From assembly GCF_964355755.1 (NCBI RefSeq), contig NC_092677.1:14406101-14470100 (forward strand): 64,000 bases of DNA, in the 5' to 3' direction. This document shows positions 1 to 64,000 of the stretch, one piece after another. This DNA is from Antedon mediterranea (Eukaryota > Animalia > Echinodermata). The translations under genes were made by a program, and so were the position numbers. Under the pieces are notes generated by a model that searched no databases, had not been told where the DNA came from, and worked only from the letters and a program-made list of their open reading frames with translations. Positions within the stretch are counted from its first letter, which is position 1, and the number at the start of each line of letters is the position of its first letter.

Positions 1-605
1 AATTAATTATCGGTTAATTTTTAGCTTCGGAAACACGGCCAAAAATAGAACTGAATGGTTATTAGGTAATTCGGTGGTTATTATTCTGTTCATTGGAACT
101 ATGGTGCATTTTTAGATGTTTTGTTAAATTGTTTAAATTATTATTATAAGATCTAGAAAATAGAATAAAAATATGCAATTGTATTTTTAACTGTTTCCGT
201 CCATTGGAAAGATATATAAGCCTATATATATATATTGGATATATTTTGTTAGAGTAATGCTATCGTCAGGACGTGTGTGCCAATAACTTTAATTATTTTT
301 TAAGGAGATTAGGAGGAAGGAAATTGTGAGATTGAATAACAGATTAAGTATTTTTATTTATTAATTAATTTAATTATTAATATTAAATAATAAGTATTGT
401 TAAATCAGAGAAGAATTTTATCAAAAACTGTTAAATATCTATGAATGTGACAGAAACGTATTCATTGTCTGCATTTTTGTGAAAGTAAATTTTTATATAC
501 AACACTACTATTGTTATCAGTAACACACAAGACATTTCACTTTATAAACGTTCACAAAATCAGAAGCAATAATTGTTATACTAAGTATATGGGTAATTAG
601 AGTTA

Positions 606-734
606 GGGCCAACTCAGACAGAGTCGTTCGACGAGGCTCGATTTGAGTTGTCTTGAGAACTCTAAACATGTTTAATTTTCTCCAGACGAGACGACTCGTT
701 GGGCCTCGTCGTAAGACCCTGTCAGAGTTGGCCG
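606..734. mobile_element. PIF/Harbinger-like MITE (~130 bp)
   Basis: TIR ggccaactcagaca / tgtcagagttggcc (1 mismatch), flanked by TTA/TAG; no coding capacity. Confidence 0.6.
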
Positions 735-1856
735 TAGAACAGAATATTTGTTTTTATATTATATATATATATATATTTAATGTGGTTTTTTCAGCGTTTT
801 ACTACAAAACATCTTATCTGATATAAGTTAATTTTAAGCAAATAATGAAAAGGTCAAGTAAAGTTATAGGCTAAAATTAATTTAACAATAGACTGTTCAT
901 TGTCTTTCTAAAATGAATATGTATAATATGTTATCGTCTTTTTAAAAATATTCTAATAAATTCATTTTCAAAATGTGTGGTAAATAACGATAAAGTATCT
1001 TTAATCTTTGATGTACTAAAACATTGCTTTTTAAGTAAAAATTAAATTTCATTTTAGGTCAGAATACATATTATCTAATTCATTCATTTTCATACTTTTC
1101 GTCAAACTTATATACAGTAGTATTTCTCGCTACTCAGTGGTCATGTTGGCATCCGGATCTCGGTACCAGTACTGTACTAAATTTCTACAGTTTAGGAATA
1201 CCATGGTAATACAGCATCACATGTGTGTTTCACATGCATTTTCTACCATAACCATTAACTTAACTTACATGATACAGACACCATGTGATACACATGCGTA
1301 ATGCTGTATCATCGAATATTCCGTTGACGGGTATACGGACTTTATGTGAAGATACAACGTCAAGAACCTGGTGATATGAGAGAGTGGTGTGTTGATAGAC
1401 ACACACCAAGAGAACTGTCTAGAGTAAATCAATTGTATTCATACAGAAAATAGAAATATTATAGTATCATGGTCTTCAACATACGAATAATAACATATTT
1501 AAAAACCCACTGTACGGGAGCTTCAAGCACCACAACATAACCAAAGCGCATGCGAATGAACACATGATTACGTTAAAACTTTATAATTTTATCGTAAGAG
1601 CAAGGTAAGAATAATATTGTGTAAAACAACCTGCCCAATTTAACACAATGTTAAGGCCAATCTACACAGACAAGCGGTAACGGTAAGTTTGTTTTTAAAT
1701 AATAAAATTTGATTACAAAATTGCATCGATTGGTACAGATTTTTTTATGAATAAATTAATACATATGATTGCTGATATCAATTTGATTGGTGCACGTGCT
1801 TACAATTGAGGGACTAGTGCTGTTCCGCCATACCATGGTTGAACTATAACATGAAA

Positions 1857-1916
1857 GCCCAAGTGGTCTATGGTTAGGACATCTGCATATCAAGCAGAAG
1901 GTCCGGGTTCGAATCT
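1857..1916 (+). mobile_element. tRNA-derived SINE head / tRNA pseudogene fragment
   Basis: A-box-like TGGTCTATGGTTAGG, anticodon arm TCTGC-atatcaa-GCAGA, B box GGTTCGAATC; 3' acceptor strand missing. Confidence 0.6.
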
Positions 1917-1929
1917 ATTTCTCATTGAA

Positions 1930-2320
1930 TTATTATGTAAATTAGGTTATATATGCAGATGTTTAGAACATTATGTACTTCCAGTACCCAAATAACGCAT
2001 GTCTATTAATATTATTATGTACAAATGGTTAATTTCTGCTGCCGATAACATTTCTAACAAGAAACATTTTACCACATAGATTTACCTCATTCAATTTTTA
2101 TATTAGGATATATATTCAGGTGTTTAGAACATTATGTAATTCTCCGTACCCAAATAACGTATTTCTGTTATTATTTACAAACGGTGTAGTGGTTAATTTC
2201 TGCTGCCGTATGACATTATTAAACACGTATAATGTTAGCAACGATTTCCACGTGGATTACCTCATTAAACTTTTATGATGCAAATTATGTTATAATGTAT
2301 ATGTTTAGAAAATGTTTAAT
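1930..2320. repeat. Diverged tandem duplication, unit ~160-180 bp, ~2.3 copies
   Basis: Recurrent blocks gtttagaacattatgta, gtacccaaataacg, tggttaatttctgctgccg and ttacctcatt. Confidence 0.7.
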
Positions 2321-3737
2321 TCCTTCCTACTTAAACTTGTCATTGGCCAACTCGCTTACGGTGCGCTTACGTTCTCGTGTTACGTCATAGTGTGAACCAA
2401 GCTTTACGACATTCCTTAAGCAGTTACACTACCTACTGGACATGCGCAGAGAGGAATAGTATTATGATACAGATACCAGCCTCACTCTAGTATGTCGTGA
2501 AATACGTGGATTTTACTACCGTTACACACACTGAAATTGGCGTCGTATGCCTACATCTTTTGGATTAATATTGAAGAATACAAATTAAAAGAAGAATGCA
2601 AGTCTAAAGATAAGGACATTAACTGGCGTAATGGTTTATTGATATACCACACGAAGGTACGGTAGGTGTTCAATTCATAGTTCTCTGTCATATAAAAACC
2701 ACTTGCAGCTGCAACGCATTGGCTTGTATGTAGGTAGACCAAGTCATCGTGTACACTACGTGAAACATTGTTTTTATTATCAAGGTAAAAATTCTATACT
2801 ACGGTTACTACACAGATACTGTTTATAAACGTCTACTTCTTAACATTCGTGTCGTCTATAGCCTATTTACCATACGTGTTTTGTCCGTTCAAAATACCCT
2901 CACTGAACGTTTTTCAGCGATAATTAGTGCACGAATTCTCTCAGCAAATCACGACCAATATATTTTTAAAATGTAAATAACTATATTTACAATCGCAGTT
3001 ATTAGTCAATAAATAAATGTAATGTAACTCAAGTGTATAGTTCTACTAAAATATTGTACTATTTATTCATTGTATATATCAACACTGCACAAGATATGAT
3101 ATAGAATGATTATTTCCTCATTAAATAGAAGAGATTTTACAATTAAACAAATATTTAAAAAAATGTATTAACAATATTAAACATCAGGTGGTTAAAATCA
3201 GTATCGAAAGTATATATATAGATAATACGATTAATTTTTTGTTTGATATACTATTTATTCAGGCTTAGGCCTATATAGCGTATAACGCATTTAGGTAAAT
3301 ATCTCAATGTGCATAACAGAAACATAATATGCCAGAACATTAAGAAACTATAAAAATTAACCTTTAAAGTGGAGGTCTAAAAATAGTATGTTTCAGATAT
3401 AATATGTCTGAACGATAAAGATGAGGATAATAATAAAAATGAGGAAACACATTTAAAAAAAATACATCTCTAAATAAAAACATTAAACATAATTTATACA
3501 GTAAAAGATTGATGTGAAACAATATTAATTAAATTACATAGTGGTTGGATGGAATTACATGTTCCTATGCTATACCACGGCGTTAGGCATAATAGGATTT
3601 TTCCAGCATACGGTTGACAGTGCATACAGTTCAGCATACTTTTGAAATAACTTTATTATATACGATAAAGTTCCCTCGTAATCAAATAATGGATTACCCT
3701 TTTTTTTGGCATGTTATTGGAATGTAAAGAAAACCAC

Positions 3738-6700
3738 TTAGAAACATGGTTTTGTTCGAAGTCTTAAAGCACCGGATCGATTTAGTTTCATCAACAGTTT
3801 GAACTCCTTTGGAAGATCGTGACCCATGTCAAATTCGTCAATAAAAAACTTTTCGTAATAGTGATAACGTGTTGGATTTCCATTTGGTAACTTACTATAT
3901 GGATAAAAGCCGTAAAGAGAGATTGTCTTACACAGTGGAGCAGCAATTGAATATAGAAATAGGCCAGACGAAGGATGTTCTGTGATGTCCCAAAATCTGT
4001 AGAAAAAAGAGTACTATTGATTGAATAATTGAAATTATTTGTAAAGGTTTGATTTGATGTCATTTGATTACCGAAGACAGTGTAAATGGTTATCGTATGA
4101 TATTAGGATGAAACTTTCTAATTTCTGTTGTTTTCTGTAGGAAATATATCTATCTCTATATCGTCGTTTATTATCGCCATAGTGTAAACATGTCTTTAAA
4201 TAAACAAGCATGAACTGTCTTTCACGTGTATGAATTGAACGAGAATGAATTATTAGAGATCACTTACTTCATTAATTCTTCACTTAGCGGCTCCGATGGA
4301 TGCGTTATTGTTGAATTAAAATGTTTACCTATAAGACTTGTAAACTTCTGATTTAAGCTTCCATATTTTGAGAACCAAATAATTGATTTATCAATAGTTT
4401 TCATACTGTTGTATATCCTCCGGCATGAATCATTGTACTTTTTAATACATTTTAATAGAGTTTTTGTACCTTCGCCGTTCAATGTCATAAAGTCAACTTT
4501 TGAGCCAACATCTTCTTCAAAACCATCAATAGGGGCCATGTTTGATCGCATTACAAAGTCATGGGCGTCTATCTCTGGTCCGCAGTAACTTCTATCTAGA
4601 ATACCGCCATTTCCAATGACAGCACAAGACTCAAACGGTGTATGCATTTTGCTTTCTAGCTTCCGCTTGCGTTCCTCTGTCTGTTCTTCTGTATCATTTA
4701 AGATTAGTGTAGTTACTGTTCTTTCAAATGATAGCCCACTTTTGACCAGGTTTTCTCTGTATTAATTTAAAAAAGAAACACAATTTAGGTAACACTGAAA
4801 TTCGTAAACGTCTGATATCTTTCTCTCCTTTTTTCAATCTTTACTTTTCGGATACTAGAAAATTATTTCTTTAAGCAGTGTTCGCTGTTATAACTTATTT
4901 TATAACACTTAAAATTGATCCTTACCATTTAATTGGCGAATTGCGTACGTACCGTGCATTATTTCAGTTTTTCAATATTTTGAAAGATGTTGCTTTTACG
5001 TAAAAACTCATAAATGTGTATTTTCCTGAATATTTATGTATTATGTATCTTTGACATCCAGCCACTGAATTTCATTTTCCGTAAGTTGTCTTCATTTATA
5101 TTTTTATATTTTAAACATTGTTTAATTCAACTTTGTGCTGCACTTATGATATTGTTAATAGCCTTCAATATATTAAAAAATACTCAATGTACAGTTATTG
5201 ATATGCTTACCGAATATGAGTCAAGTGATCTTGGTTGATGTGCTTGTTTAGAGATTTCTGGAGATTAAATTTTATTACATTTGCTGGAGGATAGTTCTTC
5301 ACATCTCTAAGATACACAAAAACAAAATAAGTCACCAATTAAAGATAATGTGTACTATCATTTGGATATTCAAGTTCTATTCAGTTCTGGTATGAATGTC
5401 CTTTGCATTGGGTTACTGGTGCGTATCCGACAATCATAAGAATCCACTTAGGCCTGGCTCCTATAGCCTATAGCAAACAACCCACCAGTTGGCCTAGTGA
5501 AAATATCTTCACTAAAAATGCTTGCTAAAGTCATTTCATTGACATCTCAAAGTTCAACGAATCTCTAGTAACCAAGAAAAACTACTTGATGATGATGGTG
5601 GTTTGTTGGGAGGCTCCCACCTGAGATCATAGTCTGTGGATTATACCATTTGTGGAGAAGGGTATTCAATGAAAATTTCTACTTTTCGTGGTATATTTCG
5701 CTCTTCGAGGAGAAAGGCTATTGTCGGTTTATCCAGGTAAGCTAGGTAAGAAATAGACTACCAACACCACTGTTGGTTTATGTAATTTCTAAGTTTGTAC
5801 ACTATATGCTATGCTCAATATTTTATCTCTTTCTTTTTTATTTATTTTATTGTTTGTTTTATACAGTATTTCATTGTATGTATTATGCATATACTTGTAT
5901 TGTTGGGGAGACTACAGGTATTGCTTCTAGTGCGGGCCTCAGTTATTGTTAAATAACTGAATAAATGTGTATGAATGAATATACATGTGAATGCTCTGTT
6001 GGATTTTTTTACACAAACACATAAAAACTTTTATAATGTATATAATAACTCACCTTGGTGGACCTTCATGCGGATCTAATTCAAAATTTCTTAACCCGTC
6101 TGACAAACTAAAAATATGAAAAGATTGTATATTCAATTCAATTTCTTTTTACTTCGGAAATATCATCCATATTACTAAACTTATAAACAGAAAAAGAAAA
6201 ATCGTAAACTCTAAACTTAAGTATATTGATCTTCTAATATCATATTCAATTAGTGTCAAAGTTCAAACTCATATCTACCATTGTTGGGAGAATATTTTTA
6301 GACAGACTTCATCAATTGCATTAAGTGCATCGATGAGTAATGGGAAAACAGATAAATTGTCCCTCTGAAAAAAATGATTTTCCCCAGTTTTGCCATTTTG
6401 ATGTTCCATAATATAGTTATTTCACTTCGAAACTAACTTATTTACCTGAAAAAAACTGTAATTTAAAGCAAAACAAAATGTCAGATGCCAGCCAACAAGG
6501 TTTCTGGTTGAATTTAACCGTTTGTTTTGTCATTTTATAAGTGAAAACATCTTCTTTTTCCGCAGAAGTGATTAACTTTATTAAAAGTACAAAGTGGCCC
6601 TTATTTTTGTGGAACAATACATCTTTAATGTTGATTATTACACCATGCCTTTGAAACTAATCATATTCATGATGTAGGCCTATTTAATATTAAATTTGAA

Positions 6701-9700
6701 AGATAGCTTTAGACTCAATGGTAGTTATGATGCTTTATATATTGTCTTTGTATGCATATTTGCATGTTTCAACCAATCACAATTTCATATTTGCATGTTT
6801 CAACCAATCACAATTTCATATTTGCATGTTTCAACCAATCACAATTTCATATTTGCATGTTTCAACCAATCATAATTTCATATTTGCATGTTTCAACCAA
6901 TCACAATTTCATATTTGCATGTTTCAACCAATCACAATTTCATATTTGCATGTTTCAACCAATCATAATTTCGTATTTGCATGTTTCAACCAATCACAAT
7001 TTCATTTTTACCATGTTGTTTAAATGACAATTATCATATCGTATCATACATTATAATTATGTCTCCATTGCATAGAAGGTGTCTTATTTGAAGGCTATAT
7101 TAGGTATTATTAGTTTCAGATTGTAAGTGTACTTACTCTAGTTTCTTTTTATGTTGTTCTTTTTTAGGTTGTTCTTTTTTAGGTTGTTCTTTTATAGGTT
7201 GTTCTTTTTTAGGTTGTTCTTTTGGTGGCTGTCTATGAATATGGTCTCTGTAAACAAAATGAAATGAAAGCATTTTAATAAATATTAAATAACTTAAAAC
7301 CAGTACTGTACCAATTTTAACACATCGCTTAATGGTCTTTCACATCTGTTCGGGCAAGGTTCTGGTCCGGTGTCAAAAAATAAAAACAATGTTTCGTTTT
7401 CACGAGGCTACGCACATATCGATTGGTTCATAGCCGCGTGAAGCGTCCTGAAAACTGAACATTGACATTGAAAATAATGATTTTCATAACTAAAATATGA
7501 TAATGACGATAGAATTATGCAAAACTTACTTTAATTGCACTGTTTCAACTATTGGCTTAAATTGTAGCATTCCAGGACTAAAATAAAATAAATTAAATGA
7601 AACGATTATGTGTTGGACATTATTTTATTAAAACAATGTATTGTAATTCAGTAAGACGATACAACTTACCCACTATCATTTTGTTCTTCCATTGAAGTCA
7701 ATTTGGAGGAGATTCTGTTTAAAGCATTCCTGGAAAAATATAATAAATTCGTTGGATTAAAACCTTAATTAAACTAAAAAAAATATATATTACTATTTTG
7801 TTTACCAAGTTACCTCCTATACGTAGATTCACAAATGATACCACCCATCCTAACCCAACGGTACAAGTGTGTGATACACACAAAAAATCAATAATTGCAA
7901 CCCAATGTTTAAGTAAATTCTATTTTGATTAGGCAAATCCACTTCACAATTTTTATTCATGTTGCCAAGTATTATTTTTTAGTGATACAGAGTAATACAT
8001 ACTGTTTCATTCCTTTCATCCATTTTGTCTTGATGAAAGGGGGAGGGGGGGGGGGTCGGGGAAGATATATTTAGTTATTACCAACGCAACAATTTTAAAC
8101 AATTTTAATCGCTTTTAATATGTTTTCATCTTAAATTGATTTATTTAAAACATTGTTGATATGTCCCTATTATGTATATAAATGTATTTTATTCCCATGC
8201 ATATTATACTATGTGAACACTACTACAAAGAGTAAGGTAAAGTATTGTATGCATATTAAGTATAAATTGTATTACAATAAAAGTGGGACTAACCCACGAA
8301 AGAAAACAAATATAATACTGTACCTACCTTGATATTTGTTCTCTACTTCCTACTAAGTCTGGAAGATCTCGTAATTCTATACCATTTCTATACGTTGACA
8401 AATAACACAGTTAATTATGTAAACATCGAATGCTTTTTTAGTGTACATTAAGAGAAAGTAGTGTAAGAGAAAGTTATATTGTCCCCCTGAAAAAATAAAT
8501 TATTTTTATTTAAGTATATCGTGTAAGATTTAAATACAAACAAGGTTAAATCTACATAGGCCTAAACATTAAAATTAAAGGTCATACATGGTTGAAGTTA
8601 GGCCTACAGTACTATACCCTTAAGTAATATAACATTTTTGACCAATAAATTTATTAAAAATATTTTGCTTGTTACTTGTCAGTAAATTGAAAGTCAGTCC
8701 GTCAGTCAATCGTCGTTTACAGACGTGTGCATTGCCGTAATATAATGCATTTTTTAATACCCTGTTGTTTCTAATCTCAAAACTTAGGTGGGTCTTCAAT
8801 GTTATTTTTTCCGGTGATAAAGGGCCTACATATTAAATGTAAATTGTAAAATACATACCTGATTTTTTTATATAATAACTCGTCATCTTGTAAAAGTTTG
8901 GATAATAATTTTCTGTTGATAAATTAAAGTTGTTTATAAATACTTACTAGCACTAGAAACATAATTTGGCAACTACCCTACTATGCAATCAACTTTCCCA
9001 ATAACCGATTCTTCTTGAGATCCAAAAGGTTCCAAATTATTTGTTACCATTAAAAACACATCCGGAATAGCAAATACCCCTAAACAATTATCACTACAAA
9101 TCACGTCCTCGCCATGAATCATGGGATATTTTTTGTTCTATCTGATGCGTAGTTATAATTTATTTTTTGAATTATTGTACATACTATTATTTTTTGTGAT
9201 TTGATGAATAAATGTACTTGTAATATCCTACTTGAGTCCGTTTTTTCTTACAAAATAAGTATTGTTGATTAAAGTTTGCGGTACACACGTGTATAATAAT
9301 AATAATAATTTATTTGGAGAATACACTTTTACAACAGTGGCACTCGACCAAATGGAAGGTGCATCCAAGAGAAATATACAAAAAAAAAACATGATATAGA
9401 AAATAACAATTACAATAAAAAGTCGACGTAGGTCAACATGTCAAAACAATTCAACTACAGTAACAACAATACCATTGAACTGACACCTAAAAATACAAAA
9501 TTACAAGAAATAAACATATAGAATAGGTAGGAACTGTACAATATAAATTGAATTGGGCAACAACAATGTAGACCTAACACTATAATGAGATAGATATCAA
9601 TCATTTAGTGAGATAGATATCAATCATTTAGTTTGATTGATATGAATATTATCGCCTAGAACAATACATCTGTGTGCCCAAGCTCTTTTAACATAGTGCT

Positions 9701-11176
9701 TACAGTAACAATCAAAGATATTTGATATGGAATCGACGTCATACATATAATGATATATAATATAATAGTTCTGAAAAGACTGTTGAGTATCTGACGTTTC
9801 GATCAATAGGCCTACTTTGATCGTTCTCACTCGATCCAGATTATATATACGTGGTGTACCGCAAACTTCATATCAACATATTGATTTCATGCAACCCTTA
9901 AACAACAAATAAGTATAAATGTTTTTCAGTTGGTTTCAAGAGGATCAAATCGTTGGGTTAACGGAATTATAAGCATTAGTATCAGTATTATATATAAAAT
10001 TAGTAGTAGTCAATTTGTAATATGTAAATGTTTTGGGCACGGGATAACCATATTCCGTTCCCTGTGAACGTAAGCTTAACAATGATACTGTGAACTTTTG
10101 TTTGGATGGCCTCGAGTAATTTAGTTTGGTTGGGTGCGGGCGTCTGATGTCATCATGCTGACTGAATAGAAGTGCGTAATACCATAATTAATTGTTTCAT
10201 TCAATCATACACAAACAAAGAAAATTCTATGAATAGAAAACCACAGATATACGCCGGTAGTAAAGCTGATTTAGAAAGACACACTGGGCATAGTGACAAG
10301 TCAGAAAAGTTTAATGTGAAACCTAGACCTACTTAAATAGAAATACAATTATCTTCCACAATCATACGTTATCAATCAATCAATCAATTCAATCAATTTC
10401 TTTTTATTTCGGAAATACCATCCATATTAATAAACGTATAAGCATAAAAAAAATTCGTAAACTCTAAACTTAAGTATATAGAATGCTTCTCCATCATCAT
10501 TTTATCTTTACACGACGAATATACCAGATTATCAGTACTGTATCTCCGCCTACTACAATATTTGCCCAGTATTATAGGAAAATTAGGCGATACAGCATTT
10601 CATTTGTATCACATGGCTGTTAATTAAGGTTAAGAGTTAGGTTATGGAATGTGATACTAGAAATACATGTGGTGTTGTATTACCGAATATTCCTTGATAC
10701 TACTGAGCAAATCTAGATACAGTACCGAGAGTTGGTTGACATTATAAATAATCTAATATTTAACCATGGAGGTAAAACAAAATGATATGCCCATATATGG
10801 ACATGATGATGTCATATCACTACTATATTTGGGAATATCACTACCATAATTAAGCACAACTATTTGTTTTGTCTGTTTGTAAAATATGACAATAACAGAA
10901 TTCATAATTGTTTCCCAGTGCATACATACATACGTTGCTATAACTATAACATGCAAGATGATAGTTAAATAAATTTGAATTTAATACTCACTGTTGATCA
11001 AACTGGTTTCCATTTGTCATAGAGTTGATAAGCGCGTAAGTTTTCAGAATAACCTGTTCATTGCAGTCTCTATTATGCATATTGATAATCATTCCTAATA
11101 TTACCAACGTACTCGAGAACACGAGTAGTAAATATATTCCTATCCACTTTGTTTGTATTGATGACCGTCTAACCAT
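3738..11176 (-). CDS. Alpha-2,8-sialyltransferase-like protein (GT29, ST8Sia-like), paralog A, ~471 aa
   Basis: GT-AG exons, all joined in phase 2: 11176-10992, 8912-8859, 8387-8328, 7729-7670, 7577-7530, 7247-7137, 6107-6054, 5306-5211, 4756-4268, 3996-3738 (1416 nt, open). N-terminal signal anchor [21 protein letters not shown]; sialylmotif [30 protein letters not shown]; motif [26 protein letters not shown]; motif III YHYYE; VS HDLPKE; C-terminal Cys (TKPCF*). The small stem exons are less certain than the catalytic exons. Confidence 0.9.
6351..6628. mobile_element. Kolobok-like non-autonomous element, degenerate copy
   Basis: Ends gataaattgtccc ... ggaacaatacatct-TTAA; interior similar to 12554-12794. 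Confidence 0.6.
6756..7005. repeat. Intronic minisatellite, 31-bp unit x8
   Basis: Unit catatttgcatgtttcaaccaatcacaattt, nearly perfect; explains ORFs 6718..7023 and 6752..7027. Confidence 0.95.
7150..7225 (-). repeat. Coding 15-bp repeat x5 (KEQPK) in a sialyltransferase stem exon
   Basis: AAAGAACAACCTAAA units in frame in exon 7247-7137. Confidence 0.8.
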
Positions 11177-11297
11177 TGTCTGTATCAAAGAATAAAACAT
11201 TAAACATTAATAAACATTATTATTCATTTATTTAATGATGGCCTAGTGTGTCGCACACAATCGAACAAAATCTACAATAATGAACAAAATCACTTAA

Positions 11298-11430
11298 GCT
11301 CTGTCTACACTATCAAACTAGTTTGACAAGAAAAGTATGATGTGCCCAAATTTGGTAGTGATATGCTTAGATATGGTAGTGATATGACATCATTATGTAT
11401 CATATATCATGGGAACATCACACGTATCAC
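11298..11430. mobile_element. MITE fragment (agctctgtctacactatcaaac family)
   Basis: Same left TIR and interior as full copies at 38969-39126 and 52205-52345; other fragments near 10780-10850, 12205-12260 and 47848-47870. Confidence 0.7.
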
Positions 11431-12553
11431 TTTAGATACGACGGCACGATGTTTTAACATTTGAAATTCTGTCGAAATATGACGTAAAAAGATTTTTTTT
11501 TTTGTATAATACTAGTATTGGTAATGTTGAAAATATTAATTCAAGTTAGGTTATGTCTTCAATTAATTAGTTCACAGAATATGACTTCTGTGTTGTAGTT
11601 TTATTGTGTCTTTATATACAGTAAAATTAAATAAATGAAATACTTGGCCTACAAAGATTCGTAATACTGTATTGTACACACATAGAACTACAATGATTCC
11701 TGAAACCATATACTGGCCACAAACAAACAAATATTTATTTACCAAGATAAATAAATGAAGCTATTTAATGGTATTTAAGGTATTTAAGTCTTTTTAGCAC
11801 AGAACTATAGATTTGTATTGAAACAAAAAGTGTATAAAATGTATCAAGTAGCAACCCCCATGAGGATAACAACTCCTAACAAGTCAATCTAACAAAAGGA
11901 CACCGAGCTCGCCTTGCCAAGATCTTTTGATTTTATGTCTGGCTGCGACAAATACCAACAGTACATATTCTCCAGCGAGGATCGTATCCCAGTCACAGTT
12001 AAACAGATCTCCGGAGATCGGCAGGCCGTTGTTAGATTGCGTTGCCTTGGTCAAACCATTGAGACAACCCCACTAATGCTTTGTCTATTTCCAAGTGTTT
12101 AGCCATACTTACCACTGTTTTTGGTTCATGTACATGCTCAGTAGAAAATGTATACTACACGTTTAAGTATGCCTTTTTATAAAGCCCTGCAAGGAGAAAA
12201 ACACGTAGTGATATGACCGTGGGTACATCACATTTTTTATCACATAAGGTTTGGTAGTTTGGTACTTTAGCCTCTAATAAGACATTTTAATAAAATTATA
12301 ATTGCACCAATATTGAATTTAAACATTACTCTAATATTCCTTGGAAAAGGAATTGCAAAGAGCATTTGCCAACTAGTATTACTTGCTATTATTATATAAC
12401 AGTATTTAAGATTGTTTGCACGATAGCTTCAACAATTCCCAAGTAATCGTCCTGAATTCTGTATTTAGAATATATCAGATATACCAACAGACCTTGCCTA
12501 TTGATTTTTTAAAGAAAAATCGATATATTGGTTACGTCATAAAATCTTATTAA

Positions 12554-12794
12554 AGATGTATTGTCCCCTGAAAAAATAGTTAAATGTTTTTGTTGAATAT
12601 TCCATTTTAATATTCACTTTAAATTGAAAGAAAAAAAAAAGGTAAAATCGACTGGTTGATTTTAACCGTTTATTTTGTCATTTTATAAGTGAAACATTAT
12701 TTTATTTTTTTTTTCTACAGAAGTTATTAACTTTATTAAAACGGCGAAATGGCCCTATTTTTTTTTTTCATTGTTTTTAGGGGACAATACATCT
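12554..12794. mobile_element. Kolobok-like non-autonomous DNA transposon
   Basis: TTAA TSD on both sides; TIR agatgtattgtcccc / ggggacaatacatct; 5'-RR terminus. Confidence 0.8.
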
Positions 12795-14147
12795 TTAACA
12801 TCTCGAGTTATTTTATCTTCAATATGTAACTAAATGTTAATTAACACGCCCTCTGTCGGTCGTCAAATTTTGGCAAGTTTTATAATTTTGGTTAATGATG
12901 CATTCCTTAGCCTTTGGTTCACACATCTCATCCCTTCTATTGTTCTTAGCCTTTTATAAGGCCTACCTCTAATCCTACGTCACAAACCATTTCACACCTT
13001 TTCAAAGCAGACGCATTATCTCTTTATGTTTTGTAATTATAATCACAGTAGAAGAACTTTAAGTAGCTGTCTATATCATAAGTTGACATTTGCATTTCTT
13101 CTACTCTCTATTTATTCTTTATATTATTTAAAAAACTAAAATGTAAAAATAAAATATATAGTCTAGAATGTACAATCAAAGGAAATGAACCCCGATCAAA
13201 GTATTGATATTAACGTAAATTCTTTGATTACCTGACACGTCTGGGCTGACAGTAATAATGTCTATCTTATCATCAGGTTGTTCCCAATATTGCTTTTATT
13301 GAATTTTGACCTTTCTTGGCCTGAAAAGGTATGTTTTAGAAGAGTTTTGGGGTTTTGGGGATAGTTCGATATTGAGAGAGTTGACTTAATAATAAGAATA
13401 TTAATTCGTTTACCCATGTGCGTTACGGTACACCAGAATATAAGCCCTACTTATACACACACAACATAGTTAGGTCCAAAAGTGGAATAATCATACTATT
13501 TCTAGTTGTATCCCGATAATAATGTAATCTAGTATTTACTGTTAAACTAACCTTTTATAATACTGATCTAATGTAAATTGACAGCCGTTTCTTTGTACCG
13601 TATCTGACTGTAGTTGTATAGTCTTATCCTATTATTCAACAGAGATTATTACTATAAAATATAACCTAATGTTTTCTTAAAACTACTGTTACATTACCTT
13701 TATTATAGTAACTTGCCAGTAAGGTCTGTTCTAGTAGAAATTGTTTCAACCTCTAGGTAAAAGCTAGGTTATCCCTTCAAACTGTTAACTGTAAAAATGT
13801 AACATTCCACTGTGTATAACTGTACTTCAGACGAACACAAATTCTTACCAGCCATTGTCAAGTGAATGAGGTTTCGGTACAAATTCGTTCTATATAAAAG
13901 GCAAGCAATCGTTTACAGTTTACAGTATATTGTTTGATGAATGGTTCCACATGGGTAATTTTCAAAGAAAGCATTATTCTGTATGAAGCAATCAAACACG
14001 CGACCTGTAATAGTAGGCATGTTAAGGTGCATATTTTAGGCAAATCCTTCAAATTGTGATAATATTTTGAAACTTTGCACAGTTATTCATTAGGGTGTCA
14101 AAAACATGAAATGGAAGGGTTGCACAAAATTTGGTCAGGGAAAAGCC

Positions 14148-14775
14148 GCCATTTTGGATTTCAAAATGGCGGACCCCAAATTTTCACTTTTCAGGTATAT
14201 CTCTGCTAAAAAGGCACCTAGAGTTCTGATTTTAGGTGCAAATTATATGGTAGTGGGGTCACCAAACATATTGGTATAACTAAGATTTTGATTGCATGGC
14301 GGCCATGTTTGATTTCAAAATGGCGGACCCCAAATTTTCACTTTTCAGGTATATCTCTGCTAAAAAGGCACCTAGAGTTCTGATTTTAGGTGCAAATTAT
14401 ATGGTAGTGGGGTCACCAAACATATTGGTATAACTAACATTTTGATTGCATGGCGGCCATGTTGGATTTCAAAATGGCGGACTTCAAATTTTCACTTTTC
14501 AGGTATATCTCTGCTAAAAAGGCACCTAGAGTTCTGATTTTAGGTGCAAATTATATGGTAATGGGGTCACCAAACATATTAGTATAACTAACATTTTGAT
14601 TGCATGGTGGCCATCTTGGATTTCAAAATGGCGGACCCCAAATTTTCACTTTTCATGTATATCTCTGCTAAAAAGGTACACAGAGTTCTGATTTTAGGTG
14701 CAAATTATATGGTAATGGGTCACCAAACATATTGGTATAACGTCTTTGATTGCATTGCCACCGGCGGCCATTTTG
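14148..14775. repeat. Subterminal 154-bp tandem repeat x4, left arm of Academ element
   Basis: gatttcaaaatggcgga recurs at 14157, 14311, 14465 and 14619. Confidence 0.9.
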
Positions 14776-14847
14776 AACGTAGCTCAAACTGTACTGGCTT
14801 TACACTATTTGTTTATGTTTATAGTTACATGCATTTAACATGGACAC

Positions 14848-15798
14848 TTATTGTAGGTCACATTTTCCCTGGCAACCACACAGCTCTGTACATCGTAAAT
14901 CACTCTTTCTGCATTTACAGCGTCCAAGATCACAGTCGGTGTGTCCACAGCGAATTAAAACCTTTGACATCTGAAAGTTCCAGCAATGAACTGTTTCACT
15001 AACATCCCCTACAGACAATGGAGTGTGGAGCACTGTGGCGCAGTTGTTAGAGCATTGGACTTGCAATCAAGAGGTTGCTGGTTCAAGCCCGGTCGGTCAC
15101 TGCAGTGTTGAGTCCTTAAGCAAGATTCTTTATCCACATTGTTCCTCCCCACCCAGATGATAGAAATGGGTACCGGTATGTAAAAAGTACTGGGAAGGTA
15201 AATCAGACTCGTTTGTGCGGGAGGAGTGGCGTACCCCCACAAACTTACACACTTAGTGGAGTCTGGCTCAAACGCTAAAGAAATGGAGATGGGCACCACG
15301 GCCATTATCATTAGCTTAGGTCTCGACACTTTACCTTACAGACAATGACATCCTATCGAAAACTGAAGTCATTCATGGCATCTTTTTCCAAGTCTCGTTA
15401 AATGTAGCTTTACCTTTTCCTTGAACAGATGAAGTTGTATCACAACCGCTAAAGGAATGAAAGAACAAGTAAGCGGCTGATGCTTGTGGTCCAAGAGAAG
15501 AAACAATCTTGTGTATTGGGATGTGCTTCCCCACTCCAAACTCGATCCAAAGCTCGTGGATCCTAGGTATTCTGTGGAAAGCTGACAATGCAATAACAAT
15601 AACATCACTGTCTACAGTCTTGACAAGAATACGCGGAAAAATTTCAGCGGCATGTTTAACATGAACAAACATACATTCATCTGCCTCTATGTTACGTGGC
15701 ATCAGCAGTTGTATATTTACAGACTGGTTTGTTGCAGCTCTTTCTCCTAGAGACCCTACAAACATTCCGTGATTTGTGTCAACTTCGATTAGTGACAC
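14848..15798 (-). pseudogene. Academ transposase C-terminal fragment (XPG-like + Cys-rich), left arm
   Basis: ORFs 15373..15798 and 14848..15066; interrupted by a SINE and lacks ~245 bp present in the right arm. Confidence 0.8.
15021..15336 (+). mobile_element. Full-length tRNA-derived SINE
   Basis: 11-bp TSD tacagacaatg (15010-20, 15337-47); A box TGGCGCAGTTGTTAGAGC; B box GGTTCAAGCC; CORE/Meta-like body (gtccttaagcaag...ccacccag...aaatgggtacc); tail ctttacct. Confidence 0.9.
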
Positions 15799-16842
15799 GA
15801 CTAGATTTGTTTTTCGATAGATACTTTAATGACAGTTTAAAGTCTGGTACGCGTTCAAGCCGCGTTTCTGGTGTAAGGAGGGTCGTTAAAGCCAGCGGGA
15901 GCATGCCCAACAATTGGACCACATTTTTTAGATTTAATTACAACAAATCGGAGTGGTTTTCATTTATTGTAACTGAAGTAGTAGAGAACATTGGCACAAA
16001 TCACGGAATGTTTGTAGGGTCTTTGGGAGACAGAGCTGTAACAAACCAGTAAATATACAATCGCTGATGCCATGTAACATAGAAGAGGCAGATGAACGTA
16101 TGTTTGTTCACGTTAAACTTGCCGCTGAAATTTTCCACGCATTGTCAAGACTGTAAACAGTGATGTTGTTGTCAGCTTTCCACAAAATACCTGGCATCCA
16201 CGAGCTTCTGATCGAGTTTGGAGTGGGGAAGCACTTGAAGTACATCCCAATACACGAGATTGCTTCTTCTCTTGGATCACAAGCATCAGCCGCTTACTTG
16301 TTCTTTCATACCATTAGCGGTTGTGATAGAACTTCATCTGTTTAAGGAAAAGGTAAAGATACATTTAACGAGACTTTGAAAAAGATGCCATGTGTGACTC
16401 CAGTTTTTGAGAGGATGTCATTGTCTGTAGGGCATGTTAGTGAAACAGACACAGATTATCTAGAACAGTTTGTTGTAACTATGTCTACTGCAGAACATTT
16501 AATGATGCAATACGATATCTTTTTACAACAAGAGAAAGACTATTGAAAATATCCCCCAACATCTGCGGCATTAAGAGAACATGTGAAACGGAAGCCAGGA
16601 AGTGGTACGACTGTCTAGATGCATTCAGGGTTGAACAGGACCCAGCGAACTGGGGATAGAGGAAGGACGGCAACAAATTTAGTACAGCTTGGAGTTCATT
16701 GCTTGGAGAACTTTCAGATGTCACAAAGGTTTTAATTCGCTTTGGACACACCGACTGTGATCTTGGATGCTGTAAATGCAGAAAGAGTGATTTACGATGT
16801 ACAGAGCTGTGTGGTTGCCAGGGAAAATGTGACCTACAATAA
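15790..16842 (+). pseudogene. Academ transposase C-terminal fragment, right arm (frameshifted)
   Basis: RLDLFFDRYFNDSLKSGTRSSR...MPNNWTTF; EEADERMFVHV; FFHTISGCDRTSSV; ends CTELCGCQGKCDLQ*; several frameshifts and stops. Confidence 0.8.
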
Positions 16843-16909
16843 GTGTCCGTGTTAAATGCATGTAATTATGAACATAAACAAACAGTGTAAAGCCAGTACG
16901 GGTTGAGCT

Positions 16910-17680
16910 ACATTCAAAATGGCCGCCATGTAATCAATGACGTTTTACTAATATGTTTGTTGACCTCAATACTATAATTATTATACTTTGTACCTAAAAT
17001 TATAACTGTAGTTTCCGTACTGAAACATTTTGAGTTCGCCATTTTGAAATTCAAAATGACCGCCATGCAATAAAAATGTCAGTTAAATACCAATATGTTT
17101 GGTGACCCCATTAACATATAATTTGCACCTAAAATCAAAACTCTAGGTGCCTTTTTAGCAGAGATATACCTGAAAAATGGAAATTTGAAATCCGCCATTT
17201 TGAAATCCAACATGGCCGCCATGGAATCAAAATGTTAGTTATACCAGTATGTTTGGTGACCCCACTACCATATAATTTGCACCTAAAATCAAAACTCTAG
17301 GTGCCTTTTTAGCAGAGATATACCTGAAAAATGGAAATTTGAAATCCGCCATTTTGAAATCCAACATGGCCGCCATGGAATCAAAATGTTAGTTATACCA
17401 GTATGTTTGGTGACCCCACTACCATATAATTTGCACCTAAAATCAGAACTTTAGGTGCCTCTTTAGCAGAGAAATACCTAAAAAGTGAAAATTTGAAGTC
17501 CGCCATTTTGAAATCCAAAATGGCTGCCATGCAATTAAAATGTTAGTTATACCAATATGTTTGGTGACCCCATTACCATATAATTTGCACCTAAATTCAG
17601 AACTCTAGGTGCCTATTTAGCAGAGATATACCTGAAAAGTGAACAATTTGGGTCCGCCATTTTGAAATCCAAAATGGCGG
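16910..17680. repeat. Subterminal ~154-bp tandem repeat x~5, right arm (inverted relative to left)
   Basis: tccgccattttgaaatc recurs at about 154-bp spacing. Confidence 0.9.
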
Positions 17681-18217
17681 CTTTCCCCTGACCAAATTTT
17701 GTGCAACTCTTCTATTTCATATTTTTGACACCCTAATGAATAACTGTGCAAAGTTTCAGAATGTTATCACAATTTGAAGGATTGGGTCACTTAACAGGCC
17801 TACTATAAGGGGTTTTTGATAATGAGGGTGAGATTTTTTAGCAGTCACGCTAAAGAAAAATGATTAATTATGTTTTCTCTCTTCCCTACCTATACCTAGT
17901 TCATTTTCACTAATATTCGACACTAAAAATAAATTCTGTGAAGTCATTCACATTCGGTACCGTATCAAAAATGTTAAACACATAACATTTAATGATTGAA
18001 TTTGTTTTCGAGGAAATTTCATACTAAATTAAACACAATAATTATAGAAATAGAGTAGGATAATAAGCTGTTATAGGTGGTCTAAGCAACTCCCTGGTCT
18101 TGCTTATGTGAAAAAATATAATATGGAAATGTGGAGAAACACACTAACTCAATCATTTATTAGATCTATCTATTTTTTAAATGTAGGTTTATTGTTAGGA
18201 GGTACGGAAGCTTGAAT

Positions 18218-18243
18218 CATAGAGATGTAAATGTACCTCCATG
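18218..18243. mobile_element. 26-bp hairpin micro-insertion with 7-bp TSD (P-element-like ends)
   Basis: cttgaat-CATAGAGATGTAAATGTACCTCCATG-cttgaat. Confidence 0.55.
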
Positions 18244-20142
18244 CTTGAATGGGTACCTAAGTATAGTATTATACCAGGGAGACAACTCTCTGATTATATA
18301 TACTGTACTATGTGTGCTAATACTACTAATAGCAAAATGTATTGGATAATAATATAATAAGTACTGTCTACAGTGTATTATTTACCTCAAGGCCAAATAG
18401 CGTAAGTATAATAGAACTAAAATGTTAATATGAGAAGGTGCTTCAGCTATTATGTGTACTTAATGGGTGAAACGAGTACCATATTTAAGTATAATGTTGA
18501 TGGTATTTGTATTGATCAGAAAAAACCTTTTAATATGAACAATTAAGGTTTGTTTCCTTGAGGACAATGATTTGACTAAACAAAAAGCACTGGATCATCC
18601 GTACCGTCAACTCACTTGCGTTGCGCCTAGAGAAACAAGGAATATAAAATGTAATAATTTTAAAAACGAATAACTGTATAATGGTCTTCATCATCCAGGG
18701 AAGGTAAAAAATAAGTGAAATACCTGGTTCAAATTTGCAATACTGTATTGTACACACATAGAACTACAATGATTCCTGAAACCATATACTGGCCACAAAC
18801 AATTTAAATGTGTAGGCCTATTTATCAAGACATCTTACTAGTATTTCAGTATTTTTTCACACATAACTTAAAAACAGGTTTGTATGGAAACAAAAGTTTA
18901 TTAATCGTTGTAGCAGGGCCCATGAGGATAACATATTGTGTACGACTGCATTCTGAAGGAGAAAGGGTTTGGAGGCACGGATAGGTAAAACTTACCACTG
19001 TTTTGGGGTTCTTTTACATGCTTAGAACCATGGGTTTACGTATGTCTTTATAGACCCGAGACGCAGAAAGGCAAATTTCATATACTGTTTTCATAGTTTT
19101 TGCAAAAACAGTATTTTGTCAGTAGGACAAATATCTTTCTCAGTAGATTAGGCTAGTTGGCAAATTGTTTGCAAAACATTTAGCCTACCAATTACTTGCT
19201 ATTTTTGAATGATTTTTAAAAATAAATTAATTATCATTTATTAATTATGGGATTCATAATTTTGGAATCAAATTCAACAAACAAACGATTTTATATACGT
19301 ACCTCTGGTCCAACCGCGTAATTAAAGCTCTTTAGTTTGGATAAAAATGTGTGAATTTAATTGATTCATTCCGCTCATTATTATCATATTTTATTATGGT
19401 TTTTTTTATATGCGACAAGCAAAGACAATTTTCGAACCAGAGTGCTTGAGGAAATAAAATAATTTAATTTTATTGAATAAATAAATAAATTTAGTTAGGG
19501 AATAATCATACAGGCATTGCATTCAAATCCAACCGATGATGGTATGGTAGTAGTAGGCCTATTACTGGAAAGTCGAAGATAAATGTGTGTAGTTATAATT
19601 AATCACAACTTTATTGAAAACATCTGATAGTCGGTATACAAACAAAACCCTTTTAGATTTAGGGTGTGTTGTCTGGGATTATTTATGTTTTTTAAAGTTT
19701 GAGTAAACCTACCCGGACACGCACCTAATTCGGTAAGAGTTTAATAAGAATTTACGTTCATATATTGGCTCTATGACAATTATACGCATGGTGGAATTAG
19801 TTTTAGTAATGGCGCTTGTAGTTTTAAAAATAGTTTTTTTCAATTACATAACTTAGCATTATTAGGCTGGAAACGTATGCCTTGGCAGATTGAGATTTTA
19901 CTGACTTTATGATATTCATTCAGTAATAATAATAATAATAATAATAAGATTTTTATAGCGCACATACCACTCCAGAGTGCTCAAGGCGCATTTAAAAATA
20001 AAAAAGAAATAAATCATACAGTAGGCTTGCACCTACACACTTGGACCACCATGCTTGGACGCAACACAACGACACGTAGCGTGACGAAAAGCAGTCCACA
20101 ATCACATCCTATCACCTCAATAATGATTACTTACGGCGTTGA

Positions 20143-20400
20143 AGCGTGGTTCCCACTAGCGACGCAACGCAAGGACGCAACGCAAGTGAATTGACCAATC
20201 ACAAGCGATGGCTTATTCGCTTTTGATTGCTAACTGTCTATAACTTCGCTTGTCATTGGTTAAAACGCTTGCGTTGCGTTTACGTCCTTGCTAGTGGGAA
20301 CCAAGCTTGAAGCGTGGTTCCCAATTAGCGACGCAACACAAGGACGTAACGCAATGCAAGTTAATTGACCAATCACAAGCGATGGCTTATTCGCTTGTGA
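20143..20400. mobile_element. PIF/Harbinger-like MITE (20143-20307) followed by a truncated tandem copy
   Basis: TIR agcgtggttcccactag / ctagtgggaaccaagct; TGA TSD; second copy starts at 20311; related fragments near 2335-2403 and 21410-21485. Confidence 0.75.
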
Positions 20401-21577
20401 AAGTAAATGCTAAATCGACTCGTGTTACATGCTTCTTGACCATGGAGTAAGTTGTGAATCTTGTCAGTGGCTTATGCAGCAGTTTTATACTAAGTACATA
20501 CAGTACTTATAAGAAATAATGCTAATTTGAAGTTCAACTTTATCCATAAAGGCCCAGATAACAACGCATAGTTCATCTTTTTTCGTTTCGTGCATTTATA
20601 ACAGAACTACAAATATGCAGTAAAGTACAAGCAAGTGTTTTCAAACAATTTAGGATGTTTATATAAAGTGAACGTAGTCTATACTTCAGAACACGAGCCA
20701 CTTAATATGTTTGAGTTTAAATAACACTTTTAGAAAAGACAAAAATGTTTGAGCATTTTTGCCACACGAACAGATTATAGTTATCAATGTTGGTGATCTG
20801 TTGATTGCTGGACAGCAAATAGGGCGTAACCATCCATGTTGTCAAACCAATTGATGGTGTTATTTTTGCTTCCGTTAACCATGGTAATGGACACAAATAG
20901 TTTAAGAACCACCACGTGGTGTGTAGAAATACGCAGTTGTTCTGATTGCTGTCTGATTCACGCAAGTTACGCATCTGCAATAAAGAGCGGCCGCGACTCA
21001 TGACGATTGCACTTTCGATGCCGTCGTGTGTGACAGGTCACCAGTATCCATCCTGTCATTGGTGTAATATTTGGCAGCATGGAGCAAACTATAATAATAG
21101 ACAATGCAAACGCCATCGAATTTAAAGAACCAGAATACAATGAAATAATAATGAACGACTTAAAGAAATCTCCTTAGGCCTATAATAAAAATCGCAATTT
21201 GGTTTAACATTAAAACAATTACCTAATTCTCAGCGCCTACAATATTTCCCCAGTATTATAGGATATTTTAATATAAATGGTAACCTTTTTTAAATAGCGG
21301 CCGACACCCGTGGTGCATACAAAAAACACATTGGTTTGTTTTTTCTCTCTTCTCATGTTCATGAAATATAGCCAAAAAAATGAACATTGGCTTGGCTATT
21401 GAATCAAAAACGTAAGTGCAAAGAAGTGATTTGACCAATTACAAGCGATGGATTATTCGATCTGTTACTCGTCACATTGGTAATTGTTTTTTATTTCATA
21501 CGCATCCAACAGCGAGCGACTCGCCAATTACAGGATGGATAAACTATTTAATACTTTATCATGCTTATAAACTAAGT

Positions 21578-21690
21578 CTCATTTGAGGCTTAGTGAGTGG
21601 AGTTGAAAGAGTCGTGAGTTACAACGGATTGAACCCCGGACCTTAGGATTGGAAGGCAAGCACGTTAACCACCAAGCTACACTTCACTAC
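21578..21690 (-). mobile_element. tRNA-derived SINE 5' fragment
   Basis: Reverse strand reads tagcttggtggttaacgtgcttgccttccaatcctaaggtccggggttcaatcc; related copy at 40297-40405. Confidence 0.65.
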
Positions 21691-21937
21691 TTTTGCGTTA
21701 TGTCTTTGCATTGCGTCTTTAGTGACGCCAAACACAAATTGGTTTTCAATGCAGTCACGAGCCTCGTGTTGCCCAAAAGTCGTAACTGACCAATCAAATA
21801 CCAAGTATACACTTGGGGTGTAGTTGATTCAAAATCACTATTGCATTGTAACTTTCTCATAGGTGTAAATAAGTAGGCTTAATCTAGACAAAAATACTGG
21901 TTATTATGGTTTTATTATGTGTTGGATATTACATATT

Positions 21938-24305
21938 TTAATGTTTATGGAACCGTTTAAACTTTCGATTACGAGCTACATATTTTTCAATTTTTGGGCA
22001 TGCTGTTGTAACTAGTCTTATTACTCGCTTTTCTTGAAGATCTTGTAGTATTTGATATTCATTCGGTATATTATGCCCTATCACAAAATCACCTATTTTG
22101 ATGCTCGAGTAATAGTTATATGTTAGTCTGGTGCCATCTGTTGCCTTGCTAAACGGGTAGAAACCGTACAAGGATATTCTTTTACAAATTGTGGAAGCTA
22201 AAGAGTACACGAATAAGCCGGATGAAGGATAGCTAGTTGTGTTCCATAATCTGCAAGAAAAACAATACACAACATTAAATATACAATTGAAAGATTGGCA
22301 CTTATAACAAAAAGTCTAACTGACCCCTTCCCTCCCCCACCTGCATACTGAAAATTGCGATGCCAAATTTTAAAATCTAGGATACGCCACTGACACACAT
22401 TTAAACATTTTACACATGACACAACTCTACTTACTTTTGAATAAAATCTCCTAACGGATCCTGTGGATGCAGAATCGTTGTATTTACGTATTGGCTAATC
22501 TTAGATGACAATTTCAAATCAACTGTGGTATACTTTGAAAACCAGAGATACGCTTTATCAAGTAGACTTAGAGTTTGCAAAGACTCTGAACAATTTTCTG
22601 TAGGATTTGTTATACACTTCACAAGTTGTCTGGTTCCTTGGCTGTTCAAAGCCATGAAATCTACTTTATCTCCTACATCTATATCGTAGCCATGAATCGG
22701 AGCCATGTTGATACGAAATACAAAGTCATGCGCATTGATTTCGTCTCCGCAACGACTGTTACGTAAAACACCACCATTACCAACAATTGCACAGTTGTCT
22801 GGTTCTTTCATATTGAATTTATAAGGTGATTGTCTGATTCGGAACATTTTCCCGTTAATCTCCTTTATGATTTCAATCGTGTTTGATAATGTTCTTTTCC
22901 GAGATAGACCACCAGAAATAAGGTTTTGTCTAATAAGATAAAAAGTTCAAACTAATAATAGAAAGGGCCTATAACCGGACGCAAAAGAGTTTGGATTAGC
23001 ATAATATGGTTCTCGGGTGTAAATAGTAAAACTACTGGAAACCATAGAAATAGGTTTAATGTAAATACTTTCGCAAAGTTATGTGTGCTATAACCGAGAC
23101 ATGTCATCTAGGGTTGAAAGTGAAATATTTGAATCTACTTTGAAGTATAGGCCTATTATATGGATTTGAGTGTGTATAATTCTTCTGTGTCAGAAAGTGT
23201 TACAGTATTCCCCTTTGGTATGCAGTCTTTTGATGTTCGTATTTGCAATTACTTATTTAAAGATAGGGTCACCCCTTGTTATGTGAATAGAGCAAATAGA
23301 AGTGTCTTACTTAACATCGGCTGCTTTCACTGTATCGATTTGCGTAGACAAACTTTGGAGAAACCAATCTGTATACTGACTTTTTACCGGTACTTCAAAC
23401 TGATTAGTTTTCTTTACATAAGAAATGTTTCTGTTAAAAGAAGCAGACATAATGGCTATTGAAAAGTGGTAACTTTGTAACTTATTTGATTTATAATATA
23501 ATTCCAGTGAATGGGTACAAATTTAACCTTTTCTAATAACACATTTGAAATCAGCACTGCTGACTCTTATGGCAGCCCCTGCATCTAGTATCTGCCTCAG
23601 ACCTCTAGTCAAGGTGGGCACTGGACGAGAGAAACTCTTGATCAATGTTAGGACCAATCAAGGTGCTTTAAACAGTTGTATCAAACCTGTTAGTGGTGGT
23701 AATTATCGCTGTTGTTTTTGATTGAATAAAATAAAATAAAAATAAATAAAATAAGAAGTTGATGCAAAATGACATATTTTCCATATAGAAAGTAAAATCA
23801 AAAGAAATAAGTGTTTCACTTCACAAATAAGTTAAAAAACAATTATCTATAATTTTAATAATTTTTACCTCATGAGTACAAATAAAAAAAATATGTTCTT
23901 TAATATTTTGATATAATAATTAACAACACTCCATGATAGGCCTACCAATTTAACAAACCGGCATACATAATAGATGAATATTCTGCTTAGAAACTATACC
24001 ACATGTTTGTTGACATAATTCACAGTAGGTGTGTTATAAAACAATGAATTTATTCGTGCAATGGAGCAAATAATTTCATTGGGTGAAATATGTACAAGAA
24101 ACTATATATAAACCCATCCTTACCGCTTCTCGGATTGAACACGTTTGCTTTGATGTAATTGGATGAGATTATGTAACTCCTCTTGTTGTTCGCCTATTAT
24201 CTGCCGTCTGTGGGATGTCATGATAGTCGTCGTACAGAATATTATAATGGAAAATATCAAAACAACAAATATATAATTCTTTTCAGTAACCCGACGTTGT
24301 TTCAT
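21938..24305 (-). CDS. Alpha-2,8-sialyltransferase-like protein (GT29, ST8Sia-like), paralog B, 369 aa
   Basis: Exons 24305-24124, 23430-23311, 22929-22435, 22250-21938 (1110 nt, phase-2 GT-AG introns). Signal anchor YIFVVLIFSIIIFCTTTIM; motif L CAIVGNGGVLRNSRCGDEINAHDFVFRIN; motif [26 protein letters not shown]; motif III variant YNYYS; VS HNIPNE; late Cys (VTTACP). Confidence 0.92.
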
Positions 24306-27300
24306 AGTGTGGTTTGGAAAATCCTGAAGAAAAACATTCATATTTTCGAAAATAATATTGAGAAGAATAGTAAGCCCTGGAATAAAGCATTTAACGAGTT
24401 TTAGTTGTTTAATTAGTGAATAAATTAAACTGTTAATCAAGTTATTCACTTTCGCAAAAAAAACTCTACGAAAATGACTTCACTTCTGAACGAGAGAATC
24501 AGAATAATGGACATTCGACTGACTTTTTTCCTTTAAATTACTTTTTATTCAAGTAAAATTGGCCTGTTAAACAACAATTTTTTTAGGGCGACAATACCAG
24601 TATATATTTAATCAACTCAAAGAAAATGCAAAACTTTACTCCCAACTTAGCTTTTGTCGGAATGATGATAAGAAACATATATTGTAAAACATAAGAATAA
24701 AATAAAGTTTCTACCTATATTAGTTATGGAGATACGTAAATCCTGTGAAAATTACATAAAATCCTTTAAAAATAAGTTCAAATTCAGCATTTCCGGTCAT
24801 TTTTGGACATAAGAAAGAATATAAACATATAAATTCTGAACAATTTAAAAAAAAACTCTCTATACATTAACTACCGGTTGGCGTTCTATGGGTACCCTAT
24901 GTTTTTACCCTTAATTTGCATATTTCAGCTATTTTGCATATGTTCCCAATGTGTAAACGAGGTGTGATTTGTGGAATTTCATCTCCACATCATGTGTGTT
25001 CAAAGCTTTGTTTGCAATTTGTTTGAATTTAAATTCTAGGTTGCCTAGACTATACCTACCTGATGCATAGAAAAATACTGTATATGTATATAGCGGCCAT
25101 TTGGGGTTTATGGACATTAACCTAATTTCTTCAACTACATTTGTTCTCAATTTATAATATGTTGTTCTGATAGGTCTTTAGAGATATTTACCACAAAAAT
25201 AAATTCTGTTCTAATTTTGTCTAGATAGACCCATTATTGTGGCTACATTGACTTGCATACTACTTTGTCTGACGGTGTAGCTACTGCTCTAGAAATTATA
25301 CCAGTGACTTTTTGTGTGCTTAGCGTCAGATCAGATATTGTTTTGTAGGTACGTTTACGCCTATAGCCAATCACTCATGCGTTAAACCCAATGAGTATTT
25401 GGATCAATCCTCTACTGTATCATGAATACTTACTTTCTTACCATAGCCAGTCTCCTCTCATTATTGGACCTTAATTCTGACTAAAATTCTGCCAGAACTC
25501 CACCCATTTTGTAAACAAATCGTCTGTAATTCCGTAAACTCATGGTGCACGGTATTCTATAACATGCGGTTTGGTAAAGCCCGACGACCCGTCATCCAAA
25601 ATTGATGCTTTGTACAAACAAACCAATTGTCAACCCTTATGACGTCATCCAAACACAATGAAATTTCGAACAATTGGAAATTGAGTGTTGCATTGAAATT
25701 GAAATTGTACGTTACACCCCCATACATACGTATAGAACTGAAACATAAATCTTAGCATATAGTTATAAAATAATAAAAGTGTCACAAAATCTAAACCTAT
25801 AGGCTATTCCATTTTTAAAAAACGAAATACATGTTAGTGAGTGAATCTCAGTGGGAATGAACATACGTCATATTCAAAAAGCTAAATCAAAATGATAAAG
25901 CAAAAGAGCCAGAAAAAACTTGCCAACTTATTTTCTTATTGAAAAGTAATAATCATTAGTTTCAAAACTGATATTTTCATCAGAAAGCCCAAATAAAATT
26001 CAAGTTTTATAAAATATTTATTTAAAAACAGTGATTAAAAAAAATATAAATGTTTTATTAACATTTTTATTATATTATTTTGTTCAATTATTTTGACACA
26101 AGTTTACAAGCATAAACAACAAAAAACCCACAATTATTCATCTATTCCTATAATTTTCTGTAGATATAATTTTTTATGGCGACATTAATATCATGTTGTA
26201 GGCCTAGAGTTTCAATTAAAGTTCACATACTTTTATGGATTATTATGCGTAAAAATAGTATGGTCCTCATTAGACGTACTCGACTGGGCTGATTTTTTTA
26301 GCAGATATGATCGGTATATCTAGCTGAAAATCCTCACTATTTGTAGCCCATGCGAGCAGTGGGAGTAGATAACTGCGAAGTTTTTGCTAGGCTAGGCTAG
26401 GTTAAGCTAGCGTGACCAGTCTAGTCAAATGCGCCTACCCATTCAGCATTACATGGTATGCCATGTGTATGCTGGTTAGAAATCACTTTTTGCTGACTTC
26501 AACGGCTTTGTTTTTAATGAAAAGTCCCACATGGTGAACACTCTTAAAGCGGTTTAATCCCAGGATATGAGGATTTTAAGCCACTGATGAGTGTCAACCC
26601 AGACTGTCTTTGTAAAAACCTTCACACTAAAAATTCTAAGAAGAATAGCCTCAAAAGAAGGGTAAAACAATCACATAAACAAGAATAAGTAGTACCATGG
26701 AAGATAATTGCCTAATTGTTTGTAAATTTATAATTTTCTAATCGGTCACTTGTAGTATGGAAGGCCAAAACACTTTTCGAATAATAGAAAGTAAAACCGT
26801 GTATGGAAATTATCAAACTTATTTATAAATTTACGTTTTTTAAAACCCTGTAAAATACTTGTTGTAAAAGTTCCATTGTAACTGAAATTTAATAGATCAT
26901 CGCCTTAATGCTTACGTCATTTTTACCCTGCAGATTATGGTGTTCAACTATATTCGGATAGAGATATTCCAGTGACCTCTATGATTCTTCCGAAAGAAAG
27001 TATCCACATTTAAGGTGGGAATAAGTATAAATAATATATATTTAGTTTGAAGATTAGGATAAATATAGATTTAATTGTTTATGTTTCATTCATACAAAGC
27101 ATTCCTAAAATGACAGCTTAATATTGTTCATTTACGTGTTCGGTTTGTTGTTTTTACGGTCTTGTATTCCATACAACTTAAGTAAGGTTAATAAGTGTGT
27201 AAAAAGCGTCTCTGATTTGTGTAACCGCAACGATGTGTAGGCCTCTAAAAACACTGCTGCTCTAAATAAAATAGTATTGTAAAACATTATATTGTTATTG

Positions 27301-27464
27301 TATGTAGGCCTATTTAGGCACATGTGGCCAAGGTTTACCAATATAGTAGTAAATCACTGTCCTATCAGATAATAGTGGTAATCCCACTGAACAAGGGCTA
27401 TTTTGTGAACCAGTTCAAATCACCGGGATAACCCCCTCGAATAATGACGACCTGGGTTCTTTAA

Positions 27465-27804
27465 AGATGTATTGTTCCCCAAAAACATGAAAAATGAAGA
27501 TTCATTAAATTAGTCTTGGAATAAGTTATTTTGTAGATTTAACAAAGTTAATCGCTTCTGTAGAAAAAAAATACAAACAAAAATATGTTTTTACTATGAA
27601 ATGACAAAATAAATGGTTAAATTCAACAAAAAATCCATTGGTTCAGCCAAATTGACCATTTTCTTGCTTTAAATTTAAGTTTTTCAGGTAATTAATTTTT
27701 TTTTCTAATTTTTGGTCAACGTGGATAACTATTATGTTACATTAAAATGGCATATTCAACAAACAATTGTTCAATAATTATTTATTCAGGGGGACTATAC
27801 TTCT
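27465..27804. mobile_element. Kolobok-like non-autonomous element inserted in the SINE
   Basis: TTAA TSD; ends agatgtattgttcccc / gggggactatacttct; removal restores gggttctTTAAagtgcac. Confidence 0.8.
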
Positions 27805-30691
27805 TTAAAGTGCACATGGACAAACTATGTACACTGGACCTATGGGTTATAGTCCGTATCCAAGAAGACTTGTTCCACCACCAGAACTAAGAGGTCTTGA
27901 ACTCATGCCGATTTTTGGCTCGCTAGGTAAAGCCTGGTTTCCATAAATTCGCTACACGACAGAGCGTAGCCATTCTATGGAAACGCTAGAATTTATCGGG
28001 GATCTAGTACGCGAGCGCTAAATATTGGAGCGGGGTTGGTGAAATCTGTCCATAATAGGTAACTTTTCTGTCCATAATAGGTTACTTTCTGTCCATAATA
28101 GGGACTAGAGGGCGTTGTTGTTTGTCCATAATAGGTGACTTTCATAATTGGCTGTCCAAAATAGGTGACTTTTTGTCCACAATAGGCGAGTTTATTGGAG
28201 TAGTGCGCCATCCATTGTGTTGTCCATAATAGGTGATTTTTTTGGCGTACTCGTACATACGTAGTTTATTTCGCGAGTAGAAGTAATACTAATTTGCTTT
28301 CTGTTCAGACTTCGAGGCTACCTAGGAGGCCTAATTAGTATATAAATATTTAAGTCTTTCTAGCCTAGGCTAGGCCTAGCTAGGCTAGTCCTGTTAGTTA
28401 GGCTACCTCTATAGGCCTACTAGTACTACTAGCCTAGGCCTAGTCCATTTGTTATTGTCCACTAATAATATTGAAATGTGAAATTTATTCAGCAACAAAT
28501 AATTTAATTTGAACTTCATTTTAGGTTTGATAGTACGGACAGACATTACGCAACTTACCATACTATTGCAAGTTTAAATAAATCACCAAATCCACACGTT
28601 CTTTTACAAAAATAAAAAATACCCCATAATACTCTAATAATAATATTGATAAAGTTTTATTTTTTTAAGATAATGAAAATGTAAACTGTTATTTTTATAA
28701 ATGCATTGGTGTTTCAATGTAATTGTTGTATTTTTTTTTCTTTGGACTTATTTTGTTTTGTTAACAGTAATAATAAAAATCAATTTAATATTGAAAAAGA
28801 CATCACAGTTCAGCACTTCATTTCGTCATTTTAGGTCCTCCCCTTCTGGATCCACATAGCTCAATGACAAACCATCCCAGTCTAAAGTGTATCAACAGCA
28901 GCACATCTCATCCATTTATTATATTGTTTAATTAAATGAATCAATTTTAATGTTTAATAATAAGAAATACGACAATAAAGCAAGTTTACATACACGCAGT
29001 GTACAAGCAACACCTTTGTTCTGTATTCAGAACAGTTTATTCAAAATCTAAATCACATTTAAAAAATACTGAATTATATTAATTTTAAAAGTGTAAAAAC
29101 ATGGTTAAACTACAATTTAAAAAATAGCAAGGATAAATAAAATGCACCATAATTATTATGTTTATTACTATAATTATTGATCGATGATTATGATAAAAAA
29201 TAATATGTTGAAGTGATGTACTTTTTCATTTCAGCAGCATACTGTATATGAGCAGAATATCAAACATCTGTATGCCTATAATAAAAAAAAAAGGAAGCAT
29301 TTAAATACTATAATAATGTTTAAGTATTTTATAATGCAAGTAACTTCAATCTTAGTAATGCTGAGACAAATTTTCATGTTGTATGGTGGGAAACAGTATG
29401 GTGGGAAACAGTTATGTTTAAATATTTTATTGCATTTAAAAAAAGATATGTAGGATTGTTTTACTAAATTTAAGTTTATACCAGTTGTTAGAGTCAATTA
29501 TTACCATACTCACTATATGAAAACTGATATTAAATGTTTTAAAGACAAATGCTTTATTGAATTATGAATGCTTTAATAATATAACATTCAATTAAATTTT
29601 GAAATATTTTCTGCATGAATTTGTTAGTGGATTTATCTATTCTTTGTACTGTGATTGTAATGTTTATAATGAATGAAAAAAAAATATCTACTTTTAATTT
29701 CTTAGCAATTCAAATGAATAGAATATTTCAAATCAGAATGTTAAAAATTAATGTTCATGTATTGTCAGTTTTTCTACTACCGTACTGATAAAATTCAGTT
29801 TGTCTCTCTGAAAATGTTTGACTAAATTGTATCCTTCTTTTCCGAAGATTACTTTTGCATACAAATACTTTTTCTAAATAGGCTGCTTCTTGGGATTTTA
29901 CAGTATCTTGGTCATATTGAAAAATGTCCTAAAAGATGTAGGCCTAGTGGGTTGTATGTAAAGTATTATTCTTCAATTGTAGGTTGGGCCTATCTGTTAC
30001 TTACCCTAGTTAATGTGCATGCTACTGTACTATAACATTGATCAGAAGATACACTACACAATCTTTAATACATGCAAAAAATATGGAAAAATTGAGATTT
30101 AAATAGGTGACATAATTAATAACATACAGTAACAATAGCTCTGGCTCTACTATACTGCCAACCTACTAACTGTCCGAACTGTCTGGATAAGACTCATTCA
30201 TTCAAAAAATAATTTAAAAAAAACAAAAATTTAAATAGGTCAATCTAGCAATCTAGATGTCTGTGATTTGAAGACAAACTACCAATAGGTCTAGTAGTAG
30301 ACTAGGCTAGTAGTAGCTGATTTCAGTCTTCAAAGTATAGTAGTGGGCGGTGGTGGCAGTGGTATTACACACTTAAAACTAAAGGTGCAATAAAAGGTGC
30401 AAACCTATAAAAGGGTGCTAATTTGCGCCTTTTTCTCATAAAATGGTGCAGAGTTCATAAAAGGTTTATTTTTGCACCTTTTATATCGAAAAATGCAGAC
30501 AAGTATAAAAAGGTGCAGAACTGCACCGCAAAGGCCCAAGTAGGCCATGGTGACTGTGTGACAAATAAGACCTATTAGATTAATGAACGCTTCTTGATAT
30601 GTTTAACTTAGGGCTTCTAAAAGCTTAAAAGGTGATGATAAGGACAATTTTTTTAGAATGACATTATTGTGGTAAGTTAAAACAAAAATAA

Positions 30692-31756
30692 GGCCCTGTT
30701 CAGACCCATGGCGTTAGACCGTTTTAGCGTACGACGCTAAAAGAATGTGTGTCTGAACAGTTGGGGATTAGCGTACAACGCGTCGTACAACGATTGTAGC
30801 GTTGTAGTGGAAAACGGTTGATAGGACCGTTTTAGCGTACGACGCTACTGTAAGTCAACGTTGTATCCAATCAGAACGTTTCCTGTTATGACGCGAAACA
30901 AGGTTTGACCTAGGCTGACATCTTGTATCGTCAATGTGTGAGATGGATTTCAATAACAAAAAGGCCAGAATAAATAAGGCCTAACTACAAATACAACTGT
31001 TACAAAGGCTACAAACTATTATCAACTGATTACCATTATATTTTCTAACAAATGACATAAATACATGCACCTTGTATTTAAACATAGGGACTATGATCCC
31101 ATCCGCTTTTAGGCCTAGCTAGGCCTAGGGCCATTCACGCATTTCATTCAAGCTAAAAACTAGCGTGGGACATCAAGTCACTCATTCATACAAGGCAGAC
31201 TAGACTGGACAAGTTTAATGCTGAAAACCCCCTAACTCCTAAAAAAATCAGTAAACAAACAAGGGGAGCTGTGTCCCTTTTATTAGCAAGTTAAGGGTTA
31301 TTTTACACCGACTGGACCAAAGAATATATATCTGACTGGACTGGATAGCATAATCATTTTTTTCTTCATCATTACGAGGCCTGCTTTATTTTCGTAACAC
31401 AAGAGCCTGGGGAAAATGTTTTTTACTACAAAATAAAAACAATAGAAACAGAAATTTGGCTTTACTATATTTTTCTTAAATAAATGCTGAGGTATGTTTT
31501 ATTTACGGCAAATTTTGTCATAATTGTAGGGCTGAGATCTAGGCCTATATACAGTGGAAATAATGATGAAAACACGTGGGTAAGAGCACATAAATATGCA
31601 ACTACTAGAAACAACCTGGATGACGTACTTCCGTTGTAACGATAATCGTACGCTATGGGTCTGAACACCTCGTTTTTTTCTCTGCGGTTTGTAACGTGAC
31701 CTTGATAGTAACGTTGTACGCTAAAACGGTCTAACGCCATGGGTCTGAACAGGGCC
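30692..31756. mobile_element. Young PIF/Harbinger-like non-autonomous element (1065 bp)
   Basis: Perfect 41-bp TIR ggccctgttcagacccatggcgttagaccgttttagcgtac; TAA TSD (30689-91, 31757-59). Confidence 0.9.
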
Positions 31757-32369
31757 TAAGAAAGATTAATAATAATATAGATAGGTTTGTGGGGACAGCT
31801 ATCGGAATTCGAACAAATATTTTTTTTTACGGAACATTAGAAAGTCGCTGGCTTGTAACTGAAAATTAAAGTTTAATACCTTTAACATGATAAATTCAAA
31901 GGTTCAACTGGGCACCCTATAAGGTTTAACATCAGTTAAAAGGTGCATAATAGCACCTTTTTGTACAATTTTTGTACAATTTTCGTAACGTATGCGCACG
32001 CAAGATGTCTGTAAACAATTGTTAAAATATTGAATTTCAGAGGTTATTTACTCTGGTTTGCTTAAGTCTAGAATAAGTAAACTTCTCTTTCATATTTAAA
32101 AATATTATTAGAATATCTAATATCATAATGTAGGCATCTGTTCTAAATTTATTTGAAACAGGAATTGAACAATAATTTTAAGCGCGTGCGGTTGTTAAAC
32201 ATGCAGTTTGAATTGAGGAGTTTGCGCCCAAAAAATCAGGCTATAAAATTAAACAGGCCTAGCTCCCACACCTCTCCAGTGTAGGATAGCTGTTAAAAGT
32301 ACGGTAAGTAACGAAGCTTTATAGGCATGTAGTTTGGTTGTTTTTATTAGATTAATTATTGTATAGGCT

Positions 32370-32805
32370 TATAAGCCTAGGCTAAGGCCTAAAACTTAAA
32401 AATGATAGCTAAATAAATAAATAATAAGGCTAGCTAGAGGCCTCCTACCTAGGCCTAGCCTATCTAGGCGGCCTCTAGGCCTACTAGGCCTAGGCTAGGT
32501 TAAGCCTAAAGTAGGCAGTCTAGAGGCCTACTTAGCCTACAGTAGCCTTTCGGGCGGGGGCTAGTCCTAGACCAGGCCTAGCCTACTTACCTGGGTCTAG
32601 CTAGTAGGTTAGGCATAATAGGCTAGCTATGCCTAGCTAGGTTACTACTAGGTAGGCCTAGACCTTAAACTTAATTAAAAGCCGTCCTAGGCCTAGCTAG
32701 CCGGCTAGGCCTATAATCAATAATAGGCCTAGCTAGGCAGGCTAGGGGCCTAGTTATTAATATTAGTTATTACAGTAGCTGGGTATTATTAGGCCTAGGC
32801 CTATA
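32370..32805. repeat. TAGGCC/TAGC-rich low-complexity tract
   Basis: Dense overlapping taggccta, ctag and taggcta words. Confidence 0.75.
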
Positions 32806-34151
32806 TTAAATTCTTATACACATTATTTTTAATTATAGTACAGCCTACATGATGTCATGGAGGGATAAAATAAGTTTAAAACATGAAAGAGCACCTCTGC
32901 TCTAATCAGCAGCAATAAAGATGTTCAGAAAAGGAGAAAGAAATGTGACCACATGCACTGTAATACTCTAGTATATAGGGCCTACTATACTACGAGCTGA
33001 GGATCGGAAAGGGAGAGGAACATACTTTAAAGTATGTGAAGCATGTGGTCAAGGTAATTTGACTTTAAAAATCAGAACAATGTCAATAATGTATTGTATG
33101 ATGTTGTCATATTAATGATAATATTAATATAATAGTTTCCCTTCCTATTTCATGCTTTTTAGGAAAGTACATAATCAGGTGAAAATGTTCGGAAAAGGTG
33201 AACCAGACATCAAGAACACTGTTTCAGATATATGGGGATAAGAAGAGAATACTGCCAAAGATGTCATCATTAGATAATTTTAACAATAGGCCTATTGTTG
33301 GTTTGAGAAGAGATGGCCACACTCTATTTAAGGTGCAGAGACTGGTAATTGCCATCTATTAATTCAGCAGTTGAATTGAATAATGTAATGTTTTAAAGTT
33401 GAATAAAATTATACCAAGCTTAATCAATATTTTTTGTATTTTAGTGATTTTTATTTGTGTACTTTTTAAACAGAAATTTGAATCTTAGAGGAGCATTATT
33501 GAACCTTTTATTAGGGTGTAAAGTTGCACCTTTATTTAGAGGTTGAATTTTGCTCCTTTGGGGAGCTGCTATTGTTGCATTTAGTTTGCACCTTTTAGGG
33601 TAGAAAATTACACCTTATATGGTGCAAATGTGAACTCCAAAGGAGCATTATAGCACCCTTTATCAGGGTTCAAAATTGCACCTTCCGTCAAAGGGGCAGT
33701 TGTGCACCTTAAAGGGAGCTGCTATTGTTGCATCGGTTTGCACCTTTTTAGGTAGAGATTTGCACCTTTTTTTTTTTTGTGTGTATAGTAAAAGACTGTA
33801 TAGTGACTAGTCCGCCAGACCTGACCTGCAGTTAGGCAGTATAGTTACGAGTAGGCCTAGGCCCTAGTCTGTAAAATAGTCATATTAAAAAAATAAAATA
33901 ATAAAAAAACAGATAATGAGGATAGGCCTAGTTGTTTGTAGTAGGAAACCTATCTACCTAATATGAGCCCATGTCATTTGTATTCCTCCCCTGCTGTAAG
34001 GTAGGCCTAGAAAAAAAAAGCTCACTTTTCATTAGTGGACAATAACAAATGGACTCCAGCTAAGCTAGTAGGCCTAGTAGTACTAGGCCTATTAAACATA
34101 TAGGAATAACACTTAAATGTATAACACACCCTATTACTAATAATAAAAACC

Positions 34152-35450
34152 AAGATTCGATAGTACAGTGTAAACGAGATATAAAAATTCGGCAATACCG
34201 TACGTAACTTATTATTGCAATACTGTATAAAGATTCGATGTAAATGAGATATAAAGATTCGGCAATACCGTACGTAAATTAATGCAATACTGTAAAGATT
34301 CGATGTAAATTAATGAGATATAAATATTCGGCAATACCGTACGTAACTTATTATTGCAATACTGTATAAAGATTCGATGTAAATGAGATATAAAGATTCG
34401 GCAATACCGTACGTAAATTATTAATGCAATACTGTAAAGATTCGATGTAAATGAGATATAAATATTCGGCAATACCGTACGTAAATTATTATTGCAATAC
34501 TGTATAAAGATTCGATGTAAATGAGATATAAAGATTCAGCAATACCGTACATGAATTATTAATGCAATACTGTATAAAGATTTGATGTAAATTAGATATA
34601 AATATTCGGCAATACCGTACGTAAATTATTATTGCAATACTGTATAAAGATTTGATGTAAATGAGATATAAAGATTCGGCAATACCGTACGTAAATTATT
34701 AATGCAATACTGTAAAGATTCGATGTAAATGAGATATAAATATTCGGCAATACCGTACGTAAATTATTATTGCAATACTGTATAAAGATTCGATGTAAAT
34801 GAGATATAAAGATTCGGCAATACCGTACATGAATTATTAATGCAATACTGTATAAAGATTTGATGTAAATTAGATATAAATATTCGGCAATACCGTACGT
34901 AAATTATTATTGCAATACTGTATAAAGATTTGATGTAAATGAGATATAAAGATTCGGCAATACCGTACGTAAATTATTAATGCAGTACTGTAAAAAGATT
35001 CGATAGTATGTAAATGAGATATAAATATTCGGCAAAACCGTACGTAAATTATTAATGCAATACTGTATAAAGACTCGATAGTATGTAAATGAGATATAAA
35101 GATTCGGCAATACCTTAATAGTACGTAAATTATTATTGCAATACTGTAAAAAGATTCTATGAGATACAAGGATTCAGCAATACCGTACGTAAATTATTAA
35201 TGCAATACTGTATAAGGATTCGATAGTAAATGAGATATAAATGTTCGGCAATACCGTACGTAAATTATTATATTGCAATACTGTAAAAAGATTCGATAGT
35301 ATGTAAATGAGATATAAAGATTCGGCAATACCGTACGTAAATTATTATTGCAATACTGTATGAAGATTCGATAGTATGTAAATGAGATATAAATATTCGC
35401 CAATACCGTACGTAAATTATTAATGCAATACTGTATAAAGATTCGATAGG
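34152..35450. repeat. Satellite, ~68-74-bp unit x~18
   Basis: Unit aagattcgatgtaaatgagatataaagattcggcaataccgtacgtaaattattaatgcaatactgtat; ggcaataccg at 34191, 34261, 34330, 34400, 34468 and onward. Confidence 0.95.
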
Positions 35451-36538
35451 AGAGTGCTCAAGAAACGTCGGGTCAAGAGGATAAAATAAACAAATAAATA
35501 AATAGTACGTAATAAATGAGACATAGAGGTTCAATAGTATGTAGATTATGATGCAAACGTAAATTATTAATGATTCGATAATATATAATGTAAATATATT
35601 TAGTTAGTTATTAATATTAAAATACAAATAAAATATACATTAATTTATCCGCAGGCAAACTTAATTATTATAGAAATATAAAGATTCGATAGTACATGAT
35701 TTGGCTTATATTTATTGGTTTGACCATACACACAGCTGTAACTCAACTCACCATAGGCCATGGCGTTGACAACGACAATCAAAGATTAAAGCGCACATGG
35801 CGTTCCATACAAATGACGATATTAAACTGGCGGCCGCTTTGGTTGGCGGCCGCTTCGACCATACTCCGACTGGGATAGCCTAACTAAAACAGGATTAGCC
35901 TAGGCTAGGCCTAGAGGCTAGAGAGACTTAAATAATTATACTAATTAGGCCTAGGCCTCCTACTAGCTAGGCCTAGGTAGCCTCGAAGTCTGAAGAGAAA
36001 GCAAATTAGTATTAACTAATAATACTACTGTATTACTTCTACTCGCGAAATAAACTACGTATGTACGTCGAGTACCCAACAAAATCACCTATTATGGACA
36101 AAACAATGGATGGCGCACTACTCCAATAAACTCGCCTATTGTGGACAAAAAGTCGCCTATTTTGGACAGCCAATTATGAAAGTCACCTATTATGGACAAA
36201 CAACAGCGCCCTCTAGTCCCTATTATGGACAGAAAGTCCCCTATTATGGACAGAAAAGTAACCTATTATGGACAGATTTCACCAACCCTATTGAAATATC
36301 TTTAGTACGCGTATACGATTCATCGCCGACAAAATCGGCAAAGTTGAACATGGTTGAACTTTCCGCCGATTTGACTGCGATGAATCGGGGGAGACCTCCC
36401 CGATGCGCGTCGGCGACATCTGCGCGTGTAGCGATTTTAATGGAAACCAGGCTTAACCACCTACCGTAACCACTCGGCCATTTGACTCGCTTGATAGAGG
36501 GCGCATTTTTGTTTATTTGTGTGAGGAGAACATTCGTC

Positions 36539-36568
36539 TATGGAGGTATAACAATTTATACCTCCATG
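36539..36568. mobile_element. 30-bp hairpin micro-insertion with ~7-bp TSD
   Basis: attcgtc-TATGGAGGTATAACAATTTATACCTCCATG-gttcgtc; shares the TACCTCCATG end with 18218-18243. Confidence 0.55.
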
Positions 36569-37291
36569 GTTCGTCTAGCTAGTGGCGTTATGGCCGAGTG
36601 TTAAATTTGGGGTTTTTTCTTCTCTGTTAATAATAATACAGATTTCTTATTTCTTGCTTATATCTTTGTTATAATCATTCTTCAAGAAGTTTGTTATGTT
36701 ATTGGCTAACGTTAGTATTTCAAGTTAGCTGGTGATTAATTGATTTGTTCATTATGGTTGCTTTTTTGTTTTTAAGTAAATGGTGTTAGAATTGTGTTTG
36801 ATTTTGGTTGCGTTGGATTGGATTTGTTTTTTCTGTTTTAGAAGTGAAAATTTGAAACTTTCAGTTTTCAAAAATGAATAATAATTGTACTAATCCTATG
36901 ATAATATTAAAGGCAATATACTAAAACAATGCAGTATATATTATAATCAAAGATTAGATCTCAATAAAAAAATTGAAATGCTAAATCATCATGTAAAATA
37001 AAGATAAGATAAGCACGGAAAATAGTCATTTCACTATTATAAAATATGCAATTATTGTTTTCACTGCTGATGTATCATTTATAATTGTTGGTTTGAATGT
37101 ACATGGTATCCACAATCCCACAATCCAAAGAACTAACCCGTATGCAAACCATTTGTTAAACAATTGTCATGGCGTATACTTTAATGAGATAAAGATAATA
37201 GAGAAGAACAACTATGGCATTCGTGAACTTCCGGTAGCAAGTAAATAAACAAAATAGTAGGCCTACATTGGCGTTTAATTGTGCATCATTG

Positions 37292-38662
37292 TTATGATGT
37301 ATGCAACCTACTTGTTGAATTTCCATGGCGTTGGACATGCACATCATTAAGAAACATAAGGGATTTGTCAATTGTAGGAATCTGGAATACAAATTCATTG
37401 TCTAATTCGAGTCGTCCCATTGATTTATACAGATCATGTGACTTGGCAGAATCTGGAACTAAAGACGATGCCAGATTGGTAAAACGCGGGTCTTTTGCAG
37501 GGTTTAGTTGAGATACTGCTTCCTTCGTTGCCCGATTACGTAAAATAGCATTTCTGGAGACTGGTCTAGGTGTTAGTCCCTTTTCTTTTGTTTTCTTCAA
37601 TGCTATGAGCTGTGATATTATTGTTTTTGTCGTCCGTGATTCGCTTCTGGTGTTTAGTAATTCCGCATCTGGTTCGGTTTTTTTCGGGGTATCCACTCGA
37701 ATTCCATTTGATATATTATTTTTTTTATTTGTCTTTGAATTGCCTTTATTTTGTTCTCGAGATACTTTCAGAGATGAGTTATGATTGATATAATTGTCAT
37801 CCCACTCTGTATCAGAATTACATTCAATAGAGAAGTCATTTATCGAGTCATCTGTATTATCGGTACAAGAAAATTCAATTTTTGGAACGGGAATATGCTG
37901 AATTCTGTTTACACTTTCCTTTGATACAACGTTCTTTGGTTCAACATGTTTTCGCACAAAATGAGATTTTCCGTTTTCCGTTTTTCTGGATTTGTATTGA
38001 TAGCCGTTTACACCGTTTGCTAATGTTGTGACGTCATCTTGTAGCCGTGGATCCGGGTTACCTGCAATAAAACGAGTTACTTCAGCAACCTCGGGATCAA
38101 TTGGTTCTTTCTTTTCACATTTTAAAGGACTCATGTAATGTGGAATAGTTCTGCTCTTTCCATTTACGTTTTGAATTTTACTTTTTGTAACTTCGCTAGG
38201 CTTACTACTTTCACATTCATCCTCTTGTAGTTTAGCTAGTTGACGCTGAGCAAAGCCTCTTTTCTTCTGCATCATAAACTTACGTTTCTGCTCTTTCTGT
38301 CCGTCAATGCCTTCGTAGCTTCTCGAAAGTCGCCTACTTTCGTAATCATTTGATACTAAAATGCATTTTCCAACGGCGCTACTTTTTGTGTTCTCCGCCG
38401 TCATCCTACCTTTGTTACGATCCATAATAATTCTTCTTGTCGTAGGCCTAGCATCTTTAACGCTAACAGTGACATCAGACTCTGATATCTGTTTATTGGT
38501 TATACGCAGTGTTACATTACCTATTTTTGAAAGTCTTAATTTCTTTGCTATTGATATTGCCGTTTGTTTGTCTATGTACTTTGCCTCTGGTTCGTAGGCG
38601 GGTTGTTTCAACGTCGATGGCTTTTTAGTTTTACTTGGACTTAAATATGAATTAAGATTCAT
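37292..38662 (-). CDS. Uncharacterised 456-aa Lys/Ser/Asn-rich protein, single coding exon
   Basis: 1371-bp uninterrupted non-repetitive ORF in AT-rich DNA; candidate splice acceptor ~80 nt upstream of ATG (near 38743); no domain recognised. Confidence 0.75.
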   Translation of the reverse strand: MNLNSYLSPSKTKKPSTLKQPAYEPEAKYIDKQTAISIAKKLRLSKIGNVTLRITNKQISESDVTVSVKDARPTTRRIIMDRNKGRMTAENTKSSAVGKCILVSNDYESRRLSRSYEGIDGQKEQKRKFMMQKKRGFAQRQLAKLQEDECESSKPSEVTKSKIQNVNGKSRTIPHYMSPLKCEKKEPIDPEVAEVTRFIAGNPDPRLQDDVTTLANGVNGYQYKSRKTENGKSHFVRKHVEPKNVVSKESVNRIQHIPVPKIEFSCTDNTDDSINDFSIECNSDTEWDDNYINHNSSLKVSREQNKGNSKTNKKNNISNGIRVDTPKKTEPDAELLNTRSESRTTKTIISQLIALKKTKEKGLTPRPVSRNAILRNRATKEAVSQLNPAKDPRFTNLASSLVPDSAKSHDLYKSMGRLELDNEFVFQIPTIDKSLMFLNDVHVQRHGNSTSRLHTS

Positions 38663-38968
38663 GTCTATTTTGAATTTGCTGTATATTCAGTCACGCTTAG
38701 TATGGCCGTGCTTATCGGTATTTATTGATCGATTCACAATATCTAAATGAGGAGAACAAAAAATATATAATAATATTATTTTTCCGTAAATATATTCTGG
38801 TTAAGTTTTAGTTTAAAATTGTTTATGATGCAATATACGTGTTGTAAGAAGCGGGAACTAACTATTTTATAAAACTCATAGGCAGTATAAAACAATAATT
38901 TGAGTGTAATAGTTTTTAGCGTAACGTTAATAATTACGCATAACAAAATCAAACTATCATTTAAGTTT

Positions 38969-39126
38969 AGCCTTGTCTACACTATCAAACGTTATGTGAC
39001 AAAAATGTGATGTGCCCAATATGGACATGATGATGTCATATCACTATTACATTTTTGCATATCACTACCATATTTGGGCACATTTTTTTTGTCAAACTAC
39101 AGTAGTTTGATAGTGTAGATAGAGCT
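38969..39126. mobile_element. MITE, full copy (agctctgtctacactatcaaac family)
   Basis: TIR agccttgtctacactatcaaac / gtttgatagtgtagatagagct. Confidence 0.75.
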
Positions 39127-40296
39127 TTACACCATTATACTGTTTTCACATTACCTGATACTTTGACCCTTATCTAGTTAGTTTGAACTTGTAAGCTTAA
39201 TTGATGTGGGAGGTCGTGTTGCCAAGTAACCAATAATAGGCAGAGGATTTTACGACATGTAACTTTGACAGGTGTGCGCCGAATGTTTTATTTTGACTAT
39301 TATTAATTGTTACTGTGTTCATAATTATTATATTATACTATTAATAAAAAGAACAGAGCTTTTTGTCATCATCTTTGCTTTATACATATAGTCTACTAGT
39401 TAAGGAAGTAACGGTCTTTTCATCACTTTCTCGATTGCATGATTAGTCCAATGCCTATAAAAATAAACCTTTACAATGCTGTTGTTGCTACTAACACTAT
39501 ACGTACCTATATGCCTAATGTATACCTTTTTTTTATATCCTAATATATTTTATGACTAGTAATTCATTTACTTTATTCAGTAGTCGTTATTTTTATCTTA
39601 ATAATAACATTGAAGTCCTAAAAGATGCATTATTTCTAGCCACAAAACCGTAACTCACCAAAATTAGAATCCAAATAATAACTTCATAGAGTTAGTCTGG
39701 GTCCTCTATTATGCTTGCTATCCTCGGTGAGACTATTGTTGTCATTAAATTTACTCGTGGGACGCATCGAACAAATACTATTGAGCGGTGGTCTTGGTAA
39801 CCGCTTTGTCTTTATTGTGTACTGTGTGAATCTCTCGCCTGCTTTGCATGACAGTGGGGTATCTGATGTAAACAGTGTAGCTAAAAAGAGACTAGCTGTA
39901 AAGTACACCATGTAACGTATTTATATATTTTTACCTCAAAGAGTCTAGCTGCTGTGAACATGTGACGTTATTATATCATTTAACTAAAACGAGACTACTG
40001 TGGTCTGTGGCGGGCTTTGTTTATTAAATTGTTTCATATAAATTAAAAACATTAAACCATATCTGTATGATTAAACTTAGATCCCGTTGTCATTTTACGT
40101 TTTTTTTTTACGGTATATGCATATCTATTTTATTAATACTGCATTGATTGTATTCATTTCTCTGTGGTTATAAAATTGAGAAAAAATTGCGCTCTTTTTA
40201 TACAGGCGCTATGCTTGTGACGGTATATGAGGCAATATGAGAGACATAATAACTATTCTAAAATATTATAAGATGTTAATTTTTGATTTTTTTTTT

Positions 40297-40405
40297 CATT
40301 TGAGGCTTATATGGAGTGGAGGTAAAAGAGTCATGAGTTACAACCCTGGCACTAAGTCAGGATTGAACCATGAACCTTGGGATTAGGAGGCAAGCACCAA
40401 GCTAT
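40297..40405 (-). mobile_element. tRNA-derived SINE fragment
   Basis: Similar to 21578-21690 (catttgaggctta...gagtcatgagttacaac...ggattgaacc...ggcaagcac). Confidence 0.6.
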
Positions 40406-41770
40406 ACATACTTATAAGTTTGTAATTTAATTATACGTTTCATTTTTTTATAATTAAGAAAAAAGAACATTTCAATTGTATTTTGTAAAAACTTTCTCCT
40501 CATTGAAGAGGGTTGAAGTAAATAAAAATGGCACATTACTAAATGACTAATGATCTATAAAACTTTATTTTCAAAATATATCTCATGCCATAGAATTCAT
40601 GAGGGAACTAATGCGCTCCTAACATTTTAAACACCTATTTGATTGACTAATACTCTATAAGCAAATTTAAATTTTACTTGTTATTCTTATTTATATTAAA
40701 ATGAAAACTTTTTTTCGAGCAGCCTAAATCATCCCTCTTTGTTCAAATACTGACCAAGTCCTACTTCCCTGGCGGTAAAAATGCAATAGTAAAACAGTAA
40801 GCTCTATTAATTTTCCTCGAGTTATTCAGTACTAGCCTACTGTTAGGCCTAATAACATACTAACCGAGACTTGAGCCTAAATAACTTAAAAATATTATCT
40901 GAGGTAGTATTTTTAGTGATTTCTTCTTTCTATGTACATTATTCATAATTATTACTATTCCGACGCGATCGATATGTAACCAAGATAATACCGGTCACCT
41001 TCTCATGGCAACACTGTCTACAATAAATCTGTCGTTATTGTCACCTTTTGTTTTCAACAAACTCGATTCGATTTTTAAAAACCTTCACAATAATAATTAG
41101 TATCATCATTGATTATGCCTCGCAGCGGAGGTATAATGGTATTTTTTTAGTGAAATCATGAAATCGAGCAACATATTTACGTTTTTGTACTTTTCTGATT
41201 CAGTATTTCAATCGTTCTTAATATTAAATTAATATTAAGGCCTGTAAACAAACTTCGGAAGTACCTAAAGCAAGACTTATTTAATCTAAAAAGTACGTCA
41301 ATATAATTAACTTTCAATTAACTATTATTATTATACTGTAGACCTATAAGTTTCTTGACCAACTGATTTAAAAGTGTTTTTCAAAATATTTCATTTATTT
41401 TATGTTTTGGAGTTTTTTTTCTAACATATTCAAAGATTATTCAATAACATGGGCTATTACGGTTCTGTTATAACTTCATCTAATATTTATTAATTCATCA
41501 TCCACTTCCGTATATTCATGTGTGCTTCATCAGCAGTACCTGATTCCTTCTGTTTGTTATCGCTTTTATTTACATTCAATGCTGAGGTCATTGTTTCGTT
41601 GCAGAGTGTGTGCTCTTGCCTTCAGGGGCAATATCTTGTTTTTGCAAATTCACCTGTCTTAGGCCTATCACATACCACTTTTGTTCACCTTAGCTTTTGA
41701 AAGGTGAACAAAGGAGAATTTGCCTTCTTTTTTTAGAAGACGGTCACCTGCCCTTTCCGAACTTTCTGAC

Positions 41771-44700
41771 TCAAGCTAGAAGGTCACCGATCCTTTGAAA
41801 AAAAGAAGGAACGGTTGATTGGTTGTCTTCCTCGTCATTCTCATCGTCTGATTCTGGAACATAATCAAGCTGGGCGTGCCCAACTATCCTCGTACGACGT
41901 TGGTATGCTTGTGTAGGTCTAGGCCTTATCTGTACACCAGCTTGCTTTAAACCTACGGATGTTAGCTTCTCTTGAAATTCAGTAACATTTTTGTTCCTGA
42001 TTTCCCGCTTCTTGACAATTTTTGACTTTTCTTTGCCGTTAATACTTCCATTTATCACGTCAAGCGAATCACCAAATTCAAGTACGGTATCAAAGATCTC
42101 ATCACATGTATCGACGCAGTTTGAAATAGCCCCCTCAACGTTGCGAAATAGTTCAATCATTTCATTCCTATCATGAGAAGTATAATTCCAATCAAATTTA
42201 AAATCGAATTTATAAATTACAAATTATTAATAGGTTAGGCTAAGCAATTTTCTGAAATCATGCCGTTTGTAGCTTTACAAAATAACCAAAACAATATTTT
42301 ATTTGTATTTACCTAAACTCGGTTACATCAGACCGTATATCAATGACGTCGGTCTGTGTTACGGCATCGTCTGTGTCAAAGGCAGACGACCGCTTGTCAG
42401 AAATGAAGCGGGCAACTAAATTATCCATTACTTCCTAGAAGCACAAACATATTGAAATGTTATGAAATCTATTTATTAATAATAATCAATGTTATGAATG
42501 TATGTAGTGTATATAAAATATCATACCTGATATTCCTGGTTCTTCTTCTTTATTTTGTCCTTGTATTTCTGTTGATAAATAGTTTATTTCTCAATATAGT
42601 GGTAAGATTGTATGTGTATATACTAGTAGAGGGACTATTAGATGGGTCACAGTTTGAGAGGTTTAGGTTGAGAGAAATTTACCCCAGTGGTTTTGCAGGG
42701 TGAAAATACATGTTGCAATGTTCGTCATGATAGTCTCGATTATACACGTCGACTTTACTTAATATTCGTATTGTAAAAAAACATTTTGGTACAAACGTTA
42801 TGTTTATACACATGGTCTTCTCAATGTTGTAAAGGTAATGGTACTTGCTTATAATTTTAAATGTTTAAACTAAAATGTAATAATGCATACCTTTTTCATC
42901 TCCTTCTCAGCCTTATGACAGAATGCTCTGTTTAAAATGCCTCTGCATAATTCAAATATATCTCTTGGAGGCGGAAGAATGTTAAATGGAATCGGGAGCG
43001 CGATTTGTTTGTTGAAATAAGAAATCCATATGGCTGATCGACTAAACTTCCATTCGATATCAGAATTATCCTATAAAACAAATATCATAAGTTCGAAATG
43101 GCGTTATGAATTACCGTAGTTTAAAACAGAGACTAAGAATGGTATTTTATAGGCCTATTGGCCAAATATAATTTTGCCAAGTATTATTACTTGCTTTGTT
43201 TGTATAAGCACGATAGCGCCTACAATGTTGAAGTTATCATTCTGAAATTCTCAAAATGTATGTGTACATAGGTATATACATACATGCCTATTATTGATAT
43301 ATTGGTCACGTCACAAAAGCTTATTATATTAAAATTTCACTTTCCTGTATCGTCCATATGAGATATAGCACGCCCTCTGTATTCTTTTAACATTAATATC
43401 AAGTGGTGAGCCTTCTATCTCCGAATATAGGTTTCCCTAATATATTAACTACTTCACTAAGTTTGTGAGTGCTTTCACGTTATCACAGCACATCATTTAA
43501 CTGTAGTATTACATATTTGTTCCCACTTGGAAGCAATCCAATAGTAGGCGCAATGGGAACCAAACCTTAATCCGTGACCGCTGTCAGCATATTGGTAAAC
43601 TCTCATTCTCGCTCTGTCGGATAGAATGTTGTACATGATTTTTAAAGGCCAATTTACACGAGCGGTAAGAGTAAGCGGTAAACGGGGAAAATAGAGAATC
43701 CGGTATGTTATGACGGAGTGGACGGGTGGTTGAGCTAAAACCCGTCCAAGATAGACTCCGTATTCTATGGGACACGCTACGCGCTTTTTCGTTTACCGTT
43801 ACCAATTATCTGTAAAATGGCCTTAATGTCTTTATAACCTTAGCGTGCGAATATTTGTTTACCTGTATTTGACTGAAAGTGTTACTCATCATGGCTATAA
43901 GTACATTAAGCAGAATGATAACTGCCATCACAATATACACTGCGTACATAAGTGTACCCACACCTTCCGTTATGGAATGATCTGTACCTGTATCTAAAAT
44001 GCCTAGGTCGCCTAATCCAACCAGTCCCCAAAATAAGGTTTCCATCCCTTCTGCAAAGCTAAGAACAGTTGTTACTATGTTATTCATTATTATTACAGTA
44101 TCACAAATTAGTGGATAGCTTATAATTACTAGTATGTTTGTTATTATAACTTGTCACGTTTTAACAAAATGTGTAGAATTTTAAATTGTACAAGAAAATT
44201 TATCAGAAATATATACGGGGAATCCCTGCAGTGGCAGTAGCAGAAGCAGTCGTAGAAGCAGCCGAGCAATAGTAGTAGTAGGCGCAGTGGTAGCAGCAGT
44301 GGTAGCAGCAGTAGTAGCATCATTCGCATTAGCAGCCACATTAGCAGCCGCATTATCAGCAGTATTATCAGCAGTATTGGCAGAAGTAGCATTAGCAGTA
44401 GCCACAACAGTAGCTGAATCAGTAGGTACAGCAGCAGCAGCAAACGTAGAAGTAACATAAGAAGTAGTAGTGATAGTGTTATAAATAAGCAGAATCTATG
44501 GAAGAAGTATTTTAGTAACCTTAATAGTATAGTTAAAACAATTACCCGGCAAATGGATTTTGGAAACATCCTGTTTGCTCGCCTCCATCTTCAATGCATT
44601 TTAGAATTGTAGCTGAGGCATATGGGTAATAAAGCTGTGTCATACCCATTGCAAACGCCCACCATATGACGATGAAAATAACCATGAATCTGGCAATATC

Positions 44701-47700
44701 CGAAGTCATTCTCTCTAATGATATCTCGAGAGGACCTATGGAACGACTACTAGTAATCAGCTGCAGAAGTCTAAGAAAACTGCAGATATTACCAATAGCA
44801 AATGCAGCTTCGGCAATCAGGTTAGGGTCATCATTTTTCCATTCACGTCTGCTTAGGAAAAAACTATAGCTTGAGAAATATTGAGATATAAAATCAAATT
44901 CTTCACTATTAAAAGAGTAAGAATTTTCTGATGAACTGGTATAATCACTTAAATTTCGAATTTCAATTGTATCTGTAACCTCCAGATAACCACTTTGGAA
45001 TTCCGATGTCAGTAAACTGTCAATTGTCTCTTTTAGTTTGCCGTCGTCCACTGATTGTCCACCGCAGTCACTTATAAGAAGCCGTAAAGTCTGAATCGCG
45101 AGTTGGTATTCCTCAGACTGATCGCAGGTTTTGCTGTCGTTTTTCAAAACAGTTCCATTGCCGTATGCAACGTAACGACCATTTTCGTATAGATAACAAT
45201 CTTTGCCGTTGTAGTTATAATAACCGCCATCGATTACACACTGATTTAATTCACAGACTCTTCTTTCGAGATTTACTAAACAACATGCAAACAAACTTCC
45301 ATACAGTATGTAGTTATTGTAGCAGCTTGGTATTTCACGACATACCTCTCCATCCCATGCTGTATTATCAGCACACAATGTGGCATCTGATACGTCAGTC
45401 CATGTATAAGTAGTACTATTGAAATACCGCTGTACACATTTTTCTCCATCAAATGTTGAGCCATCATTGCACTGCCTGTAAGATAATGTATCGGTAAAAT
45501 GTATAGGTATTGGTTAGTTTCACGCTTTACATAATATAAAACATAAACAAAATGATACCGTTTACCTATTCAAACAATCGCCGTAAAAGCTTAAATCGGG
45601 ATCACAGCATATACTGAATTCATGATGTGTGTAGTAGGCTGCATAGCACGGTGGACCATGTTCAAAGAAATTGCATCTTTCCTGATTGGCAACATATATA
45701 TCGCCTTCTCGTTGTATCTGAAATTTAATTTTAAAATATACATAAACATTATTTATTCGTTGTCCGTAAAAGCCGGAACTTGTATTTGTAATTTGATGAT
45801 GAATTTAAAACGAGAGCATTAAACAAAGGAGCATTATAAAAACCAGAAGAAAAGGTATGTTCTAAAATTGCTGCTAAATATACAGTATTTAGCATTGTGT
45901 GATATTTTTGTTACTTACAATCCAAAATAAAGTTAGAGCACTCATTACACTGTAAATGAGAACAGTTTTTAATTTTTACCTCAAAGTATGCAGCAACTTT
46001 TAATAAAATCCACACTGAATAAAGAAGAATTTGCGCCGTCTCTATAAGGTTCCATTTGTCTTTCATGTACTTTTTAAACCCACATTCCCATATTTGTTTG
46101 CTTTCCTGTACTGTCATTCCTAAATGCAATGGGCAGTTTACAGTATTTTTTATTATTTCGTTCATAAGATTGATAAGATGTTTATTACATTACAATTACA
46201 TTGTAATTACATTGTAGTTATAGTACAATTGCATTGTAATTATAGTACAATTGCATTACAATTACAATTAAAATGACATTTAAAAAGTCACCGTGCAATT
46301 ACATTACATGTACAATTACATTACAGGTACAATTACATTCCAATAACATTGTAATTACATTATAATTAAATTACAAATTGTATTAAATTACATAAACAAC
46401 TACATTACAGGTACAATTACATTACAATAACATTGTAATAACATTGTAATTACAATTACATTACAATTAAATTACAGTGACATTCCAAGTCACAGTACAA
46501 TTAAATTACAATTACATTGTATTTACATTATTATTAGCATTACAATGCAATGTTACATCAAAATATGAAATACATTACTAACCTATGACCCAAATGTATA
46601 ACACGATTGATGTTACAGAAGGTAACCTGCCTCGTTCTCTGTCGTAGAACTGTTCTATTTCGAGTTGTTCTGCCTTTGTAAACGAGAAGTTGGTTGCAGG
46701 CGCTGGGTCCTGGTTATATAATGTGCTTATAATCAGTAAAGAAAGAAACGTAAAGTACGAAAATGTTTCAAATAAGAATCTCACATGTCTGAAAGGCAAT
46801 TAAAACAATATGATTATTATTATTTTGAGATAGTCTTAAAATTTAAACAAATTAAATTATAGTTATTTTGGAAAAAGTTACGAAAACAATAAATATCACT
46901 AACGGTGTATGGACAAATTTCTTAATCCATCCAAACGGAAATAACAGGTATAATACAGAAAATATCGGAAAGCTGCATCCAATGAGTATACTTCCAACAG
47001 CATCACGTGCTACTGAGTAATCTCGCCAACCAATAGGTAGTCCTTCGTACCAACGTTTTGTCATTATTAGTTGGCTGTTGGGGTGTGCAACAAACTGAAA
47101 GACATGTAAATGATAAGCTTATAATGAATACACCTATGTTTATACGTCCTTTCACAAATGATTTCATAAATTGAAAACGTAAACTTTGATCTCACCGCTT
47201 TCTGTTTGTGTTCAATCGCCCTTTCTAGTTTCAGCAATTGGTTGTCAGAGACTGTTGTGTAGTCTTCTCCCCAGACTTTCAAATCGTGCGTCAAGACAGT
47301 TTCGAGTTCATTCGATCCACGTAACTGGTCAAGAAGACTACAACAGAAATTTGAAACCTGTAAATAACGATATGCAAGGCTATAATATTCATTTATTATC
47401 GAACATTAAGTTATTACCATTAATGTCATTACAATGTCAACGTGAACATAGAAACAGTGCAGACCTCGACCAAATTGGTCACCTAGAGGTGTGTGATGAG
47501 TGCAGCAGGTCACCTAGAGGTGTGTGATGAGTGCAGCAGGTCACCTAGAGGTGTATGATGAGTGCAGCAGCTGCTTACCTGATTCTTAAGTTCTTCATAC
47601 TCGGCTCTAAATTCATACTCCCTGTCTTGAAGTTTCTCTAGACGACGGCAGATGGAAAATGCTGCGTCTATGGGATCTTTACTAGTGAGAGCAATGTAGA

Positions 47701-50700
47701 ATTCACCAGAAAGTGCTTTATATATGTGGAGAATGCCAATAGAGTATTCCACTGTGTGGCACTCGTTTGGATCTTCCTGAACACCAGGATCATCAATAAG
47801 ATGCGCTCCATTCAGCAACAATGCCTGCAGTAAAATAATGTGATTAAGCTCTGTCTACACTATCAAATGTCCTTTTATGTTTTATATTAGGCATGTATTC
47901 AAAATTGTAGATAGAAATTATTCCTAAATAAAATATAATATGCTAATTTCAATACAGGTATGATCGACACGAAACAATCTCTTTTATGGACGAATTTGAA
48001 GAATTACCCATCAAGCTACAACGAGGTAAGTTAAGTTAACTTTACAATTTACAAATTTAATTAACATCTGTCTAATCTACATAAACAAATTTGCAATATC
48101 TTGAATATTCATGAGCAGTAAATCGACATATGTTAGAATAATAATCACCATTTGTATTATTGGTTGTTGCTGTTTTGCTATATATATTGTCAGTAAATCT
48201 TTTGGAATTATCTATCAGTACATTATATAATAGACGGTAAGTAAAACTTGTTTATTTGGTTCGTTTGTGACACCTCTGCAGTGAACTAGAAATTTGTTAC
48301 GAATGTCCCGCATGAGATTTTATTTTTCGTACATTAGTTGGGGAAATATCGCGGCCCGCATGGTATTGTCACTACATTTACATAAATAGACTACAGTAGA
48401 CACTTTTATCTCACATTTAATTGGATCAATTTGAATGAGTACCAATCCTATATCTATATAGATTAGAAATAGTGGGCCTACAGTATTCGAAAAATGACTT
48501 TTACTGCCCGCTGGATGTTTGCGGCCTCCTTTCATCAATATATGATGCGTGTGTTAAATTAATTTGCAATCCAACATTAATTTCAGACTATTTAAGCTTG
48601 TTTATAATAATAGGCCTACCTGGATTACGTTATTGATTATTCATCAATGTTCACGTAGAATACGTTGCAATGTTTAGAAATAGAATATTTTATAGATGGT
48701 GTAACTTACCCTGATTATATCGTGGTTATTGTTCTGGGCAGCTAAAACTAGAGGAGTAACAACCGGGTGAAAGTCGTCTGAATCCATACCAGAATTAATT
48801 ATGTTGTATTGTTTACCCTAGAATAAAATAAAATAATAACTTCTGTTGTGTAGCTTTAATCTTCTCGGATAAGGGCTATAAACTGTAGGTTCAGTTGTAC
48901 ACATCTAGTTCATGTGCACTTTAAAGAACCTAGTACATCTTTCTAGACGAGTAGGTGGTTACCCCGGTGTACTAGTACAAACACATCCACTGGTCATAGC
49001 TGGACCCTTTGGTCTTTGAATGAAGAGGTTACCCGGTATAAATACATAACCAATTCAAATTCAAAGATGAGAAGCCGTCGTATATTATATATAAGAGGAT
49101 ATTCACAATATGTGAAAAGGAATGAACAAAAACAGACACAAAATGCAGTTTTTTAAAAATACATATTGAAACACAATGATGATTCTGATTAAAGATGTAT
49201 TGTCCCTTTGACAAATTCCAAAAAGAATAAAAAATAAAGATTTCGAAACAAATGGGTCATTTTGAAGTATCTTAATAGTTATTAACTTTCACCAATTATT
49301 AGTAAAAAAAGAATCATTTAACTGAAATACAGACGTTTTTTGTTTAAAAAAATTACTTTGACTTCTAGTCAATGTTCTCGATCAAAACATATCTCATAAT
49401 GCAACGCGCTTGTTTGGCTACTCTGTATGCATAATCATAAAACTTCCTCGCGATCTGTGTGAAAACACCTTCTCAACCGTGACGAGTTGTAAACAATCCT
49501 AATTAGCATCATGCATAATGCATACTCGTGGTTTGAAATCTCTGTTTACTTTCGATCGCGACGATTTTCCAGACGAAATGTAATCAAATTAATTTACCTG
49601 TTCATTACGTAAAATTGTTGTTTTTGGCTCGATTTTCCGACTTAAATTGAATAACTTTAATATTACTTTGATATGGCCAATTTAAATTTAGAATATTTTG
49701 ACCTTCATTTTTTTTGTGTTTCAAGGGACAATACATCTTTAAATAATGAAGAATTTAAATAAATGAGTTTATCTCACAAAAGAAAAAAATCCTATTGACA
49801 ACATGATAGACCGCTTAATAATCTTTTTTTTTTCTTAGTTAGTATGCATAGATATTCTATAAACATTTTCAACTACAAAAAGACAGCTATATATGTTTTA
49901 TTCGTTGGCTATTTGAAATGTATGTAAACCAAAATTGTTTTATTCGTTGGCTATTTGAAATGTATGTAAACCAAAATTGTATTATCCAATATACTTTTTG
50001 TCGGAAAATTGACAAACTAGCTTTTTTCTTATATGGACAATCCATAAACAATGTATAAGCACATACTTCAAGAATTTATAAATAGGATAACACAAACAGG
50101 TTTTTTAATCAGATAAAACCGTTTCTTTGATACCTGTGTCGACTTTGCAAAGTTCAAAATGATATCAACCGTCTTCATGTTCTGCATGTCAATCGCCCTC
50201 AGTAGAGAGTCGCCTGGATGAATACCGCCATCTAACATCAGTTTGATTACCTCTTTATAAATAAACAATAATTTTCGTATTATTGAGTTATTCTGAATTT
50301 GAAGTAGCAAATTAATTTTATTTAAAGTGGTTTGTTTTAAACAATTTAACATTCATTTTGTTCATAATTACAAATCAATAGGTATGCTGGGCTTATTGTG
50401 CAATTGGGACTGGACAGTGCACGTTAAAGAACTTGGTACAATAATCGTAAAGAGTAAGGGTATCGTCTCCCGGTGTGCTGATCTGTTAGGCGCTGCACTG
50501 TTGGCTGCCGTGGGTCCGTGGAGGGCCTAATCCGAATTTCCTCAGTTTCCCGTTAAGCTTGAGAACCAGAATGATACATTTCATTTTCAAAGCTGCATGA
50601 ACAAAAAATTCAAACGAAACACAGTCTATTTATGTCAGTTAGTAAACAATTCTTATGCTACGATTGAAAGTTTACCACCATAAATTTAAGTGCCACTGAA

Positions 50701-51523
50701 CATAATTTAAGACGATACTGAGAACGTACCAATTAGCCATATTATCCCATCTCATTTATATTAATAGCGAAACCAACGCAGTTGAAAATCTTATCCCAAA
50801 AACAAGATTACGTAATCTCATCTAAGCCTACCTGCAACTATTATCAGTGAATATATATAATTCATTAGCCCTAATGGACATTTTCCTACCTGCATTTGAA
50901 TTCTTTACCGCAAGTTGAAGCGCAGTATCGCCGTTCTTATCTCGGCAGCTGACATCGAAGGACTCCTGGTGCAGTAACGCATATGAGACTGCTTCTATGT
51001 CTCCCTTTTCTGCTGCCCGCAAAAAAACCTCTTCGAGGGTACCGTCAGTTGGCATTTCTTGTTCATTTTCTTTCTTATGCGTTTTATAGGATATACGCCT
51101 CAACGTATGTAATTGAATGTCTTTACTATAATGGGAACTATAATTGGAACTATTTTAAATTAACAGTATAAATGTTGAATTAAAAATGCACAAAAATACG
51201 AGTTATATTAGGACTTCATTTACCTCACCACTAAATCATTAAATTATGAATCTTAAATGTTTTTAATATACTATAATTATGATATCATTAATATTATTCA
51301 TTTTTTTAACATATATTAGGCCTATACATATTTCGTTTCATACTTATACTCTCCCAATCCCACTTGCATGACTTCGGTGTATGATATACATGTCACCTAC
51401 GTAGGCTACAGTTTAAAATATCATATTGATATAATTCAATTTTAATGTAATTTTTAAAATACCGATAATGATGATACATTATGAGTAAACTTACCTTTGG
51501 CCCTTTCGATTATATTCAGTCAT
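41771..51523 (-). CDS. TRPC-like (canonical transient receptor potential) cation channel, ~1142 aa
   Basis: 16 phase-compatible GT-AG exons: 51523-51495, 51098-50890, 50252-50134, 48817-48710, 47824-47579, 47357-47196, 47094-46904, 46788-46583, 46119-45980, 45717-45566, 45475-44546, 44058-43863, 43070-42891, 42568-42527, 42434-42313, 42167-41771 (3429 nt). Ankyrin repeats (FLRAAEKGD; TPLVLAAQNNNHDII); YKALS...DPIDAAF; KAFVAHPNSQ; S4-S5 linker IGPLEISLERMTSDIARF; pore TLFW; S6 LLNVLIAMMSNTF; TRP box EWKFSR; LPIPFNILP. Confidence 0.93.
44228..44480. repeat. Intronic degenerate (CAG/TAG)n trinucleotide tract
   Basis: agcagtagtagcagc arrays; source of ORFs 44144..44569 and 44181..44405. Confidence 0.9.
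46184..46560. repeat. Intronic (ATTACA)n-like microsatellite with inverted tgtaat blocks
   Basis: attaca / caatta / tgtaat repeats. Confidence 0.85.
47477..47569. repeat. 31-bp tandem repeat x3 next to a TRPC splice donor
   Basis: ggtcacctagaggtgtgtgatgagtgcagca at 47477, 47508 and 47539. Confidence 0.9.
48855..49030 (+). mobile_element. Deu/Nin-domain SINE fragment
   Basis: ggataagggctataaactgtagg...gtgcactttaaagaacc...gagtaggtggttaccccggtgt; related copy at 50385-50580. Confidence 0.6.
49193..49738. mobile_element. Kolobok-like non-autonomous element (546 bp)
   Basis: TTAA TSD; TIR agatgtattgtccctt / aagggacaatacatct. Confidence 0.8.
50385..50590 (+). mobile_element. Deu/Nin-domain SINE 3' fragment
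   Basis: gtgcacgttaaagaac...aagagtaaggg...cccggtgtgctg; ends in catttcatttt tail. Confidence 0.55.
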
Positions 51524-52204
51524 ACTTTTTTTTAGTTTGTGATCTTCTCCTGGTAGTCTTATCTTGTAATTGCTAGTTTTCTCTGTAATTGGTAATTTAC
51601 TTTCATACTATATCCTGTGATCCACTTATACTAATAATAATATCATGCTCCATTTCGTATATTGTTGAGATTTCTAACGAGTGCCTATGCCTTATTAAGT
51701 AATGTAAACACCGTCTTTTCGTAGACAGTTGTACTTGTAAAGGCTTAAAATATGTCTTTCTCCTTTTTGTGAGATTCACTCACCTTTACATTCTTCATTA
51801 CAAAATATACGAACGCCAAGCTAGTTATCTTACATTTTAATATAACCTTCATTATAATTTTCTATCATAAATTAAATATATGTATTTCGTTTTAGTTTCT
51901 GTTGTATCCGAATTTGTTTTTTTTTCCTTCTTATATATCTGGTAGATCTCCTCGTATTGAAGCTTTTAAAATGTTGATAGATAAATAAATTGTACGTCAT
52001 TGGAAACTTTCTTGTGAAATGAGGTGCAATTATTATGTTAACACTACAGCCAACCCTTACTAAGGGGACATCCATAATAAGGGGACAAGTTTGTGGGGCC
52101 AGAAGGTGTCCACTTAATATGGGACTGTATATTATATTTATTCATTTTGTAATATGCCAAAGAATATAGTATGTTTATAGTCATTTTTTGGTTTCTGATT
52201 TTCA

Positions 52205-52345
52205 AACTCTGTCTACACTATCAAACTAGTTTGATAAAAAAAAGTGTAATGTGCCCAACTATGGTAGTGATATGCCAAAATATAATCATATCCATTATGG
52301 GCAAATTAATTTTGTCATATAAAGTTTGATTGTGTAGACAGAGCT
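52205..52345. mobile_element. MITE, full copy, between the two TRPC starts
   Basis: TIR aactctgtctacactatcaaact / agtttgattgtgtagacagagct. Confidence 0.75.
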
Positions 52346-53499
52346 TTACACTCTAGGATCATGTTAAATATATATCACACCGCCTACACAAAAAGCCCTT
52401 TCATATTAATTAATGCATTTTCGTGGGCTATAAATTATGTATTAATTTATTCTACAGATACCAAATAATTAATACGAACTTTATATTGACTGACACAGTA
52501 TTAATTTCGAGGTCAAATACATCCGTATTTTATAATAATATTACGAACCTGTTGCACGAATTCATACACACTGTACAATTAATAAAACAAATGCTGTATA
52601 GTAAGCACTATTTATTGGTATGTTTTATGACTATATGCATGTAACTGAAGAATTCTATAAAGTCTATCCTTTGGTATCTTCTACTCTTTAACTGTCAAAA
52701 CAAGGACTAAGTGTCACCGTTGTACTTATCACGGGAAGCGTAATAAACCCCTCATACACGATGGTACGCAAGATTAATTGTCATTATTTGGGACAATTTC
52801 ACCGAATAAAGTTTTTTAAATATGCGTAACTGTTCAGGCTTATATTACACCTTATGTGAGTTTTTATATAGGGTAAAAGTACCCTCATCATTACATAAGC
52901 CTTCGATAATGGTGGTATAACTTTGGTAATCATGGCATCGACAACCGGTCTTTAACAGCCTGCAAGTAATGTCTTTATGATTGCGGGAACAAGAAGCACT
53001 TTCGAAATGTCTCGACGAAGGAAATCAACTTCATTAGCTGCTAAGAAAAAGGAAAATGTAAGCTAGAGTACAGTTTACTTAGTATGATTGTTTTGTAAAC
53101 ATCACGTTTGCTACACCATTCAATTTTCTGTATTTAAATATGTAAATTTGTATTACTGGAATATTTGTACTCAAATATCAGAGAATAGATTTGCATATTA
53201 ATTGGTTTATAGTTTAGCAAAGCAAATTTACCTTTTGTTGTCCTAATCGCTATTTCAGTAATTGTTTAGCATTCGTTACACATTGATATCTGTTATGTAG
53301 ACGGTATGAACGTTCGAGAAAGTAGTTGTTTTTTTTTGACTCGATACGATTGAATTTCAGTTTCAGGACATAGTTATCTTGATTTATGAATCGGTTTTGC
53401 AAATGGCGCTCTATCTTAGGACTTTACTTTTTAAGATTGCTTTGAAAGAAATGTCATAATTTTGTTAACAAATAATCAAAACAATGTCAGATTTACACG

Positions 53500-56400
53500 A
53501 TGTCTAAAAAAGGTACAAGTAACTCTAAGAAGAAAAGTAAAAGGGTAAGACGCTTTAATAATATTATTTGCTTGCTTGCTTACTTTGAGGAGTTACCAAA
53601 GGAGTTCTTGCAATGTTGTATACCGTTGACTGTACAGTAAACACAGCACGGTTCGTATTTTATCTTCTATTTTACCTATATTGCTTATACTGTATTTTAA
53701 TTATTGTTTAAATATAGAATAACACGATTACATGAATTTTATTTTATATTAAATTGATTTTAGGCCTATAAGTATATTTTCGTTCTACTATATAAATTAA
53801 TATACTTTTTAATATAAGTTCGTTTTCATCACTCATTTTATTGCAGGTTAATATGTTTCAGCAATATAATTTTTATCATCCGTGGGAATTTTAACATTGG
53901 CTAGATTTAAAAACAAAGGGGTGTGAACGACATCACATTTCGTGAACTATTTTTAGTTGCCATCAGGCCCCGTGTACTGCAATAATCAAATACATTGTAT
54001 TCTGAACAACAGTGTGATGCTCACCTTTCAACCAATGTTACGTTACAATTAAGCTCTAGACAGTCGTTCGTTCACATCTATGTTTAGTGTGTACATAAGA
54101 ACGCCTGCATATAACAATAACCAAATATACTGTAGTATATAAACAACAGTGACAAAATTTCAACAACAACAATAATTTTACATACAGATTGTTTGAAGTT
54201 ACGAGTGTCAGACAACATTCTCAGATTTATTATTTTAATAATTTAACTCAACGTCTCATCAGACGATAAATATTAAAAGTTGTGTCACCTGAGTAAGTAA
54301 GCGAGGGGGCAAGCAATAAGTAAGTGAACGAGTAAGTAAACAAGTAAGCAAGAAACCAAGTATGTAAGCAAGTAATTAAGTAAGTAAGTAAGCAAGGAAG
54401 TAAGCAAGTAATTAAGCAAGAAAGCAAGTAAGTAAGCAAATAATTAAGCAAGAAGACAAGTAAGTAAGCAAGCAAGAAAGTAAATAAGCAAGTAAGTAAG
54501 CATGAAGTCAAGTAAGTAAGTAAGCAAGTAAGTAGGCCTAAGCAAGTAATTAAACAAGAAGGCAAGTAAGCAATCAAGAAGCAAGTAAGTAAGCAAGTAA
54601 GCAAGCAAGTAAGTAAGCAAGTAAGTAGGCCTAAGCAAGTAATTAAACAAGAAGGCAAGTAAGCATGTAAGTAAGCAAGTAAGCAAACAAGTAAGCAAGA
54701 AAATAAGTAATAAAATAAATAATAAGTGTAGCATTCCCTTATTGAGGGGAACATTTCCCGTTTACAAGGAAATAACAACTTCAAAATGCAAAGCATTCCC
54801 ATACACTTTATTGGTTTTTACTTCACTTAAAGCTGGGCTTGGGGGAGGAAAACCCACCCTTGTGCCGGGGTACTTATATTATATAAGTGAATATTTTACT
54901 AACAGGTAGGCCTACACAGATGATCTATGGGAGGTTGTTTACTATTATAATGTTTTTCACAGTCTATTGTTTTTATGTATACGGACGCATTGTGTGATAC
55001 GTGACTATACGATTCGTACATTTCATACTACCAGCAGGTTGAATTCATTGAAACGTCCTTTTACTTTATACTACGACGTTAATACATATTTCGTAATGAT
55101 CATAAAGCCTTGAAATATTAGATAGCCGGTGGATATATTATCTGAAAACTTAAAGGAGGCCTACAAACTTATAACCAAACGTAAGAGTGGTTTTATAAAT
55201 CTAATTTCGGTTGCTGTAAAGGTAAAATATATCGTCTAATATTTTTTTCTAATTTTATAGTATATATGTATACTGTTTTTGTATTTATTGTTTGATGTCT
55301 GATTTTGTTGTGATATGATGTGTGTTTTTTTATTATGTTTTTAGCAAGACAGTTCAATAGGGTTGACAATGATGTACATATTTTTCTGTTTTCTTTCTTT
55401 CCTATTTAAACTATATACTTTTGTATAGAAAAGTATTTAAAAATATATAATAATGGAATTTTTCATTAACAATGTGCAAAATGTATACATTTCATTCTAA
55501 AATGTTACGTCACATATATATTTATTTCTATAGGCCTACTGATATTTTTAATTGATATTATATATTTCCGTTCGCAGAATATTGTCATCCATTTACAAAT
55601 TAATTAATTCAGCATTATATATGAAATGGTTTAAATTCCCTCTCTTTTACAATATATGCAGAGTATAATAGGACGTGCGTACTATACGTTGGTGATGATA
55701 CTATTGGTCATCATAGTGTTTTATCACGTTTTTTGTTTTTCAATGTTATTAGCAGAGTCAACATACGTCCATTATAATTCATTTCGAATGCACTAACTAA
55801 TAAAAACCACAAGACCCAGTAAATATATAATTTAATCAAAGGAAAGAAGATGGAATATATTTCATTTGTCTCTCTGTGTGTGACAAACAAATGTTCCACA
55901 ACCTTGAATTAAAAAATTATTACCGTACCGTACATATTTTTTAAACTCAACATAGTAAACATTAGGATACATCTATAATTGTAATAGTGATCGATTGGTT
56001 ATTTTTTTATCAATTTGTATTACTGTAAATAATGCGACAATTCAGCAATTTGTATTTAAATTTTTCATTGTTGCTTTTACTGAATAAAGATATGGAGAAA
56101 GATATGTATTTAATATCGAATGTAATAATAGTCTCTTAATAAATGACATAAATGTTGCTCTTCTGCGTAACTTAATCCATCGATCTTTCTAATAATACTA
56201 TACTATACCATATAGATTTATAACATCTATTTATATATTATAGAATATAAAATTTTCCACAAAAAAAGACCAAAGCGCTGTACAATAATTTGAGCAGTAT
56301 ACATGGACAAATAAAACATCTAAATTATTCTTAGGGAAAAGAAAATTTAACAAATTAACAATTTCTTAAAATATTGTACACTTAGAGGAGCTATAATACG

Positions 56401-59400
56401 CACATTAATAGGTAGATTATTCCATAACTTAGTAGGTCCAATGGCAGAAAATGTTTTATCACCAAATAGTCTACTAGTTTTAGAAACAACAAGAAGAGTA
56501 ATATATATATATAGTAATATAATAATATAGGGCGTTGTGATTTCACTTAACCAAGGTATAGTTTTTTACAGCTCCTGAAATATAGTTAAAATTTGACGTT
56601 TTCTAAATCTCGATTGATTTCTAAGTGAGTATAATACAGTGAATAAGTCAAGTTAAACCAAGTCTTTGTTAAGGTGGAAGTTTTTACCTGAAAGAAATAC
56701 TAGGAAAAAACAATTTGTATATCGTTCACGTCTAAGCCCGGTGAAAGCCAAACAATGGCGTCAAAAACCCATAGAAACGGGACTAACAAAGGAATGTACA
56801 GTGCTGCACAGGCTGACGGTGACGAAATCAGCAGGATGAACGGGCAAACAGTAAACAAAGAACGTAGTGTAGTGAAGCCAATCTTTTTGAAGGCTGATCA
56901 AATACCAACAGGAAAAAGCTTTTTCAAAGATGAAGACCTATGTATAGCCCTACTAAAAATAATTGCTGCAGAAAGTATAATCGGTGTTCAAAAAATACGG
57001 AACCTATGGCGAATTTATCTAAATAATAGAAATGATAGAGTGAAACTAATTACGAATGGACTAAACATTAGGAATTGTAATATTACAATTCATGATAAAA
57101 ATCCTTATTTGGCATACAACAACATGGAAACAACGAGAATAGTCATAAAGGATATACCATTATCGGTTGCTGACGTAGAGATTGCTAGCAAGTTGAAAGC
57201 GCTAGGATGCAAACCAATAGGAGATGTTACAAGGCTAAAAATAAGGGTTAATGGTCAATTAACCAGCTGGCTAAACGGTGACAGAGCTGTCGTTGTAGAA
57301 AAGCTAAAATCGCAAATACCAAGACAGATAATAATAAATGGTTTTAGAGCACGGGCTTTTCATGACGGTCAGGAAGTGAAATGCAACAAATGTACAAAGA
57401 CTGGGCATTTAGCTTTTCAATGCAAAGCTGATATAATCTGTTTCAAGTGTCATTTACCAGGGCATACTAGGGACAGATGTAATGTTGAAGCGCATAATGT
57501 ATCATCATCTGGTTCACCTGGTGCATACATTAATAAAGTTTGGGAATCGGTTTTTAACTTTGAAAACCCAAAAAATAATAATGCTAACGATAACCACTAC
57601 GGGAAAAGAGCTACGGTACAATCTGATACAGAAACACATGATGAAGTGTTTAGTATTGATGGAAGTAGTGAATCATCAGATGATGAAAATGCGCAGAAAG
57701 AAACAAGTGTGATCACTATAGAACAACACACAAACCAAAATGAGCAGGAAGATGATGACAGAGAGGAGCAGAGGGAAGAGCAGGAAGTGGACGAAAGAGA
57801 GGAGGAGGAAGTTGAAGAAGGAGAGGAACAAGAAGTACCGGGAAGAAAGTACCAGAAAGCTGAAGAAAGAGAGGAGCAGGAAGTTGGGGAAAGAGAGGAG
57901 CATGAACAGAAGAAGGTAACTGACTACTTTGAAAAAAGTATGCAAAAAAGTAAAAGTGTTAGCACAAACAAGAAAGCAGCGAGAGATCTGAAGGAACAGT
58001 CCGGAAATGAAGGCAGGACAGAAGAAAAAACAAAGAGTATTGAAAAAAGAAGTTTAAGAAAGAGAAACAAAAACAAGTAATTTAATCTTAATAATATGTA
58101 TTCTAAATATTGTAATTTCCCTAGGAAGCTCTTTACTCTAATCTTATGAATTTACATTGTATAACACTAAACGTTAGAGGAGCTAGAAATATAAATAAGC
58201 AACATAAGCTATTCCAATGGGTAAAAGATCAAAAAGCGGATATATGTCTGCTTCAGGAAACCCATCTAACAAATGAGATTATTAATAAATCAAACTTTGT
58301 TTGGGAAGGTGAAGCGATCCATAGTATAGGTAATTCACATAGTAGAGGAGTGTCGATACTATTACGAAAAGGTCTTGAATGCAAAATTGTTAAAAAGTTA
58401 ACTGATATTGATGGAAGATATATATTTCTTAATCTAATGATAAATGAAAAGGAATTGGACATTATAAATATTTATGCTCCTAATGAAAGCAAAAATAGAA
58501 GTGCATTCTTTAGGACCATACACAAATGTTACAATGACTTTGATGGAGGGAAGGGTAATTCTATCATTCTAGGTGGAGATCTGAATTGCATCATGAATAG
58601 TGACATTGACCAAAAAGGTAGCGCAAATAGGTCTGATAAATCTGTTTTTACGATTAAAAACCTAATGAAAAATTTAAATTTAAATGATATTTGGAGATCC
58701 AAAAACATGAATAAGCGACAATTTACGTGGCGTAAGAGATTTAACAACATTTTCCGTAGGCTGGATTACTGGTTAATATCAGAAGATCTCTTTTTAAATG
58801 GAGATGTTTTAGCCTGTGACATTCGTCCAGCTATTCTCACAGATCACCAGGCGGTATCAATTAAAATAGATTTGCATGAAAAAAAACGCGGTCCTGGTTT
58901 ATGGATGTTCAACAATAGCTTTCTGAAAGATGAAACATTTACAAAATTAGTAATTAAAATAATTGATGTTTCAATACTAAAAAATAATAGAGAACCTGTA
59001 AGTGCAAGTTTGTTATGGGAGCTTGTAAAAACAAAAATAAAAGAATTTTCAATTGCATACGGAAAACAAAAAAATAAAAACCAGAATAAAAAGAAAGAAA
59101 AATTACAAAAACAAATAAAAAACTTAAATGAAACAATTATGAATACTCAAAATTGTGATATAACCATTGAAAATAAAATTGAAAACAAAAAAATAGAGCT
59201 TGAAAACATTTATAATGTAGAAGCAAAAGGCGCGCAAATTAGGTCCAGAGTAAAATGGATAGAGGAAGGCGAGTGGAATACAAAATACTTTCTTGGGTTA
59301 GAAAGATCCAAAAGTAAAAAGAAACACATAAAAAGTTTAATTACTAAAGATGGGAGCTTAGCAACGAGCCCAATTGATATTTTAAAGGAACAAATACAAC

Positions 59401-62400
59401 ATTTCGAAGGTTTATACGCAAAAAATGTTATAAACCCTGGAAAAATTAATAAATACCTTTGTAATTCTATTATAAACAAGCTTTCAGAAATAGAAAAAGA
59501 AAATTGTGAAGGTTACGTCACTATTGATGAATGTAAAAAGGCCATTTCAATGATGGAAAAAAATAAAACACCTGGATCGGATGGTCTAAGTGTTGAATTT
59601 TATGTGTTCTTTTGGAATAATATTAAACATTTAATTTGCGATGCGTTAAATGAAAGTTATAATTCTCAAGAATTATCCTTTTCGCAAAAACGAGGTGTAA
59701 TCACCCTTTTGTTCAAGGATGGAGAAAGAGAAAATTTGAATAATTGGCGTCCCATTACCCTATTAAACACCGATTACAAAATTCTTGCACATGTATTAAG
59801 TAACAGACTTAAAATGGTTATTAAATCAATAGTAAGTTCAGACCAAAAAGGTTATATAAAAGGCCGTTTCGCTGGTGAAAACATTCGGTTAATAGAAGAC
59901 CTGCTTTATTATACAGAGTGTAATGATATCGAAGGGGCAATAATTACCGTAGATTTTAAGAAGGCTTTTGACTCTATTAGTAGAGATTTTATGTTCAATG
60001 TTCTAGAAAAGTTTAACTTTGGAATGTTCTTTTGTAACTGGGTAAAAGTATTATACAATAACGTTGAATGTGTCACAGTTAACAATGGTTGGGTTTCAAA
60101 CAATTTAAAAATGGAAAGAGGTATTAGACAAGGTTGTCCTCTATCTGCTCTGTTATTTATTTTAGTGGTTGAAGTAATGGCATCTAGAATAAGAAACAAA
60201 GATGACTATAAGGGTATTAAACTTCCAAATAATGAAAATAACATAGAAGCTAGAATAAGCCAATTAGCCGATGATACTGTTTTGTATGTTGGTAATGACA
60301 AAAGTATTAAACCAGCAGTCAGTGTAATTGAACGTTTTTGTGAAGTATCTGGAATGACACTAAATAAAAAAAAAACCAATGCTTTTTGGATTGGTAAATG
60401 GAAGAACAGAATAGATAGACCTTTAGAATTAAATTGGGTAAAACACCCGATCAAAATTTTAGGCATATATGTAGGGTATAATACAGAAGAATGTACCAGA
60501 AAAAACTGGGATGTTAAATTAATAGAGCTAGAAAAGACTTTAAAACAATGGAATGCTAGAAATCTCTCAATTTTTGGTAGAATAATAATCCTGAAAAGTC
60601 TTGCACTATCTAAATTAACATATGCTGCAAATATCACTGATGTTCCAAAATATGTATATACACAAGTTACAAATCTAATATATAATTTTATTTGGAACAA
60701 TAAAAGGGAAAAGATAAAAAGAAAAACTCTAATTGGTGATGTTGAGATGGGAGGCATTCAAATTCCTGATTTTACTCTTCATGTTAACGCAATCATGTGT
60801 GGCTGGTTAAAAAGAATTATGAATGATGATGGTGCTAAATGGAAAAATATTCCAATGTATTATATTAAAAAAATATGTGATGTTAATGTTTTACTTAATA
60901 TGTCATGTTATAACATTATTGATGTTAATTCTGATAAAATTCCACTGTTTTACAAAAATATGATAAAAGCCTACATAAATTATAACAGAATCTCTAAAAA
61001 AAACCCTGAAACTTATAACGATATAATGAATGAGCAACTGTGGGGAAACCACTACGTTAAACTAAAAAAAAAACGCTTTTCTACAAGCATTGGATTGACA
61101 GTGGCATTATCAGTATTAAAGACATTGTTAATAAGAACACTTTTTTAACATCGAACGAAATACTGGTGAAACTACAATGTAAAACAAACTGGTTAAATGA
61201 GTATTTGTGCATTATTAAGGCAATACCAATTCAATGGAAACGTATTATTAAGGAGGTAGATATTTTCAATTGTGATGATAATGATGAAGTAGTTGGGACT
61301 AAGTATGAGATTAATACTACCAAACTAATATACTCATGGTTTGTGAAAGAATATTTCATTATTCCAATGTCACAACTAAAATGGGAAGAGTACTTCAATG
61401 ATAACAACATTGATTGGAAAACTTCTTGGTTACGGAAAGTATGTAAAATGAAAGATAAGAAACTAGCACAATTCAATTATAAGATGTTACATAGAATACT
61501 GCCTACCAACAAACGGCTGTATCAGTGGAAAGTTAAGGAAACACAAACGTGTGACAAATGTGGAGAAATTGAAAATGAAAATCATTTGTTTTTTAGTTGT
61601 AGATTTATTCAGAAATATTGGAGGAAAATGCTTAGTATCTTTGTGAGTTTAAATCACAATAATATATCATTTAAACAATTAATACTAGGAACGGGAGATA
61701 AGCTAATAGATTATATTTACACTTTTGCAGCATTTACTATTTATAGAATAAAAATGTTATCTGCACTAAATAAGCCAGTGGGTAAATCTTTATGGAATTC
61801 ATTTAAAAGCAATATGTTATATAACATTGAATGTGAAACATATAACAATAAAGAAACAAGTATAGAAAAATGGGTAGCTTTAAGAAATAAGATTATGATA
61901 ATATAAATTCTAACTTGATACGATTAACCGAAAAGGAATTACAGTAATACGGGTTACTGGTGGTACTGAGCTATTATTGTTTTTTTTTTTTATCATGTAT
62001 ATAAATATATTGTATAATCCGGGTTGTAAAATGAAAACAAACAAATGAAAATGTGTGAACTATTTTAAAACGGGATAGATGATAATGATGATCCTGTCAA
62101 GTGTATAACAAAATATAAGAAAATTAATGAAAAAAGGAGTAATACAGAATTCATATATGTAAAAATGTTACTTATGAACTGTAACGACATTTACAAGTTA
62201 AATAATACGATTTTATGTAATATGAGATAATATGAATGTGAATAAAAGTGGTGTTTGCGCCACAAAAGAGAAGAAAAAAAAAAGAAGAGTAATATCTTGT
62301 GTGGATCTGAGTCCCTGGCGAACAGGGTTATACTTCTGAATTAGTTCCTGTAAATAGACGGGTGCTTAACCATTGATGCAGTTTGTATATGATAATAATA

Positions 62401-63184
62401 TATTGTTTATTACTTTCCCCCTCGATTTTTAGGAGTCACGCTATACTTCTATGATGGAAGAGGAGGTAGATCAAGATACCCTTCGTCAACTGTACTTAAA
62501 GGGAGCCGAAAGTGGTGATCTGGATGCTGTGGAATTCGCTCTTTCTCATTGTGACTTTGATAAAAACTGTACAAACCCAGATGGTAAAAATGCACTAGCA
62601 GTGGCAATTAAATCAAACAACATAGGTAAATAGGTGATATATTTTGAAATGTTTCAAACCTTTCTCTAAGTTCTTGCATAAATTGTTATATTGTGTAGAT
62701 CAATTAATGATAATTTAATGCAAATAAACGACAAATTAAGGTATATTCCGCTTTTAATAATTTCACGGTACTGCCATTTTCTATATTATGAATTAAAATT
62801 CTCTATTCCAAGATGAGCGTCCACCACCCAAATGAAGGGTCATTTGCCTCGACAGCCCCGTTCAACTTTTTTGTTTGTGATTGTCGAAAGATTGAAAATA
62901 AAAATAAATAAATAAAATAAGTATCCGAGTAATTACCGATACAATTTTTAAAATTTGTTTAAACTAAACATTCCTCTGAAAGCTCATCTCTTAAATTATA
63001 AAGGTGGTAAAAATGTTTATTTTGTCAACAATGGTTTCTAAAATCAATCCCCTAATTCTTTTCAGAAATAGTAAAAGTTCTTTTACAAAACGATGTGAAC
63101 GTTGGGGACGCACTCTTGCGAGCGGTGGATATGCAGAACGTTAAAGTAGTTGACATTTTACTCGAATATGCTCGATCACCACAG
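53500..63184 (+). CDS. Second TRPC-like channel, 5' part only (continues beyond the window)
   Basis: Exons 53500-53544 (MSKKGTSNSKKKSKR, less certain), 62433-62625 (YLKGAESGDLDAV...NPDGKNALAVAIKSNN), 63066-63184 (IVKVLLQNDVNVGDALLRAVDMQNVKVVDILL). Phases are compatible, and the 119-bp exon equals exon 3 of the minus-strand paralog. Confidence 0.85.
54290..54725. repeat. (AAGT/AAGC)n tetranucleotide microsatellite
   Basis: aagtaagcaagtaagt arrays; source of ORFs 54248..54802 and 54444..54734. Confidence 0.92.
56755..58080 (+). CDS. LINE ORF1p, gag-like with two CCHC zinc knuckles and an acidic tail
   Basis: CNKCTKTGHLAFQC and CFKCHLPGHTRDRC; Glu-rich C-terminus. Confidence 0.9.
   Translation: MASKTHRNGTNKGMYSAAQADGDEISRMNGQTVNKERSVVKPIFLKADQIPTGKSFFKDEDLCIALLKIIAAESIIGVQKIRNLWRIYLNNRNDRVKLITNGLNIRNCNITIHDKNPYLAYNNMETTRIVIKDIPLSVADVEIASKLKALGCKPIGDVTRLKIRVNGQLTSWLNGDRAVVVEKLKSQIPRQIIINGFRARAFHDGQEVKCNKCTKTGHLAFQCKADIICFKCHLPGHTRDRCNVEAHNVSSSGSPGAYINKVWESVFNFENPKNNNANDNHYGKRATVQSDTETHDEVFSIDGSSESSDDENAQKETSVITIEQHTNQNEQEDDDREEQREEQEVDEREEEEVEEGEEQEVPGRKYQKAEEREEQEVGEREEHEQKKVTDYFEKSMQKSKSVSTNKKAARDLKEQSGNEGRTEEKTKSIEKRSLRKRNKNK
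58146..61906 (+). CDS. LINE ORF2p (APE endonuclease + reverse transcriptase + zinc finger), one frameshift at A10 61064-61073
   Basis: TLNVRG, LQETH, GGDLN, RLDYW, TDH (APE); KTPGSDGL, NWRPITLLNTDYKI, DFKKAFD, RGIRQGCPLS, QLADD (RT); CDKCGEIENENHLFFSC in the shifted frame. One extra A fuses 58146..61148 with 61166..61906 into 1253 aa. Confidence 0.92.
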
Positions 63185-64000
63185 GTAAATATTTTTCGTA
63201 AAATGGAAAGAATAAAATAATATAATTATTTGAATAATAATATGCATAATATCTGTCAAATTAAAATATGTGTTTTTAAGGTAGAGTAAATCATTTATAC
63301 TGTTGCTTAATGTATGTTTAATTATATACTGTACGCTTAATCCCAAAAATATCCATATCTCTTTTTCTTCCAATGTATTGCCCTTTAAAATATAACGGTA
63401 AGTGTCTTCCCGTTTAAATAACACCACAATTTAAATTATCATCATTTATCATCATCATCATCATCATTGTTGTTTGTGTTATATTGTTCAACTTTGTGAA
63501 AATATGCCGTGTCATTAAATTTGTTTGGGTTTCATCTGCAATTTGAAAAACATACGGGTATCAATTTTTATGTTTTTTAAGTCTAACTAATAATGGTAAA
63601 CATAATAAGCATAAATATTTTGTTATGTCAATAATATTCATATTTTGAATAGCTAGCCACGGAAAATGGGTAGGCCTACATTTGTTCGTATAACACCTGG
63701 CTCAAGGTAATAAGACAATATTTCATGACTGTATTGCCTTAATGAATATACTAGTTACGCCAATCTTGGTAGGCCTAACTTTGTTAACACGGTAATACAC
63801 GTTCGTAGTTTTTGTGCACAGTTTTCCTTGTATAATAACATCGGAAGGATTATTTAAAATATTTCATATTTTATCATTATGAAAATACTGATTACGATTA
63901 ATAGCTCTTCGAATACTAACACCTGGTGCTCATTGAATATTGAATTATATTATATTACATGGTTACATAAATAATTTGGTATGTTGCTTCAAGTCATTCT

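Follow-up and report, generated by a model that had tools for sequence, protein, structure and literature searches.

A gene on the reverse strand of a chromosome of the crinoid Antedon mediterranea encodes a product that is, by its sequence, a TRPC channel with an intact core. It carries in its S3-S4 loop an insert of 259 residues, which is real, conserved and apparently undescribed, and is probably an undescribed disulfide-rich module. The gene was analysed within a stretch of 64,000 nucleotides (contig NC_092677.1, positions 14,406,101 to 14,470,100), here called the window, and all positions below are counted from its first letter. A reading made from the letters of the window, here called the sequence-only reading, had proposed the insert as the best candidate for an undescribed system. 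That description was too broad: the protein belongs to a known channel family, of which it is a variant, and the outer domain of TRPC3/6 and two crinoid loops of 92 and 97 residues precede it.

Gene structure and channel core

The gene and the parts of its channel core were located as follows.

41771..51055, (-): TRPC gene, 15 coding exons giving a 1118-aa model, 14 of 14 introns GT-AG; a translated search with XP_033109974.1 aligns over nearly the whole length
50890..51055, (-): exon 1, first ankyrin repeats (Pfam Ank_4, E 6.9e-7)
47579..47824, (-): exon 4, TRP_2 domain (Pfam PF08344, E 1.9e-10, exceeding the gathering score)
45980..46119, (-): exon 8, end of S2 to S3, with a phase-0 donor at 45980 (matches TRP-gamma 424-466 and TRPC5 418-458)
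44546..44850, (-): pre-S4 motif, S4, S5 and pore turret with two Cys at aa 790 and 800 (TRPC5 466-546, E 1.3e-18; Ion_trans, E 7e-5)
43863..44058, (-): pore helix with LFW motif and S6 (gene model and alignment)
42891..43070, (-): TRP box EWKFSR and TRP helix (alignment)

The hallmarks of TRPC channels were present in the Antedon model: N-terminal ankyrin repeats, a TRP_2 domain following them, the LFW motif and a TRP box that differs by one change from the EWKFAR type and is common to this model and XP_033109974.1. A six-helix ion-transport domain was supported by hydropathy and alignment. When the S4-S5 segment was compared with the sequences of the PDB, the top 33 of 48 rows were TRPC or TRP-gamma proteins, with E-values down to 1.3e-18, and TRPM8 first appeared at 6e-4. 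The TRPC identity given in the sequence-only reading was thus borne out by the ankyrins, TRP_2, LFW, the TRP box and the PDB matches. A quick tree of 11 rows, which included no TRPC3/6/7 and carried a long-branch warning, placed the Antedon protein as sister to XP_033109974.1 (support 100) and this pair outside TRPC4/5 and spider TRP. To judge from its family, the protein has probably stayed a cation channel of four subunits that is controlled by lipid/PLC.

A cysteine-rich insert between S3 and S4

The insert comprises aa 447-705 of the model (genomic 45717..44851) and is encoded by exon 9 and the 5' part (45475-44851) of exon 10; this exon (45475-44546, (-)) joins exon 9 in frame with canonical GT-AG sites. 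It contains 17 Cys and has sequons at aa 516, 603, 609 and 671. The 259 residues, 17 Cys and four sequons that the sequence-only reading had assigned to the S3-S4 region at 45717..44851 match the gene model exactly. The insert was divided into the following parts, of which repeat A begins in exon 9.

45566..45717, (-), 152 nt: exon 9, which opens the insert with 50 aa that hold the degenerate hairpin and the core of repeat A, and ends in a phase-2 donor (50% identity to XP_033109974.1 454-503, pairwise E 1e-16)
45418..45717, (-): repeat A, aa 447-516, 7 Cys, split by a 90-nt intron at 45565-45476 (gene model and repeat alignment)
45172..45384, (-): repeat B, aa 528-598, 8 Cys, a hairpin, a predicted helix and predicted beta hairpins (repeat alignment; AlphaFold2 mean pLDDT 67)
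45001..45132, (-): predicted two-helix module, aa 612-655, 2 Cys (AlphaFold2; 47% identity to XP_033109974.1 over aa 601-660)
44851..45000, (-): Ser-rich stalk leading to S4, carrying phase-2 AG sites (44% identity to XP_033109974.1 over aa 661-705)

Since the flanking sequences match residues 418-458 (end of S3) and 466-546 (pre-S4, S4 and S5) of TRPC5 in solved structures, the insert belongs to the S3-S4 loop. In TRPC5 the same flanks are separated by about 7 residues, compared with the 259 of the Antedon insert. The highest 19-residue hydropathy within the insert was 1.14, so that no extra membrane helix is apparent, and the standard topology of TRP channels would place the insert outside the cell. 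The exon-10 part of the insert (624 nt) was free of stop codons, while none of 20,000 shuffles was. Together with the retention of 17 of 17 Cys in a second species, this argues that the insert is not a chance open frame.

The conserved Cys and the sequons suggest that the insert would carry disulfides and glycans. As the number of Cys is odd, one would be left over, either as a free thiol or to form a bond between chains; this spare Cys may lie in repeat A, near aa 461. Aromatic residues make up 39 of the 259 positions, a richness that may resemble that of many binding surfaces.

The orthologue in Anneissia japonica

The S4-S5 query returned a single protein among 57 candidates, XP_033109974.1 from the crinoid Anneissia japonica, which is automatically annotated as 'short transient receptor potential channel 4-like' and which we regard as the orthologue. 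Its insert has 261 aa and 17 Cys, with 51% identity to the Antedon insert and 17 of 17 Cys aligned. Sequons occupy exactly aligned columns at positions 516/523 and 603/610 (Antedon/Anneissia). The model uses the long form, with exons 9 and 10 joined as in the Antedon model. Identity between the two species was 75-78% in the core, 51% in the insert, 55-57% in the repeats and 44% in the stalk, and 66% overall over 851 columns. The insert is therefore conserved but evolves faster than the core.

The ankyrin region of XP_033109974.1 matched Ank_2 (E 1e-12). Against the NCBIfam model TIGR00870 it scored 400.9 bits (E 9e-120) compared with a cut-off of 498.75, the scored sequence being one without proper S1-S3. 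Residues of about 375-453 (S1-S3) of this protein appear to be mis-predicted, with 16% identity to the Antedon protein compared with 75-78% in the flanking core. Within Antedon, among the differences listed for other sequencing runs, 5 of 6 insert substitutions were synonymous and one indel added 3 nt; single contigs of low depth may contain errors.

Internal repeats and predicted structure

A four-way alignment of repeats A and B from both species gave a repeat unit of ~70 aa that consists of a hairpin, a PxC..CC..C core and a second hairpin, with the first hairpin of repeat A without its first Cys. When the A and B repeats were shuffled, the observed score was reached in 22 of 2000 shuffles for Antedon, 0 of 2000 for Anneissia, and 1 and 109 of 2000 for the two cross-species comparisons; with Cys positions fixed, the corresponding counts were 142, 22, 23 and 350 per 2000. 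As the repeats beat the shuffles in most but not all comparisons, the duplication is old and much of its signal lies in the spacing of the Cys. The sequences thus give modest support to two ~70-aa repeats, in a duplication that appears real but weak. The duplication of a 6-Cys module that had been proposed earlier stands in this form, with a longer unit of hairpin, core and hairpin, and the hairpin that had been set apart as a third one belongs to repeat B, as the first of its two.

The same reading had described an acidic Ser-rich stalk. A Ser-rich stalk is present, but its acidity is not conserved, as the last 45 aa of the insert contain 8 D/E and 1 K/R in Antedon and 7 D/E and 6 K/R in Anneissia.

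The structure of the insert was modelled with AlphaFold2. For the whole Anneissia insert, with an alignment of three rows, the model had a pLDDT of 38.8 and was unreliable, and repeat A was left without a confident model. Repeat B together with the following segment reached a mean pLDDT of 67 and a pTM of 0.45 (five models, 49-67). The predicted structure showed a helix over the core and beta hairpins, followed by two helices.

Transcript data and splice sites

One sequencing run had the character of RNA, a status that was guessed. One of its contigs skipped 145 nt at 42166-42312 with CT..AC ends, which is exactly intron 14 of the model, so that transcription and splicing of the gene seem to occur. 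Contigs of the run covered much of the insert at a depth of 3.4-5.8, some of them extending into introns 9 and 10, and the insert junctions 45980/45717 and 45566/45475 were not seen among them. The run contains unspliced intron sequence and does not cover exons 5-7 or 11.

All five AG sites listed close to S4, from 44905 to 44848, are of phase 2, while the S3 donor at 45980 is of phase 0, so that a splice from this donor to an AG near S4 would shift the frame. A splice from 45980 to an acceptor near 44860 that skips the Cys region, against which the sequence-only reading had set its claim, would accordingly be out of frame, and no phase-0 acceptor near S4 was found among the AG sites listed. 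The five phase-2 sites had 9-12 pyrimidines in the 15 upstream bases and the 14 true acceptors had 8-12. As the donor of exon 9 is also of phase 2, exon 9 could join the sites at 44905-44848 in frame. Such a splice would drop about 190-208 aa and leave a short loop. This in-frame short route, from the exon-9 donor to the same AG sites, had been missed in the sequence-only reading. No such joint was listed in the RNA-like run, in which one contig was unbroken across 44851 with ~230 nt on the insert side.

Homology and fold searches

The earlier description of the insert as unrecognised held, as no described domain matched it in Pfam, NCBIfam or the PDB sequences. In Pfam, with E-value limits of 1 or 10, neither the five pieces taken from the insert alone nor the insert region of XP_033109974.1 matched a family, no NCBIfam family matched the insert and the repeat profile had 0 matches among PDB sequences. 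The hairpin of the insert presumably resembles EGF-like and chitin-binding type 2 modules; no profile of these or of other small disulfide modules matched the insert pieces.

A phmmer search of 1.84 billion cluster representatives with the insert gave 2 matches, of which only XP_033109974.1 (E 9e-61) was credible; in such a set, any relatives within 50% identity of XP_033109974.1 would hide behind its entry. A SCO-spondin-like protein with TSP1 repeats, whose phmmer E-value of 9e-9 was the sum of 12 stretches, was rejected, its likeness being to repeat B only and its E-value with the repeat profile being 8.5. An assignment of the insert to the thrombospondin type 1 repeat was also rejected: the insert pieces had no Pfam match, while the SCO-spondin-like protein scored E 5e-102 for TSP_1. 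A match to a giant-virus contig was rejected, as it fell within an open frame resembling an RNA polymerase beta subunit and the Anneissia insert did not match this contig, and matches to RNA polymerase II in the PDB (E 0.15) were attributed to chance.

No further copy of the repeat was found when its profile was run against the six frames of the window and 62 proteins (2837 records). Scans of metagenomes and of prokaryote genomes produced 201 and 76 pattern matches, none of which was confirmed. The ESM Atlas gave no usable match to the insert and one unnamed cluster at 0.75. A word-index search with the insert gave no match, but it also missed XP_033109974.1, which makes this negative uninformative.

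With the two AlphaFold2 models, one of low and one of moderate confidence, Foldseek found nothing that reached E 0.001. The best VIA-align scores were Z 6.0 (rmsd 4.2, 59 aligned) and Z 5.9 (rmsd 4.5, 69 aligned), both generic helical matches. With models of low to moderate confidence, the absence of a fold match is not a demonstration of a new fold. In the open-access literature that was searched, neither papers on XP_033109974.1 or on any TRPC carrying an insert of this kind nor studies of crinoid TRPCs were listed.

Comparison with other TRP channels

The length of the S3-S4 loop was compared in an alignment of 61 rows, from which the SCO-spondin-like protein and the entry P0061 were left out; the comparison set consisted mostly of fish TRPC4/5 and included no TRPC from a non-crinoid echinoderm, a gap that is no proof of absence. 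Between the S3 and pre-S4 anchors, 15 residues were counted in 54 of the 61 rows, nearly all of them fish TRPC4/5 and so not independent, 23 in a spider TRP and none in two rows. The two proteins with the insert had 268 and 270. Two other crinoid TRPCs, P0058 of A. japonica and P0059 of Antedon mediterranea, had S3-S4 loops of 92 and 97 residues. These two proteins were 75% identical to each other, had one Cys per loop and formed a separate branch of the tree. Their loops did not resemble the insert significantly (pairwise E 0.048). To judge from these sequences, crinoid TRPCs seem prone to growth of the S3-S4 loop, with shorter loops that are unrelated in sequence to the insert.

The closest likeness of the core was to vertebrate TRPC4/TRPC5 and insect TRP-gamma, which gave the best PDB matches on both flanks of the insert and have in common with the Antedon protein the LFW motif, the TRP box and the turret Cys pair. 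The protein differs from TRPC4/5 in the spacing of this pair, 5 residues there and 10 in the Antedon protein, and in its TRP box, EWKFSR. The TRPC3/TRPC6 extracellular domain, which we take to be small and built of a long S3 helix with short loops, lies at the same place as the insert, the S3/S3-S4 linker, and has no sequence match to it. In the passages of two papers that concern this domain no Cys-rich repeats are reported (PMC5967863, PMC7054860). In TRPC3, as described in part of the first of these, the long S3 and the S3-S4 linker make up an extracellular domain whose cavity receives a tyrosine of the pore loop, and this domain is proposed to be a sensor (PMC5967863). A passage of the second, a 2020 review, repeats that the extracellular domain of TRPC3/6 is formed from S3 and the S3-S4 loop and may have a sensing role (PMC7054860). 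Zebrafish TRPC4, in the words of one paper, 'does not have extracellular' domains (PMC5951680).

Large outer domains are described in the same review as confined to TRPP/TRPML at S1-S2, absent from the other TRP subfamilies and possibly able to sense ligand or force (PMC7054860). An excerpt of another paper describes these polycystin and mucolipin domains as locking the subunits together and as static in solved structures (PMC5864754). Like them, the insert would be a large, glycosylated extracellular domain that interrupts a TRP channel between two of its membrane helices. They differ from it in lying at S1-S2 and in being an alpha/beta sandwich, whereas the S1-S2 loop of the Antedon protein has about 30 aa and its insert is at S3-S4. 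This position rules out the insert as a polycystin-mucolipin domain, and the polycystin-mucolipin fold was not listed in the fold searches of the low- and moderate-confidence insert models.

Genomic surroundings

The start of a second TRPC gene, consisting of two ankyrin exons, was found at 62454-63184 (+), head to head with the insert-bearing gene. It matched Ank_2 (E 2.6e-4) and had 56% identity to residues 88-128 of XP_033109974.1; only the first two ankyrin exons lie within the window. Open frames of 458, 1007 and 281 aa between the two TRPC genes (56704-61906, (+)) resemble what we take to be a LINE-type ORF1 and an interrupted ORF2. High-copy repeats, whose summed contig depth greatly exceeds that of single-copy sequence, occupy 48707-49807 and 50175-50908 within introns 1-3. 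Downstream of the insert-bearing gene, a Lys/Ser-rich open frame of 464 codons lies at 37292-38686 (-); another open frame, of 78 codons and with a hydrophobic start that resembles a signal peptide, lies at 39684-39920 (-); neither had a Pfam match. Exons at 4264-4761 and 21938-24479 (-) contain sialylmotif-like sequence and presumably belong to two ST8Sia-type sialyltransferase genes.

Possible function of the insert

Our tentative preference is for the insert as a disulfide-bonded, glycosylated ectodomain that would bind a partner outside the cell and allosterically bias gating, as an enlarged analogue of the TRPC3/6 domain; we consider this a real possibility, though short of probable. Folded on the outer side of the membrane, such a domain may bind a candidate extracellular partner. 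Binding would shift S3-S4, and the channel would then open more or less readily. Coupling to the pore turret may be expected by analogy with the TRPC3/6 extracellular domain. Modulation of a channel activated by PLC and lipid is judged more likely than direct gating by a ligand. The receptor-like fold and the ligand-gated or tethered channel of the sequence-only reading accordingly stay candidates. The allosteric binding module is favoured because the insert is at the site of the TRPC3/6 domain and is larger, presumably locked by Cys and rich in aromatic residues. It also agrees with the retention of 17 of 17 Cys, with the better conservation of the repeats than of the stalk, with the two sequons at matching columns, with the mostly synonymous substitutions listed and with the defined secondary structure predicted for repeat B and the helical module. 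As no ligand-binding family or fold was recognised, the argument for binding is one of analogy throughout. A big ectodomain need not be a sensor either, since the S1-S2 domains of TRPP/TRPML are described as static in solved structures. Further points against this reading are the faster evolution of the insert than of the core, its junctions unseen in the RNA-like data, the possible short isoform and the aberrant S1-S3 region of the Anneissia model.

Several other explanations were weighed against the allosteric binding module. The insert could be a static structural cap that serves folding, the choice of tetramer or partner subunits, delivery to the surface, or shielding of the outer pore and the voltage-sensor-like domain from toxins and blockers, and that sends no signal to the gate. 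The polycystin and mucolipin domains, which a part of the literature describes as static locks between subunits, offer a precedent for such a cap (PMC5864754). The odd number of Cys would permit an inter-subunit disulfide, and conservation of the insert is concentrated on its Cys. However, the insert hangs on S3-S4, which is the mobile side of the S1-S4 bundle, and tandem repeats carried by a stalk suggest a module that projects outward rather than a lid; we find the cap somewhat doubtful. Cys-rich repeats on a stalk would also suit an anchor, and the insert might be a tether to the matrix or to a neighbouring cell through which force pulls S3-S4 and opens the channel, so that the protein would sense touch or pressure. 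When two TRPCs were knocked down in the sea cucumber Holothuria leucospilota, the pressure-evoked expulsion of the Cuvierian organ was reduced (PMC10120082). This would bear on the tether if those TRPCs were orthologues of the crinoid protein or carried the insert; the four supplements of that paper mention neither Anneissia nor XP_033109974.1. With no known matrix-binding module found in the insert, and the TSP1 match spurious, a tether seems quite unlikely. Unlikely as well, if a little less so, is a bolder scheme in which the TRPC is its own receptor, with a tandem-repeat ectodomain of new fold that would bind a peptide, a protein or matrix and open the channel directly without GPCR-PLC, possibly switched by the alternative acceptors.

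The remaining explanations concern the Cys and the exons. A redox or metal sensor, in which the spare Cys or a labile disulfide reports the extracellular thiol or metal status much as the turret disulfide does in TRPC4/5, would fit the odd Cys count conserved in both species. Passages of two papers describe potentiation of TRPC4/5 by reduction of the outer-pore disulfide (PMC7054860, PMC5951680). This channel already has a turret Cys pair, however, and 259 residues far exceed the needs of a thiol switch, which makes such a sensor highly improbable. The insert might be an optional, alternatively spliced module, with a short-loop isoform produced by joining exon 9 to an AG before S4 and a long form that may be a minor product or restricted to some tissues. 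The phase-2 donor of exon 9 and the five AG sites of the same phase, which have the pyrimidine counts of true acceptors, would allow it, but the candidate AGs are part of Ser and Arg codons in a coding stretch that is conserved, and the Anneissia model uses the long form. The unbroken RNA-like contig across 44851, with no such joint listed, also speaks against it, in a run that holds unspliced intron as well. We regard optional splicing as very unlikely. That the segment is an intron or a nested, unrelated open frame outside the channel is scarcely credible: although its two junctions were not observed in the RNA-like data, it forms one open frame continuous with S4 of a kind that no shuffle reproduced, it is conserved in a second species, and the S3 donor has no phase-0 acceptor listed near S4.

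The protein is a candidate sensory channel in crinoids, with an insert known from two species and from sequence alone. If this TRPC were its own receptor, the insert would represent a third independent way for TRP channels to gain a large ectodomain. Whether the ectodomains of TRPP/TRPML or TRPC3/6 gate the pore is left open in the relevant part of the 2020 review (PMC7054860), and a natural TRPC with a conserved 259-aa module at S3-S4 would provide a clean test of ectodomain gating.
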